This document shows positions 1 to 64,000 of a DNA stretch of 64,000 bases, piece after piece. The stretch is from Candidatus Nomurabacteria bacterium (GTDB lineage Bacteria > Patescibacteriota > Minisyncoccia > Phycocordibacterales > UBA5272). The notes beneath the pieces are model-generated. The model saw only the letters and a list, made by a program, of their open reading frames with translations, was not told the DNA's origin and searched no databases. The first letter of the stretch is position 1; each line of letters begins with the position of its first letter. Position numbers and translations under genes: made by a program. The stretch covers positions 408,942 to 472,941 of the forward strand of contig JAQBRF010000004.1 in assembly GCA_028286645.1 (NCBI GenBank). The letters run 5' to 3'.

Positions 1-27
1 TCTAAAATCTAAAGTCTAATATCTAGT

Positions 28-1455
28 TTAGTATAGCTTTTCAAAGTCTTTCCCAACAGTGAATAGCCTGTCTTCTCTACCATGGGAAGCAATGAATTGA
101 ATACCGAACGGAAGATCAGATGTATCTTTCCCAGAGGGAATTGATATAGCAGGAACACCCACTATGTTTACAGGTACGGTGAAAATGTCAGCCAGATACA
201 TACTCATCGGATCTTGAGACTTTTCTCCAATGGCAAACGCAGTTGTAGGAGCAGTAGGAGTGGCGATGATATCTACTTCTTCAAAAACTTTTTCAAATTC
301 TTTCTTTAAAAGCTCTCGCGCAATATTTGCTTTATTATAGTATGCATCGTAATAACCAGATGAAAGCACATACGTCCCAAGCAATATTCTTCTTCTTACT
401 TCAGGGCCGAATCCTGCTGTGCGAGATTCAAAGTAACTTCTAATGCTTGTTTCTCCTGGATGAGATAGTCCATAACGTATGCCATCATAGCGCGCGAGAT
501 TGCTTGATACTTCGGCAAACATAATAATATAATATACAGAGAGAGTTTTTTCTAATTGATTTATCGATATGTCTTTTACTTCATAGCCTACCTTTTTTAA
601 CTTTTCAAGTGATTCATTAAAGTTCTTTAAAACTTCAGAATCTACCCCCTCTCTATTTATAAATGATATCGGGACTCCAATCTTTTTATTAAAGATTCCA
701 TCATGTTTCCTCTTTTCAAGAGGTAATGATGTGGCGTCGAGCGGATCATTACCAGTAATTATTTTATATACTTCTTCTACATCTTCAACAGTTTTTCCAA
801 ATGGACCCACCTGATCAAGGGATGACCCCATAGCCATAACTCCGTATCTTGAATTATCACCATATGTAGTCTTGAGTCCAACCACTCCGCAAAACGAGGC
901 TGGCTGTCTGATTGAACCTCCAGTATCTGTACCGAGTGAAACTGGTACTCCACCATACGCTATAACTGCAGCCGACCCTCCTGAAGACCCTCCAGGAACC
1001 CGATTTATGTTGTGCGGATTTTTGGTTGTTCCATATGCGGAATTCTCAGTCGATCCTCCCATGGCAAATTCATCCATGTTTGCGCGAGCGATAAGTATGG
1101 CGCCCGCTTCTTTTAATCTTTTAATAACCGTTGCGTCATATGTGGCATGATAATTTTCTAAAATTTTAGATGCAGCAGTTGCAAGTTCCCCTTTAACTAA
1201 GATATTATCTTTTATAACAACAGGAATACCGGTTAGTACGGTTGCTGTACCATCTGCAAACATACCTTTTGCTTTTTCAATCTGTGAATTAATTAAATCT
1301 TCTGAATACATTCCTAAAAGAGCATGAATATCTTTATCTTTATCTCCTATAGTCTTCTTGGACTCATCCACCAGCGCCTCCACGGTTAAAGATCCGTTTT
1401 TTAAATCCTCATGTAATTGTTTAATAGTCTTCATGTATTTTCTAAAATCTAACAT
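28..1455 (-). CDS. gatA: Glu-tRNA(Gln)/Asp-tRNA(Asn) amidotransferase subunit A (amidase family)
   Basis: 475 aa. Amidase signature GGSSGGSAAVIA and Ser-cisSer-Lys context. Length and order (gatC immediately upstream) are typical. Confidence 0.9.
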   Translation of the reverse strand: MLDFRKYMKTIKQLHEDLKNGSLTVEALVDESKKTIGDKDKDIHALLGMYSEDLINSQIEKAKGMFADGTATVLTGIPVVIKDNILVKGELATAASKILENYHATYDATVIKRLKEAGAILIARANMDEFAMGGSTENSAYGTTKNPHNINRVPGGSSGGSAAVIAYGGVPVSLGTDTGGSIRQPASFCGVVGLKTTYGDNSRYGVMAMGSSLDQVGPFGKTVEDVEEVYKIITGNDPLDATSLPLEKRKHDGIFNKKIGVPISFINREGVDSEVLKNFNESLEKLKKVGYEVKDISINQLEKTLSVYYIIMFAEVSSNLARYDGIRYGLSHPGETSIRSYFESRTAGFGPEVRRRILLGTYVLSSGYYDAYYNKANIARELLKKEFEKVFEEVDIIATPTAPTTAFAIGEKSQDPMSMYLADIFTVPVNIVGVPAISIPSGKDTSDLPFGIQFIASHGREDRLFTVGKDFEKLY

Positions 1456-1459
1456 CTAG

Positions 1460-1744
1460 TTATTTCATCACTTGTTCAACCTTTACATATCCATTTTCAG
1501 TTTCTGGAGCTTCGGCTAGTAATGCCTCAGTGTTTGATCCTGTTTCATGTGCGATAACATCTTCTCGAACAATATTAAATATAGTTTCAGTCCCTCTCTT
1601 TTCCGTTCCTTCTATACTATTTATCTCAGAAATATACCCCAAGATTGATTGCATATCATGAAGCATTTTTTCTTTTTCGGATGGAGAAATATCTATGCGG
1701 GCTAAGAGAGAAAGATTATTTAAGTCTGTTTCTGTAAATTGCAT
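1460..1744 (-). CDS. gatC: Glu-tRNA(Gln) amidotransferase subunit C
   Basis: 94 aa, LARIDIS..EKEKM...NIVREDV pattern typical of GatC. Its stop lies 4 nt upstream of the gatA start. Confidence 0.75.
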   Translation of the reverse strand: MQFTETDLNNLSLLARIDISPSEKEKMLHDMQSILGYISEINSIEGTEKRGTETIFNIVREDVIAHETGSNTEALLAEAPETENGYVKVEQVMK

Positions 1745-1813
1745 ATAGGTATTCTAACATAAGCTATAAGGTGTTGATATAGACAGGTATATGGTAGTAT
1801 CCATTATATAAAT

Positions 1814-2380
1814 ATGTCTTCAGAAAAAACATTGCCCCAAGAAAGCGGATATGCGCCTTTTGAAATAATTGGCGCTATATACATAGTGTACGCGACCTTG
1901 GCAGCTTTTTTCTTGTATTTTGCTTCAGTTCTTAACTGTTCGCCTGAATGTAACACTACGGGAGATTTGTGGTATAAGGAATCAATTCTTACGATAGGAT
2001 TTCTTTTACTTACTATTGTAGAACTACGAGGAATTCTTAAGAGACAACTGTGGGCCAAGTGGTACGGAATAATAATACCCTTATTATTTATTGCTCAGAT
2101 CATATTAATTATATCTTTTCAATATAACGGTTTCCCGACTTACACAATGGAATTGCGTTCGTTACATGATATCCTTCATAGCGTTTTATTTAATCCCTTC
2201 ATTTATTTACTTATTCTATGTGTGGTTGGTTTTCTTTTCTTTAAAAGAAACACAGCGTGGATATACTATGGGAAAAGATCACTTACCTATCTGATCATAT
2301 TATCTCTCATAGGAATCGCCCTTGTGGTCAAGGATTGGAAAAACTATTATGATATGTATTTGGCACTTGGAGGTAAGTAA
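1814..2380 (+). CDS. hypothetical integral membrane protein
   Basis: 188-aa ORF with 5-6 hydrophobic helices. No recognisable motif. Confidence 0.4.
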   Translation: MSSEKTLPQESGYAPFEIIGAIYIVYATLAAFFLYFASVLNCSPECNTTGDLWYKESILTIGFLLLTIVELRGILKRQLWAKWYGIIIPLLFIAQIILIISFQYNGFPTYTMELRSLHDILHSVLFNPFIYLLILCVVGFLFFKRNTAWIYYGKRSLTYLIILSLIGIALVVKDWKNYYDMYLALGGK

Positions 2381-2404
2381 GTTGTTTACTGGAAAATAAC
2401 TCTT

Positions 2405-4402
<1,998 letters not shown>

Positions 4403-4442
4403 TTAGTCATTATACCACGCAAAAGCATTGCAAACTAAGGAG

Positions 4443-5177
4443 TTATTTGACTTCAGTCGTATTTATAATAGCGCGCTCTATAGGTAGAGTGGTTTCATTT
4501 CCGCATGAAGAAAATCCTCTAGCCACTATCTGTCTGTAGGTACTTGTTTTATATACTAAAACAGTCGCACATCTATATTGCCCGTTCCCTAAATCCATTT
4601 TCATAGAAAATGTTGATTTCTGTCCGCTTTCAAGATCTCCTTTTGAATTTGATCTGTTAAATGGCTCATAAGTGATCGAGGAATTGGCCCCGCTAAAAAT
4701 CGCAGAAGTTGCACATTTAATATCAGAAAGTGTAAGACTGGGTAAATTGCGAGCCTGTCTTTGATTATTAACTTTGTCTAAAACTGTTTGGGGTGTGGCT
4801 GTTGTGTTATATGGAAATATTCCTATTCCACTGTCCGGATCTGTATATTGATCATCAATCATAATGGCGCACATTAGAGCGCTATCTGCTGCATAATATG
4901 CTAATTGGCTTTCTCGAGAAAGTTTAGAGAAATATAGCTCCTTGGTAAGGATGATAGATATGCCAGTGGAAATAGTGAGGATGATAGTACAAACAAGAAG
5001 CGTCATAGGAAGTATGAACCCGCCCACCTTCTTATGTCCGCTGAAATTTATTAGACCAAAGGGAGATTTACTTTTTATGATAAAATCTGACAAAATAATA
5101 GAAGGTGGGCGGGTGAATCCTTTTGAAGCTTTATTTTTAATTTTATTAAATAAGTTTTTCATATTAGCTTCGGGCAT
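4443..5177 (-). CDS. pilin-like membrane protein (degenerate prepilin motif), start uncertain
   Basis: N-terminal MKNLFNKIKNKASKGFT resembles the leaders of the adjacent pseudopilins but lacks Glu+5. Followed by a TM helix. Last gene of the pilus operon. Confidence 0.35.
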   Translation of the reverse strand: MPEANMKNLFNKIKNKASKGFTRPPSIILSDFIIKSKSPFGLINFSGHKKVGGFILPMTLLVCTIILTISTGISIILTKELYFSKLSRESQLAYYAADSALMCAIMIDDQYTDPDSGIGIFPYNTTATPQTVLDKVNNQRQARNLPSLTLSDIKCATSAIFSGANSSITYEPFNRSNSKGDLESGQKSTFSMKMDLGNGQYRCATVLVYKTSTYRQIVARGFSSCGNETTLPIERAIINTTEVK

Positions 5178-5838
5178 GAAGAAAATCTACAACCTTAATC
5201 TGTTTGGTAAATCCGTTAGACCGCAAAAAGGTAATAGTGACCACTACTCGTAGATCGGTATTATATTCTGCATCAGCTCCCGCAAATGTAATCAGAGGTG
5301 TTATGGAAACCGATCGTGAAAAACTTGTCGGTGTCGCCCCCTCACCGTGAACACCTGTACAAACATACATTCCAATCGCATTAACAGACAGTGTAGAGCA
5401 CTGGGAACCATTGAAATCGTATTTTGACGGACTTACCTCTTCATTGCCCACCATATCTATGAAATCATAAGCACATACGCCAGGAGTTTGATTACTCAAG
5501 CAAGAAACTCCATAATTTGTCGATGAAAGACGTTCATTAAACATTCTCCATGCGGCCTCTCGAGGAAGCTCATTATTCCGTAGCACACAAGCATTTGTAT
5601 CTTGTGATAAACATTTTAAATATATTGAATCCTGCTGATGACGAAGCAGTTCCACAGCTTCTTGCGCTAAATATACGGAAATCATGGTATCTTTTGTTTG
5701 TTTGGCATAAGTAGCGGCATTTGTCGCCACAGTAAGAGGACCTAAAATGACTAATGTGACAAGGGTGGTCGAAACTATAGCCTCTATGATTGTAAAACCT
5801 TTTGCTCTTTTCTGTTGTAATTTATTAAATATGTTCAT
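5164..5838 (-). CDS. minor (pseudo)pilin with class III signal peptide
   Basis: KGFTIIEAIVS prepilin-peptidase motif (G|FTxxE) followed by a hydrophobic helix. 224 aa. Confidence 0.6.
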   Translation of the reverse strand: MNIFNKLQQKRAKGFTIIEAIVSTTLVTLVILGPLTVATNAATYAKQTKDTMISVYLAQEAVELLRHQQDSIYLKCLSQDTNACVLRNNELPREAAWRMFNERLSSTNYGVSCLSNQTPGVCAYDFIDMVGNEEVSPSKYDFNGSQCSTLSVNAIGMYVCTGVHGEGATPTSFSRSVSITPLITFAGADAEYNTDLRVVVTITFLRSNGFTKQIKVVDFLHARS

Positions 5839-5839
5839 A

Positions 5840-6514
5840 TTAATTATCTAATCCGCGAGAAGATATACTTGTCTCAACGTTGAAAGTAACCGGTCGCGCT
5901 CTGACATTATTTGGAAGCGTCTTTCCAGCCAATATAAGAGTGATGACTGGCTGATTAGTATCTGTTCCACCATTAGTACTAGAAAGGGCTCCTGAAACAT
6001 AAAAAGTAAGATTGCTTATAAATACGTCAGAAGATGTGATCTGATATCTTTTTTTGTTATTAACATTTGAATTTGCATATTCGTCTTTATAAATAACGCC
6101 ATTTTCCAGAGAGTATGTAATTCTATCTTGAGTCGGATCAGTAGTTCCGGCTAAAGGTTCCACCGGCTTAAGAACAAGAAAACTTGAGCCAACACTTTCC
6201 CTGTAAGAACAGTCATTTCGAGGAACAGGAGCCACGGTGGGCACACCACAATAAAATTGTGATCCATAACGAATATCTCGGGTCATACCTTCTACTACCA
6301 AATTTACTCCGTCTAATATAACTTGGCTTTGTTCAAGCCTTGCATTTATTGCTTGCGCGGAAAAAAGTGCACCTACAGCAATAGTTATTATAGAGATAAA
6401 AAGCGCCATACTTACTAAAAGCTCTACTAATGTAAAGCCCTTTACATTCCCGCTAAAAAAACCAGAAGACTTATCAAACTTATTTATAAATTTTTTAATT
6501 TCGTGGATGGTCAT
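5840..6514 (-). CDS. minor (pseudo)pilin with class III signal peptide
   Basis: KGFTLVELLVSMALFISIITIAVG N-terminus. 224 aa. Overlaps neighbours by 1-4 nt (operon). Confidence 0.6.
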   Translation of the reverse strand: MTIHEIKKFINKFDKSSGFFSGNVKGFTLVELLVSMALFISIITIAVGALFSAQAINARLEQSQVILDGVNLVVEGMTRDIRYGSQFYCGVPTVAPVPRNDCSYRESVGSSFLVLKPVEPLAGTTDPTQDRITYSLENGVIYKDEYANSNVNNKKRYQITSSDVFISNLTFYVSGALSSTNGGTDTNQPVITLILAGKTLPNNVRARPVTFNVETSISSRGLDN

Positions 6515-7197
6515 GATGAGCTATTGTCACACTTACCAATTTGAGTTCGAATCATTCCAGAATTAAATACTTGAACAGATCGTATATGCCCTGAACGAGG
6601 AGCGTACGGAGAGCGAAGCTCAATACATGCCGCCGAATAATTTACACCAGAATTGTTATTTATATAAATATGAGGCTCTGGATCTGGCCTGGTAAATGAT
6701 ATAGTAAGAGAATTAATAACAGGAGTATTGGCGCTGTTGCATGTGAAGGGAAAACCATTCCCTACACATAGTTTATATATAGTAAAACTTTTTGAAAGGG
6801 TGGTAATGCTTTTGGTTTCATCAATTGGATTGCCATTTTCATATAAGCCATTACCGATGGAAAGGCCGTAAGGTTTAGGAACATTAGAATCAATTACATC
6901 TTTAAATAAAATTAACTTATTTGGGGTTGAGAGTTGTATAAAAACTCCATATCCTCCGATGGGGCTTTCAGAATTAAGAGTAATATTCCCAGAATCAATT
7001 GCACTTCCCCTAATCTGAGCTTCGCGCACCAAAAGGGCGAGTGAGTGAGTATTATTAGCAAGCGTTATTCTAGTAGATGTTTCTGGATATCCTGACATTA
7101 AAATAGCCGTGAGAATTGCCATAATCGCGAGGCTTACAGAAAGCTCAACTAAGGTAAACCCCTTCATTTTCAAGCAAGCGGAAAAACGCAATTTCAT
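6511..7197 (-). CDS. minor (pseudo)pilin with class III signal peptide
   Basis: MKGFTLVELSVSLAIMAILTAI N-terminus. 228 aa. Confidence 0.6.
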   Translation of the reverse strand: MKLRFSACLKMKGFTLVELSVSLAIMAILTAILMSGYPETSTRITLANNTHSLALLVREAQIRGSAIDSGNITLNSESPIGGYGVFIQLSTPNKLILFKDVIDSNVPKPYGLSIGNGLYENGNPIDETKSITTLSKSFTIYKLCVGNGFPFTCNSANTPVINSLTISFTRPDPEPHIYINNNSGVNYSAACIELRSPYAPRSGHIRSVQVFNSGMIRTQIGKCDNSSS

Positions 7198-7212
7198 ATG
7201 AACATAGTAACA

Positions 7213-7992
7213 CTAAGATACGACTCTAGCGATGGAATAAACATCAATCTGTGTGAACAAAACAAATAAAAATGAAATAACTATATAAGGAACGAATGGA
7301 ATCGCGGTATTTTTATTACCCATCTGCTTTCTAAGTATGTATATACATATGCCAACTAGGGCTCCTAGCCATATAGATAAAAGTAGCACTGCGAGCCCCT
7401 GCTCTATCCCAAAAAAAGCTCCAACCCCTAAAAATAATATAACATCTCCAAACCCAAGAGCTTTACCTCTAGAAACTATCCAAATAATTAGGAAAGGCAG
7501 AGCTATTACAATGGGGCCTAAAAACACCTCATATCCTCCTCCATCATATTGATACCTCATAAAAAGCATAATTATAGTAAGGACACAATAAATGAGTAAG
7601 TACTGGATCGGAATATAACTATGAGCCTTATCGTAAAGAGCTATTACCCCGAGAGAAATAAATAGTAATGTATAGTATACAAGCCAAGAAATAGAAAAGA
7701 TGAGCGAAGCCTGATCCGCTAGAACATATATATATAGGCATAAGAACATTAACCCATAAAATACTTCTACTAAAAGAGCGGAAATTCCAAATGGAGTTTT
7801 ACAATGTCTGCATCTTCCTTTTAAAAGGATGTAAGACAGTACCGGGATTAAGTCTGATGCGCGAAGTGCCTCTCCGCATGAGAGGCACTTACTGCGAGCT
7901 TTTGTAATCTTTGCTACATGTAACCTAGTTACAACCACTTCAACAAAACTTCCTATTGCCGCACCGTAGATAAAAGATAGAATGTAAAACAC
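7213..7992 (-). CDS. pilD: prepilin peptidase (A24 family)
   Basis: 259 aa polytopic membrane protein. N-terminal CxxC...CxxC zinc motif (KCLSCGE...CRHCKTP) and conserved Asp-containing loops typical of PilD/TadV. Confidence 0.85.
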   Translation of the reverse strand: MFYILSFIYGAAIGSFVEVVVTRLHVAKITKARSKCLSCGEALRASDLIPVLSYILLKGRCRHCKTPFGISALLVEVFYGLMFLCLYIYVLADQASLIFSISWLVYYTLLFISLGVIALYDKAHSYIPIQYLLIYCVLTIIMLFMRYQYDGGGYEVFLGPIVIALPFLIIWIVSRGKALGFGDVILFLGVGAFFGIEQGLAVLLLSIWLGALVGICIYILRKQMGNKNTAIPFVPYIVISFLFVLFTQIDVYSIARVVS

Positions 7993-8005
7993 AAACCTCC
8001 AACTT

Positions 8006-8653
8006 CTAGTTAGTTAAATCGTAGATACAGGCTGTTGTTCCTGTTACGGCTGACGTACAAGCTGTAGTGCTCGTATCAATTCCACCTCCGAAATCTCCCG
8101 TGGCCCCAGTAGAAACAGGCTGTCCCGCTTCGTTAGCAAAATAATTCGTATGGCTTACGGTACATGCTGTTATACATGTATAAGGAATTGAACCTGTTGT
8201 TTGATCTACACAAGGCTTTGCAGTTCCGGTGAGCGCCGTAGTTACGCCTCCGCAGTCTGCGTCATCATTTAAACCCTGGTTTGATGACTCCAGCTTAACA
8301 CCTAAGTGATACCCGATTCGTCGATTGTTTGCACCTGGGTCTGTATAAACCGCATACATATACTTATCTCTAGCAGCAACAGTTGACGAAGCATTTGTAG
8401 GAAGAGCTTGTAGATATCTTGGGGCGAGACTAGAAAGATCAGGCGGGTAATCTCCGCCATTGTCTTCTGCATAAAGCTGTAAAGCGGTCGAAATAGCGCG
8501 AAGGTCTGCAACCTTCTTTGCATCTCTTCCTTTTCTTCTAGATTCTGTGATCGGTGCTGCTATAACCGTTGAAAGAAGGCCGATAATTGCGATCACCACC
8601 AGGAGTTCGATGAGGGTGAATCCTTTGAAACTTTTTTTTAATATTTTTGACAT
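8006..8653 (-). CDS. pilA: type IV major pilin (paralog 1)
   Basis: KGFTLIELLVVIAIIGLLS N-methylation motif. 215 aa. C-terminal Cys pair. Confidence 0.8.
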   Translation of the reverse strand: MSKILKKSFKGFTLIELLVVIAIIGLLSTVIAAPITESRRKGRDAKKVADLRAISTALQLYAEDNGGDYPPDLSSLAPRYLQALPTNASSTVAARDKYMYAVYTDPGANNRRIGYHLGVKLESSNQGLNDDADCGGVTTALTGTAKPCVDQTTGSIPYTCITACTVSHTNYFANEAGQPVSTGATGDFGGGIDTSTTACTSAVTGTTACIYDLTN

Positions 8654-8750
8654 AGTTAGTATTATAAATTTCTATCTTGATTAGACTGAGCTAATTATAA
8701 ACCCTCTAGGGTAAATCACAAGCTTAGATGTGGATATCTTAATAAGATAA

Positions 8751-9404
8751 CTAATTAGTTAAATCATATATACATGCCGCAGGAGTGCTTACAAGAACAG
8801 ATGTACAAGCCGTTGTGCCTGTATCTTGTCCTCCGCCAAAATCGCTATTTATACTTGAAGCAGGAGGATACCCGGCATCACCAACTACCCATGTTGGGTT
8901 ACTTGCAGTACAGGCGATTATACATGTATAAGGAATAGCTCCTGTAGTCTGGTTGACACAAGGTTTTGAACTTCCCCCCATAGCAAAATCGAAAGCCCCT
9001 CCACAGTCCGCATCATCGTTTAGCGCCTGATTCGCAGATTCTAATTTTACTCCTAAATGATAACCAATACGTCTATTATTTGCCCCAGGGTCAGCAAAGA
9101 CTGTATACATATATTTATCTCTAGCACTTGCTGAAGACCAAGCATTAGCAGGCAAAGATTGTAGATACCTAGGAACAAGAGATGAAATATCGGGCGGATA
9201 TTCTCCCGCATTATCATCGGCATACAATTGTATGGCTGTAGAGATTGAGCGTAGATCGGCGATTTTCTTTGCATCTCTTCCTTTTCTTCTAGACTCTGTA
9301 ATAGGAGCCGCTATAACAGTTGAAAGAAGTCCGATAATTGCGATCACCACCAGGAGTTCGATGAGGGTGAATCCTTTGAAACTTTTTTTGGAAATTTTAA
9401 ACAT
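8751..9404 (-). CDS. pilA: type IV major pilin (paralog 2)
   Basis: First ~125 aa nearly identical to 8006..8653. C-terminal ~90 aa divergent. 217 aa. Confidence 0.8.
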   Translation of the reverse strand: MFKISKKSFKGFTLIELLVVIAIIGLLSTVIAAPITESRRKGRDAKKIADLRSISTAIQLYADDNAGEYPPDISSLVPRYLQSLPANAWSSASARDKYMYTVFADPGANNRRIGYHLGVKLESANQALNDDADCGGAFDFAMGGSSKPCVNQTTGAIPYTCIIACTASNPTWVVGDAGYPPASSINSDFGGGQDTGTTACTSVLVSTPAACIYDLTN

Positions 9405-9442
9405 AAATTATTTATATAACAATATATCTTTAATAAAAACAA

Positions 9443-10660
9443 TTAGCTTATAGCTGACGATAACGAATACATAGGCAACAAAACAGCAGACACTAATACT
9501 CCAACTCCTAGACCTAAAGAAACTATCATGGCGGGCTCAATTAGACCTATAACTCTATCAATAGAAGTATCGAGCTCGCGCTTATAAAATATAGCTAAGT
9601 TATTTAAAATATAAGCCAATTCTCCTGTTTCTTCTCCAATATGCACCATCTGTACTAAAATATTTGGAGCAAGAGGCTCTTCATAAAGAGCCTTAGAAAA
9701 GGCAACACCAGTCTGGACTTTTTGAGAAACTCTTTTTAAGAGATCTTTATATATAACATTCTCTACTACCGCCGAAGTAATATCAATTGATCTAACGATA
9801 GGCACCCCGCTTGTTAGCATCGTATTCATGTTATCCGCAAGCCGTGTTAAGAAAATACGCTGATACAAAGTCTTGATAACCGGAATTCTGGTTTTAATTT
9901 CGTCTATTTTCCTAGTTCCTCTTTCTGTTTTTGACCATTTATAAAATATCCATATCGCAATAACTATTATTGGAAATGATATAGCCCAGTATTTTACAAA
10001 TACATCTGAAATCCCTAATATTATTTTAGTAACCAGTGGGAGATCTGCCCCTTGATCGGCAAATAGGGCCGCCATTTTAGGAATAACAAAAGTAAGCATG
10101 CCCACCATAATTACCACGAAAGTTCCGATAACGAAGCTTGGATAAGTGAGAGCTTTTTTTATTTTCTGAGTAAGCTCATAATCTCTATCGAGATAATCTG
10201 CTAAATATAAAAATCTTTCATTTAATTTTCCGCTCTCTTCTCCGGCTTTTACCATGTTTATATAAAATGGCGAGAATATTCCAGGTCGACGCGAAAGAGA
10301 TTCAGACAATGAAACACCAGCTTCTATATCATCTGCCACACTGGTTAACTCTTTTTGAAGCGCGATATTTTCATTTTCCTGGGCGAGCAATCTAAAACCC
10401 TTAAGCGCTGGAACCCCTGCTTGAAAAAGCGTAGCAATCTGGCGAGAAAATATAACTAAATCCTTTGGCTTAACTTTTGGCTTTAAAAAATGGAAGTTTG
10501 TTATAGCATCTAATCCCTTGCTTTCTTTTTTCTCTACAATATTTACAATGGCTAAACCTCTTTTTTGTAGTAGTGCAATAGCCTGGTCTAATGAGCCGCT
10601 TTCAACATCGGCTTCGATCTTAACCCCATCGTTTCCAATTGATGTATAGTGAAAAAGCAT
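9443..10660 (-). CDS. pilC: type IV pilus inner-membrane platform protein (GspF/PilC family)
   Basis: 405 aa, duplicated T2SSF domain, three TM segments, typical PilC spacing. Confidence 0.85.
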   Translation of the reverse strand: MLFHYTSIGNDGVKIEADVESGSLDQAIALLQKRGLAIVNIVEKKESKGLDAITNFHFLKPKVKPKDLVIFSRQIATLFQAGVPALKGFRLLAQENENIALQKELTSVADDIEAGVSLSESLSRRPGIFSPFYINMVKAGEESGKLNERFLYLADYLDRDYELTQKIKKALTYPSFVIGTFVVIMVGMLTFVIPKMAALFADQGADLPLVTKIILGISDVFVKYWAISFPIIVIAIWIFYKWSKTERGTRKIDEIKTRIPVIKTLYQRIFLTRLADNMNTMLTSGVPIVRSIDITSAVVENVIYKDLLKRVSQKVQTGVAFSKALYEEPLAPNILVQMVHIGEETGELAYILNNLAIFYKRELDTSIDRVIGLIEPAMIVSLGLGVGVLVSAVLLPMYSLSSAIS

Positions 10661-11718
10661 TATAGTAATCGATCAAATAATGATGGCCGTCTGATATGGC
10701 CTTGTACATCATCCTTATTAACTTCTCCCTTTCTTATTAGTTCAGCCAAATTTCGATCAAGATCAATCATGCCATCCTTTGAGCCAGTCTCTATAAGAAC
10801 ATCAATTTCATGCGTTCTCTTTTCTCTAATAAGATTTGATACGGCAGAAGTGTTTAATAAAAGCTCAAACACTGGGATAAGACCACCAGAAATTCTAGGA
10901 ATTAATCTTTGAGAAAGCACTCCAATGAGTGATGAAGCCAGCTGTAATCTGATTTGTGACTGCTGTTCTGCCGGGAAAATATCAATAATTCTATCTATTG
11001 TTTGCGCGGCTGAGTTTGTGTGGAGGGTAGATAAAACCAGATGCCCCGTTTCTGCCGCAGTAACTGCTGCAGAAATAGTTTCCAAATCACGCATTTCACC
11101 GATCATGATAACATCCGCATCTTGTCTAAATACATGACCAAGAGCGGTATGGAAATCTTTTGTATCCACTCCGACCTCTCTTTGTTCAATTAGAGCTTTA
11201 TTTGGATCAAATCTAAACTCAATCGGATCTTCGATGGTGATGATATGCCTTTTCGCTTCTGAGTTAATCAAGTCCACCATGGAAGCAATTGTAGTAGACT
11301 TTCCTTGTCCCACGGGACCTACTACCAAGAAAAATCCCTGGCGCTCTCTGGCGATTTGAATTAATTGTTCAGGAAGATTAAGCTCAGCTATTGTTTTAAC
11401 TTTTGGAATAAGTCTTAGAGCAACAGAAATAAACCCTCTTTGAAATGATGCGTTTCCTCTTAATCGATATTCTTTCTTATGTTCATATGAGAAATCAAGT
11501 TCCTGATTTACCACGAAATCAGTAAGAGCTTTTTCTCCCACCATAATGCGTAAAAATCCTAAAGTATCTTCCGCGCTTAATTCTTTTTTTCGAGTTAAAG
11601 GAATGAGTTCGCGATTTACTCGAACAGTCGGGAAAGTACCAACAGTAAAATGAATATCAGACCCAGCTTCTTTAACCAGAGTCATTATTAAATCATCGAG
11701 CTCGTTTTCGTAATTCAT
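10660..11718 (-). CDS. pilT: twitching-motility/retraction ATPase (PilT family)
   Basis: 352 aa. Walker A GPVGQGKSTT, Asp box, His box. Size typical of PilT/PilU, not PilB. Preceded by the heptad leader motif. Confidence 0.85.
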   Translation of the reverse strand: MNYENELDDLIMTLVKEAGSDIHFTVGTFPTVRVNRELIPLTRKKELSAEDTLGFLRIMVGEKALTDFVVNQELDFSYEHKKEYRLRGNASFQRGFISVALRLIPKVKTIAELNLPEQLIQIARERQGFFLVVGPVGQGKSTTIASMVDLINSEAKRHIITIEDPIEFRFDPNKALIEQREVGVDTKDFHTALGHVFRQDADVIMIGEMRDLETISAAVTAAETGHLVLSTLHTNSAAQTIDRIIDIFPAEQQSQIRLQLASSLIGVLSQRLIPRISGGLIPVFELLLNTSAVSNLIREKRTHEIDVLIETGSKDGMIDLDRNLAELIRKGEVNKDDVQGHIRRPSLFDRLL

Positions 11719-11937
11719 AGGGATAGATAGTAGACGTTAGACATTAGATGTTAGAAAATACAAATTCTATGCATGATGCTAGTATAAACCGGAAATGTGT
11801 AAAGACAATTGAATAAGTCACAGAAACGAGATGCTAAGGACTAGGCGTTAGGTTTTAGGTGTTAAAATACTAAAGTTACAAATGCAATATATAAATACTT
11901 AGAATTTTCCGTTTCAATAAATTTAATAACTAAACAA

Positions 11938-11975
11938 AAACCCCGTTTCATCACCGGGGGGTGACGAAACGGGTT
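11938..11975 (-). terminator. rho-independent terminator of the GC-rich gene
   Basis: 16-bp perfect stem AACCCGTTTCGTCACC/GGTGATGAAACGGGGTT followed by a T-run on the minus strand. Confidence 0.6.
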
Positions 11976-11980
11976 GTAAA

Positions 11981-12514
11981 TCACCCGGGAGCAGAACACT
12001 CCGGGAATTTCGAGAAGATCTCCTTCTGAAGACCTGTGAGGTAAACGACACGAAACCAGAAAGGAGGAAAAATGCCGTGGCAGTTATGTTTTATGGCCTC
12101 CACGTTAGCTGACCATTCGTCGACCCTGCGGCTCTTTCTCATAAGTTCGGCGACTTCTTCCTCGCTCATGCCGTAGCGCTCGTGTTCTTCCTTTGCGCAC
12201 GCCTCCTGGAGGAGCCGATACCCTTCACGGATGAAAAGCTCCATGTGATTATGGTAGACACTTCCAGGACGAACGTCCCGAGGTTGGCCTTCGAGGTATT
12301 GCGCAGTACTCGGTGACCCTTCGCAGCTCTTTTCCCCCTCAATGTCATACCACGGCAGAAGATGCCGGGCTGACGCAGTAAAGCAGGTGGCATTGCCGGC
12401 ATAGAGCCCGACGTACGCAGCGTTGTTGCGATCCGGGACCGGAGTACGGCATTTGTCGCAGAGCGGCTTTCCTTTGTCGTTGTATTCGGTAATTACTGTA
12501 AAGACAAGCATGAC
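11981..12514 (-). CDS. hypothetical protein on a GC-rich islet (likely horizontally acquired)
   Basis: ORF with GGAGA RBS before the internal Met (MLVFTVITEY...). GC clearly above flanks. Own strong terminator. No recognisable domain. Confidence 0.5.
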   Translation of the reverse strand, partial: VMLVFTVITEYNDKGKPLCDKCRTPVPDRNNAAYVGLYAGNATCFTASARHLLPWYDIEGEKSCEGSPSTAQYLEGQPRDVRPGSVYHNHMELFIREGYRLLQEACAKEEHERYGMSEEEVAELMRKSRRVDEWSANVEAIKHNCHGIFPPFWFRVVYLTGLQKEIFSKFPECSAPG

Positions 12515-12828
12515 GGTCTCCTTCAAATTTAGTGTGCGTTTCCGCACCCTAAAGAAGAAAATCACCATTTAAGACTGGGTGCGGTTCTGATTGATCCAAG
12601 AAAGTTGTTAGCTGTGCTTCATGATTCCCCCCACATAAAAATGAGCAGATAAATACAGTATAACATATTTGCCCGATATTGTCAATATTGAAAATCCCCT
12701 ATTTATTATGGCCATATTTCGGAATTGGTTAGAAAATAAGATGAGTACAATGCAAAGGAATTTTTTGAGACTAAAACGTACATACGTTGCGTGAGCAAAA
12801 GATTCTCTTAACGGAATAATCGCTTATA

Positions 12829-12944
12829 TTAAAGACTTAAATTTGCTACAGATACGCGAAGCCTAGGAATCTTTTTGAAGAAGTGTACAAAGAAGTACAT
12901 TGATGAAAAAAATTCTGTAGCGACAAAGTAGATGGAGTAAATTT
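12829..12944. mobile_element. MITE-like element: ~116 bp bounded by 15-22 bp terminal inverted repeats (copy 1)
   Basis: ATTAAAGACTTAAATTTGCTACAG ... CTGTAGC ... AAATTTAAGTCTTTAA. Internal TGTAC-N6-GTACA palindrome. Core ~70% identical to 47626..47680. Confidence 0.4.
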
Positions 12945-12950
12945 AAGTCT

Positions 12951-14699
12951 TTAAAGTTCGTTAATTTCGACAAAGGGAATCAGGCCGTTTATAGACTTGA
13001 TAATCGCATCCTCCTTCATGGTCATCATTCCATTCGCACGTGCTAGATGCCAGATTTCTTCCTCTCCCTTGCTGTGAAGCACAGCATCCTGAATAGGAGG
13101 AGTAAATGTCAGCACTTCAAATACAGGCACTCTTCCTTTCATTCCTGTTGGAAACTTTTCAGATGTTTTTACTTCATTTAACGGTTTATCAAGCGGAAGC
13201 TTGGATTTAAATTGCTCCGGCAGATCTTTAAACTGCTCTGCAATCATTTCTTTCATTCCATCATTTATTTCCATCGGCTTTGCACAACCTTCTGCGATGC
13301 CTCTCGAAAGTCTCTGCCCAATAGTTGCGATAATCGTTGGAGCTATCAAGTATGGCTCAATACCCATGTCTAACAGTCTTGTAATCACCCCTACGGCAGT
13401 GTTGGTGTGAATAGTAGAAAACACCAAGTGTCCCGTAAGCGCGGCTTGTATGGCCAGCTGCGCGGTTTCTGCGTCGCGTATTTCTCCTACCATGATTACA
13501 TCGGGGTCCTGGCGAAGAATAGATCGGAGACCAGAAGCAAATGTATATCCAATTTCTGGAAATATTTGCGATTGGTTCATGCTTGGAACGTTGTATTCTA
13601 TCGGATCTTCAAGAGAAACCACATTTCGGTGTTCTCGGTCAATCTCATTTAACATGGCATAAAGAGTGGTGGTTTTACCAGATCCAGTAGGTCCGCAGAT
13701 TAGTATTATTCCATAAGGCCTTGCTAGAGCATTTCGAATTTCTTTCATTTGTCCATCAGAGAAACCAAGAGTATCAACTGGACGCACTCCTTTATAGCTG
13801 TCCAATATACGTATCACCACCTTTTCCCCATAATATCCAGGGAATGTAGACACACGGTAGTCAATAGTGTGGTCTCCGAACTTTGTACTGAATCTTCCAT
13901 CTTGAGGCTTTCTCTTTTCGTCGAGCTTCATTCCGCAAAGAATCTTTACGCGCGCGAGCAGCATGGGATGCATTTTAACGGGAAGAGTGGTTATAGTTTC
14001 TAGCTGCCCATCAAGTCTGACTCTGGCCCGCACCCCTGTTCCGATATGTTCAATATGAATATCAGATGCTCCGTTATCAATAGCATAACGTAAAATAATA
14101 CTAAATATTTCCGGAATAGAAAGCTTAGCAAGATCGCTATCCAGCCCTGCACTTGTTACCGCCGTTAAATCAATATCTTCTCCAGTAGTCTCTTTCCCTT
14201 TTTCTCCATCGTCTTTAGATATATACGAAAGTACTTCATCTCCCACCTTATCTGTAAGACTGGTCTTTTCAAGTGGGGCGTCAGAGTTTATTCCAAAGTG
14301 CTTTTTATATGCGTCATATGTAATTAAAAATACTTTGTATGCAATATGATCCTTGCCGAAAAGGAATTGAAGACTGTCTAGAACATTTGCATGCTCTGGA
14401 TCTACCACTCCTACAGTTACCACTCCATCTTTTTCAGATAAAGGAACAGAGAGCAACTGCTTAGATTGTTGAACGCTTATATATTTTGTTAATTCTTTGT
14501 CATCTGATATATCACCTTTAAATATAGGCAGCCCGTAAAGAATGCTTCTTACCTCCGTGATTTCCTCTGTTGTAATGTTTTTCTTAACTAAAATAGAATC
14601 AACCAAGATATCATCGCGCACTGAAATATCAGACTCAATGTCTTTAGCTTCAAGCTCGGTTAATTTATTTTGACTAACGAAGAGGTCTAGAAGAAGCAT
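12951..14699 (-). CDS. pilB: type IV pilus assembly ATPase (GspE/PilB family)
   Basis: 582 aa. N-terminal T2SSE_N domain, Walker A GPTGSGKTTT, tetracysteine-less CPR-style C-terminus. Confidence 0.9.
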   Translation of the reverse strand: MLLLDLFVSQNKLTELEAKDIESDISVRDDILVDSILVKKNITTEEITEVRSILYGLPIFKGDISDDKELTKYISVQQSKQLLSVPLSEKDGVVTVGVVDPEHANVLDSLQFLFGKDHIAYKVFLITYDAYKKHFGINSDAPLEKTSLTDKVGDEVLSYISKDDGEKGKETTGEDIDLTAVTSAGLDSDLAKLSIPEIFSIILRYAIDNGASDIHIEHIGTGVRARVRLDGQLETITTLPVKMHPMLLARVKILCGMKLDEKRKPQDGRFSTKFGDHTIDYRVSTFPGYYGEKVVIRILDSYKGVRPVDTLGFSDGQMKEIRNALARPYGIILICGPTGSGKTTTLYAMLNEIDREHRNVVSLEDPIEYNVPSMNQSQIFPEIGYTFASGLRSILRQDPDVIMVGEIRDAETAQLAIQAALTGHLVFSTIHTNTAVGVITRLLDMGIEPYLIAPTIIATIGQRLSRGIAEGCAKPMEINDGMKEMIAEQFKDLPEQFKSKLPLDKPLNEVKTSEKFPTGMKGRVPVFEVLTFTPPIQDAVLHSKGEEEIWHLARANGMMTMKEDAIIKSINGLIPFVEINEL

Positions 14700-15012
14700 A
14701 TGGTACGAAAGGATCTAATCTGCCGCGGGAAGCGGTCTCCCCTATAATTTCTGTATGATCTACAAGCGACTTTACTAATGTTGAATTCATAAAAGAAACA
14801 TCTTTAAAGGAAATCTTATCTTGAGTCTTGGATTTTAAGAAAAGAGTAATGTTTTGGCCTAACAGTGACTCATTGGCAGCTACAGTCGTCGTAGTCGCGG
14901 AATTTTCAGAAAACATTCCATATATGTAATAGCCTACGATAATGACAATAACCACTCCTACTATTTCTAATATAAGAGATTTTTTTTGGACTAAAATTGA
15001 TGGAATTTGCAT
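14674..15012 (-). CDS. small single-pass membrane protein (pilus-cluster associated)
   Basis: 112 aa with one TM. Overlaps the pilB start by 26 nt. Confidence 0.35.
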   Translation of the reverse strand: MQIPSILVQKKSLILEIVGVVIVIIVGYYIYGMFSENSATTTTVAANESLLGQNITLFLKSKTQDKISFKDVSFMNSTLVKSLVDHTEIIGETASRGRLDPFVPYASSRPLR

Positions 15013-15013
15013 A

Positions 15014-15562
15014 TTATTTCAAATAGTAAGTGCTTAACTTAACTTGATAGTTTGTAGAAGTTCCGGGCTCCGTAGACACACTAAATGAGGTCGATTCAAT
15101 ATTATACAGCCTCATACTCTTTTCATAACTATCTAGCAGCTGCTTAAACTTAGTATAGGTGGTTTTTGTTGAAAAACTAACTGTATATGATCCTCGACCT
15201 CCTACTGCCGGGTTCTCTGAGTATGATAAATCTGAGATTGGAACACCTGTCGTGTTTGCGATATTATCTACTTCACTTAAGAGTCTAACTGGATCAATCT
15301 TAGCAGGAACCATCGTTTCTATTTTCTTCTTTGTGTCAGCATCAATGTTATTGTATTGTTTCTTCAAAGTTTCTGCTTCATTATAAAGCTCATTTACTTG
15401 CGCCACAGTTTTCGTATACTCCTCATTCGAAGTCTTAAGGGCGGTAATTGATTGTTCTGGCTGCCAAACAGTTCCCCCGCCTGAATATAATGGACTTATA
15501 ACCACGTAATAAAGAGCGAATGATCCTACTATGAGCAAAGTGTTTAATAATCTGGGTGACAT
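15014..15562 (-). CDS. PilO-like pilus assembly membrane protein
   Basis: 182 aa, N-terminal TM then coiled-coil. Position between PilN-like and pilB. Confidence 0.45.
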   Translation of the reverse strand: MSPRLLNTLLIVGSFALYYVVISPLYSGGGTVWQPEQSITALKTSNEEYTKTVAQVNELYNEAETLKKQYNNIDADTKKKIETMVPAKIDPVRLLSEVDNIANTTGVPISDLSYSENPAVGGRGSYTVSFSTKTTYTKFKQLLDSYEKSMRLYNIESTSFSVSTEPGTSTNYQVKLSTYYLK

Positions 15563-15566
15563 ATAG

Positions 15567-16337
15567 TTATGGTCTTAATTTAGGAAGGGTTCCTGTTGCT
15601 GTGGGATTTATCATCTTTGTGCTCGACGCTTGAGGGATAATTAACGAAGCGCTGCTTGTGGCAGTGGTGGTCGATACATTAAGCGGCTCCACAGGAGGAG
15701 CAACTCCTAGAACTAATTCTTCTGGCAATACTCCGGAAATTGCTATATTCATTTTTAAATCAAAACCCACTTTTCCAGTATCATCGGGATGCAGACCCGC
15801 GATCGCGAGGTCAGATATATAGCTGCTGTAGGGTTTATTTTTAAGAGTCTCCATTTGTTGAACGATAGTTTTATAATCTGGGGCGGTTGCAGTTAAAGCA
15901 AGCAAATATGTTTTCTTGGCGTCATCATATCTTAAATCAAATCTAGAATAGGTCACTGGATTTTCCACGCTTTCTTCAAGAAGCCTAAAAGCGGCATTTT
16001 CAGATGGGTGATTTTTAACTAAAACATTTATATATTTTATTCTATTTGAGAGTGCTCTCATATCTTCAAGTGGAAGACCTCCAAGTTTAGCCTCATAATC
16101 ATTTATTAATTGCTGCTTAGATGTTATTTGTGACCCTAAATACCAGTGATACCCAAATAATGCAATGGCAGCGAGTATGAAAATGCCAAATATTCCATAA
16201 AGTATTTTTTGGAAAAAACCTACCCCTTCTGGAAGTCGCGAAGAAAAGCTAAGCGAAGATAAAGAAGAGCTTGACGCTCCCGAAACATCGGAAGACGTGC
16301 TTTGATTTGCTTGTGATGGTTTAAATGAAAACGGCAT
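15567..16337 (-). CDS. PilN-like pilus assembly membrane protein
   Basis: 256 aa, Ser-rich N-terminus, single TM, periplasmic domain. Immediately downstream of pilM. Confidence 0.4.
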   Translation of the reverse strand: MPFSFKPSQANQSTSSDVSGASSSSLSSLSFSSRLPEGVGFFQKILYGIFGIFILAAIALFGYHWYLGSQITSKQQLINDYEAKLGGLPLEDMRALSNRIKYINVLVKNHPSENAAFRLLEESVENPVTYSRFDLRYDDAKKTYLLALTATAPDYKTIVQQMETLKNKPYSSYISDLAIAGLHPDDTGKVGFDLKMNIAISGVLPEELVLGVAPPVEPLNVSTTTATSSASLIIPQASSTKMINPTATGTLPKLRP

Positions 16338-16338
16338 T

Positions 16339-17412
16339 TTAGATTTGAGGAACTAACTTCTTTAGAGCACACCCGACTGCAAGAGAGTATGTCGGACCCA
16401 CTCTTTCTATCATCTCGTGTAAAAACGCGGGCACTTCTATTTGATCAAATGGAGATGCGAGCCTGCCCGCGATATGAACAGTAGAATTATATGCATCCAT
16501 TAATCCTTTTGTACGCGCTCCTCCGCCGGATAAAATTATTCCTTCAATGTTCTGATTATACTTTCTTTCATACATAAGAGATAGTCTTGCGATCTCTCCA
16601 AAAAGTGGATAACTACTTAATTCCATAATTTCTTTTATATATGGATTTGATTTATCGCCAACATATCCGAATTCCCTCTTCGTGCTTTCTGCTGTATCGA
16701 TTGGGATGGATAATGCTTTAGAAAGTTGTATAGTCGCATCTTGAGATCCCTTGCTTATAACATGCATGTCTAAAACAGTATTTTCATGAGTCAATGAAAG
16801 GGTGGTGTACTGAGAACCAATATCAGCATATAAAATCATTCCGCGGTTTTGTGTTGGCGCGCTGCGCAAAAGACTATAACCATGAACTTCATATTCTACA
16901 TTTGTAAGCTCAAGCTTATGCACAATTCTGTCATACATAGCCAGTGTCTCATTATTCACCGCCGCCAATACGATATTTATCATTCTTTCGTCTTTGCCGA
17001 TGTTTAACATGCTTGGGATATGCCACCAATCCATTTGCACCTCAGTTAAAGGTACGGGAATATATTTTCTGGCCTCAAGAGGTATCATGGTTCTAAGCTC
17101 CCTGTCATCTACTTTTGGGACTTTTACAAGAGCCACATATCCGGCAGACGGGTCTATCGCCACTACCGTATCCCTTGCTGTTATTTTGGCTTCTTTAAAT
17201 AAATCGCCTATTGCCTCGATGGTCTTTTCTTCTCCTAGATGAACCGCTTGACCTGACTCTTTCCCAGCATATGGGCCAAGCTCAATCTCTCCATATGTAT
17301 CTAAAATTATTTTCTCTTTTTCACGCCGAAGCTGAACAACTTTTATCGAAGAAGTTCCAATGTCTAGACCAATAGCCTGACCAATTTCCTCTTTCTTAAA
17401 GAAATGAAACAT
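16339..17412 (-). CDS. pilM: type IV pilus assembly ATPase-fold protein PilM (actin-like)
   Basis: 357 aa. IGLDIGTSSIKVVQL N-terminal phosphate-1 motif of the actin/HSP70 fold typical of PilM/FtsA. Confidence 0.7.
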   Translation of the reverse strand: MFHFFKKEEIGQAIGLDIGTSSIKVVQLRREKEKIILDTYGEIELGPYAGKESGQAVHLGEEKTIEAIGDLFKEAKITARDTVVAIDPSAGYVALVKVPKVDDRELRTMIPLEARKYIPVPLTEVQMDWWHIPSMLNIGKDERMINIVLAAVNNETLAMYDRIVHKLELTNVEYEVHGYSLLRSAPTQNRGMILYADIGSQYTTLSLTHENTVLDMHVISKGSQDATIQLSKALSIPIDTAESTKREFGYVGDKSNPYIKEIMELSSYPLFGEIARLSLMYERKYNQNIEGIILSGGGARTKGLMDAYNSTVHIAGRLASPFDQIEVPAFLHEMIERVGPTYSLAVGCALKKLVPQI

Positions 17413-17458
17413 ATAAGATCAAGTATACACTGCCGGAGATCTAGATTTATGTATACAC

Positions 17459-18109
17459 TTGATTAATATGTGGACGATTACAGGCTTCTTTTCAAATCTT
17501 TTTAAAGTTTTTTTTCCGCCTTCCTGCTTGGGGTGTAAATCTAAAAATGTTTCAATATGCCGCACATGTCTGCAGAAAGTGAGCCGGGCAGTTGAAGCTC
17601 CTTATATTTATATGACAAGCATTTACAGTTATAAAGATCAGCTTATAAGAAACTCAATCAGAAAGATCAAATATTATCACAGAAAAGATTTGATCGACCC
17701 CTTAACGGATGAATTAGCAAAAGAAATTTTAAATGAAGCTAATGGCTATAGACTAATGGCTAATGACTGGACTTTGGTCCCCATCCCCATGTCAAGATTT
17801 AGAAAATATATGCGAGGCTATAACCAGGCAGAGTTGATTGCGACATCTTTAGGAGAAAAATGTAATATTCATGTTGACCATTCTGTTCTTAAGCGTTCTC
17901 GCAGCCCGATAAGCCAGGTGCATACCCGCACCAGAAGTGAACGACTTAAAAATCAAAATAATAGTTTTAAAGTTTGCAAAGACATTAAAGGAAGGAATTT
18001 TATTTTAGTAGATGATGTTACTACAACAGGCGCAACTATTTCCGAAGCAAGGAAACAACTATTGAAGACCGGAGCGCGAGAAGTGCTTGCAGTAACCATA
18101 GCCCATTGA
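17459..18109 (+). CDS. comFC: ComF family phosphoribosyltransferase-domain competence protein
   Basis: N-terminal double zinc ribbon (CLGCKS...CRTCLQK) plus PRTase motif FILVDDVTTTGATI. Confidence 0.75.
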   Translation: MINMWTITGFFSNLFKVFFPPSCLGCKSKNVSICRTCLQKVSRAVEAPYIYMTSIYSYKDQLIRNSIRKIKYYHRKDLIDPLTDELAKEILNEANGYRLMANDWTLVPIPMSRFRKYMRGYNQAELIATSLGEKCNIHVDHSVLKRSRSPISQVHTRTRSERLKNQNNSFKVCKDIKGRNFILVDDVTTTGATISEARKQLLKTGAREVLAVTIAH

Positions 18110-18141
18110 CTTAACATATTATTAACATTAGTATTCCAAAC

Positions 18142-18735
18142 ATGAACCCTTCTATGACACCTTCTGGGAAAGAAAGGAACTACATTCCGTGGAATCGGAA
18201 GTGGAATGTAGTTAGACGACATTTACCAATCATTCTTAAGCCAACGGCTGCGGGCTTAATCCTTGTGATTATTTGGAAACTTGTTTTATATGATAATGGA
18301 ATCTTTTTTTCAAAACATTCGGAGAATCCCATTTTGTTTCTTATAATGCCGCTCGTTGCATTTATTTATGTCATTTTTGCAAGCGTAGCCGTAGAATCAG
18401 TCTTTTCAGAATATAAAATAATATCTAAGTGCGTAGTTACAAGAGATTTAGAAACATTTCTTCTTTATAGAGATGAGCAGCTTCCCATTATGATGCACAT
18501 TCTTGTCGGCTCTCCGTCATTTATACTTATTATTCTTTCACTTTTTTTTAATTATGATGATGCCATAATCGGCGCTGTAGCTATTTTTCTCATCACTTTC
18601 GTAGTCGTCTTAACATGGGTTATATCCACTGAGCTTGATGATTATGAAAGAAGCATTTGGTTTAAGGAAAAAATTCCTAAAGAGTGGTATGAGATTGACA
18701 TTGAATCATTCTTCAAAGAAAAATCTAAGTTTTAA
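18142..18735 (+). CDS. hypothetical membrane protein
   Basis: 197 aa, 4-5 predicted TM helices. Confidence 0.4.
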   Translation: MNPSMTPSGKERNYIPWNRKWNVVRRHLPIILKPTAAGLILVIIWKLVLYDNGIFFSKHSENPILFLIMPLVAFIYVIFASVAVESVFSEYKIISKCVVTRDLETFLLYRDEQLPIMMHILVGSPSFILIILSLFFNYDDAIIGAVAIFLITFVVVLTWVISTELDDYERSIWFKEKIPKEWYEIDIESFFKEKSKF

Positions 18736-19156
18736 TCTTTATATCATCTATATTAGCGACAGTTAGCCAGGCGTTTCCCGTCCCAAACCCTTCTTTATTT
18801 ATTTGAAAGGGTTTTTGAATTAGTGCCGGACGCGCTAAGTAAACTAAAATGCAATACTTCGGACACTTGCCCCAAGTCTTACAATCGCTATTAACTATAC
18901 AGATTTTCTTTCCATACTTTGTTACTATTTTTTGCGCAGCATCCATATCCTTTATCTCAAACTGCTCTACTTTTATTACTTTTGCAATAGCCGTTACCGG
19001 CTTGCCAGAATCTTTTAAATAAATTACATCTCCCGGCTTTACTTTATCCCATGGATCTCTTTTCGTCTGATACCATCTAGACTCAATAGTTTTCTTACCG
19101 TCGATAATCTTATCAATCATCTTCCAAGACGGATTCATTATTGCAACGTGGTCCAT
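18725..19156 (-). CDS. ASCH (PUA-like) domain protein
   Basis: 143 aa. Pattern IESRWY...PGDVIYL matches the ASCH fold. Preceded by the heptad leader motif. Confidence 0.5.
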   Translation of the reverse strand: MDHVAIMNPSWKMIDKIIDGKKTIESRWYQTKRDPWDKVKPGDVIYLKDSGKPVTAIAKVIKVEQFEIKDMDAAQKIVTKYGKKICIVNSDCKTWGKCPKYCILVYLARPALIQKPFQINKEGFGTGNAWLTVANIDDIKIKT

Positions 19157-19203
19157 ATAGCTATATAGCAGGCATTAGATTTTAGACGTTAGATAATACA
19201 TTT

Positions 19204-19770
19204 TTAATACTTTCGAAAGAGTTTTTTGAAATCTTCTTCCATATAATATTTAACTAAATTGTACGCGATAATATATACAGTGCCTACAATAAACACTTCC
19301 CAGATACCAGTTACATAAGAATAAATAAGTGTAGGAATAACATAGTACCAAGCCAATTCGGAAATAATGTGCACAAAGCTATGATCTCTTACCTTATCTC
19401 CAAAGTAATCTTTCATTGCACCGAATATACTGAATACCAAGAAAAAAGTAATAAAACTAGTTGGTTCTATTGTTTGAGTAAATAAGAATGTAATAATTAT
19501 TATCACGGTTGCGATAGCATGATTCCAGTAGTCTATTCTCATTCTTACGATAAAGGCGAGAACCATTGCCATAACCAGATTGGCTACATATATATTTGAA
19601 ATAATTAAAAGAGCACCAAATAAGCCCCAGAGTATTCCCATCATTATGATTGCTCCTTTAAACCATTCCCTTACTCCATGCTCATTGAATAGATCTGCCA
19701 TCTTCATAGACGATCCATACAATAAAGAAAGTGTAATTAAAATCGGAATTGAGGATAAATAGATAATCAT
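19204..19770 (-). CDS. hypothetical membrane protein
   Basis: 188 aa, 5-6 TM helices. Confidence 0.4.
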   Translation of the reverse strand: MIIYLSSIPILITLSLLYGSSMKMADLFNEHGVREWFKGAIIMMGILWGLFGALLIISNIYVANLVMAMVLAFIVRMRIDYWNHAIATVIIIITFLFTQTIEPTSFITFFLVFSIFGAMKDYFGDKVRDHSFVHIISELAWYYVIPTLIYSYVTGIWEVFIVGTVYIIAYNLVKYYMEEDFKKLFRKY

Positions 19771-19951
19771 AGTTATTACTTGAATTTCTTCATCTCTTTA
19801 ACAATATCCTTATAACAATAAATACAAATATGGAGCTTCTTTACGTTGTTGTTTTTCGGAGGAGAAAATAAAAGTCCGCCGAAGTCTTTCAATTCTTTTT
19901 TACATCTGTCGCATTTGGGTCGTATGGCCATATGCTTAGTATACCCCTTTT

Positions 19952-20599
19952 CTATTGCACTTTTACCGTCTGCATCATGTGATCTACTATATTATCTAAA
20001 TCAAATGATTTTGATTTTCTTTCACACGCTTCTTTATTTGTTCTGTCGGCATAATTACATGAAGTTAAAAGCAAATCCACTGTTAAACGCATTACATGTG
20101 ATGTATCAGCTTCCTTATGAGGAAAGGTATAAGTATAGATGGCATGAGTTCTTCCCTCTGCCCCTTCTGAGACAGTAGAAATACAATAGGTGTGGCCATT
20201 TATAACTTTACTTTCCACCTTTTTATTCTCGCTTATTTTATTAATATCTATAGTACAGCTAGATTCGTCGTCGACTATTTCTAGTTTAGGCGGCCACGTT
20301 ACAGGCAGAATATAAATATTTCCTAAAGATGAAAGATAATTAAATGTAACTGTAGACCCATTACTTTCTGTTGTAGCGTTTAATACCTCATCTTTTGTCT
20401 TTGTGCATTCACTGGTAACACATTTAGTTATTGTATGAATTTTATTTGCTACGCGCGGACTAAAAATAAAGAATGAGTCAATAACAACAACAGCAAGAAG
20501 CATTATGATTAATCCAGTAAGAATGTGTACGACATGTTGATCGTGTGTCTCAACTTTTTTTCTAGGCATGAGTAAATTGTAGCACCGAAATATATTCAC
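19952..20599 (-). CDS. membrane-anchored Cys-containing secreted protein, paralog A
   Basis: N-terminal TM. Conserved INGHTYC...SEGA.G..Y.YTFP...C.NY....K..CE......FD...IVD.M.QT.K motifs shared with 20663..21304. Confidence 0.5.
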   Translation of the reverse strand: MNIFRCYNLLMPRKKVETHDQHVVHILTGLIIMLLAVVVIDSFFIFSPRVANKIHTITKCVTSECTKTKDEVLNATTESNGSTVTFNYLSSLGNIYILPVTWPPKLEIVDDESSCTIDINKISENKKVESKVINGHTYCISTVSEGAEGRTHAIYTYTFPHKEADTSHVMRLTVDLLLTSCNYADRTNKEACERKSKSFDLDNIVDHMMQTVKVQ

Positions 20600-20662
20600 G
20601 CTACAAAGTTATACAGATATTGATTAATTATATAAATATTCTTACGAAAGAATTTAATTACT

Positions 20663-21304
20663 TTATTTAATTGTTTGGACCATTTGATCTACAATCTTTC
20701 CTATATCAAATGTTGCTCGCTCATTTTCACATGTTGTTTTGTTTGGCTCATCATAATTTCCACACTGGATAAATCGCAAGCTAAATGTAAAGGTTAGCGC
20801 TACTTCTTTAGGATTATATGGAAATGTATACGCATACATTGTATACATACTTCCGGCGGCTCCTTCTGATCTTTTCGTCACACAATATGTGTGCCCATTA
20901 ATTAGTTGTACTTTAGTGATTCCACCCGAGGCAGTTTCAGACCCGGCCTCTGTACAATCAAAGACTTCGTCCGTGGCTTGAAGTATGGGTGGCCAATCAG
21001 TTTGAATTATATATGGTGTTGAAATGCTTTTCGGATATTTAAATGTTAAAGACAGCTCATCACTTGAACTGCTGGTTCCCCAGCTGCTGGTATCAAGTTG
21101 CGGACACTCTGCAAATTCACACATTGGGCCGCCTCTTCCTACACTAGATCCATCCGGACAAATCTTGGCTTCCGTAGTACATGCCGTTGGTTCATTGTCA
21201 TTGCTCTTAGAGACATACTGAGACCATGCCAAACCTCCTACCACTATTATTAATAAGATAACCACAATAGGAACAATGAGGCTTTTATTTTGTTTAGATT
21301 CCAC
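20663..21304 (-). CDS. membrane-anchored Cys-containing secreted protein, paralog B
   Basis: 213 aa. Clear sequence similarity to 19952..20599 over the C-terminal ~130 aa. Confidence 0.5.
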   Translation of the reverse strand: MESKQNKSLIVPIVVILLIIVVGGLAWSQYVSKSNDNEPTACTTEAKICPDGSSVGRGGPMCEFAECPQLDTSSWGTSSSSDELSLTFKYPKSISTPYIIQTDWPPILQATDEVFDCTEAGSETASGGITKVQLINGHTYCVTKRSEGAAGSMYTMYAYTFPYNPKEVALTFTFSLRFIQCGNYDEPNKTTCENERATFDIGKIVDQMVQTIK

Positions 21305-21369
21305 ATACTTAGTTTAACAGTTAAATAAGTAAGTTGTGACGATAACAATAGGAATCAATAAACCAGACA

Positions 21370-21400
21370 AATAAAAAAGTCCTCGCGCACGCGCGAGGGC
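21370..21400 (-). terminator. rho-independent terminator
   Basis: CCTCGCGCACGCGCGAGG hairpin followed by a T-run on the minus strand. Confidence 0.5.
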
Positions 21401-21423
21401 TTGATCATCATGTGAGTGCCAGC

Positions 21424-21633
21424 TCAGATGATGATCTCTTTTGGTTGAGGAACGACTTCGTACACCGGCACCGGCAAGTCCGGGTATGTCTGGTACATCG
21501 TCGGCGACGGAACTGGTACTTGTTGCACAGGTGCCGGTTGCTTGACCTGCGACATCATCATCGCAAACACGCTGATCGCTATGATCGCGAGCGAACACGT
21601 CTTCACCACGTCCGAAAAGTCAGTCCAATTCAT
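21424..21633 (-). CDS. small Pro-rich secreted protein (GC-rich islet)
   Basis: 69 aa, signal-peptide-like N-terminus, AAGGGAGAG RBS 6 nt upstream. Confidence 0.45.
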   Translation of the reverse strand: MNWTDFSDVVKTCSLAIIAISVFAMMMSQVKQPAPVQQVPVPSPTMYQTYPDLPVPVYEVVPQPKEIII

Positions 21634-21671
21634 GTTGCTCTCCCTTCTTGGTTATGAGTGATCGAGAGCAT

Positions 21672-22094
21672 CTAGCCAAGCCAGCCAGCGTAAGTGAGAA
21701 ACGTGGTCTCGCGTTTGTGGAAGTCGTATTGCAATGTTTCGGGGTGATCTCCTGGGCTCGTGATCATGATGATACCAATCGCATCCCGTTTAATCGCGGA
21801 GAACACATGCGTTTGTGTTGCAGGATCTCTGGTCACCACAAGCGTACTCCGATAAATCTCGCGCGTGCGTTTGTAGCTGCCCACATTTTCGATCTCGCTC
21901 ACGGTGACATTGTACGTCCCGGGAGCCTTGAAGTGCACTGTGTAGGCGGCGGCTTTTTCATCCCAGCCGTCTTTCGAAGGCTGCACGATGACCCGGCCTC
22001 CGAACATTGGAATATCCCTGGTCTTGTCTCCGTAGACTTGTGTGAAGTAAAAAGCCCCTACTGCCAGTATAAATAATGCAAAAAGCCATCTCAT
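21672..22094 (-). CDS. secreted hypothetical protein (GC-rich islet)
   Basis: 140 aa, signal peptide MRWLFALFILAVGAF, AAGGAAAGGGA RBS. Confidence 0.5.
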   Translation of the reverse strand: MRWLFALFILAVGAFYFTQVYGDKTRDIPMFGGRVIVQPSKDGWDEKAAAYTVHFKAPGTYNVTVSEIENVGSYKRTREIYRSTLVVTRDPATQTHVFSAIKRDAIGIIMITSPGDHPETLQYDFHKRETTFLTYAGWLG

Positions 22095-22197
22095 ATTCCC
22101 TTTCCTTTTCTTTTAAATTAATCAAAGGCGCAAGCGCCGACAGGTTGTATACAATCAAATATATTAGATCATGTTTGTCAATATAAGAAAATTACAA

Positions 22198-22635
22198 CTA
22201 AACACTTTTCTGAATAATCGAAAATATGTTTTTATTTATAAAATTCTCTGGTATTTCATTTGATTTAAACCATTTCCACTCACCGAATTTCTCCGGCTCC
22301 ATGAGCTTTGCTTCTTGATTTGTAGAACATACAAAAACTTCTACAATATCTCCCTCCTTTGCTCCATCTACCTTTCCAATATATTCTTCAATTTTAAGAT
22401 CTGTGATTCCGGTCTCTTCTTCTGTTTCTCTTTTTAAGCATTCTTCTACAGTTTCTCCTTCATCGCCCCTTCCTCCTGGAGTTGTCCAAAATGATCCTAT
22501 CCATTTGTCTGGTGTGTAGTTGCGCAATCCTAATAATATTTTCCCATCACGAATTATAAGCGCCGAAGTTGCTGTCTCGCGGGTTACTTGTGTTTTTAAA
22601 ATTTGGTCCATGTGAAAAAAGTATATCAGTTTCAT
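22198..22635 (-). CDS. NUDIX hydrolase
   Basis: Nudix box GGRGDEGETVEECLKRETEEETGI. AT-rich native composition. TAG stop. Confidence 0.8.
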   Translation of the reverse strand: MKLIYFFHMDQILKTQVTRETATSALIIRDGKILLGLRNYTPDKWIGSFWTTPGGRGDEGETVEECLKRETEEETGITDLKIEEYIGKVDGAKEGDIVEVFVCSTNQEAKLMEPEKFGEWKWFKSNEIPENFINKNIFSIIQKSV

Positions 22636-22682
22636 TTTACAAAAAGAAAAGCTCCGACCGAAGCCGGAGGTTGTCGTCTGTA

Positions 22683-23375
22683 CTAACGTGGGCGACGGGT
22701 GCGCGTACCGAGGAAGCTGGATGCGATGAGGACATCGACTATTCCGCGGTCAGAACCGCCGAGCGAACTTGCGAAGATCGACGCCATCAATGCATCCACA
22801 CCTCCGCTGCCAGAGGACTGTTTCGAACAGGCTACACCATAGGCGCAGATGAGCTCGACGATGAGGCGCATTTGAGGCCCCTCGAGTTTCACCCCTTCCA
22901 GCGCCAAACCGACAGCGAGCTGCATGTTCTGCATACGCACTTCCGGCTCCGGTGGGTACATGGCGCCCGCAAGCAGCGCCTCGAGTTGGGCGATTTTTTT
23001 GTTGTTGCGTTGTGCGCCGAGAGTCTTCCAGTCCGCCAACTGGAAGGGAGCATCGGAGGGCTGCGGTAAGCTTTGATACCACCCGAGCTCTTCGACACCC
23101 GCGGCGACCATCACGGTGCTGTCGGGCCGAATGTGGTCATGAGGACGGCCGTCTTGATCGATGAAGTAAGGCGCTTCCCACGTGTAGGGGCTGCACACAT
23201 CCTTCGCGAGGTAGATCCTCGAAGCTCTGAAGGAGAGATCGAAGGCTCCGTTTTCATGTTTCTTGAGGACCAACACTTTCGTGTCGGCGCATTCGTCGCA
23301 GCCGAAGCCCGTGATCACATCTCCCGGACGCAGGGTCGAGCTGCTCATGGCTTCGCCAACCTTTTTCGTGTGCAT
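22683..23375 (-). CDS. hypothetical protein (GC-rich islet)
   Basis: 230 aa, AAAGGAA RBS, downstream hairpin+T-run terminator at ~22646-22680. No recognisable domain. Confidence 0.5.
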   Translation of the reverse strand: MHTKKVGEAMSSSTLRPGDVITGFGCDECADTKVLVLKKHENGAFDLSFRASRIYLAKDVCSPYTWEAPYFIDQDGRPHDHIRPDSTVMVAAGVEELGWYQSLPQPSDAPFQLADWKTLGAQRNNKKIAQLEALLAGAMYPPEPEVRMQNMQLAVGLALEGVKLEGPQMRLIVELICAYGVACSKQSSGSGGVDALMASIFASSLGGSDRGIVDVLIASSFLGTRTRRPR

Positions 23376-23529
23376 CGCATTCCTTTCTATAGTGTTTGTG
23401 TTGAAATGAGCGCTTCTACTTATTTAAGTAAACAGTACTTCACCACCCTAACAATAAAATCATAATTTGTCAATGAGAGTATAAAAAGAAAAGCCCGTCT
23501 TGCGACGGGTGTGTTTGAAACGGGGGTGA

Positions 23530-23976
23530 TTACTCCCACCATTTCCAGAATGGGAAGAGAGCGCCGATACCGAAGCTCCCGAAACGAATGCCCCCGCCAC
23601 CGGCCAGGCAACCGAATCCGCCGAGGCAAGCGCCGACCGTTACGAAGAGAAATCCGATGTCGAGGTTCGGCCCGATGTAAAAGGCCACTCTCTTGTACCA
23701 GGCCTTACCTGCCGCTTTCTCGGCGGCCAGAGCAAGCTCCGGAAGTAAAAGGGGGAGAATGCGCATTGCACGGATTGCCTTCGGGATATTCCGGAAAGGA
23801 ACCTGAATCATTCGCCTTTCGTCGAGGATTCCTCCGACACTATCCGCGATGCTCGCCAGAACATCTCCACCTCCCCCGCCGCCATCACCCGTGGAAATAT
23901 CGTCTGAGATACCGCTGCCTTCTCCCAGGATTCCTCCAAGGTCGATCACGATCCCTAATGCCACGCCGAAATGCAT
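23530..23976 (-). CDS. glycine-rich protein with GxxxG-rich hydrophobic C-terminus
   Basis: GGGAGGG RBS before MHFGVALG. poly-Gly stretch. C-terminal FLFVTVGACLGGFGCLAGGGGIRFGSFGIGALFPFWKWWE. Confidence 0.45.
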   Translation of the reverse strand: MHFGVALGIVIDLGGILGEGSGISDDISTGDGGGGGGDVLASIADSVGGILDERRMIQVPFRNIPKAIRAMRILPLLLPELALAAEKAAGKAWYKRVAFYIGPNLDIGFLFVTVGACLGGFGCLAGGGGIRFGSFGIGALFPFWKWWE

Positions 23977-24066
23977 AATGTGCCCTCCCAAAATTCCAAC
24001 TGTTACAGAAGCAACCGAAGTTGACTAGTTATAAACTATAATACCATTAATGTTCTGTCAATTACA

Positions 24067-24113
24067 CCTAAACACTGCTTCTATATTATTCCATCTGGGT
24101 CTAGAACGAATAC
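24067..24113 (-). repeat. degenerate copy C of the VOC-gene 3' end (att-like direct repeat)
   Basis: ~45/48 identical to 25845..25893 with one 1-nt deletion. Similarity extends ~15 bp past the former stop codon. Confidence 0.6.
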
Positions 24114-24157
24114 ATCTAATAGTTTTCTCAAATACAAAAGAAAAACCGCACCTGCTT

Positions 24158-24616
24158 TCAGTGCGGACAAGGAACATCTGTGTTAATCTCCATATCGAAA
24201 TACTCATGGAGCATTTGCGGTTCTACTCTAAATATTTTGTATGGAATGATGGGCGTGGTAGCCACATAGAAAAGTCCATTCCGTACAGGTGCAAAATATT
24301 CGCGCGGAAGAACGTACACATAACCCGTGCGATAGCGCACATTCCTTCCTGTTACGATAACCTTGCGGTTGCGTAACCCCCAATGAAGGTACCCGTGCTT
24401 GCTCCGTATACGGAGTACTGCGTGAAGGATAGCTATCCCGGATGATGTTGTTGCATAGATTGCGTTTAAATTATTCTCCGGAATCCCCGTCGTGCAAATC
24501 GCTTTTCTCGGCTCCACTTTACTAAGTAGCCACGGCGAGCCATGAAATAAAAAATTCTCTCGGTCAATGCGTATCAAAGGATATACGTTCGATATTCTCT
24601 TTTGAATTGCTCTCAT
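24158..24616 (-). CDS. hypothetical protein (cassette A, GC-rich)
   Basis: GGAGAAG RBS before the second Met (MRAIQKRIS...). 152 aa. Confidence 0.45.
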   Translation of the reverse strand: MRAIQKRISNVYPLIRIDRENFLFHGSPWLLSKVEPRKAICTTGIPENNLNAIYATTSSGIAILHAVLRIRSKHGYLHWGLRNRKVIVTGRNVRYRTGYVYVLPREYFAPVRNGLFYVATTPIIPYKIFRVEPQMLHEYFDMEINTDVPCPH

Positions 24617-24679
24617 GATACTTCTCCGCATGTAGTGGTTTCTATCAAACTACAGCACAGATGATACTTAGTCAATCAT

Positions 24680-24728
24680 CCCTAAACACTGCTTCTATAT
24701 TATTTACATTTGGATCTAGGACGAATGC
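24680..24728 (-). repeat. copy B of the VOC-gene 3' end (att-like direct repeat)
   Basis: 47/49 identical to 25845..25893. Encodes AFVLDPNVNNIEAVFRDD*. Confidence 0.65.
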
Positions 24729-24796
24729 AGGAGTAACTTCAATTATAAAAAAAATAGACCACCGAGGTGGTCTATTACTCGGCGCGGAAGAGGTCC

Positions 24797-25237
24797 TTAC
24801 TCTTCGTATACGCGCAGAATCTTGATGAACGGATAGCGTTTGGCGCTGTACGCGTAACCCCGCATGATGTCTCTCATGCCGCGGTACTCTTCATCGTAAC
24901 CGTGGTTGTACGAAATGCGATTTGCCCACCAGTAATACCTGAATCCTTCGGTGCGGACAAACACTTCGTACTCTTCTGGCACAAACTGCACCAGTCTGCA
25001 GTTGAAGGCACGACTTGTCGTGGTTATGCACACTCGTAGCGGGGTGGTGGTGACTTTCGCCACCTTCACCCATGGAGCTGATAAATTCCAGCCCGGCGTG
25101 TCACGCTTCACCTCGCCCGTAAATGCATTTCGCATGATACCTACCTGAGTGGGCTCGCTATGATGCATGAACGGAAAGTAGATGAGCGCGCCGAGGAGAA
25201 GAAGGGCGCCGGCAACGAGGATGTGTAGATGCTTCAC
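24797..25237 (-). CDS. membrane-anchored hypothetical protein (cassette B, paralog 1)
   Basis: GTG start overlapping the upstream stop (GTGA). N-terminal TM. Shared motifs P..VCI......NC.LVQF and YAY.....YPF with 25234..25752. Confidence 0.5.
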   Translation of the reverse strand: MKHLHILVAGALLLLGALIYFPFMHHSEPTQVGIMRNAFTGEVKRDTPGWNLSAPWVKVAKVTTTPLRVCITTTSRAFNCRLVQFVPEEYEVFVRTEGFRYYWWANRISYNHGYDEEYRGMRDIMRGYAYSAKRYPFIKILRVYEE

Positions 25238-25752
25238 TTGGCATCCTCGTTCTTGAGTTCTCGCACGACGGAAAGGAATGGATATATCTTCCCCGTTCCT
25301 TCGTATGCGTAACTCTTGAGGATTTCGGAAAAGTCCGTTGTTCTTTCTTTTCCGCCCTTTCTACTACCTCCGGTTCCCGGCCCTTCGTAGTCCCGCCGGC
25401 CATGCCAGGAAAGGAAGAGATCGAGTCCCTTCGCATTGAACTGCACAAGCTTGCAGTTGAGCACACGCTGATTCGCATTGATGCACACCTGCATCGGCCG
25501 CAAGTCGACCGTATGATACTGCTCGACGATCGGCGTTCGTACGAAGTAGCCGGTCCTCTCGAGTGTCGTGATCTTCCCAGTGCGGGTATTGAACACATAG
25601 CCCTGTTGGTAGGTGTCGACGAACTGGACAAACCATATCCAGGTCACGCCGATGATCACGAGTGCAATGATGGTGAGTCCCGCCAGAAAATACCCCAACT
25701 TTAGCCAGAGCCTGCGCGAATTGAAGCCCTCTTTCATACTTTTCTCAGCCAT
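25234..25752 (-). CDS. membrane-anchored hypothetical protein (cassette B, paralog 2)
   Basis: AGAGGA RBS. 172 aa. N-terminal TM. Weak SPFH/band-7-like pattern (low confidence). Confidence 0.5.
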   Translation of the reverse strand: MAEKSMKEGFNSRRLWLKLGYFLAGLTIIALVIIGVTWIWFVQFVDTYQQGYVFNTRTGKITTLERTGYFVRTPIVEQYHTVDLRPMQVCINANQRVLNCKLVQFNAKGLDLFLSWHGRRDYEGPGTGGSRKGGKERTTDFSEILKSYAYEGTGKIYPFLSVVRELKNEDAK

Positions 25753-25833
25753 TATGAATGTCCTCTTGTGTCGTTAATCGGAACAGCCCACATGCACTGT
25801 CTAGAATTACACTATAATATCTTCCGATGTTCG

Positions 25834-26211
25834 TCAACAGTACCCCCTAAACACTGCTTCTATATTATTTCCATCTGGATCTAGGACGAATGCGGCGTAA
25901 TAGTTTGGTCCGTAGATTGGACGACCCCCTGGTGCTCCATTATCTTTTCCACCTACTTTTATTGCTTCTTTATAAAATGCGTTCACTTCTACATTTCCAT
26001 TAGCTTTATACGCTAAATGCGTCGGACCGCTTATCGGCTCATCATTTGTGATCCAAGTATCATTCTTCCCAACATTTGCGAATCCTAAAATCTGCACTCC
26101 CTAGTAATTAAAATCCATGGCGAGTGTGTATCCAAGTGGTAGAAGTGCTTGCTTATAAAATTCTCTAGCTTTGTTTATATCCGAAACTCGGATGGTGATG
26201 TAGTCGAGCAT
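25834..26211 (-). pseudogene. VOC/glyoxalase-family gene interrupted by an in-frame TAG. Its 3' end is the repeated att-like sequence.
   Basis: Single reading frame MLDYITIRVSDINKAREFYKQALLPLGYTLAMDFNY-TAG-GVQILGF...AAFVLDPDGNNIEAVFRGYC. VOC betaalphabetabetabeta signature. Confidence 0.55.
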
Positions 26212-26226
26212 AAACAATATATTAAA

Positions 26227-26610
26227 TTATATGTTCTGCATTGTTTCCAGAGGAGACTCTTTAGTTTCTCCTTTTTCTGTATATTTCACTATACATGTAT
26301 TTAAAAAAGAATCATAATAAATACCCACCACATTATTCCATCTCTGCTGAAGAGAGGTAAGCAAGGAATTACATTTAAGGGTATTGTCGAATAATTGTTT
26401 GTCTTCTTCTTTCTTGGTCTGTTCTACCTTTGTCTCCGCTTCTATTAATTGTTGTTTTTCAATTGATTTCTGCTTATTTATTTGAGCGGCATAGAAAAAA
26501 CCTCCTAAAACAATACATCCAAAAATTATACTTATAGATAGAATTAAGCTATTTTTATTCATAATAATGAGTTTACCCTTTTTATGGAACCACCCTACTC
26601 CTTTATACAC
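26227..26610 (-). CDS. small membrane protein, co-oriented downstream of the P-loop NTPase
   Basis: 127 aa, one TM (SLILSISIIFGCIVLGGFFYA), coiled-coil, 35-nt gap to the NTPase gene. Confidence 0.45.
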   Translation of the reverse strand: MYKGVGWFHKKGKLIIMNKNSLILSISIIFGCIVLGGFFYAAQINKQKSIEKQQLIEAETKVEQTKKEEDKQLFDNTLKCNSLLTSLQQRWNNVVGIYYDSFLNTCIVKYTEKGETKESPLETMQNI

Positions 26611-26645
26611 TTTCTGTAAAGGTCAGACTTTAAAAAATAAGAAAA

Positions 26646-28139
26646 TTACTTCTTTCTCTTTTGCGCAAACCAATACAGACCTCTATGTAGGAAAAAGGAA
26701 TACTCCTTAAATTTTTTTACAAGAAGAGGATAATTACTCGATATATATTTAAAATGTATAACCTTATCATTTTTTTCTTTAAAACCGATCACACCATACC
26801 ACCATAATTCTTGGATAAATTCTTGAATTCTATTCCATCCTAATTTTGTTTTTACTCCTAAATATTGACCTAATTCCGTTTTAAGCTGTGAAACATTAAA
26901 ACCTTCTTTCCCACTTAATAAGTCTATAAGTTCATTAATATTATCCTGGCTAAAATTATATTTTAAGAGACGACTTATCAAAAATAGTTCATCTTTTAAT
27001 TCTTTTGTAAAATATTCCGAGTATTCTATTTCTGCAGAATCAATATTCTCAAAAGTTGCTGGATGTTTTGTGCTTAATCTATCTCTCATAGCATAACAAA
27101 ACTTGAGAAAATCTCTTGGTCGATTAAATGATATGGCGATCATATAAGCGTAAAAGTTGGTAGCATAACGATTTGTTTCAAAGTTTTCTAATGTTTTTGA
27201 AAAGATTGTATCTGGAAACTGGCTACGTAATGCTTTTATTGGATCACTCAAACTTTCTTGAAGTCTGTCTTGGTAGTATGGAATACGACGTATTAAAAGA
27301 CTTGCAAAACTTTTTTCATTCCATTCAAGTTTTAATGAGTCATTTATGAGTTTGTTGATATTTGATCCTTGCATAAACTCAAACAAATCATCTCTAATAA
27401 GACATATAAATCTCAATTTTTTACCTGAATCTCTAAAAATAGAATTATACAGGTCCAAACTAAGAAGTAATTCTCTAATCGTAACTAAATCTTCTTTAAG
27501 TTTTTTTTCATCTGCCTCATCTAAATAATCACTGATATCATCAATAAATATAAAAATAGTATCTTCTTTTGGCGTTGTTTCTTTTAACGAATTTATAAGA
27601 GAAGATGGCGCATTGGATATGACTGACCTAGTAGACTGCGACTCATCTTCTGTATTTGCTCCGCCTTCTGCCTTTGCGAACAAAGAATTTAACCATCCCT
27701 TTACAGAAAATCCTGTCTTATTTACTCTTCTTGTTTCTATAAACGTCTCATAATCTGAAGTATCTTGTAGACCGTTTTGTGTTAAAAAATCTAACCAGTA
27801 ACTTTCTGAACTCCCAATAAAAAGCTTTTCTTCAAGAAATTTTTGAATTGTTTTTATTATTATAAAAAAGAGTATTGAATTTAAATGATCGTTGAAACTC
27901 TCTCCTTCTGTAAGAGAAACACTCCTTATAGATATTCTATAGGATAATTTAATTCCATAATCTTGAGACTTTTGCTCTAAATACCTAGCTATGGCAGTTT
28001 TTCCTGTTCCTTTCCTTCCGCAAAGAATTGAATAGTTAGATGTAGTTATTGAATTAATAAACCCCGCATCATGAAAACACTCAAATAAATAATCGTCTTT
28101 TTCAGCTTCGGTCTGACGCTGGATTTTAAATTCTGACAT
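26646..28139 (-). CDS. predicted P-loop NTPase (KAP/STAND-like), unknown function
   Basis: 497 aa. Walker A ILCGRKGTGKTAI, Walker B IFIFIDDISDYLDE ~170 aa later, long helical C-terminal region. Confidence 0.6.
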   Translation of the reverse strand: MSEFKIQRQTEAEKDDYLFECFHDAGFINSITTSNYSILCGRKGTGKTAIARYLEQKSQDYGIKLSYRISIRSVSLTEGESFNDHLNSILFFIIIKTIQKFLEEKLFIGSSESYWLDFLTQNGLQDTSDYETFIETRRVNKTGFSVKGWLNSLFAKAEGGANTEDESQSTRSVISNAPSSLINSLKETTPKEDTIFIFIDDISDYLDEADEKKLKEDLVTIRELLLSLDLYNSIFRDSGKKLRFICLIRDDLFEFMQGSNINKLINDSLKLEWNEKSFASLLIRRIPYYQDRLQESLSDPIKALRSQFPDTIFSKTLENFETNRYATNFYAYMIAISFNRPRDFLKFCYAMRDRLSTKHPATFENIDSAEIEYSEYFTKELKDELFLISRLLKYNFSQDNINELIDLLSGKEGFNVSQLKTELGQYLGVKTKLGWNRIQEFIQELWWYGVIGFKEKNDKVIHFKYISSNYPLLVKKFKEYSFFLHRGLYWFAQKRKK

Positions 28140-28256
28140 AGCTATAAAATAAAAAGCTTTATCCTAATATTTCCATAGTCTACTCCCTAAAAAGGATAAT
28201 ACTAGCTGCTTTTAAATTTGCTTTCTCTCCTTTTTGTTATGTAAATTTAATAAGTC

Positions 28257-28604
28257 TTACATCCCGCCCTTGCTCACTTCCATGATATCTATGAAAGATG
28301 TTGGAATTGCGAAATGAGGATTTTCCTTAAACATTTCAGTAACTTCTTCAGCAGATTCAGCTTGTACGATGCACATATAATTCATGTCATTCGTTACTGG
28401 CTTTGCTCCAGTTGCGTCCACTCGAGTATTCTTCCCAAGAGGAAGTCCTTCACCCACAAATGATGCTTTATGCTTTTCCGTCCACGCCATCATATCAGCT
28501 CCTAGCTTCTCCCCTTGTTCCTTCATTTTCTCCGGTGGAGTATTCTTCTTCCACTCTTCCATTGTCTCCACAGGCACACGATATATAATTACAAATTTTT
28601 TCAT
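28257..28604 (-). CDS. hypothetical protein
   Basis: 115-aa ORF divergent from the cassette array. No motif. Confidence 0.45.
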   Translation of the reverse strand: MKKFVIIYRVPVETMEEWKKNTPPEKMKEQGEKLGADMMAWTEKHKASFVGEGLPLGKNTRVDATGAKPVTNDMNYMCIVQAESAEEVTEMFKENPHFAIPTSFIDIMEVSKGGM

Positions 28605-28622
28605 ATGTATATTCTAGCACAT

Positions 28623-28651
28623 TGCCTTATTTTCTTTTATGTTGTAGATTC
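28623..28651 (+). promoter_or_regulatory. promoter of cassette 1 (TTGCCT-N17-TAGATT)
   Basis: Same -35/-10 architecture and spacing as the intercistronic modules R1-R4. Confidence 0.45.
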
Positions 28652-28681
28652 AAGGAGATAGATCACAGGGAGATTTGTGCC

Positions 28682-28915
28682 ATGAATATTCCGAAAGACA
28701 AGAACTACCCGCCAGACGCTGTGCAGTGCAACGAATGTGGTGGGTGGGGTGAAACAGAAAGAAACGAAGACTGCGAGACCTGTGGAGGAAAAGGATGGCT
28801 TCCGCATGGCCATCCGAAAGGCAGAAAGTGCTATCGCGAGGTATGCACCAACACCATCCCTCCCGCGCAAGTCGCCGTTTACTGCACAAATGAATGCGCC
28901 CACCTCGACGCATAA
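28682..28915 (+). CDS. small Cys-rich zinc-ribbon protein (cassette 1)
   Basis: GGGAGA RBS. 77 aa with CNECGG...CETCGG plus further Cys/His. Confidence 0.5.
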   Translation: MNIPKDKNYPPDAVQCNECGGWGETERNEDCETCGGKGWLPHGHPKGRKCYREVCTNTIPPAQVAVYCTNECAHLDA

Positions 28916-28931
28916 CGGCATCCCTGCAATA

Positions 28932-28998
28932 CCCCGGGCCTCGTGGCCTGGGATTTTTTATTTGCTTTTCAATTTTATCTATTGTAGGTTTAGGGGGA
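28932..28998 (+). promoter_or_regulatory. terminator-promoter-RBS module R1
   Basis: GC hairpin CCCGGGCC-TCGT-GGCCTGGG + T-run, then TTGCTT-N17-TAGGTT, then TAGGGGGAA. 67/67 identical to R3. Confidence 0.6.
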
Positions 28999-29035
28999 AA
29001 TGCACCGTACCTAACTCGCCTGAGGAGACATCACA

Positions 29036-29433
29036 TGACTGTACCGAAACAGGACGAAAAAGACGCCATATGCTTCCTCGCGTTTTACATCAGCAGCGAA
29101 GGACCCCCTGCGTTCTACGTATTGGGGCCGAATCTCCCCACCTCGGACTTCGGTCATGAGAGCCTTGAGAGGTTTGCCTCAAATGTAGCAACAGCGATCG
29201 GAGGTGCCGGTACTTGCCACATGCAGCCACCGTATGCCGAGTATCTCATCATCAAGGACGACCAGGTGAAAGTCTCCGGGGGAAGCGCGGGCCTCCGGAT
29301 CGCCGAAGATGTGGCGAAGAGCAAGAAGATCGAGGGGTACCTCAATTCTAACAACCGCGCCAAAGACGCGCTGCTCAACCTTTCCCCGCTCATTCGCTGG
29401 CGGACAGTGCAGCAAATCATTATCCCTCTGTAA
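29036..29433 (+). CDS. hypothetical protein (cassette 2)
   Basis: GAGGAG RBS 6 nt upstream. 132 aa. GC-rich. Confidence 0.5.
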
Positions 29434-29448
29434 CTGCGACCACGATCG

Positions 29449-29600
29449 ACCCGAGCCCTCACGGCTCGGGATTTTCTTTCCTATAGCCGAGCAAAGCACG
29501 CTATAGGATTGCACCCTATACCGAGCTCTGCTCTGGTGTAGGGTTTTGCTTAAATTTTTTAAATGGTGTAGTGTAATTTTGAACCAGACCTGATTTCCTA
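29449..29600 (+). promoter_or_regulatory. terminator-promoter module R2 (variant with two hairpins)
   Basis: CCGAGCC-CTCA-CGGCTCGG + T-run. Second hairpin ACCCTATACC/GGTGTAGGGT. TTGCTT-N17-TAGTGT. Confidence 0.5.
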
Positions 29601-29615
29601 CCAACTGGAGCCGAT

Positions 29616-38262: not shown

Positions 38263-38751
38263 ATGATGAGACATATCAAAGTTACGTTCGATCCAGATCA
38301 TTTCGGAAAAGAATTAGGGAGTGTAACACCGGAGGACTACATCCACCAACTACGCAGAGAAGTTTTCCCATTCATTTCAGAAGAAGAGGACCTCAAATGC
38401 ATACTGGTGGAGATCGTTACCAATTTCTGCAGGCATTCCACGTATGGCCGAGGAGTCTTAGGGATTTACAGGCAAGGGCCATACATTTGGGTGTATGCCG
38501 AGGATTTCGGTCCAGGTTACGTGGGGAATTCGCCGAAGAAAGATTTCATAAGCATAGCGCGGTTTCATAAAGAAAAATTTAGGGAAGGTAAGCGCGAAGG
38601 CGGACGGGGTCTTTATCACATCCTTAAAAGCTTTAACAAAATAAAAAGAGAGGATGTTTATAGAAGGGTGCGCTACAAAGTAGAAACTAAAGGAAGATTT
38701 TTCTTCGCCGGTCTTTACGCGAGCGCCATCTATGACCGCCTACGCCCATAA
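38263..38751 (+). CDS. GHKL-type ATPase-like protein (anti-sigma-factor-like)
   Basis: 162 aa. E..VEIVTNFCRHS and GGRGLYHIL resemble N-box/G-box of HATPase_c. Confidence 0.4.
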   Translation: MMRHIKVTFDPDHFGKELGSVTPEDYIHQLRREVFPFISEEEDLKCILVEIVTNFCRHSTYGRGVLGIYRQGPYIWVYAEDFGPGYVGNSPKKDFISIARFHKEKFREGKREGGRGLYHILKSFNKIKREDVYRRVRYKVETKGRFFFAGLYASAIYDRLRP

Positions 38752-38769
38752 GCCCGCCGAAAGGACGGG

Positions 38770-39234
38770 CTATTTTATTTCTGTTAAGCTGTGCTCAATG
38801 ATTTTATTATATCCATCAAATATAAACTTTCCTGTAAATTTTTTTCCTTGTAAAAATAATGGGTACCAGTATTCATCATCCGGCCACATGTCCTTATATG
38901 GAATTTCGCTAATAGAAAACCACTCGGGTTTCATCTCTCTTCCTTCGCTTGGAATACCGACATATTTAATTACCCTAAAAACATTTACTTCCATTAATTT
39001 ATCTTTTCCTCTGTATTCAAAATCCATCACTCCGACTAACTCAAGCTCTTCTGCGAGCAATCCAGATTCTTCCATCAGCTCTCTACGAGCTGCTTCTTCC
39101 AGGAATTCATACTTGTGTACTTTCCCGCCAAAACCATTCCATCTGCCTTTTCCAGCGCCGATCTTATGAAGACCGAGCAAAATTTTCCCGTCATTACAAA
39201 CCAAACAATTAGTTGTTATGATTTTCTCAGACAT
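38770..39234 (-). CDS. NUDIX hydrolase
   Basis: Nudix box GGKVHKYEFLEEAARRELMEESGL. Confidence 0.75.
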   Translation of the reverse strand: MSEKIITTNCLVCNDGKILLGLHKIGAGKGRWNGFGGKVHKYEFLEEAARRELMEESGLLAEELELVGVMDFEYRGKDKLMEVNVFRVIKYVGIPSEGREMKPEWFSISEIPYKDMWPDDEYWYPLFLQGKKFTGKFIFDGYNKIIEHSLTEIK

Positions 39235-39264
39235 TATTGCAATAAGTATACCAGTGATATACTT

Positions 39265-39428
39265 TTAGTATCTATAGGAGGAAACTGGCCAGTCCTTCTA
39301 TTTCTCCCGATGGAGTGGCAAAGATTGGCTACCGCAAGGGTCGTGGGGTTTTACTCCTGCATACCAAGGATTACGTCCGGAGTGTGCATGAAGGAGTCTT
39401 ATACCCAAAACCACGACCGCAGTCTTGC
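39265..39428 (+). ncRNA. candidate structured small RNA of unknown class with intrinsic terminator
   Basis: GC-rich non-coding stretch. Nested long-range helices (GGGTCGTGGGGTTTT/CCCAAAACCACGACC and ACTCCTGCAT/ATGAAGGAGT). Ends ACCGCA-GTCTT-GCGGTG+T6. 10-bp palindrome ACTGGCCAGT at the 5' end. Confidence 0.3.
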
Positions 39429-39538
39429 GGTGTTTTTTATTCGAAAATAAAGAATCTAATTTTGTAAAATAAAAAGATATCTTAGTAAATCAAATCTTGT
39501 ATTAAGCGATTTGTTAAATATGAAAGTATCTTTAAATA

Positions 39539-40120
39539 TTAAATAAACTTTACTTTTTTTACCTGCTTTTCAAATGTCATTATTACGTACTCCTTATCAT
39601 CGATCCCCTCGAGTGCGTAAATTTGGGTGGCAGAAAACTTCTTAGCATCTTCTTTGTTAAAACCTAATAGAGAAATTGCTTTGTCTACGTCTCCCCATGA
39701 CTTCCCTTCTATTTCTAGAAATGGCTTAAGCAAAGGATATTCATCTATATCAAACTCTATACCATCCATGATATATCGGGTGCGCTTGTTTTCTATGTAA
39801 AATTTGTCGACTAGCCCAATCTTTCTTAAGATATCTGCCGTTCCTTCATAATCTTTCACTTCGACTTCTCTTTCATACATTCCTTCATCTTTTCCAGTTG
39901 TCCCCTGCATACCGAGGCGCTGTTTAAAACCAAGCATTACTCTACCACCTTCATCTCGAAGCCTGACCCAAGCACCCTGTTTATCTAATCTAAGATCTGG
40001 GTAATCAAATACATTTCTCTTATAAAAATAATCACCCTCTTTCTTTGCTCCTAAAGAAATAAGCTTTTCTTCCAAGCTTTCTTTGTCGATATTTAAAAAC
40101 TTTACTTCAATTTCTTCCAT
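39539..40120 (-). CDS. CYTH-domain protein (class IV adenylate cyclase/triphosphatase-like)
   Basis: N-terminal EIEVKF and downstream acidic/basic residues of the CYTH triphosphate tunnel. 193 aa. Confidence 0.65.
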   Translation of the reverse strand: MEEIEVKFLNIDKESLEEKLISLGAKKEGDYFYKRNVFDYPDLRLDKQGAWVRLRDEGGRVMLGFKQRLGMQGTTGKDEGMYEREVEVKDYEGTADILRKIGLVDKFYIENKRTRYIMDGIEFDIDEYPLLKPFLEIEGKSWGDVDKAISLLGFNKEDAKKFSATQIYALEGIDDKEYVIMTFEKQVKKVKFI

Positions 40121-40527
40121 ATATATAATACTTTGTCTTTCGCATTCTCCGGCAAAAAGTTTGTTAATTTAAAAAATTCCTCTATTGTTACCCAAGTAAG
40201 AATATATTTATTAGTTTCACTAACTTTTTCCGCCTCTGGCCCACCTAATATAAATTCTCCTCTATAATCAATAATTAAAAAGTTATGCTCTTCCCGTCCA
40301 ACATTAGGAATTGTAAATACTTTCTTTTTTTCTTTGACTTCTATTGTGAGCTCTTCTTTCATTTCTCTGACAAGAGCAATTTCAGCGGTTTCACCTTCTT
40401 CTACGCTACCTCCGGGTAAAACCCAATATTCTCTGTCGCCATTAAATCTATGGATAAGAAGAATTTTATTATCTTTAATAATAATCCCCGAAGCACGATC
40501 CTTTGTTAAAGTTTTAGTCCAAGTCAT
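40102..40527 (-). CDS. NUDIX hydrolase
   Basis: Nudix box GGSVEEGETAEIALVREMKEELTI. Confidence 0.75.
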   Translation of the reverse strand: MTWTKTLTKDRASGIIIKDNKILLIHRFNGDREYWVLPGGSVEEGETAEIALVREMKEELTIEVKEKKKVFTIPNVGREEHNFLIIDYRGEFILGGPEAEKVSETNKYILTWVTIEEFFKLTNFLPENAKDKVLYIWKKLK

Positions 40528-40571
40528 CTTACTATTATATATATAAAACTAAAATAGAGAAAATGCTTTAC

Positions 40572-43112
40572 TTATTTCTTTTGATTCATCAATCGCTGAT
40601 GTTCCTCGGTATTTAACGCTCCGCATTTCTTCCATTTTTTACCGCTTCCGCAAGGACAATGATCATTTCTGCCGATGTCTTTTACTTCCTCACTTCCAGC
40701 ATCTCCCCCAGGAATAACGGCTACAAAGTTTTGGTTGGCGGCTTGCTGAGACGCGAAGAATCCATCAATGTTTTCTATAAACATAATCAATTCAGCTCGG
40801 AGAGTGGCTTCGAGGGATTTGAATGCGCGCAATCCTTCTTTCTTATATTCAACAAGAGGATCTCGCTGACCATAAGCACGAAGATTCACGCTATTTCTCA
40901 AATGCTCCATCTGATCTAGATGCTCCATCCATAATGTATCTATTACTTGAAGCATCATGACTCTGAAGATATGACGTACTGCTTCTTTGGTATATTGCTC
41001 ATCTTTTTCTTTTAAGATGCTTTCGAGTTCTGGTTTTTCTAGAATCAATTCTGCAATTGCTTCTTCAATAAATGATTCATCGTTGAAAAGAATCTTTCTT
41101 CTTCTAGAATAAATACTTGTTCTTTGCTGATTTAAGACATCGTCATACTGAAGAGTATGCTTACGAGTGTCGAAATGGAATCCTTCGATCTTTTCCTGGG
41201 CATTTTCAAGAGCTCGAGATACTAGTTTAGACTGTACTGGTTCGTCTTCTGGAATGCCGAAGCGTCCCATCATGGCTTTTATGTTTTGAGAACCGAATAC
41301 GCGCATCAAGTCATCTTCTAATGATACGAAAAATTGTGTCTCTCCCACATCTCCTTGGCGGCCTGATCTTCCTCTTAACTGATTGTCGATTCTGCGAGCT
41401 TCATGACGCTCTGTACCTATGACAAATAATCCGCCCTGAGCTAATACTTCTTCGCGTTCTGCTTCTGTCGCGCTCGGTCCTCCTAATTTAATATCCACTC
41501 CGCGGCCCGCCATGTTAGTAGCAATAGTTACCGCTCCTTTCTTACCAGCTTCTGCGATAATTTCTCCTTCTCTTTCGTGATTCTTCGCGTTAAGCACTGC
41601 GTGAGGGATGTTGGCGCGTGTTAAATATTCTGAAATAGCTTCGTTCTTTTCAATTGAAATAGTACCAATAAGAACCGGTTGGCCTTTTTCATGAAGCTCT
41701 TTTATCCTGCGCGTTAATGCTTGCCACTTGCCTTTTTCTGATTGGTATATCAGATCATTGTGATCTTTTCTGTTAATAGGATTATGTGTAGGAACTGGAG
41801 TAACAACTAAACCATACACTCTATAAAATTCTTCTTTTGAAGTAAGAGCAGTTCCTGTCATGCCGGCAAGCTTTTCATAAAACCTAAAGTAATTCTGGAA
41901 TGTGATCGATGCCAGCGTGCGAGATTCTTGCTCTATCTTTACACCTTCTTTAGCTTCGATTGCTTGATGTAGCCCATCTGACCATCGTCGTCCCGGCTGC
42001 ATACGTCCAGTAAATTCGTCCACTATAACAACTCCATTATCCTTTACCACATATTCACGCTCGCGCAGGAAAAGCGCTTTTGCTTTCACGGCAGTTTCTA
42101 AATGGTGAACATTCTTCATCCCTTCTACCGAATAAATATTAGATAATCCGAGCAATTCTTCTGCTTTTGAAATACCTTCTTCTGTTAATGAAATTGCGCG
42201 CTGCTTTTCATCCACTTTATAGTGATCTCCTTCTTGTAATTGCTCGGCCACAGCTGCGAACTTCTTATACATATCGCTAGACTCTTGAGCGGGTGCAGAA
42301 ATAATAAGCGGAGTTCTCGCTTCATCGATAAGAATAGAGTCGATTTCGTCCACTATCGCATAATGATGACTCCATTGCGTGATAGCTTCCGCGTTGTAAC
42401 CAATATTGTCTCGAAGATAATCGAATCCGAATTCATTATTTGTTCCATAAGTAACATCGGCTCTGTATGCATCCTGGCGAGTCGTTGGCTTTAAATAATC
42501 ATATATAACTTTGTATGATCCAACTTCGTCGCGCTTAATGTCGTCTTTTTCCTCAACTTCCTTATTTAAATGAGAGCTGTCATAAATAAATGATGATAGG
42601 TGATTTATCACAGCCACTTTTATGCCAAGAGCATCATATACTTGACCCATCCACACGGCATCGCGGCGTGAAAGGTAATCGTTCACTGTAACTATATGCA
42701 CTCCGCGTCCTGTTAAGGCATTTAGATATGCGGGGAGCGTCGCCACGAGAGTCTTTCCTTCCCCGGTTCTCATTTCGGCGATGTGGCCCTCATGAAGCAA
42801 GATTCCTCCGATCACCTGCACTCTGTAATGCATCATATGAAGAGTTCTTCTAGCTGCTTCACGAACTAATGCGAAAGCTTCCGGTAAAACTTCGTTTAAA
42901 ACTCTTTTTTCCGTCTTTTTTAAATCGTCCCCCGACTTTCCTTCAAGCTCTTTTTCTACTCGCTTTTTTAATTGAAGACTTCTTTCTTTTAAAGCTTCGT
43001 CGCCCATTCCTTTTAGTTCTTCTTCATATGAAAAAACCGTGTCAACTATAGGAGCTAACTTTTTTATAACGCTTTTTGATTCGTCTGGGAAAAGGCTTGA
43101 GAATATGGACAT
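40572..43112 (-). CDS. secA: preprotein translocase ATPase SecA
   Basis: 846 aa. DEAD-like motor motifs, preprotein cross-linking domain, C-terminal zinc finger CPCGSGKKWKKC. Confidence 0.95.
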   Translation of the reverse strand: MSIFSSLFPDESKSVIKKLAPIVDTVFSYEEELKGMGDEALKERSLQLKKRVEKELEGKSGDDLKKTEKRVLNEVLPEAFALVREAARRTLHMMHYRVQVIGGILLHEGHIAEMRTGEGKTLVATLPAYLNALTGRGVHIVTVNDYLSRRDAVWMGQVYDALGIKVAVINHLSSFIYDSSHLNKEVEEKDDIKRDEVGSYKVIYDYLKPTTRQDAYRADVTYGTNNEFGFDYLRDNIGYNAEAITQWSHHYAIVDEIDSILIDEARTPLIISAPAQESSDMYKKFAAVAEQLQEGDHYKVDEKQRAISLTEEGISKAEELLGLSNIYSVEGMKNVHHLETAVKAKALFLREREYVVKDNGVVIVDEFTGRMQPGRRWSDGLHQAIEAKEGVKIEQESRTLASITFQNYFRFYEKLAGMTGTALTSKEEFYRVYGLVVTPVPTHNPINRKDHNDLIYQSEKGKWQALTRRIKELHEKGQPVLIGTISIEKNEAISEYLTRANIPHAVLNAKNHEREGEIIAEAGKKGAVTIATNMAGRGVDIKLGGPSATEAEREEVLAQGGLFVIGTERHEARRIDNQLRGRSGRQGDVGETQFFVSLEDDLMRVFGSQNIKAMMGRFGIPEDEPVQSKLVSRALENAQEKIEGFHFDTRKHTLQYDDVLNQQRTSIYSRRRKILFNDESFIEEAIAELILEKPELESILKEKDEQYTKEAVRHIFRVMMLQVIDTLWMEHLDQMEHLRNSVNLRAYGQRDPLVEYKKEGLRAFKSLEATLRAELIMFIENIDGFFASQQAANQNFVAVIPGGDAGSEEVKDIGRNDHCPCGSGKKWKKCGALNTEEHQRLMNQKK

Positions 43113-43161
43113 AGATAGCTAATTATAGCATAAACAGTCGATGGTTTATAGTCACTGGTTA

Positions 43162-43587
43162 CTAGTTAATTGCCAGCCCAGAAAGATATTTCTTGATAAT
43201 CTCAATATCTTTTAAATCCTTATTCCTACTATAGATTTTCTTTATTTCAACTACATGACTTAGAGTAGCAAAAGGAATGCCCTGAATCATTTCAGAATCT
43301 TTTCTTACTTCTTCAAATCCCTTATTTGTTCCTCCTATGGTTGGATAAAGTTCTACAGTCCCCTCATTATTTACTAACCCCGAAGGTTCTGTAGGGATTA
43401 TTCTTGGATGATAGTGCCATTCTGGTTTCTTTTTCAATTCTTCTAGAAGATCTTGCGAAACTAATATATCTATATCAGTAGTTTCTTTTATCTTTCTTCC
43501 TGCCATTGCCGCCCCACCTATAACCACATACTTATCTGGAGGAAAGTTTAGAGATTTAATAAGAGTAAATATATCCGTATATTTCAT
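43162..43587 (-). CDS. minimal nucleotidyltransferase-fold protein (tentative)
   Basis: VVIGGAAMAGRKIKETTDIDILV resembles the GS...DxD motif of MNT-type nucleotidyltransferases. Confidence 0.3.
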   Translation of the reverse strand: MKYTDIFTLIKSLNFPPDKYVVIGGAAMAGRKIKETTDIDILVSQDLLEELKKKPEWHYHPRIIPTEPSGLVNNEGTVELYPTIGGTNKGFEEVRKDSEMIQGIPFATLSHVVEIKKIYSRNKDLKDIEIIKKYLSGLAIN

Positions 43588-44924
43588 ATATTATTTAAAA
43601 TTCTTTCAGCAACTTCTTTTCCACTCGACAATGCCCCTTCTACTGTGGCTGTATCATGACCGGTATAAAGGGCCTCCCCAGCAAAATAAACTTTGTTATT
43701 AAGAGGAGTGGTTAGTTCTTTAATAGCAGCAAGAGTTTCGGGCGTGGCATAACTATATGCGCCTAATGTATATGGATCCGCTGGCCAATTTATAACTTTC
43801 GCTGTTATTATTTGTTTCCTTATATTCTCTTCACTTACTTTCAAAATTCTGGATAATGATTCAATTTCTAAATTAAGAATTTCCGCATCTGGAGCATTTT
43901 TATATTTTTCTGTATTTTTACCTACTATCCATCCAGTGAGCACCGGGTGAGTCTCAGGATATTGCGTCCACCATGACCGGATTTCTTCATTTAAAAGAAG
44001 AAATGTCATCTTACTCAAATCCTTCCCCCATGCATTATTCCACCACGGCGTCTTAAATCTAATTAAAACTTTTATGACACTGCCAAACCCAATGTCTGAT
44101 ATAGCTTTTATTTTCTTAGGAATCTCTGGAATAAATTGTATTGATGTAATAACTGGGAGAGGAACGGTAACTATAACCTTATCGCCAGAAAATATAGTTC
44201 CGTCCTCACAACTAACTCTTATCCCGTAACCACCGTGAATTACACTAATAACTTTTTTATTTAAAATTATTTCTACGCCGGTCTTTTCGCAAGCTGATCT
44301 TAAATAAGAAAGGAGCTTTCCGTACCCTTCTTTTATTCTTCCTTGTTTCCACTCACCCCCGCTTAACCATTCATCTCTAAGTGCAAATGTACTGATTTTA
44401 TTTATATCCGCTACATCATATCCTTCAGCCATGTCTACGACCCACTCTCGCAACTGAGAATAGCTTTCGTCTTTAAAGTTTTTTTCAAGAAATATTGAAA
44501 TGGGCACATCTTCTTTTATTTCTCCAAGCTTTTGAATAATCTCTTCTTTATATTGCAAGAAAATCGGATCGCCTGTTGGTCCTCCTAAAGATTTAGTAAG
44601 TTCACCATTTCTTAAGTTAAATATTTCTCCTCCTGCCATATCCACAATGCTTAGCCCCGCTTCCTTTATTAACTCTTTCGTAACTGGTGAATCTCCATGA
44701 ATAAATTCTGCACCCCCTTGTGCTTCATATCCAAACTCTTCTTCTGAAAGCGGTAAAATTCTTCCCCCGACTCTATCTCTAGCCTCCAAGACTATAATCT
44801 TTTTACCTAACTTGCTTAATTCTCTTGCAGCCATTAATCCAGAAGCTCCAGCGCCTATAACTACTATTTTAGATTTATCCATCGCTTGATTATAGCAACT
44901 TGTCCTAATTTTATTTAAATTCAA
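43584..44924 (-). CDS. FAD-dependent amine oxidase/protoporphyrinogen oxidase-like flavoprotein
   Basis: N-terminal dinucleotide fold VVIGAGASGLMAARELSKLGKKIIVLEARDRVGGR. Confidence 0.7.
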   Translation of the reverse strand: MNLNKIRTSCYNQAMDKSKIVVIGAGASGLMAARELSKLGKKIIVLEARDRVGGRILPLSEEEFGYEAQGGAEFIHGDSPVTKELIKEAGLSIVDMAGGEIFNLRNGELTKSLGGPTGDPIFLQYKEEIIQKLGEIKEDVPISIFLEKNFKDESYSQLREWVVDMAEGYDVADINKISTFALRDEWLSGGEWKQGRIKEGYGKLLSYLRSACEKTGVEIILNKKVISVIHGGYGIRVSCEDGTIFSGDKVIVTVPLPVITSIQFIPEIPKKIKAISDIGFGSVIKVLIRFKTPWWNNAWGKDLSKMTFLLLNEEIRSWWTQYPETHPVLTGWIVGKNTEKYKNAPDAEILNLEIESLSRILKVSEENIRKQIITAKVINWPADPYTLGAYSYATPETLAAIKELTTPLNNKVYFAGEALYTGHDTATVEGALSSGKEVAERILNNI

Positions 44925-45468
44925 TGGAATTAATTATTTCGTTCCATTCTCCTTCCGACAATTCGACATAGTCTGGTAGATATCTATAGGTATAAGAAAT
45001 TTCTAAATAGTGATTAGCATCTAATGGAATTTGGAAAATCCTCCATTCATACCCAGTGGAGGTAACAAAATAATGGTTATAGCCATTTTTTCCATTTACC
45101 ACCACTTCATTTGTCCTTTCATCTGTTTCGCGATCAAACTGCTTTATTAATGTATCTAATAAATTCTCACACACTAAAGTTACGGTGACATTACTAGCAA
45201 TAGCTAGCTGCTTGCTTTTTATCACACTATCATCCCATGCTGCTACAGTTGCGCATTCATCGAGTTTTAGGGCTGTAAAGGAGCCAATCTTTGATGGATA
45301 TTTAAAATCAAATTTATATTCATCATTTATATAAGTAAGATCCCCGGTAGAACTAGCAGAATTAGGTATATGTACCGAGGTATTAGTATCCTTTTTATTA
45401 TTAAAATAAAAGGCTCCGATAGAAATGATTAATATCATTCCTATTAAAATCCATAATCGTTTTTTCAT
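44911..45468 (-). CDS. secreted hypothetical protein
   Basis: Signal peptide MKKRLWILIGMILIISIGAFYF. 185 aa. Confidence 0.4.
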   Translation of the reverse strand: MKKRLWILIGMILIISIGAFYFNNKKDTNTSVHIPNSASSTGDLTYINDEYKFDFKYPSKIGSFTALKLDECATVAAWDDSVIKSKQLAIASNVTVTLVCENLLDTLIKQFDRETDERTNEVVVNGKNGYNHYFVTSTGYEWRIFQIPLDANHYLEISYTYRYLPDYVELSEGEWNEIINSIEFK

Positions 45469-45471
45469 AGA

Positions 45472-46170
45472 TTATTTCCCCTCGAATGTAAATGGATTAT
45501 AAGAAATCCCTTTATCGTATACATCCAAGCCCTCCGCTTTTTTTAATTTATTTATAACAAAATAAGTAACAGGAGTAAGCACAACTTCTATCAGCACCTT
45601 AGCTAGGTATCCAGAGATAATAGTAGTCAAAATCGCCGAATTTGGGATAATACCCCAAAAACCAATTAAAATAAAGAAGGTTGTATCTAATCCTTCTCCG
45701 ACAATTGTAGACCCTATTGTTCTCATCCATAAATACTTACCTTGACTCCATACTTTCATTCGCGAAAGAACGTAAGAGTTCGCAAATTCTCCTATAAAAT
45801 AAGCAATCATTCCGGCCACTAGTATGCGTGGTGTTGCTCCTAATATAGCTTCATAAGCCGCTTGATTCTGCCAAAAAGCTGGATATGGTAAGTATTGTAC
45901 GAAAACGTAACATAATGTCATTAATATAAGCACGGCAAATCCTGCCCAAACTATTTTTCTAGATTCTTTATATCCATATACTTCAGTAAGAACGTCTCCA
46001 AATATGTAACTTAATGGGAAAATAAACGTTGCGCCCGCAAAAATAAAAGGTCCAATTTCTACCAATTTACTTCCAACAGTATTGGAAACCATGAGCACGG
46101 CTACGAAAAATATTCCTACGTACATTAGGTATCGACTATGCGTCGCTACAGCTCGTGGCTCTGTTTCCAT
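45472..46170 (-). CDS. queuosine-precursor transporter family (YhhQ/DUF165) membrane protein
   Basis: Polytopic protein with ...FIFPLSYIFGDVLTEVYGY... motif characteristic of YhhQ. Confidence 0.6.
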   Translation of the reverse strand: METEPRAVATHSRYLMYVGIFFVAVLMVSNTVGSKLVEIGPFIFAGATFIFPLSYIFGDVLTEVYGYKESRKIVWAGFAVLILMTLCYVFVQYLPYPAFWQNQAAYEAILGATPRILVAGMIAYFIGEFANSYVLSRMKVWSQGKYLWMRTIGSTIVGEGLDTTFFILIGFWGIIPNSAILTTIISGYLAKVLIEVVLTPVTYFVINKLKKAEGLDVYDKGISYNPFTFEGK

Positions 46171-46211
46171 GTTTATACTCTAATTAGATCATTAAATTTA
46201 ACGAATAGCAA

Positions 46212-46895
46212 CTAAGTCTTTTTAGCAACAATCAGCATGGTAAGAAGTTTGACCTTATCTTTATAAGGATGAGTTTCGTCCATCCTAGCATTCGCATTTT
46301 CAATAGATTTATAAGTATCTATCTCAAACCCAGCATCTTTTAGATCTTTTTCTACTTTTTTATAAGATTTCAATATATTAGTAACTAATGTTGTGTTTTC
46401 GCTAATTCCCAATCTAATAGGTGCCGGGGTATTTAATGGAAGGTCCAAGCCCTCAGGAATCTCATAAGCTCCCATGGTGGCCACTAAATATCCGTCTTTT
46501 TTCAATACTCTATAAATTTCTTTTAATGGTTTTAAGGTGTCTACAAAATGATGCAAGACAAAGAATGCAAAAGTTAAATCAAATGCCCTTTCTTCAAAGG
46601 GTAAGTTATTTCCGTCTGCTTCTATGAATTGAATGGCGGGATGCTTACTTTTTGCTAACTCTATCATTTTGGGAGCATCATCAATTCCTACAATTTCTCT
46701 TGCTCCTAATTTAATAAATTCCTCTGCATAAACTCCATCGCCGCATCCAAAATCCAACACTTTCTTATCTTTTATTCCTATTCTTTCAATATGAGAAAAA
46801 ACTTCTTTATCAGTCGCCTTATAGTTTGCTCTATTCTGTGCATATGTTTCTGAAAGTTCGTCTGAATATAGTGGCATATAAGTATATAATATCAT
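46212..46895 (-). CDS. class I SAM-dependent methyltransferase
   Basis: Motif I VLDFGCGDGVY and downstream acidic loop. Confidence 0.7.
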   Translation of the reverse strand: MILYTYMPLYSDELSETYAQNRANYKATDKEVFSHIERIGIKDKKVLDFGCGDGVYAEEFIKLGAREIVGIDDAPKMIELAKSKHPAIQFIEADGNNLPFEERAFDLTFAFFVLHHFVDTLKPLKEIYRVLKKDGYLVATMGAYEIPEGLDLPLNTPAPIRLGISENTTLVTNILKSYKKVEKDLKDAGFEIDTYKSIENANARMDETHPYKDKVKLLTMLIVAKKT

Positions 46896-46933
46896 TTAAA
46901 AATAAATCCGCCGATCTTGCGACCAGCGGCATT

Positions 46934-47470
46934 TCATCTCCTCCACGAAATCACAGCAAGATGTTCAGAGTTGTCGCCAGCATTAAGGACACTGGCTCCG
47001 AGTTTTTCATACCAAGCAGACAACTCCGGCTCGCACACCCCCCATAACACGGGGTGGACCTCAAGGACTTTTCGGACAGAACGCCGCACGATCTCCGCCC
47101 CCCAACCCTCACCCCTTTTCACATTACGCACATGAAGACATGTAATGTATGAAGCCCCTGTGGCTTCAAGAGTGGATTGCATGTATTTTAGATCTGGGTC
47201 GGTGAATCTTTCAGGAGATTGTTCGAAGTGAAGAACCCCACCGAAAAATTCTCTGTCCATTCCGGACGTAAGAAACTGATATGGCAGGATGGTGCCCGGA
47301 TCGCAGCCGATAGTGCGGTAAATCTCCCTTTCGAAATGCCGGCCATTTGTACAGAACGAGAGATGATTTAATGGCTTAAGCCAAGGTATTACAGGCCCAA
47401 ACTCATTCATAAGCTGAATAAACTGCAAGAGAAAGGCTCTCCCGCTGACATCTTTTTTCAAAAGAAGCAT
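46934..47470 (-). CDS. GNAT-like acetyltransferase, tentative (GC-rich islet)
   Basis: Elevated GC versus flanks. RGEGWGAEIV resembles GNAT motif A. Confidence 0.35.
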   Translation of the reverse strand: MLLLKKDVSGRAFLLQFIQLMNEFGPVIPWLKPLNHLSFCTNGRHFEREIYRTIGCDPGTILPYQFLTSGMDREFFGGVLHFEQSPERFTDPDLKYMQSTLEATGASYITCLHVRNVKRGEGWGAEIVRRSVRKVLEVHPVLWGVCEPELSAWYEKLGASVLNAGDNSEHLAVISWRR

Positions 47471-47585
47471 GTTAGCACCTCAAATCATTGTTTATCTTGT
47501 TCTAATATATTAAAAGCTGTCTGTCAATTTATAATAAGCGCAATGAATCTTTAGAATGAGATATCTTCCTTTTTTAAATTATTCT

Positions 47586-47692
47586 GAATTCGAGGGCGGG
47601 AGAGGTTTTGAAAGAAACGTACACAGAAGTACATAGAGGAGAAACTTAGACTAGCAACAAAGAAGCCGGATAATTTAAGAAGAGAGAAAACA
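47586..47692. mobile_element. MITE-like element copy 2 (shorter terminal inverted repeats)
   Basis: TTAAAATTAT ... ATAATTTAA termini. Core GTACACAGAAGTACATAGAGGAG...TAGCAACAAAG homologous to copy 1. Confidence 0.35.
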
Positions 47693-47752
47693 AAAATCGC
47701 TTCGTGGGAGTGAAGCGATTTTTGTAAATTGAACCAAGTGAGACTATGCTCT

Positions 47753-47830
47753 CTTAGCGCTCTTTCGTTTTGCAACTTTCTTCTTTGAAGATTTCTTTGC
47801 TGCTTTCTTTTTTGCTGCCATAAAATTTTA
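47753..47830 (-). CDS. possible 25-aa Lys/Ala-rich micro-ORF (very tentative)
   Basis: ATG-MAAKKKAAKKSSKKKVAKRKSAKRA-TAG followed immediately by hairpin AAATCGCTTC/GAAGCGATTT+T-run. TATAAT 10 nt upstream, no SD. Confidence 0.2.
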
Positions 47831-48069
47831 TTATACAAATTTTTAGAGAGTGCTGGTAATATTGTTTTTGATCAGCGACCACTGATCACGTCTCTCTACT
47901 TATAAGTATGTCATGCATACAAACGTTAACAATAGTTTTTGTAACTTTATATGTGGATAACTTTTTTGTTTTCAGATTTATTTTTTATTTTTTTAATTGT
48001 TATATATGCAGATGCGAAGATTTCGCAAATATGAGTCATTAGTTATTGATTAATTAGTTATTAGTGAAT

Positions 48070-48102
48070 GTAAAAACGGCACCGTTAGTGCCGTTTTTAC
48101 AG
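48070..48102. terminator. bidirectional rho-independent terminator
   Basis: GTAAAAACGGCAC-CGTTA-GTGCCGTTTTTAC. Confidence 0.6.
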
Positions 48103-48119
48103 AATTTATATCTCTCTAA

Positions 48120-48671
48120 CTAATTACTGGATTTCATTCCATATAGATGTTTCTTCGCAGTACAGTTACATCCATGCGGAGCAATATGCTCAAGAACAAA
48201 CTCTTCTCCATAGTCATATACTATCTCCTCGCCTTCGGCTATGTTTTTAATAGCAGAAATTAATACTCGCCCCTTCTTTACATCGCTTTCTGCATTTGGA
48301 TTACACGAGTGATTGCAATATCGTGCTGTATTCCAGCGAGGCGTGCCATCTATCGTCTTGTTTTTATTTATTTCAAATAAATACTGGCTGGTTACGCGTT
48401 TGTCCGCTTCTTCTTTGGTAAGAATATTTCCAATGTATTCGACGATTAATTCTCCTTTCTTTATAGATTCCTCAGCAAATAAGCCTAGACCAGCAAGACC
48501 TCTCTTAACTTTTATTTTCTTAAAATGATGCGCTGGCAGGGATGCTGCACCCTTTTTGTTTGCTTTATTTAAACTTGAAACCTTCTTGGATACATTCTTT
48601 AATATCTTCGATTGTTTAGATTTTACTAATCTTTCAGTTATTTCATCGTTCTTTTTGGATTTTTTCGACAT
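48120..48671 (-). CDS. SET-domain protein-lysine methyltransferase
   Basis: GLGLFAEESIKKGELIVEYIGNIL... plus NHSCNPN and post-SET Cys (CNC). Lys-rich N-terminal tail. Confidence 0.75.
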   Translation of the reverse strand: MSKKSKKNDEITERLVKSKQSKILKNVSKKVSSLNKANKKGAASLPAHHFKKIKVKRGLAGLGLFAEESIKKGELIVEYIGNILTKEEADKRVTSQYLFEINKNKTIDGTPRWNTARYCNHSCNPNAESDVKKGRVLISAIKNIAEGEEIVYDYGEEFVLEHIAPHGCNCTAKKHLYGMKSSN

Positions 48672-48846
48672 AGAAGTACTATGATACTATATAAACATAC
48701 CAGGTACTAGGTTTTAGGGACTGGGTACTAGAAAAATTGGATTTCTGTCCAGAAGAAAAAACCCTAAAACTTTAAGCAAAAATCATAAAAAACCGTTTAA
48801 ACGAAATTTCAAATGAACAGATTTAGGTTTTAAAATTTAGGAATTT

Positions 48847-48891
48847 ATCTAAAATCTAACATCTAATGTCTAACGCCTACTATCTATCCCT
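48847..48891 (+). promoter_or_regulatory. tandem-heptad (TCTAAnn)x6 leader element abutting the valS start codon
   Basis: TCTAAAA TCTAACA TCTAATG TCTAACG CCTACTA TCTATCC CT-ATG. 35/36 identical to the element before pilT. Confidence 0.5.
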
Positions 48892-51039
48892 ATGAAGCAA
48901 TTACCCGAACAACTCACTAAGCCATATAACCCTCAATCTGTAGAAACGGAGCTTTATAAAACATGGGAAGAAAGCGGGTATTTCAACCCAGATAATTTGC
49001 CAGGAGAAAGGACTGAGAGCTTCACCATTGTGCTTCCCCCACCAAATGTAACAGGAACTCTGCATACGGGCAGCGCTATCATGCTTGCAATACAAGACTC
49101 TATAATAAGATTTAAAAGAATGAGAGGCTACAAAGCGCTTTGGATTCCTGGAACAGATCATGCGGCAATTGCTACTCAATCTAAAGTAGAAAAAGAAATT
49201 TATAAAAAAGAAGGAAAGAATAGACATGATTTAGGAAGAGAAGAAATGCTGAAGCGTATTAATGAATTCGCATTAGAGAGCCAGAACACCATTCTTTCTC
49301 AAATGCGGTCAATCGGAGCCTCGCTTGATTGGTCACGACTCGCGTTTACCCTCGATGAAAAGCGTAATCTTGCGGTACGAACAATGTTTAAGAAAATGTA
49401 TGATGACGGTCTTATATACAGAGGATCAAGAATCGTGAATTGGGATCCGAAGGGTCAAACAACTATAAGCGATGATGAAATTGTGTCTGAGGAAAGAAAG
49501 GCAATTCTTTATACATTTAAATACTCCAACGATTTTCCTATTGCAATCTCCACTACTCGCCCCGAAACTAAAGTGGGAGATACAGCGGTTGCGGTACACC
49601 CTGAAGATGAAAGATACAAAGATTTTATCGGCAATGAATATGATTTAGAATTTGCGGGATGTCCCATACATATAAAAGTTATCGCCGATACCGCGGTTGA
49701 GAAGGACTTCGGAACAGGAGCTCTTGGAGTTACGCCAGCGCACAGCATAACGGATTGGGAAATGGCCGATAGGCACTCGCTTCCTCGCCCTCAAGTAATA
49801 AACGAATACGCAAAGATGGTAGGACTTAAAAATGAAGAATTAAATGGCAAAAGAGTAACAGACGCGCGAGAATATATCGTCAATTGGTTAAAAGAGAATA
49901 ATTTATTAACTAATGAAGAAGAAATTACTCAGAATGTCCCTACGGCCGAAAGAACGGGTGGAGTTATAGAGCCTCTTCCTAAATTACAGTGGTTTATAGC
50001 GGTTAATAAAAGTTTTAACCATTTTGGCAATGAAATCACCCTCAAAAAATTAATGGCAGCCGCTGTTTCAAGTAAAGCAATCAATATACTGCCTGATCGA
50101 TTCGAAAAAGTTTATTTCCATTGGACAGAGAACCTGCGAGATTGGTGCATCAGCAGACAAATATGGTACGGACATAGAATTCCTGTTTGGTATAAAGAAG
50201 GAAAAATATATTGTGATATAAATTCACCTAAAGAAGAGGGCTGGGAGCAAGATGAAGATACACTAGACACCTGGTTTTCTTCGGGACTTTGGACATTTTC
50301 TACATTAGGCTGGCCAGATCAAACCAAGGACCTAAAGACATATCACCCGACGGACCTTTTAGAGACGGGCCATGATATTCTTTTCTTCTGGATAGCGAGA
50401 ATGATACTTTTCTCAACATATGCACTAAATGAAGTACCCTTTAAGCAAGTGTATCTACATGGATTAGTGCGTGACGCCAAGGGAAGAAAGATGAGCAAGT
50501 CGTTAGATAATATTTTGGATCCAAGAGACTTGTCAGAAAAGTATGGGACAGACGCTCTGCGCATGTCATTATTAGTAGGGAATGGTCCAGGAAATGATCT
50601 TAAGCTAGGAGAGGATAAAATCAAAGCCTACAAACTGTTTGCCAATAAAATATGGAACGCGGCACGCTTTGTATTAGAGAGAACTCAAGATTTTGAAAAG
50701 GAAGTAAATTTAATAGAAGAAGATCAGTCTGTTTATGAAACTTGGAGAGAAATCCATAAGGACATTACATCGGATGTAGAAAATTATCGCCTGCACTTAG
50801 CCACCGAAAAAATATATGATTATTTTTGGAAAGTTTTCTGTGATGAAATTATTGAAACGAGAAAGACAAGAATACTTGATGATATTGATAAAGCGAGCGC
50901 TCAAACCCTTCTTCTTAAGCTTCTTCGAGAGCAATTGATAGTTGTCCACCCTTTTATGCCATTTATAACTGAAGAATTATGGAAGTACGTAAAGAAAGAT
51001 GGTGAAGGCCTGTTGATGATTACAAATTGGAACGGGTAG
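48892..51039 (+). CDS. valS: valyl-tRNA synthetase (short form)
   Basis: Class I HIGH-region PPPNVTGTLHTGSA (ValRS-type PxxNxTGxLHxGH) and KMSKS. 715 aa, shorter than the ~880 aa canonical enzyme. Confidence 0.8.
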   Translation: MKQLPEQLTKPYNPQSVETELYKTWEESGYFNPDNLPGERTESFTIVLPPPNVTGTLHTGSAIMLAIQDSIIRFKRMRGYKALWIPGTDHAAIATQSKVEKEIYKKEGKNRHDLGREEMLKRINEFALESQNTILSQMRSIGASLDWSRLAFTLDEKRNLAVRTMFKKMYDDGLIYRGSRIVNWDPKGQTTISDDEIVSEERKAILYTFKYSNDFPIAISTTRPETKVGDTAVAVHPEDERYKDFIGNEYDLEFAGCPIHIKVIADTAVEKDFGTGALGVTPAHSITDWEMADRHSLPRPQVINEYAKMVGLKNEELNGKRVTDAREYIVNWLKENNLLTNEEEITQNVPTAERTGGVIEPLPKLQWFIAVNKSFNHFGNEITLKKLMAAAVSSKAINILPDRFEKVYFHWTENLRDWCISRQIWYGHRIPVWYKEGKIYCDINSPKEEGWEQDEDTLDTWFSSGLWTFSTLGWPDQTKDLKTYHPTDLLETGHDILFFWIARMILFSTYALNEVPFKQVYLHGLVRDAKGRKMSKSLDNILDPRDLSEKYGTDALRMSLLVGNGPGNDLKLGEDKIKAYKLFANKIWNAARFVLERTQDFEKEVNLIEEDQSVYETWREIHKDITSDVENYRLHLATEKIYDYFWKVFCDEIIETRKTRILDDIDKASAQTLLLKLLREQLIVVHPFMPFITEELWKYVKKDGEGLLMITNWNG

Positions 51040-51239
51040 CACTGCTTAGCATCCACTAAGCATCAAATTTATCTTCGTCAAAATTTGCCAATTTGACGTG
51101 ATTCGGCAAAACTGATCGCACATTCGCACTGCTGTGCTCAGCACCTCCTCACCTTCGTTCGTCGGCCTGTGGATAGTTATAGGCAAAAGCCTATATATAA
51201 GGTGTATTATGTATCCATACACCTTAACCCAATTTTATT

Positions 51240-51794
51240 ATGCTTAAAGAAAAAAAATCATTCTTCGAACGTCTTGCCGGTTCGATCAATGTTGATGAAG
51301 AAGACGATCAATTAGATTATGATCGCGATGATGAAGATATGGAAGAAGTGCCTATTAAGCATGTAGGCAAAAAAGTACCCGAGTCGCCCGTTTCTCACAA
51401 TAAACTAAAAGCTCGCCACGCCACTCTCGATGAAGATATGGAAGAGGTTGACCCTGACATGGAAGAAGGAGAGCTTTCGGTTGATGTATACCAGACTTCA
51501 AACGAAATTATAATAGAGGCCATGGTTGCTGGAGTTAAGCCAGAAGACCTTCATCTTTCTATTACAAGAGATATGGTAACCATTAAAGGCCGCCGGGATG
51601 GAAATACTCAAGTCACCCACGATGATTACTTTTATAAGGAACTTTACTGGGGAAGCTTCACTCGTACGATTCTTCTTCCACATGAAGTAGAGATTGAGGA
51701 GGCAGAGGCTGTGGAAAAGCACGGGCTCCTTATCATTAGGCTTCCGAAAGTTGATAAGGCTAGACAAGCAAAGCTAAAAGTTAAATCAATTTAG
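51240..51794 (+). CDS. Hsp20/alpha-crystallin family small heat-shock protein
   Basis: Alpha-crystallin domain with ...HLSITRDMVTIKGRR... and C-terminal I-x-I-like motif. Acidic N-terminal extension. Confidence 0.8.
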   Translation: MLKEKKSFFERLAGSINVDEEDDQLDYDRDDEDMEEVPIKHVGKKVPESPVSHNKLKARHATLDEDMEEVDPDMEEGELSVDVYQTSNEIIIEAMVAGVKPEDLHLSITRDMVTIKGRRDGNTQVTHDDYFYKELYWGSFTRTILLPHEVEIEEAEAVEKHGLLIIRLPKVDKARQAKLKVKSI

Positions 51795-51802
51795 AATAAA
51801 AA

Positions 51803-51838
51803 AATAAAATCATCCGGCGGTCGCCGGATGATTTTATT
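51803..51838. terminator. bidirectional rho-independent terminator
   Basis: AAATCATCCGGCG-GT-CGCCGGATGATTT flanked by A- and T-runs. Confidence 0.6.
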
Positions 51839-52382
51839 TTAATATAAATACATACAGTTTTTTACATAGCCCATTATGTGATAAAGGCAAATCAATAACC
51901 TTATCCGGAGTAATGTCTCTCGGAATGAAATCACATGTAACTATTCTTGTGCCCGATCTACACTCTTCCTTAAATTTAAAAAACAGCCGGTTTACTATCT
52001 TTGGAAATAAATAAAGGTAAATATGTGTAGCATTTGAAATATCCGTTTTCAGAAAGTTTCCTAAGATAACTTTTGCTGATGTTTTTCTTAAGGATATCTT
52101 TGAAAGCGTAAATGGAAGAATGTTTTTCTCAATTCCTATAGCCTGTATCCCCTTAACTTCTTTTAAAGCTTCTTTCAACACTCTTCCATCTCCGCAACCT
52201 AAGTCATATAGTACGCTTCCTGGCTCTAACTCTAGAGATTCAACTATCTTTTTAAGGACTGATGAATTAACCGGAACGAAAGGTGCATCTTGAAACAATG
52301 AACTTATAAAGAAAACTATTAGAAACATGAAAATTAGAATAAGAAGAAGGTAAATAACAAGCAAAAAGGTTAGTAAAATCAT
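51834..52382 (-). CDS. small SAM-dependent methyltransferase
   Basis: N-terminal TM then motif I VLYDLGCGDGRVL. Confidence 0.55.
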   Translation of the reverse strand: MILLTFLLVIYLLLILIFMFLIVFFISSLFQDAPFVPVNSSVLKKIVESLELEPGSVLYDLGCGDGRVLKEALKEVKGIQAIGIEKNILPFTLSKISLRKTSAKVILGNFLKTDISNATHIYLYLFPKIVNRLFFKFKEECRSGTRIVTCDFIPRDITPDKVIDLPLSHNGLCKKLYVFILK

Positions 52383-52485
52383 TGGAGTAAATTATAACAT
52401 TTATGCTAGGTTACAAAATCGTATAGTAATTTGGGTCCAGGCGGGAATCTCCGACAAGTATTTGCTTGGGACTCCGCTTACCACT

Positions 52486-52660
52486 TGGTCACGAGTTACT
52501 AAATTGCGCTAACTGCACTTTGTGCAGATTGCTCATAAGTACTCTCGACCCGGCCTCCTGGTTTTAAAAAGTCAGGAAGAAAACTTTTTAAAACATCAGT
52601 GCGGCACACAAAACTAAAAATCTTTAGCAGAAAAGATTTTCTTTACGTTTTGTGCCCCCG
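52486..52660 (-). repeat. conserved tRNA-downstream structured element, copy 2
   Basis: Homolog of 34764..34931. Hairpin AACTGCAC-TTT-GTGCAGATT, identical 11-bp IR, terminator-like hairpin AAAATCTTT-AGCAGA-AAAGATTTT with the same loop. Confidence 0.55.
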
Positions 52661-52732
52661 GCGGGAATCGAACCTACAATAACTCCTTAGGACGGAGCAG
52701 TTATATCCATTTAACTACGGGGGCAATAAGAG
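52661..52732 (-). tRNA. tRNA-Arg (anticodon CCU), one mismatch in the T-stem
   Basis: Close match to argW-type tRNA: acceptor GCCCCCG/CGGGGGC, D-arm TAGTTAAATGGATATAACT, anticodon loop containing CCT, T-loop TTCGATT. Confidence 0.6.
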
Positions 52733-52881
52733 GATTCTAACACATTCGCGACGCTGCGCTCAGTACGCCCCACTCGCATTCGGTTGCACATTCGCAGTAC
52801 TCTGCTCAGTACCTCACACCTTCCTTAATTGGCAGATTTTGTGCATTTGGTACACACTCAATCTAAGTTATACTTAAATTC

Positions 52882-53223
52882 ATGTCTGATTTAAATAATC
52901 AAGAAAAACTAGAGGCAATCTATAAAATGACTTTGCAAAACCATGAAATATTGCAGGGCATGAGAAGCCGTGAGCGATTAGGGAATATCGTACGAATTGT
53001 TTACTGGCTGATTATATTGGGCGCGATTGGTGGTGTATATATCTATGTAAAGCCATTACTGCAGTCCGTATCAGATAATAAATCTAAAGTACAAGATACT
53101 TTGAACCAATTTGAGAAACTGCGCTCTCAATTTCCCGAAACAAAAGCCATACAGGAGTTTTTTAATCAGATGAAATCAAGCCAAAATACTGCAACGGATA
53201 CTTCTGCAACTAGCAATCAATAA
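52882..53223 (+). CDS. hypothetical membrane protein
   Basis: 113 aa, one central TM (IVRIVYWLIILGAIGGVYIYV). Confidence 0.4.
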   Translation: MSDLNNQEKLEAIYKMTLQNHEILQGMRSRERLGNIVRIVYWLIILGAIGGVYIYVKPLLQSVSDNKSKVQDTLNQFEKLRSQFPETKAIQEFFNQMKSSQNTATDTSATSNQ

Positions 53224-53278
53224 TCTTTTCTGGGGGCTTAATTTGTGTTAGTATAAGAAAACTGTTTCTTTGCTGGGA

Positions 53279-53297
53279 TAGCTCAGTTGGCAAGAAG
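53279..53297 (+). repeat. tRNA-Phe 5'-half fragment (19/19 identical to the start of the intact gene)
   Basis: GCTGGGATAGCTCAGTTGG then divergence. Followed by TTGACA and 12-bp palindrome TTTGCTAGCAAA. Confidence 0.4.
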
Positions 53298-53373
53298 AAT
53301 ATTTGACATTTGCTAGCAAATGCTGAACCAGAATAATAGTAGGAATACATCAAGTTTCTCAAATAAAATATAT

Positions 53374-53446
53374 GCTGGGATAGCTCAGTTGGTAGAGCAT
53401 TTGCCTGAAGAGCAAAGGGTCGGCAGTTCGAGCCTGCCTCCCAGCA
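53374..53446 (+). tRNA. tRNA-Phe (anticodon GAA)
   Basis: Canonical cloverleaf, anticodon loop CTGAAGA, T-arm GGCAG-TTCGAGC-CTGCC, 73 nt without CCA. Confidence 0.85.
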
Positions 53447-53490
53447 CAAAATGAAAAACGCCGAAAGGCGCTTTTTCATTTTGTGCTGGG
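53447..53490 (+). terminator. rho-independent terminator of tRNA-Phe
   Basis: AAAAACGCC-GAAA-GGCGCTTTTT. Confidence 0.65.
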
Positions 53491-53776
53491 AGAGAACATG
53501 ACCTGCGTCATGTTCGTGCAGGTTCGAAGGGCGGAGCGTTATGAGGCAAACACGCCGAATCGCGAGCGGCAGGTTACGAATCTTATGAGTGGCCGGCGAA
53601 TAAGAATTTGTAACCGAGCCTAATCTGCAACTGCTTTGCGTATGTGCAGGCTCGTCTCCTTTTTCGATAACCCAGCTAAAAATCTTTTAGGAGAATAGTT
53701 ACTTTTTTATTGACTGTTGACATCTTATGTATTCTATGGCAGGATTCATAATGATAGTTAACCGGAGGATTCAGAT

Positions 53777-54073
53777 ATGATGATTTTTCGCGCTCAAATG
53801 TCGGCACTCGGGATCCCTACTGATATTTCTCACGGGGAAATCGAAATCAAAATAAAGGGCTCACGAGACAAAGATGAGACCCACGCGCTCGTGTCGTTGA
53901 ACCACCAAATCAGACCTCCTATGGTTCTCGGGGGCACGTACTGTGATGTATTTCTGTACTGTGTGTCTGAGCACGAGGATGAATTCGATTCCGGGAACAT
54001 TTTCGGAATGGTAACGGCCGGCGAAGGAGAGGCGCTTGCCTACAACCCGATCGGAACGACATTCGGAGAGTAG
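53777..54073 (+). CDS. hypothetical protein (GC-rich islet downstream of tRNA-Phe)
   Basis: GGAGGA RBS. 98 aa. Terminator AACAGGCAG-TGTGGG-CTGCCTGTT+T-run at 54078-54108. Confidence 0.4.
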   Translation: MMIFRAQMSALGIPTDISHGEIEIKIKGSRDKDETHALVSLNHQIRPPMVLGGTYCDVFLYCVSEHEDEFDSGNIFGMVTAGEGEALAYNPIGTTFGE

Positions 54074-54114
54074 CAAAACAGGCAGTGTGGGCTGCCTGTT
54101 TTTTCTTTTCTTTT

Positions 54115-54390
54115 TTACTCCTTTACCCCGGCTAATTCCGCAAGCCTTGTGGGATCAAATCCAATCATGACATCATTTCCCACTTTTATAACCGGGACCC
54201 CCATTTGACCAGTAATTTCAACCATCTCCTTTCGTTTATCCATATCTTGTGCCACATTATAATCTACATAAGGAACCCCCTTTTCCGTAAGCCAATCTTT
54301 TGCCATATGGCAGAAATGGCATGTCGGAGTGCTGTAAATCTCTACTTTGGCATTGTTTGTATTTGTGTTTGTGTTTGTAGTTGTATCCAT
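54115..54390 (-). CDS. glutaredoxin-like (NrdH/Grx) protein
   Basis: CxxC active site (TPTCHFCH) in thioredoxin fold. N-terminal (TN)n tail from a GTTTGT hexamer repeat. Confidence 0.7.
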   Translation of the reverse strand: MDTTTNTNTNTNNAKVEIYSTPTCHFCHMAKDWLTEKGVPYVDYNVAQDMDKRKEMVEITGQMGVPVIKVGNDVMIGFDPTRLAELAGVKE

Positions 54391-54423
54391 AGGATTTTAG
54401 TATACGTAAATGAAATGTAAAAA

Positions 54424-54909
54424 TCAATTTTCTAAAAACTCTAATGTTTTGATGAGAGCTTTTGAATGATTAACGGGAAGATTATCTTTACGAAACCATT
54501 TCGCCTCTTTAACTTCTGCTAAACTTATTGTGAAATCTTTTGTATATACATCCGCATAAAAGCAATTAATTTCATCTTTCTTATATTCCACACTACTTGT
54601 ATAAGACCCTAAAAATCTCACATTTTTTAAATGAATTCCAAGTTCTTCGTAAACTTCTCGAATGACTGACCGTTCTGTATCTTCTGATTTCTTTACCCCT
54701 CCTCCAGGCAGAGTCCAATAGTCTCCAGAATATGCTGTTTTTATTAAAAGATATTCATCGTTATATCCAATGAGGCATTTTACTCCTACGGTAGAAGGGC
54801 GAAATATGAACCAATAAATTCTTTGCTGTATATGGAGAAACTTATAGAGACTTCCCATAATCACTTCTTTATCATATGATCTCTCCACCAAACCGCAAAT
54901 CGTTCCCAA
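54424..54909 (-). CDS. NUDIX hydrolase
   Basis: Nudix box GGGVKKSEDTERSVIREVYEELGI. Confidence 0.7.
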   Translation of the reverse strand: MGTICGLVERSYDKEVIMGSLYKFLHIQQRIYWFIFRPSTVGVKCLIGYNDEYLLIKTAYSGDYWTLPGGGVKKSEDTERSVIREVYEELGIHLKNVRFLGSYTSSVEYKKDEINCFYADVYTKDFTISLAEVKEAKWFRKDNLPVNHSKALIKTLEFLEN

Positions 54910-55253
54910 AGATTTAAATCTTCTCTTACATTGCTTACCGGACTTTTATCTTCATCGTATATAACTATTACTCCTTCATCCTGCTTTACCACCGGAAAAG
55001 TCGTGCGTATATAAGTTTCTAAGCCCCTAGGGGTGGCTATGGCGTCATTCTTAGTCTTAGCATCACTCACTTTTTTTTCCATTTGATCGCGCTCAGCTTG
55101 AGACTCGTTTCTTAGCTTATTCATCTCTATACGCTTATCATTTAATGCCATTATAGAGCGAAGAAGGAGTATGCACAGCAAAAATAATATAACCATTGTC
55201 ACCCTAGAATAGAGCATGGTGCGAATTACATGTTTTTGTTGATATTCCTTCAT
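54861..55253 (-). CDS. septum-formation-initiator-like (FtsB/DivIC-like) protein, tentative
   Basis: 130 aa with N-terminal TM and coiled-coil. Confidence 0.3.
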   Translation of the reverse strand: MKEYQQKHVIRTMLYSRVTMVILFLLCILLLRSIMALNDKRIEMNKLRNESQAERDQMEKKVSDAKTKNDAIATPRGLETYIRTTFPVVKQDEGVIVIYDEDKSPVSNVREDLNLWERFAVWWRDHMIKK

Positions 55254-55659
55254 TTGTTTGATACTATTCTAACATGATTTTTAACTCAAAAAACCGAAAG
55301 CTCGTGCATAAAATTTGGGCAGTAGTATCAATTATCGCGATTATTGGAATGGTGGGGTTCTCGCTCGTTGCTCTGATTCAGTAAAAATAAAAGCCAAGCG
55401 GTTTCCACCGCCTGGCTGTTTTAATCCGCACCCGCCCCCCACCAGCTTGTAGTGAAATATTTCCTTGGGGGAGGAGTCATATTTTTTAACTCTTTATCTC
55501 CTTCCCTTATTTGTACATTGCTGCTGACACCGGTGTCGGATCCAAAATCACTTGGATAGTCATATGCCAAACTCCTAAGTAGGGTTGATTCCCATTCATT
55601 CAACTACATATATGTTTTTAAGTCAATCTTAGTTTTAAAATTAGATGAGATGTTTTAAA

Positions 55660-57453
55660 CTATGATTTCATCATATTTAGGAATGTATCATGTGAAATAT
55701 GCACCTTTCCTTCCCTTTCCATCTTTTTCTTTCCTTTTTTCTGCTTTTCGCGCAATTTCATCTTTCGAGTAATATCTCCTCCATAGAGATGCCCCGTCAC
55801 ATCTTTTTTCATCGGAGCAATAGCCCGAGATGCAATGATCTTTCCTTTCACATAAGCCTGTATCTTTACTCGAAACATTTCCCGAGGCAATATCTTTTCA
55901 AGTTTTTCTACAGCCTCTTCGGATTCTTCTTGGATGCGATATTCTGGGATTACCCTAGAAAAAGCCGCCACTCTTTCTTCCGCTATATAAATATCCATTC
56001 TGGTTACTTGAGCGGATTTCATTTCTCCTGGCTCATAAGCAATGGACGCATAACCACTAGATGCAGATTTTACTTCATTAAAGAAATTCCTCATGAGTTC
56101 TCTTAGCGGCATATTAAGATCCATTTTTATTCTGTCATGTCCCCAGTCCACCATATCTTTTACTTCTGCTTCGTGGTTTGGAAGGAGCTGCATAATTCCA
56201 CTTAAATAATCATTCGGAGTAATAATAGTGAGCACTATCCATGGCTCGCGCACAGAAACATATGCCCCATGGTCTGGAAAATGTATCGGAGTATAAACCA
56301 TTTCAATCTCGCCATTCTTCAAAGTTACTTCATAAGTAATAGATGGAGAAGTCACAATTAATTCTTGATTGAACTCTCTCCTTAACCTTTCTGTAACTAT
56401 TTCTAAGTGAAGCATTCCTAAAAAACCGGCACGAAATCCACGGCCTAGTGCACCTGATGACTCTTCTTCAAATGTAAGTGAGGAGTCAGATAACTTTAAT
56501 TTAAATAAGCTCGAACGAAGATCATCAAACTCATCTTGGCTTTCCGGATAAATAGAAGCAAAAACAATCGGCACTGGTTCAGCGTACCCAGGAAAAGCTG
56601 GGAGTGGGCGATTAGATGTGGTCACTGTATCTCCGACACGTGCGATACCTGGTTCTTTAATACCTGTAACAATATATCCGATTTCGCCGGCTTCAATGGT
56701 AGGCTTCATACTTTTCTCCGGAGAAAAGGTCCCAACTTCTCGCACTATAAATCTATGTTCAGATTGAACAAATAGTAATGAGTCATCGCGCTTGATGCTA
56801 CCGTCCAATACTCGCACATAAAGAATCACACCCATGTGGTTACTATATTCAAAATCAAAAATAAGAGCTCGCGTTTGATTTCCTTTCTTATCAACGTGCG
56901 CACTCTTCGGCTCTGGTACTCGTTTTATAACTTCTTCAATCAACTCTTTCACCCCCTCACCTGTTTTCCCCGAAACCGCTAAAATTTCATTAGGGTCACA
57001 TTTAATTAAATCGACTATTTCTTGCTTCACATCCTCTACATGCGACAGCGGGCTATCAATCTTCGTTACTACCGGAATAATCGTAAGGCCAGCCTCTAGT
57101 GCCATCTGAAGGGTCGTCATGGTCTGTGCCTGCACCCCTTGGGTAGAATCTACCAGAAGCAATGTCCCTTCCACTGCTTGAAGGGACCGTGAAACTTCAT
57201 ATGAAAAATCAATATGCCCTGGAGTGTCAATTAAATTCAAATTATACATTTTCCCATTTTGACTTTTGTATTCCATTCTAACCGGCGTCATCTTAATCGT
57301 AATCCCTCGCTCTCTTTCAAGTTCCATAGAATCGAGCACCTGATCTTTCATTTTTCTTTTATCCACCGTCTGAGTCACTTCTAAAAGCCTGTCTGCCAGA
57401 GTAGACTTTCCATGATCAATATGCGCGATAATTGAGAAATTGCGGATTTCCAT
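55660..57453 (-). CDS. lepA: elongation factor 4 (LepA)
   Basis: 597 aa. N-terminus IRNFSIIAHIDHGKSTLADRLL, G1-G5 GTPase motifs and LepA-specific C-terminal domain. Confidence 0.9.
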   Translation of the reverse strand: MEIRNFSIIAHIDHGKSTLADRLLEVTQTVDKRKMKDQVLDSMELERERGITIKMTPVRMEYKSQNGKMYNLNLIDTPGHIDFSYEVSRSLQAVEGTLLLVDSTQGVQAQTMTTLQMALEAGLTIIPVVTKIDSPLSHVEDVKQEIVDLIKCDPNEILAVSGKTGEGVKELIEEVIKRVPEPKSAHVDKKGNQTRALIFDFEYSNHMGVILYVRVLDGSIKRDDSLLFVQSEHRFIVREVGTFSPEKSMKPTIEAGEIGYIVTGIKEPGIARVGDTVTTSNRPLPAFPGYAEPVPIVFASIYPESQDEFDDLRSSLFKLKLSDSSLTFEEESSGALGRGFRAGFLGMLHLEIVTERLRREFNQELIVTSPSITYEVTLKNGEIEMVYTPIHFPDHGAYVSVREPWIVLTIITPNDYLSGIMQLLPNHEAEVKDMVDWGHDRIKMDLNMPLRELMRNFFNEVKSASSGYASIAYEPGEMKSAQVTRMDIYIAEERVAAFSRVIPEYRIQEESEEAVEKLEKILPREMFRVKIQAYVKGKIIASRAIAPMKKDVTGHLYGGDITRKMKLREKQKKGKKKMEREGKVHISHDTFLNMMKS

Positions 57454-57496
57454 AAAGTTCTTTTATATTACAGGAAATTCTTATATAAGTAAAAAT

Positions 57497-58774
57497 CTAC
57501 TTTAACCTCTTCCTTTGAAAGAAGAATAAGAGACAAACAATGAAAGAAATATTCATTGATATGATCCCATATGCCAAACTAATAAGACCAAGCCCTTGAG
57601 ATTTATAGTAAAAACATACCCCCACGGCAATTGCAGTAGATACTATATTTGAATAAAAAATGCTTTTAGTGTCCTTTGTAGCATTGAATGCTGCAATTGT
57701 ATACCACCCTAATGCATGAAGCGGCATGCTAATAATTATTAATCTAAGTATTGTAATAATGTCGACATTCCTAGGTGTTTTTCCATATAAGAGATTAACA
57801 ACTAGATGCGGGAAATAATAACAAAATCCTGCGAATAAAATGGCCAGAATGAATACTAATCCTGCATTATGAAAAAAAGTCTTTTTAAATCCGACGATAT
57901 CGCCTCTGTCTATATGATCTGCTAGACGTGGCAAACTCCCAGATGAAAAGCTCTGAGATATAACTGTAAGTCCGGCGTCAATTATCTTCTGAGCAAAAAG
58001 ATACACGGTGAGCGCCCCTGCACCGAATAGAGTTGCAAAGCCAGTAAAAAATAGGACGCGTATTTGATTAATTATAAATGATCCAGATCTTGGAACTGAA
58101 ATATGCAAATGTTCCTTAACGAATCCTATCGAAAAATGCTTACGAGTGATTTTGATCGGATGCTTAATAAAAGTAAATGATTGTAAACCGAGATGAAGAG
58201 CGGCACCTATAACTACTCCTATAATAATTCCCAATAATCCCATATGTGGATAAAGAGTTATGATAGAAATTATTATTGATACAGTATAAATAAGCGGAGC
58301 TGTGCAAAATAAAAGAAATTCATTTCTTGCTTGAGCTAAACAAGAAATCAAGGAAGAAAATCCTAATAATATAGGCTGAATTAACAATATCCTCGTAAAG
58401 AAAATATATTTATCTGTTTGGTCTGGTGTAAATCCTGGTACAAAAAATGATGCATAGAAAGGAAGCGTAACAAAAACGATTCCACATATTATAATCATCA
58501 TCATTCCAAAAAAATAAAAGAGCGAATTAAACCTCATTGAAAGTTCTTCTTTATTATTAGAACTTATAGATTTAGATATAAATGGAATAACAGTTCCCGC
58601 CGCCGCAAAAGACAGCATTATCCCTAAGGCCAGGTCTGGAATGCGAAAAGAGGCGTTATATATATCCAGAAGTTGTCCCACCCCGACATTTTGTGCTAAT
58701 AATCTATCTCTTAAAATGCCAAGGAGTTGTGCAATTACTGCAAAAGAAGCAATTATGAAAGAGTATCTAAACAT
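57497..58774 (-). CDS. MurJ/MviN-like lipid II flippase (MOP superfamily), short
   Basis: 425-aa polytopic protein. N-terminal LGILRDRLLAQNVGVGQLLDIYNASFRIPDL matches the MurJ signature (LGF.RD....FG.....DAF..AF.IPNL). Confidence 0.5.
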   Translation of the reverse strand: MFRYSFIIASFAVIAQLLGILRDRLLAQNVGVGQLLDIYNASFRIPDLALGIMLSFAAAGTVIPFISKSISSNNKEELSMRFNSLFYFFGMMMIIICGIVFVTLPFYASFFVPGFTPDQTDKYIFFTRILLIQPILLGFSSLISCLAQARNEFLLFCTAPLIYTVSIIISIITLYPHMGLLGIIIGVVIGAALHLGLQSFTFIKHPIKITRKHFSIGFVKEHLHISVPRSGSFIINQIRVLFFTGFATLFGAGALTVYLFAQKIIDAGLTVISQSFSSGSLPRLADHIDRGDIVGFKKTFFHNAGLVFILAILFAGFCYYFPHLVVNLLYGKTPRNVDIITILRLIIISMPLHALGWYTIAAFNATKDTKSIFYSNIVSTAIAVGVCFYYKSQGLGLISLAYGIISMNISFIVCLLFFFQRKRLK

Positions 58775-58845
58775 AAAATTATACTATCATATTTAAAGAA
58801 AAAGAACTCCTTTCGGAGTTCTTTTTCATATTTGTGGTTCTACCT

Positions 58846-59170
58846 ATAAGCCGGATTCTGTCTTCACTTGCGTGATGTGTAATCATTTATCTGGGATGAC
58901 TGTTACCAATCACCTCAAGCGGCACTCCTGTATTACTACAGGCACGGCCTTGCACACATGTAAGGATTTAGCCGTTTCAATCATGCGTTACCGCATGCAT
59001 CATCCGCATTACTGCGGAGTTCTTTGCTTTCGCTTGGAACGTCTCTGCTCGCACCTCTTAGATTGCTCTAGACGGGTGTTACCCGCTACAATTGAACAAT
59101 TAAATGTTCTGTGTGTCCGGACTTTCCTCCCTGATTGCTCAGAGCAATTACCCAGTAGAACCTCTTTAGA
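58846..59170 (-). ncRNA. rnpB: RNase P RNA (bacterial type)
   Basis: Minus-strand GGAGGAAAGTCCGGACAC (P4 5' strand) and GACAGAATCCGGCTTAT (P4 3' strand). P1 pairing GGTTCTACT/AGGTAGAACC. Promoter TTGTCA-N16-TAATCT upstream. Confidence 0.75.
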
Positions 59171-59225
59171 TTAGCATTTTATTAGCATATTGACAATGTC
59201 GATATAAATGATATGATACAAGAGC

Positions 59226-59346
59226 GGGCTTTCTAGTCAGCTCGTGGAATGTGGTGGCGAATGGTCCACCCCCTAAAAGGTGAGATACCTTAAGTGAGTA
59301 TCTCCGACCTCTTACCGTTTATCGTCTACTAGAGACGATTAGGTAG
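59226..59346 (+). ncRNA. candidate ~120-nt small RNA of unknown class, divergent from rnpB
   Basis: TTGACA(59192-59197)-N16-TATGAT promoter. Ends in nested hairpin GACCTCTTACC...CGTCT-ACTAG-AGACG...GGTAGAGGTC + T6. No ORF with RBS. Confidence 0.3.
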
Positions 59347-59355
59347 AGGTCTTTT

Positions 59356-59883
59356 TTATTCCCCAATCTTCACTTTCGATCCTAAATACACACCATATTT
59401 GTCAGACATCCCCGCCGCTATTTCTAATACATAACTTGCGTCAATTGTGTTTACAAAAGTCTGAGGATTGCTCCTCGGAGCAACACCACTATATGACTCA
59501 GGTGTAACATTTCTCTCAATATGCACGACTACTCCATTTTGATTAATCCAAATTATATCTAAAGAAAAGAGCATATCCTTCATCCAAAAACCATATTTAC
59601 CTGGATAATCGAATATAAATAACATTCCTTCATTTTCTCGGAGTCCCGCCCTCCCAGATAATCCTAACTCGCGTGAAGCGGGAGTATCGGCCACTTCTGC
59701 AACAATGGCCCCTTGCGGTAGCGTTATAGTTACATCATGCCTTACGAATTTATTTATTACTTCAGCATTACAATTTTTCTCTAAAAAACATTTATTACCG
59801 AACCATCCGCTGGTAATTAAAAGAATTAAAAACGCGACAGCAAGTCCGATTTTTTCATTTTTTGAGAATTTTATTTTACGCAT
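59356..59883 (-). CDS. DUF192-family (COG1430) secreted protein
   Basis: Signal peptide, then A.V.TP.SRELGLSGRAGL..NEGMLFIFD......FWMKDMLFSLDIIWIN..GVVV typical of DUF192. Confidence 0.65.
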   Translation of the reverse strand: MRKIKFSKNEKIGLAVAFLILLITSGWFGNKCFLEKNCNAEVINKFVRHDVTITLPQGAIVAEVADTPASRELGLSGRAGLRENEGMLFIFDYPGKYGFWMKDMLFSLDIIWINQNGVVVHIERNVTPESYSGVAPRSNPQTFVNTIDASYVLEIAAGMSDKYGVYLGSKVKIGE

Positions 59884-59884
59884 A

Positions 59885-60433
59885 TTATTTAGATTTATTT
59901 AATTTTTCTAATGCCTCTATCGCCGGGCGCACTACCACATGCTTATTGCGTATACTCTCTGGCGTTTTTTCATATTTTTCTAAATAAGGCACAGCTCTTT
60001 GATCTCCTAAATTCCCTAAAGCTTCTATATAAATCCATTTGTCCATAATATTTAAAGTAGATTCCAAAAGTTCTAATATCTTAACGAATGATTTTTTGCT
60101 TTGCATAAACCCAAGCGCCATTGCCGCATACTCGCGAGTCCGATCATTTTTACTATCTAATGCTTTTATGAGTGCGTCTTCTGCTTCTATTCCGACTTTT
60201 CCTAAAATCTTCGCGACTGAGATGCGGCGGCGCCAATATTCATCGCTCGCTTCTTCGGAGTCTTCCGTAAGTTCTTCATCTTTTAACTTATCTAATTCAT
60301 GTATAAGATAATGTACTTCATTTGAGCCCGCCAACTGTGCTATACGCTCAATTTTATCTTCTGGTATCACTTCCCAAGTATTATCATTTACTATTTCTTC
60401 CCAAAGCTCTTCAAATTCTTTATCTATTTGCAT
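59885..60433 (-). CDS. HEAT-repeat protein
   Basis: Repeated ...A...LG.IG...A...L...L.D.N..VR..A..AL helices (PBS-lyase HEAT-like). Confidence 0.5.
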   Translation of the reverse strand: MQIDKEFEELWEEIVNDNTWEVIPEDKIERIAQLAGSNEVHYLIHELDKLKDEELTEDSEEASDEYWRRRISVAKILGKVGIEAEDALIKALDSKNDRTREYAAMALGFMQSKKSFVKILELLESTLNIMDKWIYIEALGNLGDQRAVPYLEKYEKTPESIRNKHVVVRPAIEALEKLNKSK

Positions 60434-60463
60434 TATAAATCAGAGTATACCTAAAATCAAAGC

Positions 60464-62251
60464 TTAAGACTTTCTTCCTGACTTTGCGCGATCTGTTTCG
60501 GTCAATAATTGTTTGCGTAGACGAACTGATTTCGGTGTTACTTCCAAATATTCATCGGCATTCATGATTTCTAGGCCTCTTTCAATACTAATTTCCCACG
60601 CAGGAACTAGGGTGATAGCTTCGTCAGCACCGGATGATCTCATGTTTGATAACTGCTTTCCTTTTGTAGGATTCACCATCATTTCTTCGCCTTTTGAAGT
60701 ATTTCCTATAACCATTCCTTCATAAACTTCTGTGTTCGGTAAAATATAAATAACTCCACGATCTTGTAAATTCCAAAGTGAAAAGGCAAGCGCTTTACCA
60801 GCAGCCATTGATGTCATAGATCCCACGAGGCGTCTTTGAATAGTTCCGGCATATGGTCCAAACTTTGAAAATCTTGCAGATAAAATTCCAAGACCTTTAG
60901 TATCAATAACGAACTCCCCTCTGTAACCCAAAAGCCCGCGTGTAGGGATCTCAGCTTTAATTCTGTTAACACCATGCTTTTCTGACATATCAGTAATCAT
61001 CGCTTTTCTCCTTCCGATCTTTTCAATAACTGCTCCTGAATATTCAACTGGCACATCTATGACCAATTCTTCATATGGTTCTTCTTTTACTCCATCTTTT
61101 TCATGGAAGATTACTTGTGGCTGAGATACCTGAAGCTCATAGCCTTCTCTTCGCATAGTTTCTAGTAGAACTCCGATGTGAAGCTCCCCTCGTCCGTAAA
61201 CTAAATATTTATCAGTCTCAAAATTAACTTTCAAACCGACATTTATTTCAAGTTCTTTTTCTAGTCGGTCGCGGATTTGGCGTCCCGTGACAAACTTACC
61301 TTCCTTACCAGCAAATGGAGAATCGTTCACCAAAAAGTGTAGTGCGATTGTCGGCTCATCGATATGAATTGCTTCCTTCGGATCTTGATCAGCATTTTTC
61401 ACGAATGTTTCACCGATATAAATATCAGGAAATCCTGCAATCATAGCAATATCTCCCGCTTCCGCAGTCTGCACATCCACTCGTTCAATTCCATTAAATG
61501 TATAAATCTTTGTAATCCTTCCTTTTCTGGTTTCGCCAGTTGGTTTCTTTACTATAATTTCTTCTCCGACTTTTGCGACACCGTCATAAATACGAGCAAT
61601 AGCCATACGTCCTAAGAAATTATCATATGCTAGATTAAAAACTTGAGCAGAAAATGGATTATTTATGTCCCCAGTTGCCTTCGGAACTTTCTCTAAAATC
61701 ATATCAAGAAGAGGCGTAAGATCTTTCTTTTCATCTTCTAAATTTTTCATTGCGACTCCCTGGCGTCCGATAGCATAAACCGTTGCGAAGTCTAATTGTT
61801 CATCGTTAGCTCCAAGCTCCATGAATAATTCAAATACTTCGTCATGAACTTTTTTCGGATCAGCTGCCGGCTTATCTATTTTATTGATTACAACAATTGG
61901 TTTAAGACCGAGCTCTAGAGATTTTTTAAGTACAAATCTTGTCTGAGGCATTGGACCTTCTTGAGCGTCAACAACGAGAAGAACCGAGTCGATAGATCGA
62001 AGTACGCGCTCTACTTCTGAACCGAAATCCGCGTGCCCTGGAGTATCTAGGATGTTAATCTTTACTCCTTTATATGGAACGGATGTATTCTTGGCTGTAA
62101 TAGTAATACCGCGTTCCTGCTCCATAGGATTTGAGTCCATGGTCTGACCTTCCTTCCCTACCCCGCACTGCTTCATAAGCCCGTCGGTTAGAGTTGTCTT
62201 TCCATGGTCCACATGGGCGATAATAGCGATGTTTCTAATTTCTTGTTGCAT
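60464..62251 (-). CDS. typA: translational GTPase TypA/BipA
   Basis: 595 aa. [22 protein letters not shown]-like domains II-V, BipA-specific C-terminus. Confidence 0.9.
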
Positions 62252-62373
62252 AAAATATGAATAGAAAACCGGCTCGAGAACGGCTCGTAGCCGGAATTCT
62301 TAATGCGAAAATTATAACACAAAAGGCTGTTTTGCACTAGTAAAAAGAAATCGGCATTTCTGCCGATAGTTCC

Positions 62374-62703
62374 TCATGTTTTCACTCTGAAGCGGGGGCG
62401 CCCGTCATACTCTATGAACTGACCACCCATGAACGCCCCAACATCTTCTCTCCGGGTTTTTGTGCGTTGAATTTCGAGAAGACCTTGGCGGACCATCTGA
62501 AACAGACCATGAAGGAACTTTCGTTTGTCTCCTTCATACTCCTCATCACAGATATCTCCAGGGATAACCCAAGCCTTCTTTTCCCCTTCTTTGGGCCAAT
62601 AATGTTTGCGTGAAGGAAGTCGAAGATCCCCTGCTTCGTTGATGGCTTGCATGATTTCTTCATCGCTTGAACGATGATTTACTGCCTTTTTTATGCGAAG
62701 CAT
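62374..62703 (-). CDS. hypothetical protein
   Basis: 109-aa ORF with moderately elevated GC. Confidence 0.35.
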   Translation of the reverse strand: MLRIKKAVNHRSSDEEIMQAINEAGDLRLPSRKHYWPKEGEKKAWVIPGDICDEEYEGDKRKFLHGLFQMVRQGLLEIQRTKTRREDVGAFMGGQFIEYDGRPRFRVKT

Positions 62704-62759
62704 AAAGCACCCCCAATGATCATATGACCTTATACTACCCCGCCCTAAAAATTTAGCAA

Positions 62760-64000
62760 CTACTTACCGATTAACTCCTTAAGAAACGCTTTCTGATTTG
62801 GCTTCCTCCCTAAGAAATTCGTAATTAACTTTATTTCATCCTCTGATGATCCTTTTTCAAGAACTTCCTTTCTCCATTTCATTCCAATTTCTTTATTTGT
62901 CATTACGCTTTTATTTCCTTTTGTTTTAAAACTCTCAAATGCGTCTATTGCATAAACCAGCGCCCAAAGATATGAGTAGTATCCTGCGTCATATCCGACT
63001 AAGTGCCCGAAGCCAGCTGGAAATAACGTTTCTTTTTCTGGCAGGTCAATATTTAAATACATCTTGTTCATTTTTCTCCAGGCTTCTGTTACATTTTTTA
63101 TTTTGCCCGTATGAAGATCCATATCGAGTTTACCGTGCATAATCTGACGCATGTTGGCGCTCCCTTCCTGGAAGCTTCTTCCTTTTACCATTCTTTCTAT
63201 CATGTCCTTTGGCATTTTCTTTCCAGTAATATAATGCTTAGAAAATCTCTCCATTACTTTCGGATCCCAAATCCAATTTTCCATAATTTGTGATGGTGTC
63301 TCTACGAAGTCCCAGGCTACGTTCGCCCCTGCTTGGCTTTCGAGTCTTGCGCGTGAAAGCGTCATATGCAAACAGTGTCCGAATTCATGGAACAAGGTTT
63401 CTACATCTCTTATCGAAAGAAGAGATGGCGACTTCTTAGATGGAGCTGGGAAATTACATACCATAGACGAATACGGCGCGATATATTCTTCAGATCCATA
63501 TTCCTTCTCATGAGGAATAACTACGTCATGCATAGCCGCATGGCCATTTTTCCCAACTCTCGGGAAAAGATCCATCGAAAAATACCCGATTAGATCTCCA
63601 TTTTTATCATTTACTTGATATGACTTCGCGTCCTTATGCCAAAGCTTTATATTGTATTCTTTAATTGAAATAGAAAATAATTCTCCAAACATTTTAAACA
63701 TTTCAGTTCTCACATGTTCAAGCGGGAAATATGACATTATAACTTCAGGGTCCACATCATATAGCTTCTTTTTCAATTGAGTATTCAAATACGCCATATC
63801 ATAAAACTCCATCTTTTTTATTCCCATGCTTTTACCGAATTCGGTTAATTGCTGTATATCTTTTTTGGCTAGCGGAACGATGTCCTTCTCTAAAGACTTT
63901 TGGAAATCTTCCACAGTCTTTCCCGTCTTTGCCATTCTATTTTCTGTACGAAAATCCGCATGATGCTTATACCCTAGGATGGTGGCAATTTCATGACGGA
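62760..64000 (-). CDS. M3-family oligoendopeptidase (PepF-like), 5' end beyond window
   Basis: Zinc motif HEFGHCLH and downstream Glu. Reading frame stays open to the window edge, so the N-terminus is outside. Confidence 0.75.
   Translation of the reverse strand, partial: RHEIATILGYKHHADFRTENRMAKTGKTVEDFQKSLEKDIVPLAKKDIQQLTEFGKSMGIKKMEFYDMAYLNTQLKKKLYDVDPEVIMSYFPLEHVRTEMFKMFGELFSISIKEYNIKLWHKDAKSYQVNDKNGDLIGYFSMDLFPRVGKNGHAAMHDVVIPHEKEYGSEEYIAPYSSMVCNFPAPSKKSPSLLSIRDVETLFHEFGHCLHMTLSRARLESQAGANVAWDFVETPSQIMENWIWDPKVMERFSKHYITGKKMPKDMIERMVKGRSFQEGSANMRQIMHGKLDMDLHTGKIKNVTEAWRKMNKMYLNIDLPEKETLFPAGFGHLVGYDAGYYSYLWALVYAIDAFESFKTKGNKSVMTNKEIGMKWRKEVLEKGSSEDEIKLITNFLGRKPNQKAFLKELIGK

What the first reader, a model, noticed from the sequence alone, without database searches (positions are those of the whole stretch)
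8006..9404. Tandem major-pilin paralogs with conserved N-terminal half and divergent C-terminal domain
- The two pilA genes share an almost identical first ~125 residues (leader, N-methylated helix, start of the globular domain).
- Their last ~90 residues differ completely, including the Cys-containing D-region.
- Architecture like this allows antigenic or receptor-specificity switching by recombination between copies, or differential expression. Neisseria pilE/pilS is a known parallel for the recombination mechanism.
- In an organism that may depend on pili for host attachment or DNA uptake this matters.
Basis: seen in the sequence. Interest (0 to 1): 0.5.

Follow-up and report, generated by a model that had tools for sequence, protein, structure and literature searches.

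The report
Duplicated pilin genes, partly homogenised
Two complete, adjacent genes for the main pilus subunit sit in the pilus operon of a tiny uncultured (CPR) bacterium; they are ordinary diverged duplicates with a short gene-converted 5' stretch, not a Neisseria-style switching system.

Summary
The two ORFs are real. They lie on the minus strand at 8751-9404 (217 aa) and 8006-8653 (215 aa), between pilC and pilD in a complete type IV pilus operon of a Candidatus Nomurabacteria MAG.

The description is only partly right:
- Overall identity is 74%.
- Residues 6-47 are 100% identical, 48-136 about 79%, and 137-end 57%.
- The C-terminal parts align with two 1-residue indels and keep all six Cys and the terminal motif. 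They do not "differ completely".

There is an amino-acid step after residue 136, but it mirrors the conservation profile of 44 homologues. Synonymous divergence is saturated and uniform from codon 48 to the end. The only nucleotide-level breakpoint is after codon ~46, and the 5' tract (94% nt identity) is best explained by gene conversion.

Relatives have one pilin (5 loci) or a tandem pair (3 loci). Each pair has a long nt-identical tract at a different position.

No silent partial copies and no G4 motif were found, so a pilE/pilS mechanism is not supported. The closest analogue is Streptococcus sanguinis PilE1/PilE2. This is a modest finding: a new member of a known kind.

The parts
8751..9404 (-). 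Upstream pilin gene (217 aa; NCBI MDB5260613.1, named 'gspG'). The leader is MFKISKKSFKG, with cleavage before FTLIE.
   Evidence: ORF. Pfam N_methyl and TIGR02532. Exact match to P0001.
8006..8653 (-). Downstream pilin gene (215 aa; NCBI MDB5260612.1). It is 74% identical to the upstream copy.
9264..9389 (-). Codons 6-47 of the upstream copy. They encode the end of the leader plus the alpha1 helix. This is the near-identical tract (94% nt, 59-nt perfect run), interpreted as a gene-conversion tract.
   Evidence: pS is 0.26 here against 0.7-1.0 in the rest of the gene. Between genomes, pS for the same segment is 0.42-0.94. Codon-shuffle P = 0/5000.
8513..8638 (-). Codons 6-47 of the downstream copy, the partner of the conversion tract.
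8754..8996 (-). Codons 137-217 of the upstream copy. This is the most variable region, rich in Cys and in Gly/Ala/Ser/Thr, and lies C-terminal to the DCGG motif.
   Evidence: 57% aa identity to its partner, dN 0.34, dN/dS about 0.17. Family conservation there is 0.48-0.63. GAST fraction is 0.47, with 5 Cys.
8009..8245 (-). Codons 137-215 of the downstream copy, the matching variable region.
8654..8750 (-). 97-nt spacer between the two pilins. It carries the full promoter-like module conserved upstream of this pilin in other genomes: TATCCACA 8729-8736, -35 TTGTGA 8716-8721, -10 TATAAT 8694-8699 and AAGATAGAA 8670-8678. No terminator is present.
   Evidence: 10/12 match to the sigma-70 consensus. 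The module aligns with six other loci. The fold is no better than shuffled sequence (z -0.21).
9405..9442 (-). 38-nt spacer between pilC and the upstream pilin. It keeps only remnants of the module (TATAAG and AAGATATA 9423-9430). The -35 and TATCCACA elements are absent.
9443..10660 (-). PilC-type platform protein (T2SSF), immediately upstream of the pilins.
   Evidence: Pfam T2SSF, E 6e-60.
7213..7992 (-). Prepilin peptidase PilD (A24), 13 nt downstream of the second pilin.
   Evidence: Pfam A24_N_bact and Peptidase_A24.
10660..17412 (-). The rest of the pilus machinery: PilT-like ATPase 10660-11718, PilB 12951-14699, PilO 15014-15562 and PilM 16339-17412, plus unnamed ORFs. No secretin was seen.
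5164..7197 (-). Three minor-pilin-like ORFs with an N-terminal methylation motif (6511-7197, 5840-6514, 5164-5838).
   Evidence: Pfam N_methyl hits: 28.6 and 21.6 bits, above the 21.2-bit cut-off, for 6511-7197 and 5840-6514; 18.6 bits, below it, for 5164-5838.

Best explanation
These are two functional paralogs of the major-type pilin of a monoderm-style type IV pilus operon (pilM-N-O-B-T-C, pilin, pilin, pilD, minor pilins) in a Candidatus Nomurabacteria (Parcubacteria/CPR) genome.

Shown:
- Relatives carry either one pilin or a tandem pair at this slot, so duplication is recurrent.
- Both window copies are intact and under purifying selection.
- Their divergence follows the family's normal constraint gradient: invariant alpha1 helix, then conserved head, then a variable Cys-rich C-terminal third.
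- Synonymous sites are saturated from codon 48 onward, so the duplication is old.
- Codons 6-47 are far more alike than that age allows.

Inferred:
- The 5' tract was homogenised by ectopic gene conversion between the tandem copies. The same process left longer or differently placed identical tracts in three related genomes.
- The mature N-terminal 36 residues are identical. Both proteins should therefore be cleaved by the same PilD and polymerised by the same machine, most likely into mixed filaments whose surface is a mosaic of two C-terminal domains, as in Streptococcus sanguinis PilE1/PilE2.
- The downstream copy is transcribed from its own conserved promoter together with pilD. The upstream copy depends mainly on read-through from pilC.
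For: - ORFs and motifs.
- Operon context.
- The same operon in relatives carries a single pilin and a tandem pair.
- Both copies keep all 53 family-invariant columns.
- dN/dS is about 0.1 overall and 0.17 in the C-terminal third.
- Paralog identity by segment is 0.96/0.74/0.86/0.53/0.61. Family conservation by the same segments is 0.93/0.73/0.72/0.48/0.63. The per-column correlation is r = 0.37, p = 2e-8.
- The synonymous breakpoint falls after residue 46 (p < 0.0005), with none after that.
- The alpha1 segment has pS 0.26 between the window paralogs. It is 0.42-0.94 between genomes and 0.72 in the L088 pair.
- Longest identical runs are 59 nt (window), 404 nt (L001), 193 nt (L087) and 110 nt (L088), each P = 0/5000 by codon shuffling.
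- N-part and C-part trees disagree in L001. The tandem partner ranks 1st in the N part but only 6th and 22nd in the C part.
- Promoter module.
- S. sanguinis precedent: PMC4832360 and PMC10628169.
Against: - There is no expression or protein evidence for either gene, so 'major pilin' rests on position and conservation only.
- Co-assembly is by analogy alone.
- The 5' tract encodes the most conserved peptide of the family. Some of its nucleotide identity could reflect constraint rather than conversion, although cross-genome synonymous divergence argues against this.
- dS is saturated, so dN/dS values are rough.
- Only 64 kb of a 514-kb contig was examined for further copies.
Confidence: 0.55

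Rival explanations
1. Alternative pili by differential expression. The two genes are expressed under different conditions: the downstream copy from its own promoter, the upstream copy only with the machinery operon. This would give homopolymeric pili with different host-binding or phage-receptor surfaces.
For: - The promoter asymmetry. The full conserved module (TATCCACA, -35, -10, AAGATAGAA) lies upstream of the downstream copy only, and the upstream copy is 38 nt from pilC with remnants of the module.
- Regulatory layouts differ among the related pairs. L087 has a hairpin plus T-run between the copies, and L001 has a 22-nt spacer.
Against: - No terminator or stable structure lies between the window copies, so read-through would express both.
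- The promoter calls are consensus matches only.
- The identical alpha1 helix would allow mixing whenever both proteins are present.
Confidence: 0.25
2. One copy is not a structural major pilin. Instead it is a specialised low-abundance or modulatory pilin, comparable to Pseudomonas stutzeri PilAII, which lies downstream of pilAI and antagonises transformation. That comparison is recalled from my own knowledge of Graupner and Wackernagel 2001 and was not checked here.
For: - Tandem position with unequal promoter context.
- 43% of residues in the C-terminal third differ.
Against: - Both copies keep every family-invariant residue and the same length.
- Five related genomes manage with a single copy of this same protein type at the same slot.
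- Separate minor pilins are encoded downstream.
Confidence: 0.12
3. A pilE/pilS-like antigenic variation system. One copy acts as an expression locus and the other as a donor cassette, with non-reciprocal transfer of the variable C-terminal region.
For: - Gene conversion between tandem pilin copies clearly occurs in this family.
- P0003 from a related organism is mosaic relative to the two window copies. Informative sites are U24/D13 in codons 48-100 and U7/D20 in codons 101-136.
Against: - Both copies are complete and translatable.
- There are no partial copies in the window and no G4 motif.
- Synonymous saturation across codons 48-217 means there has been no recent transfer of the variable part.
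- The converted tract in the window is the constant part.
Confidence: 0.05
4. An assembly artefact, in which two strain alleles of a single pilin gene were laid down in tandem.
For: This is a MAG contig, and each protein has been seen on one contig only.
Against: - The copies are separated by a 97-nt spacer carrying a promoter module homologous to that of other genomes.
- The unique flanks are pilC and pilD.
- Synonymous sites are saturated, which is far beyond strain-level divergence.
- Tandem pairs recur in three independent assemblies.
Confidence: 0.03

Closest known systems
Streptococcus sanguinis PilE1/PilE2 (two major pilins of a monoderm type IV pilus)
   Same: - Two full-length pilin genes lie in the pil locus of a secretin-less system.
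- The N-terminal alpha1 sequence is identical, and the differences are concentrated on the exposed head.
- In S. sanguinis both proteins are present in comparable amounts, either one suffices for piliation, and they polymerise stochastically into one filament (PMC4832360, PMC10628169).
   Different: - The proteins are not homologous beyond the N-terminal helix. The PDB profile hit to PilE1 (8pfb_G) covers residues 13-83 only, E 4.6e-6.
- The window pilins are larger (about 205 aa mature) and have a Cys-rich C-terminal third.
- No experimental data exist for the window organism.
Neisseria pilE/pilS antigenic variation
   Same: - A pilin with a constant N-terminal part and a variable C-terminal part.
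- Non-reciprocal recombination occurs between copies.
   Different: - In Neisseria the donors are promoterless, 5'-truncated silent cassettes, and a G4 element upstream of pilE is needed. That is established knowledge, not tested here.
- In the window both genes are complete, no cassettes were found and no G4 was found.
- The recently converted tract is the constant region, not the variable one.
Saccharibacteria (TM7x) type IV pili, PilA1 and PilA2
   Same: - CPR episymbionts with type IV pili.
- Major pilins are implicated in host binding, competition and motility (PMC11623550).
   Different: - PilA1 and PilA2 belong to two separate pilus systems at different loci.
- The window has two paralogs inside one operon.
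- The C-terminal part of the window pilin matches only 14 cluster representatives (clusters at 50% identity) out of 1.84 billion.
GspG, the major pseudopilin of type II secretion (the name given in the NCBI record)
   Same: - The N-terminal 100 residues resemble the GspG profile (TIGR01710 positions 1-97).
   Different: - The score of 44-51 bits is far below the 88.85-bit cut-off.
- There is no Pfam T2SSG domain.
- The operon has a PilT-like second T2SSE ATPase (352 aa) and PilM/PilO and no secretin, so this is a pilus, not a T2SS.

Membership tests
Type IV pilin (class III signal peptide proteins) | A short basic leader ending in Gly, then a Phe/Met +1 residue, with Glu at +5 (the G|FxxxE methylation motif). 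| tested here: met
   Both copies read ...KKSFKG|FTLIELLVV. Pfam N_methyl scores 33.5 bits against a 21.2 cut-off, and TIGR02532 scores 30.7 against 16.3.
Type IV pilin (class III signal peptide proteins) | A long N-terminal alpha1 helix followed by a globular beta-sheet head (the 'lollipop' shape). | tested here: met
   AlphaFold2 model with mean pLDDT 82.7: helix 14-64, strands 99-105, 111-121 and 211-216. The Foldseek best hit is the N. gonorrhoeae pilin 5vxx_A, but it is weak (E 0.08).
Type IV pilin (class III signal peptide proteins) | Encoded together with a prepilin peptidase, an assembly ATPase and a platform protein. | tested here: met
   PilC lies immediately upstream and PilD immediately downstream. 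PilB, PilT, PilM and PilO are in the same strand run.
Type IV pilin (class III signal peptide proteins) | It is the major, filament-forming subunit. | not testable with these tools
   This is inferred only from the gene's position after pilC, its conservation, and the separate minor-pilin genes. No expression or proteomic data are available.
GspG (T2SS major pseudopilin) | Score above the TIGR01710 equivalog cut-off, or a Pfam T2SSG domain. | tested here: not met
   Scores are 44.1 and 50.7 bits against a cut-off of 88.85. Only N_methyl is found in Pfam.
Neisseria-type pilE/pilS antigenic variation | Silent, promoterless, 5'-truncated pilin cassettes acting as donors. | tested here: not met
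   Both copies are complete ORFs. tblastn and blastn with the full proteins and with residues 48-end find no other copy in the 64-kb window. The rest of the 514-kb contig could not be searched.
Neisseria-type pilE/pilS antigenic variation | A G-quadruplex-forming motif near the expression locus. | tested here: not met
   A regex for four G3+ runs found none on either strand of the whole window.
Neisseria-type pilE/pilS antigenic variation | Recent transfer of variable-region sequence between copies. | tested here: not met
   pS is 0.70-0.84 across codons 48-217, with no breakpoint in the synonymous series (p = 0.36).
Two-major-pilin heteropolymeric T4P (S. sanguinis type; a functional class, not a sequence family) | Two full-length pilin genes in one pil locus with an identical alpha1 N-terminus. 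| tested here: met
   Residues 6-47 are 100% identical. Both genes lie between pilC and pilD.
Two-major-pilin heteropolymeric T4P (S. sanguinis type; a functional class, not a sequence family) | Both proteins are present in the same filament in comparable amounts, and either one suffices for piliation. | not testable with these tools
   This needs pilus purification or genetics in an uncultured organism.

The most novel reading that the evidence does not exclude
In Parcubacteria, the pilin slot between pilC and pilD may be a recurrently duplicating, recombining module. Gene conversion would keep the assembly-competent N-terminal part uniform. The C-terminal domain, starting at the conserved DCGG motif, would be kept divergent or swapped in from other lineages, re-targeting host attachment or escaping pilus-specific phages. 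The evidence for a swap is L001, where P0008's C-terminal part is closer to 21 other family members than to its tandem partner, even though the two share 404 identical 5' nucleotides. On this reading the window pair would be an older, decayed instance of that process.
Probability: 0.15. Interest if true: 0.5.

Novelty: new member of a known kind. Interest (0 to 1): 0.25.

Why it matters
CPR bacteria are thought to rely on type IV pili to find and hold their hosts. The exposed part of the major pilin is therefore a likely determinant of host range and of phage susceptibility. Two co-assembling pilins with different surfaces would be a cheap way for a 0.5-Mb genome to diversify that surface. The comparative pattern, with 1 or 2 copies per genome and conversion tracts at varying positions, gives a concrete handle on how this locus evolves. 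The phenomenon itself, tandem pilin paralogs with partial concerted evolution, is well precedented and would not surprise a pilus specialist.

Tried and rejected
- **Genome-contig scan with the full-length alignment.** The patterns chosen were the universal GFTLIELLV and RKKGRD motifs.
- **Metagenome-contig scan with a C-terminal-only alignment.** It returned only 2 weak loci.
- **Foldseek of the AF2 model against the PDB.** There were no significant hits; the best was the gonococcal pilin at E 0.08. The PDB sequence profile matches only the N-terminal helix.
- **Rfam.** Nothing in 7.8-9.7 kb.
- **Terminator or structure between the genes.** None was found.
- **Inverted repeats that could indicate a Moraxella Piv-type invertible pilin segment.** None were relevant, and the genes are in direct orientation.
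- **G4 motif.** None.
- **Slipped-strand phase variation at the A8/A7 runs in the leader codons.** I judged this unlikely. The runs are short, are simply Lys-Lys codons in an AT-rich genome, and are not conserved in relatives.
- **Positive selection on the C-terminal third.** dN/dS is about 0.17, so there is no sign of it, but dS is saturated.

Full report
**What is there**

The window's minus strand carries two complete ORFs at exactly the reported coordinates: 8751-9404 (217 aa, "up") and 8006-8653 (215 aa, "dn"). Both begin with an 11-residue basic leader ending in Gly, followed by FTLIELLVV. This is the prepilin cleavage and methylation motif (Pfam N_methyl 33.5 bits against a cut-off of 21.2; TIGR02532 30.7 against 16.3).

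The two genes sit inside a full, secretin-less type IV pilus operon:
- PilM 16339-17412
- PilO 15014-15562
- PilB 12951-14699
- PilT-like ATPase 10660-11718
- PilC 9443-10660
- the two pilins
- PilD 7213-7992
- three minor-pilin-like ORFs, 5164-7197
- then ligA, gatC and gatA

The proteins are exact matches to MDB5260613.1 and MDB5260612.1 of a Candidatus Nomurabacteria MAG on a 514,133-bp contig. The lineage is Parcubacteria group / Patescibacteria. NCBI names both proteins "gspG". That name fails its own test: TIGR01710 scores 44-51 bits against a cut-off of 88.85.

**Checking the observation**

The proteins are 74% identical overall. Identity by segment:

| Residues | aa identity | nt identity |
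|---|---|---|
| 6-47 | 100% | 94% |
| 48-100 | 74% | 71% |
| 101-136 | 86% | 70% |
| 137-180 | 53% | 62% |
| 181-217 | 61% | 62% |

So "almost identical first ~125 residues" overstates the case (84%). "Differ completely" is wrong. The C-terminal thirds align with two 1-residue indels, keep all six cysteines, and share KPCV.QTTG.IPYTCI.ACT, DFGGG.DT.TTACTS and ACIYDLTN.

A step in amino-acid divergence does exist. The max-chi-square breakpoint falls after residue 136, just past the DCGG motif (p = 0.0015).

That step is not a recombination signature. Among codons whose amino acid is conserved, the fraction that differ is uniformly high from codon 48 to the end. The Nei-Gojobori pS there is 0.70-0.84, which is saturated, and there is no breakpoint (p = 0.36).

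The step also reproduces the conservation profile of 44 other family members almost number for number. Family conservation is 0.93/0.73/0.72/0.48/0.63 and paralog identity is 0.96/0.74/0.86/0.53/0.61 (r = 0.37, p = 2e-8). The gradient is therefore the family's ordinary constraint profile.

**The real nucleotide-level boundary**

The synonymous series has one strong breakpoint, after residue 46 (permutation p < 0.0005). Codons 6-47 have pS 0.26 and contain a 59-nt perfect run (P = 0/5000 by codon shuffling).

Coding constraint does not explain this:
- The same 39 codons have pS 0.42-0.94 (median about 0.72) between genomes.
- They have pS 0.72 between the two tandem copies of another genome, L088.

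I therefore read the 5' tract (9264-9389 and 8513-8638) as a gene-conversion tract laid over an old duplication.

**Relatives**

The same operon in other Parcubacteria carries a single pilin between pilC and pilD in five cases: P0012, P0026/L003, P0023, P0027/L090 and P0044/L091. It carries a tandem pair in three cases: L001, L087 and L088.

Every pair contains a long nt-identical tract, but at a different place:

| Locus | Position of identical tract | Length |
|---|---|---|
| L001 | from -12 to codon 135 | 404 nt |
| L087 | codons 1-65 | 193 nt |
| L088 | codons ~115-151, the middle of the gene | 110 nt |

After its tract, the L001 pair drops to 49% aa identity.

There, the N part's nearest relative is the tandem partner. 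In the C part the partner ranks only 6th and 22nd among family members. That is a clear mosaic.

In the window the partner ranks 1st in residues 48-136 and 2nd in the C part, behind P0003. P0003 is itself mosaic relative to up and dn.

Ectopic conversion between tandem pilin copies is thus recurrent in this family. The window pair is a comparatively old and decayed example.

**Expression signals**

A promoter-like module is conserved upstream of this pilin in six other loci. Its form is TATCCACA ... CTTG[TC]G ... N16-17 ... TATACTTAA ... AAAGATAGAA ... ATG.

In the window the complete module lies in the 97-nt spacer upstream of the downstream copy:
- TATCCACA 8729-8736
- TTGTGA 8716-8721
- TATAAT 8694-8699, a 10/12 match to the sigma-70 consensus
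- AAGATAGAA 8670-8678

The upstream copy is only 38 nt from the pilC stop. It retains only -10-like and leader remnants. No terminator or stable hairpin separates the genes. pilD starts 13 nt after the second pilin.

From this I infer the following. The downstream copy has its own promoter and is co-transcribed with pilD. The upstream copy relies on read-through from pilC. None of this is shown.

**Mechanism**

Shown:
- There are two intact paralogs under purifying selection. dN/dS is about 0.1 overall and about 0.17 in the C-terminal third.
- All 53 family-invariant columns are kept in both copies.
- The first 36 mature residues are identical.

Inferred:
- Both proteins are substrates of the same PilD and the same assembly machine, and can co-polymerise.
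- The resulting filament surface would be a mosaic of two C-terminal domains, as demonstrated for S. sanguinis PilE1/PilE2 (PMC4832360, PMC10628169).

Alternatives are condition-dependent use of one or the other copy, or specialisation of one copy.

The AlphaFold2 model has mean pLDDT 82.7. It shows helix 14-64, strands 99-105, 111-121 and 211-216, and a loop-rich 126-210 segment. It is a pilin-like lollipop. The variable third is the least regular part, and I presume it is exposed.

**Against the pilE/pilS reading**
- Both genes are complete.
- No partial or silent copy exists in 64 kb.
- No third close paralog from the 514-kb contig appears among the best 120 database hits.
- There is no G4 motif.
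- There is no recent exchange in the variable region.

**Novelty**

The C-terminal two-thirds define a small, lineage-restricted family. Only 14 cluster representatives (clusters at 50% identity) out of 1.84 billion match at E <= 1e-3.

The phenomenon itself is well known: tandem major-pilin paralogs with an identical helix, a divergent head and partial concerted evolution. This is a new member of a known kind, of modest interest. The more interesting lead is comparative: the recurrent duplication and the DCGG-anchored mosaic seen in L001.

Noticed in passing
window 8670-8736 (minus strand); also L001 7262-7336, L002 ~1728-1815, L003 ~7918-8000, L088 ~4690-4762, L089 ~36-125: A promoter-like module is conserved upstream of the pilin gene across several Parcubacteria genomes. 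It includes an upstream TATCCACA box and a non-Shine-Dalgarno AAAGATAGAA element about 10-25 nt before the ATG. The roles of these two flanking elements are unknown.
   Followed up: partly
L087 ~3860-3920; L089 1-25: Heptanucleotide tandem repeats lie immediately upstream of the pilin promoter module in two relatives: TGGCTAT x8 in L087, and CTGTTAG x3+ at the contig end in L089. They could be slipped-strand phase-variation tracts. The window has none.
   Followed up: no
L001 7325-8642 (GCA_964461165.1, CAYWTC010000010.1): This tandem pilin pair has 404 identical nucleotides, plus 12 more upstream. Identity then drops abruptly to about 58% nt and 49% aa exactly after the DCGG codons. The downstream copy's C-terminal part is closer to 21 other family members than to its neighbour.
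   Followed up: partly
window 8632-8639 and 9383-9389 (minus strand): There are A8 and A7 homopolymer runs in the leader-peptide Lys codons of the two pilins. They are not conserved in relatives and are probably incidental.
   Followed up: partly
window 11981-12568 and 4443-5177 (minus strand): Two ORFs inside the pilus operon have no Pfam or NCBIfam match. One (195 aa) lies between pilB and pilT. The other (244 aa) follows the minor pilins, and relatives have an ORF of similar size at that position.
   Followed up: no
window 22001-30000: GC content rises to 0.47-0.49 at 22-26 kb and 28-30 kb, with a dip to 0.31 at 26-28 kb, against a background of about 0.38. Rfam found no rRNA there.
   Followed up: no
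window 58831-59163 (minus strand); 31642, 34932, 52653, 53374: There is a bacterial RNase P class A RNA (126.5 bits) and four tRNA genes.
   Followed up: no

What the first reader, a model, noticed from the sequence alone, without database searches (positions are those of the whole stretch)
11938..12944. GC-rich foreign gene plus MITE-like element inserted inside the type IV pilus cluster between pilB and pilT
- The pilus genes run pilM-pilN-pilO-pilB and pilT-pilC-pilA-pilA-pilD-minor pilins on the minus strand.
- A ~1.2-kb insert sits between pilB (stop at 12951) and pilT (start at 11718).
- The insert contains a 177-aa ORF whose GC content is far above the flanks. It has its own strong terminator and no recognisable domain.
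- The insert also carries a 116-bp element with 15-22 bp terminal inverted repeats ending 7 bp from the pilB stop.
- The pilT promoter region follows.
- This places horizontally acquired DNA in the middle of a conserved surface-appendage locus.
- A second, related inverted-repeat element lies next to another GC-rich gene at 47.5 kb. This suggests the element travels with such genes.
Basis: partly seen in the sequence, partly recalled or inferred. Interest (0 to 1): 0.6.

Follow-up and report, generated by a model that had tools for sequence, protein, structure and literature searches.

The report
Foreign gene and gene-end hairpin
A small GC-rich gene, probably of phage origin, has been dropped between two pilus motor genes of a tiny Nomurabacteria genome; the 'MITE' beside it is instead one copy of a widespread, conserved hairpin that marks gene ends in this bacterial group and is absent from Rfam 15.

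Summary
The window is a Candidatus Nomurabacteria genome. pilB (12951-14699) and pilT (10660-11718) are 1,232 bp apart, against about 140-215 bp in the four closest relatives, none of which has the ORF.

The ORF is 176 aa (ATG at 12511, not 12514). Its GC3 is 0.60 against 0.31 +/- 0.04 for 50 typical genes. It has a near-consensus promoter, an AAGGAG ribosome-binding site and a 14-bp terminator. I read it as a horizontally acquired, moron-like cassette.

It belongs to an uncharacterised family of more than 450 proteins with a CxxC...H...C and GSPSRAQY..GQPRD signature. The gene is a GC spike in all 9 CPR (candidate phyla radiation) loci examined, and matches genome GC in 61%-GC phage contigs.

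The 'MITE' reading fails. The 126-nt element (12829-12954) shares two conserved boxes with at least 60 metagenome contigs, but each copy has different, compensating stems. There is no target-site duplication and no shared terminal repeat. It sits on the stop codon of housekeeping genes, and after a 5S rRNA, in sense orientation (30 of 36). Rfam has no match. It does not travel with GC-rich genes elsewhere.

Its function, probably in RNA 3'-end formation, is inferred.

The parts
12951..14699 (-). pilB (582 aa), the type IV pilus assembly ATPase. It is the last gene of the pilM-pilB unit.
   Evidence: PF00437 T2SSE, E = 3.7e-105, plus an MshEN domain. 81% identical to the L002 orthologue.
12829..12954 (-). 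Intact 126-nt gene-end hairpin, listed 5' to 3' on the minus strand:
- Outer stem P1, 5' arm 12954-12933 (contains the pilB stop codon), 3' arm 12850-12829
- 5' box TCTACTTTGTCGC, 12932-12920
- Stem P2, 12919-12906 paired with 12876-12863
- Apical stem P3, 12900-12895 paired with 12888-12883
- 3' box GCTTCGCGTATC, 12862-12851
   Evidence: Inverted repeat I1. Fold -33.3 kcal/mol, z -6.5. Covariance model R2 scores 109.8 bits, E = 4e-24, against 15 bits on the opposite strand.
12717..12837 (-). Older, degenerate copy of the same hairpin family. It is part of the ancestral pilB-pilT spacer shared with relative L002.
   Evidence: Aligns to L002 9799-9937 at about 80% identity. nhmmer E = 3.6e-29. 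The L002 counterpart is hit by model R1 at 24.7 bits. It folds only weakly here (z -0.65).
12657..12685 (-). Promoter-like site for the foreign ORF: TTGACA, 17 nt, TG-n-TATACT. The -35 hexamer lies in DNA shared with L002 (TTGACT there). The -10 lies at or inside the insertion boundary.
   Evidence: 11 of 12 consensus matches with an extended TG. Homology with L002 ends at about 12682.
11827..12681 (-). Net insertion of about 855 bp relative to L002. It comprises the -10 element, a 145-nt leader, the ribosome-binding site, the ORF, the terminator and about 115 nt of AT-rich filler with CTAA repeats.
   Evidence: Gapped alignment with the L002 spacer. Sequences of the four relatives' spacers.
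11981..12511 (-). GC-rich ORF of 176 aa in two parts. Residues about 12-105 form a CxxC...H...C / GSPSxAQY..GQPRD domain. Residues about 110-170 form a small helical domain that occurs alone or in tandem in other proteins.
   Evidence: Translation. 211 hits in the representative library and 458 by profile search. Invariant C, C, H, C residues. AlphaFold2 mean pLDDT 89.5. GC3 0.60, z +6.9.
11932..11973 (-). Intrinsic terminator of the foreign ORF: a 14-bp stem, a 4-nt loop, then GTTTTTGTTT.
   Evidence: -25.3 kcal/mol, z -4.2.
11781..11826 (-). Conserved pilT promoter region: CTGTGAnTTATnCAATTGTnn, 16 nt, TATACT.
   Evidence: Promoter scan finds TTGTCT-16-TATACT at 11808-11781. The same motif is seen by eye in L002, L003 and L004 upstream of pilT.
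10660..11718 (-). pilT (352 aa), the retraction ATPase. It is the first gene of the pilT-pilC-pilin unit.
   Evidence: PF00437, E = 1.9e-43. 84% identical to the L002 orthologue.
47560..47692 (-). Second, degraded copy of the hairpin family in the window. It lies 90 nt upstream of another GC-rich ORF (46934-47470).
   Evidence: R2 scores 36.9 bits, E = 2e-6, with filters off. Sequence. ORF GC3 0.49, z -3.4 for codon usage.

Best explanation
The enlarged pilB-pilT spacer contains two unrelated additions.

(1) A moron-like single-gene cassette of about 855 bp.
- It consists of a promoter, a 145-nt leader, an AAGGAG site, a 176-aa ORF and a strong intrinsic terminator.
- It was acquired horizontally and landed exactly at the boundary between two transcription units, pilM-pilB and pilT-pilC-pilins. 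Both pilus units therefore keep their own signals, and the new gene is transcribed on its own.
- The gene belongs to an uncharacterised two-domain family carried by GC-rich phages and scattered through CPR genomes, where it is always much GC-richer than its surroundings. The most likely source is a phage or other mobile-element gene pool.
- What the protein does is unknown. Fusions of its N-terminal domain to HTH_3 and OmpR-type DNA-binding domains suggest a regulatory or partner-binding module.

(2) A 126-nt rod-shaped hairpin sitting on the pilB stop codon.
- It is one copy of a widespread Parcubacteria 'gene-end hairpin' family. Two sequence boxes and an AAATT/AATTT helix are conserved, while three stems change by compensatory substitutions.
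- It most likely acts in the transcript, at the 3' end of the pilB mRNA, as a protein-recognised termination, processing or stability signal.
- It is not a MITE and did not bring the gene.

Shown: the insertion, its composition, its anatomy, family membership, the hairpin's conservation and covariation, and its position and orientation.
Inferred: phage origin, independent transcription, and an RNA-level role for the hairpin.
For: Insertion:
- The pilB-pilT gap is about 140-215 bp in L002, L003, L004 and L008 (PilT 78-84% identical), against 1,232 bp here. No ORF homologue occurs in the 80 related loci.
- Window 12837-12682 aligns to the L002 spacer, and the pilT promoter motif is retained at 11826-11781. 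This brackets the insertion.

Foreignness:
- GC3 z +6.9 and codon-usage z -4.5.

Cassette anatomy:
- Promoter 11/12, terminator -25 kcal/mol.

Family:
- 211 and 458 homologues. Named members come only from Saccharimonadia, Parcubacteria and Nomurabacteria.
- The gene is a GC spike in 9 of 9 CPR loci, for example 0.53 against 0.36 between ftsH and recG in L152. In L151 it is 0.655 against 0.45, beside a serine recombinase and a rolling-circle Rep gene.
- Homologues on IMG/VR contigs of GC 0.61 lie 1.6 kb from a large terminase, and there the gene's GC matches the genome.
- Fusions to HTH_3 and Trans_reg_C.

Hairpin:
- The exact two-box pattern occurs in 60 metagenome contigs plus L002.
- 68 covariance-model hits in 390 kb, up to three per 10 kb.
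- 79-85% of cells are paired, against 59% in shuffles. Covariation score 0.46-0.57, against 0.14 shuffled and 0.09-0.24 for slid controls.
- The upstream gene is on the same strand in 30 of 36 cases, and in 16 of 19 tandem gene pairs. The hairpin starts at the stop codon.
- It also follows a 5S rRNA gene.
- G.U pairs exceed A.C pairs 39 to 9 in the inner stems on the sense strand.
- No Rfam match.
Against: - No close donor was found. The best homologue is 45% identical, so origin and timing are inferred from composition and synteny only.
- The consistent GC excess of the family across hosts of GC 0.36-0.57 could reflect selection on composition rather than repeated recent transfer.
- Promoter and terminator are consensus predictions. 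The leader is not significantly structured (z -1.6).
- The hairpin lacks a T-tract (2 of 52 copies), so it is not a canonical intrinsic terminator.
- The inner part of its outer stem carries conserved C.A and A.C mismatches that would be wobble pairs on the opposite strand. The acting strand, and whether it acts as RNA or DNA, are therefore not settled.
- Presence or absence differs between the window and L002 at two sites, so some form of mobility exists.
- The two boxes were part of the search pattern, so their invariance in alignment A3 is partly due to how copies were collected.
Confidence: 0.7

Rival explanations
1. The inverted-repeat element is a MITE-type mobile element that carries or accompanies GC-rich genes, and it delivered this gene into the pilus cluster.
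For: Both copies in the window (12829-12954 and 47560-47692) lie 90-260 nt upstream of a GC-rich ORF. The element is present or absent at two sites when the window is compared with L002.
Against: - Copies share no terminal repeat sequence, show no target-site duplication, and have different stems even within one genome.
- None of 36 copies elsewhere has a GC-rich downstream segment.
- The other copies follow housekeeping genes and a 5S rRNA.
- The cassette junction lies about 150 nt from the intact hairpin. A degenerate hairpin copy exists in L002 without the gene.
- The other GC-rich ORFs at 21-30 kb have no copy nearby.
Confidence: 0.06
2. The hairpin acts at the DNA level. It would be a single-stranded DNA hairpin or cruciform recognised by a recombinase, HUH enzyme or replication factor (comparable to REP/RAYT, attC or IS200-type ends), and it spreads to gene ends by that route. 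On this view its stems stay complementary through hairpin-templated correction, not through selection on an RNA.
For: - Site polymorphism between related genomes.
- A fixed unit size, with an outer stem of about 23 bp.
- Conserved mismatches at fixed positions, reminiscent of extrahelical bases in attC sites.
- No T-tract.
- Orientation could follow replication direction, because most genes are co-oriented with it.
Against: - No recombinase or transposase gene was seen near copies (gene lists).
- No attC R-box consensus and no arrays.
- G.U pairs exceed A.C pairs 39 to 9 in the inner stems on the sense strand.
- Position exactly at stop codons of housekeeping genes and after a 5S rRNA fits a transcript-end role.
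- None found in 2.9 million viral contigs.
Confidence: 0.2
3. The foreign protein is functionally tied to the pilus. It could be a regulator filling the slot that a stand-alone receiver-domain gene occupies between pilB and pilT in other Patescibacteria. Alternatively it could be a phage-derived modulator of PilB or PilT, comparable to Tip or Aqs1 of Pseudomonas phages.
For: - In 10 of 31 more distant loci the pilB-pilT gap holds a PF00072 receiver-only gene. This gene is missing in the window's clade.
- The ORF's N-terminal domain occupies the receiver position in front of Trans_reg_C in P0071 and P0102.
- Homologues are phage-borne.
Against: - In eight other CPR loci the family member is not next to pilB or pilT. 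Neighbours are ftsH/recG, ClpB/L33, SOD and others.
- The closest relatives function without any gene in this slot.
Confidence: 0.1
4. The ORF is ancestral to the clade and was lost from relatives, or the segment is an assembly chimera.
For: Only four close relatives were available, and all are MAG (metagenome-assembled genome) contigs.
Against: - Composition and codon usage are 5-7 sd from the genome.
- More than 30 related loci lack the ORF.
- Both junctions lie inside a spacer that is otherwise collinear with L002.
- The same protein is recorded from NCBI and from an independent Logan assembly.
- The ORF has host-type promoter and ribosome-binding signals.
Confidence: 0.04

Closest known systems
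Phage morons, i.e. independent promoter-gene-terminator units inserted between conserved genes, as defined in lambdoid and HK97-like phages (own knowledge)
   Same: A single ORF with its own promoter-like site and intrinsic terminator. It lies between two genes that are adjacent in relatives. Its base composition departs from that of its neighbours. Homologues are phage-borne.
   Different: It sits in a bacterial chromosome inside a pilus gene cluster, not in a prophage. No phage genes flank it.
ERIC/IRU and REP/BIME elements of enterobacteria, which are imperfect palindromes in transcribed intergenic regions (own knowledge)
   Same: A hairpin of about 126 nt, extragenic, mostly just 3' of genes, with several copies per genome. 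Presence or absence is polymorphic between related genomes.
   Different: Here only two boxes and a short helix are conserved, and the stems differ in every copy through compensatory change. The family spans hosts of GC 0.30-0.67 across at least Nomurabacteria and Kaiserbacteria. No RAYT-like gene was seen.
MITEs such as the Neisseria Correia elements (own knowledge)
   Same: Small, non-coding, with inverted-repeat ends, intergenic and close to gene ends.
   Different: No shared terminal repeat sequence, no target-site duplication and no near-identical copies within a genome.
Chloroplast mRNA 3' inverted repeats, which are processing and stability signals rather than efficient terminators (own knowledge; transcript-end mapping in PMC7145512)
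   Same: A stem-loop at the 3' end of many transcription units, without a U-tract, in a reduced AT-rich genome. A protein-dependent role is plausible.
   Different: Chloroplast 3' inverted repeats are not one sequence family with conserved boxes.
Integron attC sites (own knowledge)
   Same: An imperfect palindrome of 57-141 nt directly after an ORF. Stems vary and unpaired positions are conserved. Orientation is tied to the upstream ORF.
   Different: No RYYYAAC/GTTRRRY core sites, no arrays and no integrase. The upstream genes are core housekeeping genes.

Membership tests
MITE | Terminal inverted repeats whose sequence is shared by the copies of the family | tested here: not met
   The outer arms differ in every one of 52-68 copies. 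Only internal boxes are shared.
MITE | Target-site duplication flanking each copy | tested here: not met
   No direct repeats flank the stem ends in 52 copies. Comparing filled and empty sites between the window and L002 shows none.
MITE | Several near-identical copies within a genome, from recent transposition | tested here: not met
   Copies in the same locus (L122, L131, L147, L119 and others) have different stems. The window has one intact and one degraded copy in 64 kb.
Moron / horizontally acquired single-gene cassette | Lies between genes that are adjacent in related genomes | tested here: met
   pilB and pilT are adjacent in L002, L003, L004 and L008.
Moron / horizontally acquired single-gene cassette | Its own promoter and terminator | tested here: met
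   Sequence prediction only: promoter 11/12 with extended TG, and a 14-bp-stem terminator. No expression data are available.
Moron / horizontally acquired single-gene cassette | Composition differs from the host genome | tested here: met
   GC3 z +6.9, codon-usage z -4.5.
Moron / horizontally acquired single-gene cassette | Resides in a phage or prophage genome | tested here: not met
   Both flanks are pilus genes. Only distant homologues are phage-borne.
Canonical intrinsic terminator (tested on the hairpin) | A G+C-rich stem followed directly by a U-tract | tested here: not met
   Only 2 of 52 copies have 5 or more T in the 8 nt after the stem. The stems are mostly A+T-rich.
Integron attC | R''/R' core sites (RYYYAAC ... 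GTTRRRY), cassette arrays and an integrase | tested here: not met
   No conserved core sites at the stem ends, by inspection of alignment A3. The upstream genes are housekeeping genes.
Any Rfam 15 RNA family | A match to a curated covariance model | tested here: not met
   No match at the element at E <= 10 in the window, or at E <= 1 in eight other loci.
Conserved structured element (RNA or DNA hairpin) | Base pairs maintained by compensatory changes beyond controls | tested here: met
   Covariation score 0.46 (A3) and 0.57 (A4), against 0.14 shuffled and 0.09-0.24 slid. 36-39 of 43 pairs show double changes. A4 is fitted to the model, so it leans towards the structure.
TIGR (tandem interspaced guide RNA) arrays | Tandem units with variable spacers between conserved box C/D motifs, next to a Tas (Nop-domain) gene | tested here: not met
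   Copies are dispersed and single. Here the loops are conserved and the stems vary. No tandem array was found.

The most novel reading that the evidence does not exclude
The 126-nt hairpin is an undescribed, Parcubacteria-wide class of gene-end signal. It would be a protein-recognised RNA (or single-stranded DNA) structure with two invariant boxes. It would replace or supplement canonical terminators after housekeeping genes and rRNA operons, and it would renew itself at gene ends by an unknown copying mechanism that gives each copy its own complementary outer stem. Separately, the GC-rich ORF would represent a 'perpetually foreign' phage gene family that repeatedly colonises CPR genomes.
Probability: 0.35. 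Interest if true: 0.75.

Novelty: new variant of a known kind. Interest (0 to 1): 0.55.

Why it matters
- CPR (Patescibacteria) bacteria have tiny genomes and almost no experimental genetics, so how they end transcripts and how they take up foreign genes are open questions.
- A conserved, covarying hairpin after housekeeping genes and 5S rRNA gives a concrete, testable candidate for a lineage-specific 3'-end signal, and a ready-made covariance model for annotation.
- A single-gene family that is always a GC spike offers a tracer for gene flow from GC-rich phages or hosts into CPR genomes.
- The pilus locus itself appears to be left intact by the insertion, so the effect on the appendage is probably nil.

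Tried and rejected
Searches on the ORF that found nothing:
- Pfam, PHROGs and PADLOC.
- PDB by sequence profile.
- Foldseek against BFVD: nothing at E < 1.
- AFDB50 was not available.
- tblastn against 50,697 phage records: no match.

Readings of the hairpin that were rejected:
- Rfam family.
- TIGR array, after reading PMC12045711.
- attC site and canonical terminator.
- A tRNA-adjacent integration site. tRNA genes are not adjacent.
- A phage-borne element. Zero hits in viral contigs.
- Literature string searches for the two boxes returned only unrelated primer matches. Keyword searches found no description.

Other dead ends:
- The 145-nt leader is not significantly structured.
- I first took the hairpin for a tandem duplicate of the neighbouring ancestral hairpin. 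Pairwise similarity was weak (z 1.7). The better reading is two copies of one family, of different age.
- I looked for repeats at the cassette junctions. There were only vague similarities to the pilT promoter motif, nothing that defines a mechanism.
Full report
**Origin and locus.** The ORF's exact protein is recorded as 'hypothetical protein JWN37_847, Candidatus Nomurabacteria bacterium', on a 514-kb contig.
- PilM_2 (16339-17412) and PilO (15014-15562)
- the T2SSE ATPase pilB (12951-14699)
- the T2SSE ATPase pilT (10660-11718)
- the T2SSF protein pilC (9443-10660)
- two N_methyl pilins, an A24 prepilin peptidase and minor pilins

**Observation.** The pilB-pilT spacer is 1,232 bp.
- It holds an ORF ending at 11981. 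The real ATG is at 12511, preceded by AAGGAG at 12523-12518, which gives 176 aa. Position 12514 is a GTC codon, and NCBI calls a 195-aa product from 12568.
- Against 50 ordinary genes of the window (GC 0.370 +/- 0.032, GC3 0.305 +/- 0.043), the ORF has GC 0.539 (z +5.3) and GC3 0.599 (z +6.9). Its codon-usage log-likelihood is 4.5 sd below the mean.
- A 14-bp-stem terminator with a T-run follows at 11942-11973 (-25.3 kcal/mol, z -4.2).
- A near-consensus promoter, TTGACA-17-TGnTATACT, lies at 12685-12657. The resulting 145-nt leader is not significantly structured (z -1.6).
- The inverted repeat next to pilB is real. Its arms are 27 nt and 85% complementary, and the right arm contains the pilB stop codon.

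**Synteny.** A scan of one genome per species found 80 loci encoding PilT relatives.
- In the four closest (L002, L004, L003, L008; PilT 78-84% identical, and PilB 67-81% in L002, L004 and L008, where it is complete), the pilB-pilT gap is about 140-215 bp.
- No locus contains a homologue of the ORF.
- A gapped alignment shows window 12837-12682 is homologous to the L002 spacer (about 80% identity). This stretch includes the TTGAC of the -35 hexamer.
- The pilT promoter motif (CTGTGAnTTATnCAATTGT...TATACT) is retained at 11826-11781. The net insertion is therefore about 855 bp, between roughly 12681 and 11827.
- The insertion point is the boundary between the pilM-pilB unit and the pilT-led unit, so neither unit is disrupted (inference).
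- In 10 of 31 more distant Patescibacteria loci the same gap holds a stand-alone receiver-domain gene (PF00072) of ordinary composition. The window's clade lacks it.

**The protein.**
- There is no Pfam, PHROG, PADLOC or PDB-sequence match.
- An exhaustive HMMER search found 211 representatives, and a profile search found 458 proteins. Most are about 100 aa and match residues 12-105.
- Nearly invariant residues are C18-x-K-C21, N29, R49-H50, C63-x-G-S-P-S-x-A-Q-Y, G-Q-P-R-D and R81. This suggests a zinc site (inference).
- Residues 110-170 match a separate small domain that occurs alone or in tandem (P0021, P0070, P0107, P0126, P0141).
- Some members fuse the N-terminal domain to HTH_3 or to an OmpR-type Trans_reg_C domain.

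**Where the family lives.**
- The only organism names attached to family members are Saccharimonadaceae, Saccharimonadales, Parcubacteria and Nomurabacteria.
- In every CPR locus examined the gene is a sharp GC spike:

| Locus | Gene GC | Locus GC | Note |
|---|---|---|---|
| window | 0.54 | 0.39 | |
| L152 | 0.53 | 0.36 | between ftsH and recG |
| L151 | 0.655 | 0.45 | beside a serine recombinase and a rolling-circle Rep gene |
| L082 | 0.62 | 0.48 | |
| L083 | 0.555 | 0.48 | |
| L150 | 0.61 | 0.515 | |
| L085 | 0.59 | 0.53 | |
| L153 | 0.655 | 0.55 | |
| L001 | 0.71 | 0.57 | |

- Four IMG/VR contigs of 78-205 kb and GC 0.61 carry homologues whose GC matches the contig. In L086 the gene lies 1.6 kb from a large terminase.
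- The simplest reading is a phage or mobile-element gene that repeatedly enters CPR genomes. A maintained compositional offset cannot be excluded.

**The 'MITE'.** The element (12954 to 12829 on the minus strand) folds into a rod: outer stem P1, an internal region, stem P2, an internal loop, and apical stem P3.
- A similar copy sits in L002 at a different site. Its core is about 85% identical (estimated by eye), but its outer stem is entirely different and still complementary.
- The pattern CTACTTTGTCG-N50-66-GCTTCGCGTAT has exact matches in 60 metagenome contigs, with locus GC from 0.30 to 0.67, and none in 2.9 million viral contigs.
- Covariance models find 40 copies in 1.0 Mb of held loci and 68 in 390 kb of element-bearing loci. 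There are up to three per 10 kb, and pairs only 400-600 nt apart.
- In the window there are just two: 12825-12958 (110 bits, against 15 bits on the other strand) and 47560-47692 (37 bits).
- A degenerate third relative at 12837-12717 is the part of the spacer shared with L002.

**Structure evidence.**
- On the MAFFT alignment of 52 copies, 79.4% of cells pair, against 59.0% after shuffling. There are 495 cells with double changes against 201. The covariation score is 0.460, against 0.143 shuffled and 0.10-0.24 when partners are slid by 1-3 columns.
- On the model-fitted alignment of 68 copies, which leans towards the structure, the values are 85.5%, 725 against 238, and 0.569 against 0.143. 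Pairs inside the 'boxes' also covary there.
- Beyond the two boxes imposed by the search, an AAATT/AATTT helix and fixed mismatch positions are conserved.
- The outer stem is about 23 bp wherever it can be traced. No T-tract follows it (2 of 52), and no target-site duplication flanks it.

**Position of the hairpin.**
- The nearest upstream ORF is on the element's strand in 30 of 36 cases, and in 16 of 19 tandem gene pairs. The stop codon usually lies at or inside the 5' arm.
- The upstream genes are housekeeping genes. TypA, SecY and RecR are named by their sources. I recognised L27, S12, L14, L21, EF-P, TrmD, trigger factor, GyrA, LepA, Pth and NDK by eye from the translations (own knowledge).
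- In L115 and L146 the element directly follows a 5S rRNA gene.
- Hosts include Nomurabacteria (L122) and Kaiserbacteria (L111).
- Copies within one genome have different stems, so recent copy-and-paste is unlikely.
- Even so, the element is present after pilB in the window but not in L002. It is present after the last minor-pilin gene in L002 but not in the window, where a 40-nt spacer separates the orthologous gene from ligA. Turnover therefore occurs.
- In the inner stems G.U pairs outnumber A.C pairs 39 to 9 on the sense strand. The inner part of P1 has conserved C.A and A.C positions. An RNA-level role on the sense strand is favoured but not proven.

**Link between hairpin and GC-rich genes.**
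- Both window copies precede a GC-rich ORF. None of 36 copies elsewhere has a GC-rich downstream segment.
- The other GC-rich ORFs of the window (21-30 kb) have no copy nearby.
- I take the co-occurrence to reflect two things that both sit at operon ends.

**Comparison with known systems.**
- The cassette works like a phage moron but is not in a prophage.
- The hairpin resembles ERIC/REP elements and chloroplast 3' inverted repeats in place and shape, and attC sites in having variable stems with fixed unpaired positions.
- It fails the defining tests for a MITE, a canonical terminator, attC, TIGR arrays and every Rfam 15 family.
- Literature searches found no description. That covers only the open-access library searched.

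**Verdict.** The finding is real and its core interpretation (foreign DNA in the pilus cluster) is supported, but that part is ordinary. The less ordinary results are by-products: a widespread, covarying gene-end hairpin family in Parcubacteria that is absent from Rfam, and a gene family that is a GC spike wherever it occurs in CPR genomes. Function is inferred for both.

Noticed in passing
window 21300-30620: A run of GC-rich ORFs (GC 0.51-0.59, GC3 0.60-0.70, codon-usage z -4.7 to -7.2) with no Pfam or PADLOC match. They are interleaved with very AT-rich genes such as 26646-28139 (GC 0.30, weak mad8 hit). The region looks like a variable island of foreign genes.
   Followed up: partly
window 28926-29000, 30080-30154, 30541-30615: A 75-nt module (a GC-rich hairpin with a T-run, an AT-rich stretch, then GGGGGAAA) is repeated three times between GC-rich ORFs, at 96% and 61% identity to the first copy. 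It looks like a shared terminator-promoter-ribosome-binding-site unit.
   Followed up: no
window 11714-11755 (-) and 48855-48896 (+); also 1-25, 1434-1458, 19161-19186: A 42-nt leader, 98% identical, lies immediately upstream of the start codons of pilT and of a class I aminoacyl-tRNA synthetase gene. It is built of TCTAA-type repeats. L004 and L008 have similar TCTAA repeats upstream of pilT.
   Followed up: no
L005-L007, L009, L015, L019, L021, L026, L027, L034 (pilB-pilT gaps): In more distant Patescibacteria a stand-alone response-regulator receiver gene (PF00072) lies between pilB and pilT. L015 and L021 also have an extra pilin there. The window's clade lacks it.
   Followed up: partly
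L002 16416-16540 versus window 4403-4442: An intact hairpin copy follows the last minor-pilin gene in L002. The orthologous site in the window (64% identical gene, same C-terminus) has only a 40-nt spacer before ligA.
   Followed up: yes
L115 26-265 and L146 13012-13146: The hairpin directly follows a 5S rRNA gene, so it also marks the end of an rRNA operon. These loci have GC 0.58-0.67, and the hairpin's stems there are correspondingly GC-rich.
   Followed up: partly
window 47744-47821 (-): A tiny, highly basic ORF (MAAKKKAAKKSSKKKVAKRKSAKRA) with its own perfect 14-bp terminator at 47690-47725. It lies just upstream of the degraded hairpin copy.
   Followed up: no
window 8006-8653 and 8751-9404: Two tandem pilin genes share a 300-nt stretch at 74% identity, indicating a duplicated major pilin.
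   Followed up: no
L151 2461-4697 and L083 6598-8667: The slot between ClpB/L33 and miaA/ParB/topoisomerase I holds different mobile-looking content in two related CPR genomes. L151 has a serine recombinase plus a rolling-circle Rep gene, and L083 has T4SS_pilin genes. In each case the content lies beside a member of the GC-rich family.
   Followed up: no

What the first reader, a model, noticed from the sequence alone, without database searches (positions are those of the whole stretch)
12829..12944. MITE-like inverted-repeat element present in at least two copies, each next to a GC-rich gene
Copy 1 (12829..12944):
- Perfect terminal inverted repeats TTAAAGACTTAAATTT / AAATTTAAGTCTTTAA.
- An inner inverted pair GCTACAG / CTGTAGC.
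- A central TGTAC-N6-GTACA palindrome.

Copy 2 (47586..47692):
- A ~70% identical core, GTACA(A/C)AGAAGTACAT...TAGC(G/A)ACAAAG.
- Shorter imperfect terminal inverted repeats, TTAAAATTAT / ATAATTTAA.

Placement:
- Copy 1 lies ~310 bp upstream on the minus strand of the GC-rich gene at 11981..12514.
- Copy 2 lies ~115 bp upstream of the GC-rich gene at 46934..47470.
- The shared placement suggests a mobilisable promoter or insulator element.
- Alternatively the whole unit could be a structured RNA (a long imperfect hairpin) or a transposon remnant.
Basis: seen in the sequence. Interest (0 to 1): 0.55.

Follow-up and report, generated by a model that had tools for sequence, protein, structure and literature searches.

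The report
Mobile hairpin repeat with conserved core
The reported sequence is a real copy of a small non-coding hairpin repeat that comes and goes next to gene ends in these tiny bacteria, and its roughly 90-base core also turns up in unrelated bacteria and a phage without matching any catalogued RNA family.

Summary
Copy 2 is at 47574-47678. Their 65-nt match is not chance (BLAST E=6e-8 in the window).

- The window, from a Candidatus Nomurabacteria genome, holds a third, decayed copy at about 12731-12828, directly beside copy 1.
- Relatives show gain and loss. Copy 1 is absent after pilB in four related genomes, while the decayed copy and copy 2 have orthologs in some relatives. One related genome has four copies at four gene ends.
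- The same ~88-nt inner module occurs in a Melainabacteria MAG, a phage structural-gene contig, and in at least 50 copies in one high-GC bacterium.
- The module has two tandem G.A motifs, an A-rich loop and a GUAC-loop-GUAC apex. It is 78-83% identical at non-orthologous loci where synonymous sites are saturated.
- Outer stems differ completely between copies and partly copy host flank.
- Rfam has no match.
- The link to GC-rich genes is coincidental, and a promoter or insulator role is not supported.

Best reading: an ERIC/Correia-like mobile hairpin element built around a selected single-strand (probably RNA) structure. The mobilising mechanism is unknown.

The parts
12829..12954 (+). Copy 1 (c1): complete 126-nt hairpin element, subfamily A. 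It is a young insertion between the pilB stop codon and the older copy c0.
   Evidence: Sequence. MFE -41.4 kcal/mol, z=-7.6. CM R1 129.7 bits. Absent after pilB in L002, L004, L005 and L087.
12829..12844 (+). c1 outer-stem 5' arm, TTAAAGACTTAAATTT.
   Evidence: Perfect complement of 12939-12954. Unrelated to the outer stems of the other copies (35-43% identity).
12939..12954 (+). c1 outer-stem 3' arm, AAATTTAAGTCTTTAA. It overlaps the pilB stop codon (12951-12953 on the minus strand).
12849..12933 (+). c1 conserved inner module. It comprises helix CAGAUAC (12849-12855) : GUAGAUG (12927-12933) with a central tandem G.A; an asymmetric A-rich loop (GCGACAAAG); helix P2; a double tandem G.A (GAAGA 12877-12881 / GAUGA 12902-12906); and the apex.
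   Evidence: Alignments A4, A5 and A7. 78-83% identical to L084:1824-1951 and L087:18379-18505, against 28-43% identity at 4-fold synonymous sites.
12882..12901 (+). c1 apex: 7-bp helix AGUGUAC / GUACAUU closing the hexaloop AAAGAA.
   Evidence: The 3rd-from-base pair is U-A in most copies, C-G in L084-1 and C.A in c2.
12731..12828 (+). Copy 0 (c0): decayed older copy, subfamily B, with a 5-nt deletion in the apex. It is the ortholog of the intact element after pilB in L087 and of the decayed remnant in L002.
   Evidence: A6 alignment. CM R2, not trained on it, gives 26 bits, E=3e-4 at 12741-12823. BLAST to L002.
47574..47678 (+). Copy 2 (c2): 105-nt hairpin element, subfamily B, with weaker stems. 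Apex AACGUAC-ACAGAA-GUACAUA at 47616-47635.
   Evidence: CM R1 98.4 bits and R2 68.5 bits. The same site is occupied in L084 (intact) and L083 (decayed), and empty in L082 and L085.
47690..47725 (-). Intrinsic terminator of the 25-aa Lys-rich ORF. It is usable in both directions and lies immediately 3' of c2.
   Evidence: Conserved in L082-L085.
47744..47821 (-). Conserved 25-aa Lys-rich ORF whose 3' end marks the c2 insertion site. This is context, not part of the element.
   Evidence: Sequence. Conserved in L082-L085.
11942..12700 (-). GC-rich cassette 1: promoter 12685..12657, ORF 11981-12514, terminator 11973..11942. It is a separate insertion and not part of the element.
   Evidence: c0 lies between it and c1.
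46908..47540 (-). GC-rich cassette 2: ORF 46934-47470, terminator 46929..46908. It is separate from the element.
   Evidence: L083 and L084 have the element at this site with no such gene.

Best explanation
The finding is one young copy (c1) of a small non-coding hairpin repeat family. The family behaves like a bacterial MITE of the ERIC/Correia type, but it is built around a strongly conserved, structured ~88-nt inner module.

**Shown**
- The window has three copies, all on the + strand: c1, a decayed neighbour c0, and c2.
- Related genomes gain and lose copies at gene 3' ends.
- The inner module is kept across Nomurabacteria, a Melainabacteria MAG, a phage contig and a high-GC bacterium in which it is a high-copy repeat.
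- From base to tip the module is: a helix with tandem G.A; an A-rich asymmetric loop; a variable helix; a second tandem G.A; a 7-bp GUAC helix; and a 5-7-nt loop.
- The outer 16-22-bp stem is different in every copy and can include the host gene's last codons plus their inverted copy.

**Inferred**
- The inner module is the selected and mobile unit.
- It acts as a folded single strand, RNA or ssDNA, of the purine-rich strand.
- The perfect 'terminal inverted repeats' are made locally. They arise either by insertion into an existing end-of-gene hairpin or by replication template switching that extends the palindrome. They are not transposase-binding ends.
- The enzyme that moves the element is unknown.
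- Its effect on neighbouring genes, if any, would come from placing a very stable hairpin just beyond a stop codon.
For: **Real repeat.** c1 against c2 gives E=6e-8. The third copy c0 is found by an independent model.

**Gain and loss**
- c1 is absent after pilB in L002, L004, L005 and L087.
- c0 is orthologous to L087:11759-11882 (intact) and to a decayed remnant in L002.
- The c2 site is occupied in L084 (intact) and L083 (decayed) and empty in L082 and L085.
- L084/L087, which are one genome, have four copies at four different gene ends.

**High copy number elsewhere**
- At least 50 copies in metagenome Ga0074195. Contigs break inside them, and truncated and internally deleted variants exist.

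**Breadth**
- L007, a Melainabacteria MAG: 47 bits.
- Phage contig L080: two copies.
- Other contigs: L009, L014, L051, L060, L068.

**Constraint**
- Subfamily-A inner modules are 78-83% identical at three non-orthologous loci. 4-fold synonymous sites of pilB and valS between the same genomes are 43% and 28% identical.
- Outer stems are at chance identity, 35-43%.

**Structure**
- 90% of cells are paired, against 73% in shuffles and 36-52% when partners are slid. 23/42 pairs change on both sides (MAFFT alignment).
- On the model-fitted alignment: 88% against 60%, and 37/42 pairs.
- The purine-rich strand is more stable than its complement in 14 of the 16 elements folded, by 2-21 kcal/mol (all 10, 4 of 6); L080:6468-6595 and the decayed L083 copy fold slightly better on the complement.

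**Host-derived outer stem**
- In L084:7948-8074 the arm ACCATAAGCC... contains LepA's ancestral K-P-stop codons, and the other arm is its inverted copy.

**Not catalogued.** No Rfam family matches.
Against: - No target-site duplication can be demonstrated. TA/TTAA at the ends of c1, c2 and L014 is palindromic and so ambiguous, and it is absent at L084-1 and L084-2.
- Terminal repeats are not shared between copies, unlike classical MITEs.
- No transposase, HUH, recombinase or reverse-transcriptase gene was found next to any copy. Whole genomes could not be searched.
- Copy number in the Nomurabacteria-like genomes is low, roughly 1 per 10-30 kb sampled. Two of the sites are old and vertically inherited, so much of the pattern could be slow decay of functional loci rather than transposition.
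- Strong conservation of an elaborate fold is more than a selfish DNA repeat needs, and it points to an RNA function.
- At 7 of 10 independent loci the better-folding strand is antisense to the flanking genes. Co-transcription would therefore yield the weaker complement.
Confidence: 0.55

Rival explanations
1. It is a family of functional structured RNAs, a small RNA gene or a cis-acting RNA motif, possibly protein-binding or catalytic. Copies are duplicated and horizontally spread genes rather than selfish DNA. The outer stem only closes the fold.
For: - Elaborate conserved architecture with two tandem G.A motifs, a conserved A-rich asymmetric loop, and G.U/A-U/G-C and U-A/C-G exchanges in the apex helix.
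- Purifying selection on the inner module.
- Strand asymmetry of folding.
- c2 and L084-1 have a sigma70-like site upstream on the same strand and an intrinsic terminator right after. For c2 this is TTTATA-18-TAGAAT at 47528..47557, followed by the hairpin plus T-run at 47697-47726.
- Presence in a phage, as with many small ribozymes and RNA motifs.
Against: - c1, c0, L014 and the phage copies have no convincing promoter or terminator of their own.
- At least 50 dispersed copies with truncations and internal deletions in one genome is repeat-like, not gene-like.
- The apex loop is not conserved within the Nomurabacteria clade: ACACTA, ACTTA, ACATA, ATAATCC.
- Some copies are visibly decaying (c0, L083, L002).
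- No Rfam match and no expression data.
Confidence: 0.25
2. They are ordinary end-of-gene hairpins, acting as terminators or 3'-end stabilisers. Replication template switching generates and reshapes them in place. The shared core would reflect a common ancestral terminator motif, with no mobility.
For: - Most copies start 0-12 nt from a stop codon.
- These genomes routinely have lineage-specific perfect palindromes that include a gene's end. Examples are all LepA orthologs, tRNA 53374-53446 with palindrome 53438-53492, and 51796-51845.
- Template switching is a documented way to create perfect stems (PMC8794818).
Against: - The same ~88-nt inner sequence (about 80% identical) sits at non-orthologous loci, and in different phyla and a phage. 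In-situ origin cannot explain this.
- c1 lacks a T-run.
- Two copies sit inside a phage structural operon, where termination is not expected.
- c1 was added next to an already present copy.
Confidence: 0.08
3. The conserved apex is a DNA site, not an RNA. GGTGTAC-N6-GTACATT is a 7-6-7 inverted core like a tyrosine-recombinase or HUH-nuclease site. It would be presented on a cruciform or ssDNA hairpin and used by an unidentified recombinase for insertion.
For: - The 7-6-7 geometry with an asymmetric spacer.
- Orientation bias relative to gene direction, and hence to replication: 7 antisense to 3 sense. This resembles elements that transpose through single-stranded DNA.
- Location at or in hairpins, as with elements that target palindromes.
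Against: - No recombinase or HUH gene was seen near any copy.
- The arms of the core match only through G.T pairs, which makes them poor as duplex inverted binding sites.
- The spacer and loop vary in length (5-7 nt) within the clade.
- Conservation extends far beyond the core to loops that make sense only in a folded strand.
Confidence: 0.07
4. One reading: a mobilisable promoter or insulator cassette that travels with, or serves, the adjacent GC-rich genes.
For: - In the window both c1 and c2 lie upstream of a GC-rich ORF on the minus strand.
- In the unrelated high-GC organism the related repeat ends exactly 13 nt upstream of host -35 boxes.
Against: - Each GC-rich gene has its own promoter between itself and the element.
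- c0 separates c1 from cassette 1.
- Relatives have the element without a GC gene, and a GC gene without the element.
- No conserved promoter hexamers occur inside the element across copies.
Confidence: 0.03

Closest known systems
ERIC / IRU (enterobacterial repetitive intergenic consensus, 127 bp)
   Same: Almost the same size (126 against 127 bp). Both are imperfect palindromes forming one long stem-loop with purine-purine mismatches. Both are strictly intergenic and close to gene ends, occur in either orientation, and have variants with internal deletions or insertions. A conserved centre matters more than the ends. (Features of ERIC from PMC2229807.)
   Different: - No sequence similarity.
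- ERIC is confined to enterobacteria and vibrios, whereas this core spans CPR bacteria, Melainabacteria, a phage and a high-GC bacterium.
- ERIC ends and TA duplication are family-wide. Here the outer stems are copy-specific and a TSD is unproven.
Correia / NEMIS elements (Neisseria) and RUP (S. pneumoniae)
   Same: Hairpin-forming non-coding repeats of about 100-155 bp in intergenic DNA, with short and long forms differing by an internal segment and A+T-rich TA termini (c1, c2, L014). (PMC2229807.)
   Different: - Those have conserved 9-26-bp TIRs matching an IS (IS630-Spn1 for RUP) and clear TA duplications.
- Neither feature holds here, and no partner IS was found.
YPAL / RU-2 (Yersinia) and REP/REPIN elements
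   Same: [quoted passage not shown] REPs sit just downstream of genes as hairpins. This resembles the element's position in or at end-of-gene hairpins.
   Different: - REPs are 20-40 nt, GC-rich, GTAG/CGTC-tagged and tied to RAYT transposases (PMC3733652).
- YPAL is 168 bp with direct duplications of 3-26 bp.
- None of these traits was found here.
Stem-loop guide units of TIGR-Tas systems and box C/D-type RNAs
   Same: Hairpin RNAs with conserved short motifs in internal loops, reported from phages and parasitic bacteria (PMC12045711). c1 even reads UGAUGA (box C-like) opposite UGA.
   Different: - TIGR units form regular arrays next to a Nop-domain gene and carry variable 9-nt spacers.
- Here copies are solitary and dispersed, their internal loops are conserved rather than variable, and no adjacent Nop gene was seen.
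- The tandem G.A motifs sit in continuous helices without the 3-nt bulge of a K-turn.
Small self-cleaving ribozymes and orphan RNA motifs of phages and bacteria (hairpin, twister, pistol, hatchet; RAGATH motifs)
   Same: Compact, highly conserved folds scattered in intergenic DNA of phages and bacteria, sometimes multi-copy. The architecture of two internal loops along one hairpin recalls the hinged hairpin ribozyme. (Own knowledge.)
   Different: No Rfam model matches even at E<=10. No cleavage-site signature was recognised, and activity is untested.

Membership tests
Bacterial MITE (ERIC/Correia/RUP type; criteria from PMC2229807) | Small (<200 bp), non-coding, A+T-rich; the transcript or strand folds into one long stem-loop. 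| tested here: met
   126, 105 and about 98 nt. GC 0.30-0.36. MFE z=-7.6 for c1. The short minus-strand ORFs are not conserved (see Tried and rejected).
Bacterial MITE (ERIC/Correia/RUP type) | Terminal inverted repeats shared by the copies of the family. | tested here: not met
   Each copy has inverted ends, but they are unrelated between copies (35-43% identity). L084-2's ends are host LepA sequence.
Bacterial MITE (ERIC/Correia/RUP type) | Target-site duplication (typically TA). | tested here: inconclusive
   TA/TTAA flanks c1, c2, L014 and L009 but is palindromic and extends the stem. It is absent at L084-1 and L084-2. No exact empty site is available.
Bacterial MITE (ERIC/Correia/RUP type) | Multiple dispersed copies and filled/empty sites between related genomes. 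| tested here: met
   3 copies in the window, 4 in the L084/L087 genome, at least 50 in Ga0074195. Presence and absence seen at the pilB, small-ORF and LepA sites.
Bacterial MITE (ERIC/Correia/RUP type) | A related autonomous IS with matching ends. | tested here: inconclusive
   None found within the fetched loci. Complete genomes could not be scanned.
REP / REPIN (RAYT-mobilised) | 20-40-nt GC-rich palindrome with a GTAG or CGTC head; RAYT gene in the genome. | tested here: not met
   The element is about 105-130 nt and AT-rich, with no conserved GTAG head across copies. A RAYT gene was not searched for genome-wide.
Integron attC site | R''/R' core sites RYYYAAC...GTTRRRY at the base of the stem, a variable apex, and a position downstream of a promoterless cassette next to intI. 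| tested here: not met
   No GTTRRRY at the stem base. Conservation is at the apex, not the base. The neighbouring GC-rich ORFs have their own promoters.
Any Rfam 15 RNA family (including 6S, hairpin, twister, pistol and hatchet ribozymes, and C/D RNAs) | Score at or above the family's gathering threshold. | tested here: not met
   No hit at the elements at gathering score. At E<=10 there were only chance snoRNA/sRNA hits of 13-20 bits.
Intrinsic (Rho-independent) terminator | GC-rich stem immediately followed by a T-run. | tested here: not met
   No terminator call at c1. At c2 the terminator is a separate hairpin at 47690-47725.
TIGR array / tigRNA stem-loop unit | Regular array of units with variable dual spacers, adjacent to a Nop-domain (Tas) gene. 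| tested here: not met
   Copies are solitary and their internal loops are conserved. Genes flanking c1 and c2 are pilB, pilT, SET, a methyltransferase and orphan ORFs. The whole window was not scanned for Nop domains.

The most novel reading that the evidence does not exclude
The ~88-nt inner module is a previously uncatalogued class of structured nucleic acid. It is most likely an RNA with two tandem G.A motifs, an A-rich internal loop and a GUAC-closed apex. It would bind a conserved factor or be catalytic, and it would spread horizontally across bacterial phyla, CPR included, and phages by seating itself in end-of-gene hairpins. In one lineage it has become a high-copy repeat that lands exactly 13 nt upstream of promoter -35 boxes.
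Probability: 0.3. Interest if true: 0.8.

Novelty: new variant of a known kind. Interest (0 to 1): 0.6.

Why it matters
- Candidate Phyla Radiation genomes are thought to be nearly free of repeats and mobile DNA. Here a small hairpin element is seen being gained, inherited and decaying at gene ends.
- Its core is kept across very distant hosts and a phage while neutral sites are saturated. Something selects that fold: its own propagation machinery, or a host or phage factor.
- The result gives three things: a concrete, testable RNA/DNA motif absent from Rfam; a worked case in which 'perfect terminal inverted repeats' are made from host flank rather than being transposase sites; and, in another organism, a repeat with single-nucleotide-precise placement relative to promoters.
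- Practically, such hairpins break assemblies and can mislead annotation of terminators, small ORFs and sRNAs.

Tried and rejected
1. **Small ORF on the minus strand.** The candidates are c1 MYFFVHFFKKIPRLRVSVANLSL, c2 MYFCVRFFQNL... and L014 MYFCVHLGLFF.... The shared N-terminus simply mirrors the conserved nucleotides. There is no ribosome-binding site. The ends differ, and in the high-GC family the frame either runs on or stops after 16 codons. Rejected.

2. **Rfam.** Searched at gathering score and at permissive thresholds on the window and on seven other loci. Nothing found.

3. **Literal sequence search of 8 million papers.** Six core variants searched. Nothing found.

4. **Genome contigs pattern scan.** It returned only 2 hits. 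One (L008, a Coxiella endosymbiont) is chance. The other (L007) I first dismissed and later confirmed with the model.

5. **Viral-contig scan.** Five of 6 hits are chance matches inside genes. Only L080 is real.

6. **Promoter inside the element.** The candidates are TTGAAG-15-TACATT in c1 and TTGAAA-16-TACATA in c2. They are absent in GC-rich members. Rejected.

7. **TA or TTAA target duplication.** Cannot be separated from stem extension, and absent in L084 copies.

8. **My earlier reading of 12770-12828 as plain ancestral spacer.** This was wrong. The region is a decayed copy, c0.

9. **Transposase hunt.** Clustering ORFs near the 66 metagenome loci gave only kinases, sigma54 activators and metabolic enzymes.

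10. **Resemblances judged coincidental or untestable.** These were 5S rRNA (GUAGCG...GAUGG.AGU, in subfamily A only), the CsrA SELEX hairpin, boxB, SECIS, IHF sites and dif.

11. **Apex-helix covariation alone.** Not significant. The support comes from the other helices.

12. **GC-rich ORFs.** No Pfam, NCBIfam or PADLOC hit.

13. **Look-up of the window's last gene, to extend the genome.** Not on record.
Full report
**1. What is in the sequence**

The window is from a Candidatus Nomurabacteria (Patescibacteria/CPR) genome. Its PilB and ValS are 100% identical to proteins of an NCBI MAG contig of 514 kb.

Copy 1 (c1):
- It is a 126-nt imperfect palindrome at 12829-12954.
- The right arm contains the stop codon of pilB, which is on the minus strand.
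- It folds far better than shuffled sequence: -41.4 kcal/mol, z=-7.6.

Copy 2 (c2):
- It is a weaker 105-nt hairpin at 47574-47678.
- It folds at -20.2 kcal/mol, z=-2.8.

The two copies share a 65-nt ungapped stretch at 72% identity. BLAST gives E=5.8e-8 against the window, with the next-best hit at about 0.1. The similarity is real and is not A/T-rich low complexity.

**2. The link to GC-rich genes is coincidental**

- Both GC-rich ORFs (11981-12514 and 46934-47470, minus strand) have their own sigma70-like promoter and their own terminator. Both signals lie on the gene side of the element.
- Neither protein matches Pfam, NCBIfam or PADLOC.
- In relatives reached through PilB and ValS homologs, pilB is followed directly by pilT (L002, L004).
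- In L005 a different GC-rich gene occupies that gap without the element.
- The element occurs at the c2 site, after pilB, after LepA and after a 209-aa gene with no GC-rich gene nearby.

**3. A third copy, and gain and loss**

- The stretch between c1 and GC cassette 1 (about 12731-12828) aligns along its length with an intact element that sits right after pilB in relative L087 (11759-11882).
- It also aligns with a decayed remnant in L002.
- The window version (c0) has lost 5 nt of the apex.
- A covariance model that was not trained on c0 finds it at 26 bits, E=3e-4. The next hit in the window scores 14 bits.
- c1 is therefore a second, younger insertion placed between the pilB stop codon and an old copy.
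- The c2 site lies just beyond the terminator of a conserved 25-aa Lys-rich ORF. It is occupied by an intact element in L084 and a decayed one in L083, and it is empty in L082 and L085.
- L084 and L087 come from one genome (GCA_023267475.1). Together they carry four copies at four gene ends.
- No further copy is present in the window.

**4. A family that reaches far beyond this genome**

A 19-base pattern from the positions shared by c1 and c2 was scanned against public contigs.
- In metagenome contigs it hit 66 loci.
- About 50 of these are one high-copy repeat of a single high-GC organism in metagenome Ga0074195. Contigs often end inside the repeat. Truncated copies and copies lacking the apex also exist.
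- That organism is rich in Ser/Thr kinases and sigma54 activators, so it is not a CPR bacterium.
- Independent hairpin-embedded instances occur in L009/L052/L061, L014, L051, L060 and L068.
- The model R1 later confirmed a Candidatus Melainabacteria MAG (L007, 47 bits).
- It also confirmed two copies in a phage contig that encodes portal and capsid proteins (L080).
- Several pattern hits are plain chance: L008, L019, L022, L053, L065 and five of the six viral hits.

**5. Anatomy**

Aligning 14 members shows the following, from base to tip:
- (a) An outer stem of 9-22 bp. It is often perfect and differs in every copy.
- (b) A helix of the form CAGAUAC:GUAGAUG with a central tandem G.A. Its flanking pairs covary: A-U to G-C, and C-G to G-C.
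- (c) An asymmetric loop, 5' C-N-A-G opposite 3' A-A-C-A-A, followed by a short GCG:CGC helix.
- (d) A helix P2 of 5-19 bp with free sequence.
- (e) One or two tandem G.A steps. c1 has GA-A-GA opposite GA-U-GA.
- (f) A 7-bp apex helix, (G/A)(G/A)UGUAC : GUACAU(U/C).
- (g) A 5-7-nt loop. It is A-N-A-G-A-A in the cross-phylum hits. That is partly because the search pattern demanded it; within the clade the loop varies (ACACTA, ACTTA, ACATA, ATAATCC).

Pair counts:

| Alignment | Cells paired | In shuffles | Partners slid | Pairs changed on both sides | Shuffles reaching observed |
|---|---|---|---|---|---|
| MAFFT, four AT-rich members | 90% | 73% | 36-52% | 23 of 42 | 0/500 |
| Model-fitted, 16 rows | 88% | 60% | 35-47% | 37 of 42 | 0/500 |

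- The apex helix taken alone shows only one-sided changes in the first set. L084-1 then supplies a true U-A to C-G exchange, with c2 as the C.A intermediate.
- These counts prove a conserved hairpin. They do not say whether RNA or DNA folds.
- The fold is asymmetric. The strand reading GTACA.AGAAGTAC is more stable than its complement in 14 of the 16 elements tested (all ten, four of six). The exceptions are one phage copy and the decayed L083 copy. The asymmetry arises because tandem G.A and G.U pairs become U.C and A.C on the other strand.
- G.U pairs outnumber A.C mismatches 44 to 16. Of those G.U pairs, 16 sit at two conserved apex positions.

**6. The inner module is under constraint and the outer stems are not**

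- Two subfamilies exist. Subfamily A (ACGCGAAGC...GCGACAAAGUAGAUG) contains c1, L084-1 and L087-third. Subfamily B (UCGAGGCGG...CCAACAAAGAAAUG) contains c2, c0, L087-pilB and L014. This explains why c1 and c2 are only 72% alike.
- The three A modules lie at non-orthologous loci in two genomes and are 78-83% identical.
- Between those same genomes, 4-fold synonymous sites of pilB and valS are only 43% and 28% identical.
- The outer stems of the same copies are at chance identity, 35-43%.
- In L084-2 the 5' arm ACCATAAGCCAAAAATTA begins inside LepA's last codons (K-P-stop, as in ortholog L082). The 3' arm is its exact inverted copy.
- In these genomes end-of-gene hairpins that include the stop codon are common and lineage-specific. 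Examples are the LepA orthologs and the tRNA-overlapping palindrome at 53438-53492.
- I therefore infer that the 'perfect TIRs' are made locally. Either the module lands in or next to an existing end-of-gene hairpin, or replication template switching copies one flank onto the other (mechanism described in PMC8794818). They are not transposase-binding ends. This step is inference.

**7. Position and orientation**

- Most copies begin 0-12 nt beyond a stop codon: c1, L014, both phage copies, L084-2, L087-third and L087-pilB.
- Counting independent loci, the better-folding strand is antisense to the neighbouring upstream gene at seven loci and sense at three.
- This bias is not statistically decisive. 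It argues against a simple role as the 3' hairpin of the upstream mRNA in its best-folding form.
- c2 and L084-1 have a promoter-like site upstream and a terminator directly downstream on the element's own strand. c1, c0, L014 and the phage copies do not.

**8. Comparison with known things**

- No Rfam 15 family matches at the curated score or at E<=10.
- A literal search of the paper library for six core variants found nothing.
- The closest known kind is the bacterial MITE-like hairpin repeat: ERIC (127 bp), Correia/NEMIS, RUP and YPAL. Their defining traits are summarised in PMC2229807: under 200 bp, non-coding, A+T-rich, TA termini, TIRs, TSD and long stem-loop transcripts.
- Size, non-coding nature, hairpin shape, dispersion and filled/empty sites are met.
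- Family-wide TIRs are not met. TSD is inconclusive. A partner IS was not found.
- REP/RAYT, integron attC, intrinsic terminators and TIGR-Tas stem-loop arrays (PMC12045711) each fail at least one defining feature that was tested here.

**9. Verdict**

It is a multi-copy, apparently mobile hairpin repeat. It is not tied to the GC-rich genes, its inverted ends are not what defines it, and a promoter or insulator role has no support.
- What defines it is a conserved structured core of unknown function, shared across phyla and a phage and absent from Rfam.
- I rate it a new variant of a known kind, with about a 30% chance that the core is a genuinely new functional RNA class.

**10. Limits**

- The source genome was not in the searchable genome collection, and only the window plus about 3 kb could be read.
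- The cross-phylum set was found with a pattern that fixes the apex, so conservation of the loop is overstated.
- No expression data, no population data and no exact empty site were available.
- Whole genomes could not be searched for a mobilising enzyme.

Noticed in passing
window 11942-12700, 46908-47540, about 21300-25800, 28600-30600, 31889-32170, 33771-34160, 53777-54073; L005 7750-8420: Small GC-rich orphan ORFs (GC 0.48-0.59 against a backbone of about 0.37) sit in intergenic gaps. The two examined each have their own sigma70-like promoter and GC-rich terminator, and neither matches Pfam, NCBIfam or PADLOC. Their flanks share repeats: D2 at 28926/30080/30541, and D12/D14/D16 at 24033/24647/25845. 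A relative has a different GC-rich gene in the same pilB-pilT gap.
   Followed up: partly
window 1-25, 1434-1458, 11714-11766, 19162-19204, 48848-48896: Runs of 7-nt repeats (TCTAA[A/C]N, read on the gene strand) lie immediately upstream of start codons. The pilT and valS leaders share a 42-nt, 98% match. L002 has a different heptamer (CTACACG-like) at the same place before pilT. This may be a leader or operator motif.
   Followed up: no
window 47744-47821 (minus strand): A 25-aa Lys-rich ORF (MAAKKKAAKKSSKKKVAKRKSAKRA) with its own promoter (47859..47830) and terminator (47725..47690). It is conserved, with variable length, in relatives L082-L085 and is not called as a gene by simple ORF listing.
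   Followed up: partly
window 53438-53492 and 51796-51845; L084 6946-7017; LepA 3' ends in L081-L084 and window 55620-55660: Long, often perfect palindromes overlap the 3' end of a tRNA or the stop codons of genes. Their sequences are lineage-specific. This suggests end-of-gene hairpins are continually rebuilt from the gene's own last bases.
   Followed up: partly
L010-L074 (metagenome Ga0074195), e.g. L017 1110-1361, L018, L035, L057: The related high-copy repeat is a 75-nt 5' module plus a long hairpin. Its 3' end lies exactly 13 (+/-1) nt upstream of a -35 hexamer (TTGAC/TTGCC...) of a co-oriented promoter in at least 20 of 43 copies. Such precise placement suggests promoter-targeted insertion or a regulatory role.
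   Followed up: partly
L080 1272-1402 and 6468-6595 (IMG/VR UViG_3300029572_000326): A phage structural module (portal, scaffold-like and major capsid-like genes) carries two copies of the element. Each begins at the stop codon of the preceding gene and is antisense to the operon.
   Followed up: partly
window 8006-9404: Two adjacent paralogous pilin-like genes (300-nt repeat at 74% identity, D1/D6/D15) lie in the type IV pilus cluster that surrounds copy 1.
   Followed up: no

What the first reader, a model, noticed from the sequence alone, without database searches (positions are those of the whole stretch)
21310..25830. Mosaic of short GC-rich islets interleaved with native AT-rich genes
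- The GC-rich segments here each contain between one and three small genes with strong SD sequences (GGAGG/GGGAGGG) and their own hairpin terminators. The native genes are largely SD-less and leaderless.
- Islets in this region: 21310-22140 (two secreted-protein genes), 22640-24000, 24116-24680 and 24730-25800.
- Islets elsewhere in the window: 11981-12514, 28620-30600, 31860-32400, 33770-34160, 46930-47470 and 53480-54100.
- The pattern points to repeated acquisition of small foreign cassettes from higher-GC donors into a streamlined genome.
- The insertion sites are often next to tRNAs or repeats.
- The donor's translation signals (strong SD) are retained.
Basis: seen in the sequence. Interest (0 to 1): 0.6.

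Follow-up and report, generated by a model that had tools for sequence, protein, structure and literature searches.

The report
Self-contained gene cassettes stacked in a CPR genome
The GC-rich islets are real: they are small plug-in gene cassettes, each with its own promoter, ribosome-binding site and terminator, stacked between repeated boundary sequences in an ultra-small (Nomurabacteria, CPR) bacterial chromosome. This layout is otherwise known from phage genomes, and it shows how streamlined bacteria may swap accessory genes.

Summary
About 9.2 kb (14%) of the window is 50% GC, against 37.5% for the rest. The 17 islet genes have GC3 of 0.61 against 0.32 for native genes. Fourteen of 17 carry an SD, against 4 of 53 native genes (p = 9e-9). 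Each unit ends in a hairpin terminator, and about half the native genes are leaderless.

The islets are accessory, compositionally foreign cassettes that vary between relatives. However, the only cassette with close relatives (A, a pair of SPFH-fold membrane proteins) occurs solely in other CPR bacteria and in huge-phage contigs. The other cassettes tested are orphans or have only remote relatives.

Three copies of the last ~50 nt of a glyoxalase gene, each followed by a promoter, separate cassettes A, B and C. A second array (28.6-30.7 kb) uses terminator-promoter repeats of up to 75 nt. A syntenic relative keeps the same boundaries with different cassettes. In about a dozen other CPR or huge-phage loci, cassette A is also bracketed by genome-specific repeats copied from the 3' end of a neighbouring gene or tRNA.

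Best model: cassettes are gained and lost by recombination between the boundary repeats, as with the PeSL/moron shuffling of T4-type phages. No integrase and no attC site were found. Cassette A is old yet has not drifted towards the host's composition, and this is unexplained.

The parts
25834..26208 (-). Anchor gene of array 1: a glyoxalase/VOC-family gene at native GC (GC3 0.31), with an in-frame TAG after codon 36. Its last ~50 nt are the sequence repeated at the cassette boundaries.
   Evidence: Translation. The L001 orthologue hits Pfam Glyoxalase at 1e-10. Repeats.
25845..25893 (-). Boundary repeat copy 1, the intact 3' end of the glyoxalase gene. It is followed by the cassette A promoter TTGACG-N17-TAGTGT.
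   Evidence: (D8: 96% identity to copy 2).
24729..25833 (-). Cassette A: promoter, about 70 nt of leader with an SD, A1 (25234-25752) and A2 (24797-25237), and a terminator at 24753-24776. A1 and A2 are paralogous membrane-anchored SPFH-fold proteins. GC is 0.53 and GC3 0.65-0.68.
24672..24728 (-). Boundary repeat copy 2, a relic glyoxalase 3' end (AFVLDPNVNNIEAVFRDD*). It is followed by the promoter TTGACT-N17-TAGTTT.
24108..24671 (-). Cassette B: one gene (24158-24631; the annotated start is at residue 6) and a terminator at 24146-24166. GC is 0.45. It is bracketed by repeat copies 2 and 3.
   Evidence: In the exhaustive HMMER search its best non-self relatives are only 36-42% identical.
24058..24107 (-). 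Boundary repeat copy 3, a relic with a 1-nt deletion that shifts the frame. It is followed by the promoter TTGACA-N17-TAGTTT, which is homologous to the cassette A promoter.
   Evidence: (D7).
23494..24057 (-). Cassette C: SD GGGAGGG, a Gly-rich 148-aa orphan gene (23530-23976) and a terminator at 23494-23509. GC is 0.57.
   Evidence: (singleton cluster).
22652..23493 (-). Cassette D: promoter TTGACA-N17-TAGGGT, a 230-aa orphan gene (22683-23375) and a terminator at 22652-22669. GC is 0.59 and GC3 0.70.
   Evidence: (only itself among 5.8 billion proteins).
22198..22635 (-). NUDIX hydrolase gene of native composition (GC 0.36) lying between cassettes D and E. Its 3' end (AGTGTTTAG followed by TTTTCTTATATTGACA) resembles the boundary repeat and may be a fourth, degraded junction.
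   Evidence: Pfam NUDIX 9e-19. Junction similarity.
21381..22197 (-). Cassette E: promoter, E1 (21672-22094, with an N-terminal signal or TM segment), E2 (21424-21633, TM) and a terminator at 21381-21398. GC is 0.52-0.53.
   Evidence: The cassette is absent from L001, which carries an unrelated GC-rich 147-aa gene at this position.
28622..30660 (+). Array 2: four co-oriented cassettes, F1 (28682-28915), F2 (29035-29433), F3 (29616-30062) and F4 (30179-30544). They are separated by composite terminator-promoter boundaries. Three are copies of a 75-nt repeat (28926-29000, 30080-30154, 30541-30615). A fourth (about 29450-29571) shares only the promoter part (D9, 29544-29571).
   Evidence: (D2, D9). 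L001 has the same boundary family with four different genes.
11930..12690 (-). Solitary cassette G, inserted between pilT and pilB: promoter TTGACA-N17-TATACT, a long leader with a mini-ORF, SD, a 176-aa orphan gene (11981-12511) and a terminator.
31860..32440 (-). Solitary cassette H, with two small genes (32163-32372 and 31889-32170). It lies about 130 nt from tRNA-Ser.
33690..34210 (+). Solitary cassette I: a 129-aa orphan gene (33771-34160) with its own promoter and terminator.
46900..47540 (-). Solitary cassette J: a 178-aa orphan gene (46934-47470) with a TTGACA promoter, an SD and a terminator.
53450..54110 (+). Solitary cassette K, next to tRNA-Phe: about 220 nt of GC-rich leader region and a 98-aa orphan gene (53777-54073) with a promoter, an SD and a terminator.

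Best explanation
The islets are moron-like accessory gene cassettes in the chromosome of a Candidatus Nomurabacteria (CPR/Patescibacteria) bacterium.

Shown:
- Each cassette is an autonomous transcription unit. It has a sigma-70-type promoter (TTGACA or TTGCTT, N17, TAGnnT), a leader with a Shine-Dalgarno site, one or two small ORFs and an intrinsic terminator. The surrounding genome mostly uses leaderless mRNAs.
- In the flagged region the cassettes are stacked head-to-tail downstream of an anchor gene (glyoxalase).
- Every boundary of the stack is a composite module. It consists of the previous terminator, then a copy of the anchor's last ~50 nt (array 1) or simply a terminator-promoter repeat of up to 75 nt (array 2), then the next promoter.
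- Array content differs between relatives while the boundary modules are kept.

Inferred mechanism:
- Homologous recombination between two boundary copies loops out a circle carrying one cassette plus one boundary.
- Such a circle, or a boundary-flanked fragment taken up through the competence-type pilus/ComF machinery encoded in the same window or delivered by phage, re-enters at any boundary copy by a Campbell-type single crossover.
- That crossover regenerates the anchor's 3' end and leaves one more boundary copy.
- This is the mechanism demonstrated for PeSL mini-circles in T4-type phages.

Inferred source: the cassettes come from a pool circulating among CPR bacteria and huge phages, not from distant high-GC phyla. 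Continuous turnover from that pool, rather than one old import, would keep them GC-rich.
For: Cassette anatomy and its contrast with native genes.

Boundary repeats:
- Three copies of the glyoxalase 3' end, with 0 expected by chance (families D7 and D8).
- The repeat extends into the promoter.
- The 75-nt terminator-promoter repeat has two copies at 96% identity and a third at 61% (D2).
- All nine intercassette regions of array 2 in the window and in L001 share one architecture.
- Perfectly matching runs of 24-68 nt are available as substrate for homologous recombination.

Hypervariability: L001 is syntenic at 77-85% nt identity. It shares glyoxalase, cassette A and the repeat, but has different genes after it and four different cassettes behind the same array-2 boundary.

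Generality: in about 12 of 37 loci from other CPR genomes or huge-phage contigs, the A1A2 module is bracketed by genome-specific direct repeats of 28-144 nt, and several of these form arrays:
- L030: 8 copies, equal to the 3' end of a serine-recombinase gene.
- L008: 4 copies, equal to the 3' flank of Sua5.
- L022: the 3' end of a tRNA plus its terminator.
- L046: a perfect 51-nt promoter duplication.
- L041: 4 copies.

No dedicated recombinase was seen:
- None among the window genes scanned or recognisable by eye.
- No recombinase among the 25 Pfam families listed (of 74 matched) for 63 genes flanking such arrays.

DNA uptake genes lie in the window: PilB/T/C/M, prepilin peptidase, pilins and a ComF-like protein with a PRTase domain and a double zinc ribbon.

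Pool: A1 homologues occur only in CPR and on huge-phage contigs. The islet pools share one dinucleotide signature.

Precedent: PeSL terminator/promoter modules upstream of ORFans, with recombination between them and mini-circles (PMC2839356; PMC4122927).
Against: - No circle, empty site or alternative junction has been observed. The mechanism rests on architecture and comparison alone.
- The solitary cassettes (G, H, I, J, K, and also D and E) have no significant flanking direct repeats, so another route must exist for first entry.
- Homologous recombination cannot explain how the same A1A2 module acquired different boundary sequences in different genomes. The first duplication of an anchor 3' end needs some other event.
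- The two arrays share the 10-mer GTTTAGGGGG (p about 0.005). The 9-mer AGTGTTTAG recurs at two further islet junctions. Both hint at a site-specific core rather than plain homology.
- Cassette A is each genome's closest relative of the other, with the same junctions. That favours vertical descent, so turnover alone does not obviously explain its persistent GC3.
- Only one close relative (L001) could be compared.
Confidence: 0.5

Rival explanations
1. This is a site-specific, integron-like system. A recombinase encoded elsewhere in the genome, of tyrosine or serine type or of a new type, recognises a short core in the boundary module. It inserts circular cassettes there and duplicates the landing pad (anchor 3' end plus promoter) at each insertion.
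For: - The direct repeats are copies of a gene's 3' end, the classical footprint of integrase-mediated integration that preserves the target.
- The 10-mer GTTTAGGGGG is shared by the two otherwise unrelated boundary families of this genome (p about 0.005).
- AGTGTTTAG occurs 6 times against 0.54 expected, including the junctions at the NUDIX 3' end and beside tRNA-Ser.
- In L030 the array abuts a large serine recombinase gene and repeats its 3' end.
- A perfect 51-nt duplication in L046 indicates a precise event.
Against: - No recombinase was recognised in the 64-kb window. About 40 proteins were scanned against Pfam and the rest were judged by eye.
- No recombinase appears among the 25 Pfam families listed for genes flanking 12 such arrays.
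- The L030 recombinase gene is frameshifted.
- There is no attC-like RYYYAAC...GTTRRRY pair in any islet.
- Boundary sequences have nothing convincingly in common across genomes.
- The position of the shared 10-mer relative to the promoter differs between the two arrays: upstream of -35 in array 1, downstream of -10 in array 2.
Confidence: 0.25
2. The islets result from independent horizontal transfers from unrelated higher-GC donors, for example host bacteria of the episymbiont. They entered by generic illegitimate recombination, and the donors' promoters and SDs were retained. The repeats are incidental.
For: - The islets have a distinct GC, GC3 and dinucleotide signature.
- SD-led translation differs from the native leaderless style.
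- The solitary islets have no flanking repeats.
- Most cassette proteins have no traceable relatives, so unsampled donors cannot be excluded.
Against: - The only cassette with close homologues (A) is confined to CPR and huge-phage contigs.
- There are no hits in 72,556 plasmids, and a hit in only one huge phage among 50,697 phage records.
- Promoters within an array are copies of one local module, not diverse donor promoters.
- The boundary repeats are far beyond chance and recur in many CPR genomes.
- The three islet pools share one signature, which argues against many unrelated donors.
Confidence: 0.12
3. The islets are resident, lineage-specific genes and are not mobile. Their high GC is maintained by selection or by GC-biased gene conversion at a recombination hotspot. 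The repeats arose by local duplication.
For: - Cassette A sits at the same junctions in the window and in L001. Its synonymous divergence is as saturated as in native neighbours, and GC3 is 0.63-0.68 in both. Neutral amelioration would need a starting GC3 of 0.97 to more than 1.
- A1 is GC-richer than its background in 25 of 29 loci.
- A1A2 is under strong purifying selection.
Against: - All cassettes other than A differ between the two relatives.
- A1A2 is fully AT-rich in AT-rich genomes and phages, so high GC is not required for function.
- The module sits at unrelated genomic positions, bracketed by different repeats, in different lineages.
Confidence: 0.1
4. The mosaic is an assembly or binning artefact, produced by joining reads of different organisms.
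For: The source is a metagenome-assembled genome.
Against: - An independent JGI assembly (L001) and a Logan assembly from another run (L002) contain the same glyoxalase, cassette A and repeat junctions.
- The junctions are precise and fall in native-type AT-rich sequence.
- The same architecture recurs in dozens of unrelated assemblies.
Confidence: 0.02

Closest known systems
PeSL (promoter-early stem-loop) cassettes of the hyperplastic regions of T4-type phages (Arbiol et al. 2010, PMC2839356; Comeau et al. 2014, PMC4122927)
   Same: - Both have short composite terminator/promoter modules in intergenic regions, running from the upstream stop codon to the SD and start codon of the next gene.
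- The modules are repeated immediately upstream of small ORFans.
- They are concentrated in regions that differ between close relatives.
- In phages, recombination between neighbouring modules was shown to yield indels and mini-circles carrying an ORF plus one module.
- Array 2 fits this description closely. The same A1A2 module is flanked by duplicated promoter regions on huge-phage contigs.
   Different: - The host here is a cellular CPR chromosome, not a T4-type phage.
- In array 1 and in several other CPR loci, the boundary modules incorporate a copy of the 3' end of an adjacent anchor gene or tRNA.
- The cassettes are compositionally distinct (GC-rich, SD-led) from a leaderless AT-rich host.
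- No mini-circles have been observed here.
Phage morons (autonomous promoter-gene-terminator units inserted between phage genes; Juhala/Hendrix et al. 2000, from my own knowledge)
   Same: - Each unit is one or two genes with its own sigma-70 promoter and factor-independent terminator.
- The units sit between genes that are adjacent in relatives.
- Their nucleotide composition differs from that of the neighbours.
   Different: - The cassettes are not in a phage or prophage, and no phage genes lie nearby.
- Many are stacked in arrays with repeated boundaries.
Integron cassette arrays and CALINs
   Same: - Both form co-oriented arrays of 0.5-1.1 kb cassettes.
- The cassettes mostly encode orphans or small membrane and secreted proteins.
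- Boundaries are repeated, and content varies between close relatives.
   Different: - There is no IntI next to the arrays and no attC-type sites.
- Every cassette here has its own promoter and terminator, whereas integron cassettes are mostly promoterless.
- The boundaries here are copies of an anchor gene's 3' end or of terminator-promoter modules.
Tandem genomic islands at the 3' ends of tRNA or protein genes (integrase-mediated integrative elements; tycheposons of Prochlorococcus, from my own knowledge)
   Same: - Direct repeats that are copies of the target gene's 3' end flank each inserted unit, and the target's 3' end is regenerated.
- Successive units accrete in tandem.
- One CPR locus uses a tRNA as anchor.
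   Different: - The units here are 0.6-1.1 kb and carry no integrase or any other mobility gene.
- The anchors differ from genome to genome: glyoxalase, Sua5 flank, a recombinase gene, a tRNA.

Membership tests
PeSL-type regulatory cassette shuffling | Composite intergenic module with a sigma-70-like promoter plus a stem-loop terminator, ending in the SD and start codon of the next gene | tested here: met
   All intercassette regions of array 2 have this form: hairpin, T-run, TTGCTT-N17-TTGTAGGTT, GGAG, ATG. Array 1 has it plus a gene-end fragment.
PeSL-type regulatory cassette shuffling | Modules repeated and placed immediately upstream of ORFans in regions that vary between close relatives | tested here: met
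   Orphan or near-orphan content. The comparison of the window with L001 shows different genes behind the same modules.
PeSL-type regulatory cassette shuffling | Resides in a T4-type phage genome | tested here: not met
   The chromosome carries gatCA, ligA, secA, lepA, RNase P, tRNAs and type IV pilus genes of a Nomurabacteria MAG.
PeSL-type regulatory cassette shuffling | Recombination between modules produces mini-circles and indels | not testable with these tools
   This needs reads or PCR across outward-facing junctions.
Phage moron | Gene flanked by its own promoter and a factor-independent terminator | tested here: met
Phage moron | Nucleotide composition differs from the neighbours | tested here: met
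Phage moron | Inserted between genes that are adjacent in related genomes | tested here: inconclusive
   This holds for the 20-31 kb hotspot against L001. It was not testable for G-K because no relatives covering those sites were retrieved.
Phage moron | Located in a phage or prophage | tested here: not met
   There are no PHROG hits and no phage genes around.
Integron | IntI-type tyrosine recombinase with attI and Pc adjacent to the array | tested here: not met
   None of the proteins scanned in and around the arrays hits a recombinase family. The arrays are flanked by glyoxalase/ATPase and YCII/NTP-transferase genes.
Integron | attC sites (R''-L''...L'-R', GTTRRRY core) at cassette ends | tested here: not met
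   A regex for RYYYAAC-N35-130-GTTRRRY finds none in any islet. No covariance-model test was available.
Integron | Mostly promoterless cassettes expressed from Pc | tested here: not met
   Each cassette has its own promoter and terminator.
Gene-3'-end-targeting integrative element (tRNA/protein-gene islands, tycheposons) | Direct repeats that copy the target's 3' end flank the element | tested here: met
   This holds for cassettes A and B, and in L001, L030 and L022. It does not hold for the solitary islets.
Gene-3'-end-targeting integrative element (tRNA/protein-gene islands, tycheposons) | The element encodes its own integrase | tested here: not met
   The cassettes contain only 1-2 small ORFs without Pfam, PHROG or PADLOC matches.
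Diversity-generating retroelement | Template and variable repeats differing at adenines, plus a reverse transcriptase | tested here: not met
   The repeat copies differ by G>A, G>T and an indel. No reverse transcriptase was recognised in the window.

The most novel reading that the evidence does not exclude
CPR/Patescibacteria possess a general cassette-array system that has not been described and that works like an integron without IntI or attC. A landing pad, made of the 3' end of an arbitrary anchor gene or tRNA plus a promoter, is duplicated at every insertion. A dedicated but unidentified enzyme may do this, possibly by a repeat-duplicating integration like CRISPR adaptation. The cassettes (leader, SD, ORF, terminator) are exchanged between CPR bacteria and their huge phages. 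Constant turnover or biased gene conversion at these hotspots keeps the cassettes GC-rich for long periods in AT-rich genomes.
Probability: 0.2. Interest if true: 0.85.

Novelty: new variant of a known kind. Interest (0 to 1): 0.6.

Why it matters
CPR bacteria have tiny, streamlined genomes and depend on other cells. How they acquire and test new genes is poorly understood. Published work reports islands and gene transfers among Patescibacteria in general terms (PMC12455944), but my searches found no described cassette architecture.

If arrays of plug-and-play expression units bounded by recombinogenic terminator-promoter or gene-end repeats are common in CPR, they would be a cellular counterpart of the phage hyperplastic regions. 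Roughly a dozen loci here suggest this. Such arrays would give a concrete route for gene flow between CPR bacteria and huge phages, and a store of orphan membrane and secreted proteins likely to matter for the episymbiotic lifestyle.

The failure of cassette A to ameliorate over a divergence that saturates synonymous sites is also a clean test case. It can separate turnover, selection and GC-biased conversion as causes of within-genome compositional heterogeneity.

Tried and rejected
Searches that returned nothing usable:
- Exact look-ups of window proteins to recover the rest of the source contig failed: NUDIX, P0001 and E1.
- A metagenome scan with the boundary pattern AATAATATAGAAGCNGTGTTT found nothing.
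- The second metagenome scan, with the YCII protein, returned only unrelated GC-rich organisms.
- A concatenated 1,735-aa query of 14 cassette proteins hit the candidate cap and returned nothing, not even the proteins themselves.

Alternative identities tested and rejected:
- Integron: no attC-like core pairs and no IntI.
- DGR: the differences between repeat copies are not adenine-specific, and no reverse transcriptase was recognised.
- Xer/dif module: by eye the boundary lacks the palindromic arms of a dif site. This is inference only.
- Prophage or defence island: no PHROG or PADLOC hits for cassette proteins.
- Plasmid origin: no tblastn hit for any of the 17 proteins.

Other negative results:
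- Flanking direct repeats for the solitary islets G, H, I, J, K, D and E: none above chance.
- A recombinase recurring next to arrays in 12 other loci: none among the 25 Pfam families listed, of 74 matched. Weak single hits could be hidden in the unlisted families.
- Homology between window cassette E and the L001 cassette at the same position: none.
- Paralogy among cassette proteins: only A1 with A2.

Full report
**Source and background.** Two islet proteins are identical to hypothetical proteins JWN37_861 and JWN37_865 of a metagenome-assembled Candidatus Nomurabacteria bacterium (CPR/Patescibacteria) on a 514-kb contig. The window carries ordinary chromosomal genes: gatCA, ligA, secA, lepA, typA and murJ (recognised by eye), four tRNAs and RNase P RNA. 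It also carries a complete type IV pilus set, with PilB/T/C/M, prepilin peptidase and pilins, and a ComF-like protein. Native genes are AT-rich. About half have a -10-like TAnnnT 7-10 nt before the start codon and no SD, so their mRNAs are leaderless.

**Checking the observation.** The compositional mosaic is real and lies at the stated coordinates.
- The spread of 200-bp GC is twice the binomial expectation, and every listed interval is recovered as a segment of at least 47% GC.
- The islets as delimited here sum to 9.2 kb (14.4%) at 50.1% GC, against 37.5% for the rest.
- The 17 islet genes have GC3 0.61 against 0.32 for 53 native genes. An SD is present in 14 of 17 against 4 of 53 (Fisher p = 9e-9). 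A leaderless-type -10 is present in 0 of 17 against 27 of 53.
- Each unit ends in a strong hairpin followed by a T-run: 21 terminator-like sites against 9.3 +/- 3.1 in shuffles for 20.5-31 kb.
- GC3 >= GC1 > GC2 holds in nearly all islet ORFs, which supports the reading frames. Seven of ten proteins checked are identical to database proteins, five of them to proteins annotated in the NCBI record.
- The dinucleotide signature separates the islets from native genes (delta* 121-145 against 55 +/- 18 for native samples). The three islet pools resemble one another (54-95).

Read on the minus strand, the flagged region begins with a glyoxalase/VOC gene (25834-26208, native GC, with an in-frame TAG).
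- Its last ~50 nt (...FVLDPDGNNIEAVFRGYC*) occur three times: at the gene end (25845-25893), after cassette A (24672-24728) and after cassette B (24058-24107, with a 1-nt deletion). The core 21-mer has 3 exact copies against 0 expected.
- Each copy is followed directly by a promoter of the form TTGAC(A/G/T)-N17-TAG(T/G)(T/G)T. The similarity between copies extends into that promoter (D7, 72).
- The order is therefore: anchor gene, repeat, cassette A, repeat, cassette B, repeat, cassette C, cassette D, NUDIX (native composition), cassette E, native secreted-protein gene.
- The NUDIX 3' end (AGTGTTTAG followed by TTTTCTTATATTGACA) resembles the same junction as it appears in the relative L001. 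It may be a degraded fourth copy.

The second array (28.6-30.7 kb, plus strand) holds four cassettes separated by composite modules. Each module has a terminator hairpin, a T-run, TTGCTT-N17-TTGTAGGTT and GGGGGAA. Two 75-nt copies are 96% identical although they follow unrelated genes.

**Comparison with a relative.** A homologue of A1 at 74% identity led to L001, a 15-kb JGI contig syntenic with window 17.8-30.6 kb at 77-85% nt identity.
- L001 has the glyoxalase gene, cassette A (53% GC in a ~35% GC background) and the second copy of the glyoxalase 3' end at the same junctions.
- Everything distal differs. L001 has a proteasome/HslV-like gene, two small genes and an unrelated GC-rich 147-aa gene, where the window has B, C, D, NUDIX and E.
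- Behind the YCII gene, L001 carries four cassettes unrelated to F1-F4. They are preceded by the same promoter-terminator module family.
- The AT-rich ATPase block at 26.2-28.1 kb is replaced in L001 by DUF2130 plus a helicase.
- The whole 20-31 kb stretch is thus a hypervariable hotspot with conserved boundary modules.

**Where the cassettes come from.** None of the 20 islet ORFs scanned has a significant Pfam match; A1 has only a weak sub-threshold SPFH/Band 7 hit. Of the 10 cassette proteins scanned against each of PHROGs and PADLOC, none matched.
- D is an orphan among 5.8 billion proteins.
- B has only relatives of 36-42% identity in an exhaustive HMMER search.
- Seven others are singletons at 90% identity.
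- Cassette A is the exception. A1 and A2 are paralogues and always occur as a pair.
- A1 has more than 356 homologues. All named ones are from Patescibacteria, and it is found in 27 species-representative genomes, all credited to CPR lineages or to evidently mislabelled MAGs.
- Homologous copies of the pair also occur on a 636-kb uncultured phage (LR756504.1) and on seven IMG/VR contigs of 162-500 kb. There are no plasmid hits.
- The visible gene pool is CPR plus huge phages, not distant high-GC phyla.

**The architecture is general.** In about 12 of 37 loci carrying A1A2, the module is bracketed by direct repeats of 28-144 nt whose sequence is specific to each genome.
- In L030 eight copies bound a 8-kb array. 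The repeat is the reverse complement of the last ~35 nt of an adjacent (frameshifted) large serine recombinase gene, followed by a TTGACA promoter.
- In L008 four copies of a ~110-nt module match the 3' flank of Sua5.
- In L022 the repeat is the end of a tRNA plus its terminator.
- On the viral contigs L046 and L041 the repeats are AT-rich promoter regions, one of them a perfect 51-nt duplication.
- A1A2 is GC-richer than its surroundings in 25 of 29 loci, by up to 0.15. It is fully AT-rich in AT-rich genomes and phages, so high GC is not a functional requirement.
- Its SD, and a TTGACA-N17-TAGTTT-type promoter, accompany it in several genomes.

**Mechanism.** The closest described system is the PeSL of T4-type phages. 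These are composite sigma-70 promoter/stem-loop terminator modules that run from the upstream stop codon to the downstream SD and are repeated upstream of ORFans in hyperplastic regions. Recombination between them produces indels and encapsidated mini-circles (PMC2839356; PMC4122927). The individual units also fit the definition of phage morons.

I therefore favour repeat-mediated shuffling. Recombination between two boundary copies releases a circle with one cassette and one boundary. A single crossover at any boundary copy re-inserts it and leaves the observed pattern of anchor, repeat, cassette, repeat. Perfect matches of 24-68 nt exist between copies. DNA-uptake genes are present. No recombinase was recognised in the window or among the listed Pfam families for flanking genes at other arrays. 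These steps are inferred; no circle or empty site has been observed.

A site-specific enzyme acting in trans remains a serious rival. The two boundary families of this genome share the 10-mer GTTTAGGGGG (p about 0.005). AGTGTTTAG is six-fold or more over-represented and marks two further islet junctions. Homologous recombination alone also cannot create the first duplication of an anchor 3' end. The solitary cassettes G-K show no flanking repeats, so their entry route is unknown.

**An unresolved puzzle.** Between the window and L001, cassette A is as diverged at synonymous sites (dS 0.85 for A2 and 1.74 for A1) as the native neighbours (0.73 to saturated). Yet its GC3 is 0.63-0.68 in both genomes, against 0.29-0.40 for the neighbours. 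A two-state amelioration model towards GC3 0.32 would need a starting GC3 of 0.97 for A2 and 1.56 for A1, which is impossible. Either the cassette is repeatedly replaced from a GC-rich pool through its boundary repeats, or selection or GC-biased conversion holds its composition. No donor closer than 67% identity is in the databases. A simple recent import does not explain it.

**Verdict.** The cassettes are acquired and variable, but they come from a CPR/phage pool and sit in a repeat-bounded architecture. This is a new variant of a known kind: PeSL/moron-like cassette arrays in a cellular CPR chromosome, with anchor-gene 3'-end duplication, no integrase and no attC.

**Limits.**
- Only one close relative was available.
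- One homology search was wasted.
- There is no read-level evidence.

Noticed in passing
window 34760-34885 (-) and 52487-52610 (-): A ~125-nt element, about 88% identical between its two copies, lies about 45 nt downstream of tRNA-Glu and of tRNA-Arg on the same strand. The predicted two-domain fold has 41 pairs, 4 of them with compensatory changes between the two copies. No Rfam family matched at E <= 1 in the tRNA-Glu copy, the only one searched. It is a candidate structured RNA co-transcribed with tRNAs.
   Followed up: partly
window 53271-53290 and 53373-53392; 53430-53490: A perfect 20-nt copy of the 5' end of tRNA-Phe lies 102 nt upstream of the real gene. The tRNA's 3' end forms a 26-bp perfect hairpin with the sequence just downstream, next to cassette K (D17, 43).
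   Followed up: no
window 11719-11758 (-) and 48852-48891 (+): The ~40 nt directly before the start codons of pilT and of an aminoacyl-tRNA synthetase gene are almost identical: ATCTAACATCTAATGTCTAACG(T/C)CTACTATCTATCCCT, with TCTAAC-like sub-repeats. Two unrelated native genes thus share one leaderless promoter or operator.
   Followed up: partly
window 25834-26208 (-): The glyoxalase anchor gene has an in-frame TAG after codon 36 (...LAMDFNY*GVQILGF...). The L001 orthologue is intact (Y-E-G at that position). The gene is a pseudogene, or the base call is wrong.
   Followed up: partly
window 26227-28139 (-): This is the most AT-rich block of the window (28-31% GC). It holds a 497-aa P-loop ATPase (weak AAA/ATPase_2 hits and a weak PADLOC mad8 hit) and a 127-aa membrane protein. 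In L001 it is replaced by DUF2130 plus a 1,171-aa helicase. It looks like a variable defence-like islet of the opposite compositional sign.
   Followed up: partly
L033 6001-7058 (LR756504.1, 636-kb uncultured phage); L040-L046 (IMG/VR contigs of 162-500 kb): The SPFH-like A1A2 gene pair of cassette A also occurs on huge-phage contigs. There it is mostly at the phage's own low GC, and in L046 and L041 it is bracketed by duplicated promoter regions.
   Followed up: partly
L030 2700-12163: An AT-rich CPR genome carries an array of eight or more cassettes. Their boundary repeat is the reverse complement of the 3' end of an adjacent, frameshifted large serine recombinase gene, followed by a conserved TTGACA promoter and leader.
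   Followed up: partly
window 12630-12655 (-), 29001-29015 (+); L001 ~2010-2035 (-): Several cassette leaders start with GGGGGAA followed by ATG. In G (MKHS*) and F2 (MHRT*) this opens a mini-ORF. In one L001 cassette the upstream ATG has no stop and reads in frame into the main ORF. The motif GGGGAATGCAC is shared between the window and L001, so these may be leader peptides or regulatory elements.
   Followed up: no
window 28257-28604 (-): The YCII-like gene that anchors array 2 has GC3 0.40. Its nearest metagenomic relatives (65-71% aa identity) sit in 55-59% GC contigs of unrelated organisms, which suggests it is itself an older transfer.
   Followed up: no
window 8006-8653 and 8751-9404 (-): Two tandem pilin genes share identical N-termini and 74-78% identical DNA segments, so this is a recent duplication. 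Their GC (0.42-0.45) is above the native mean without islet features (D1/D4, 12).
   Followed up: no
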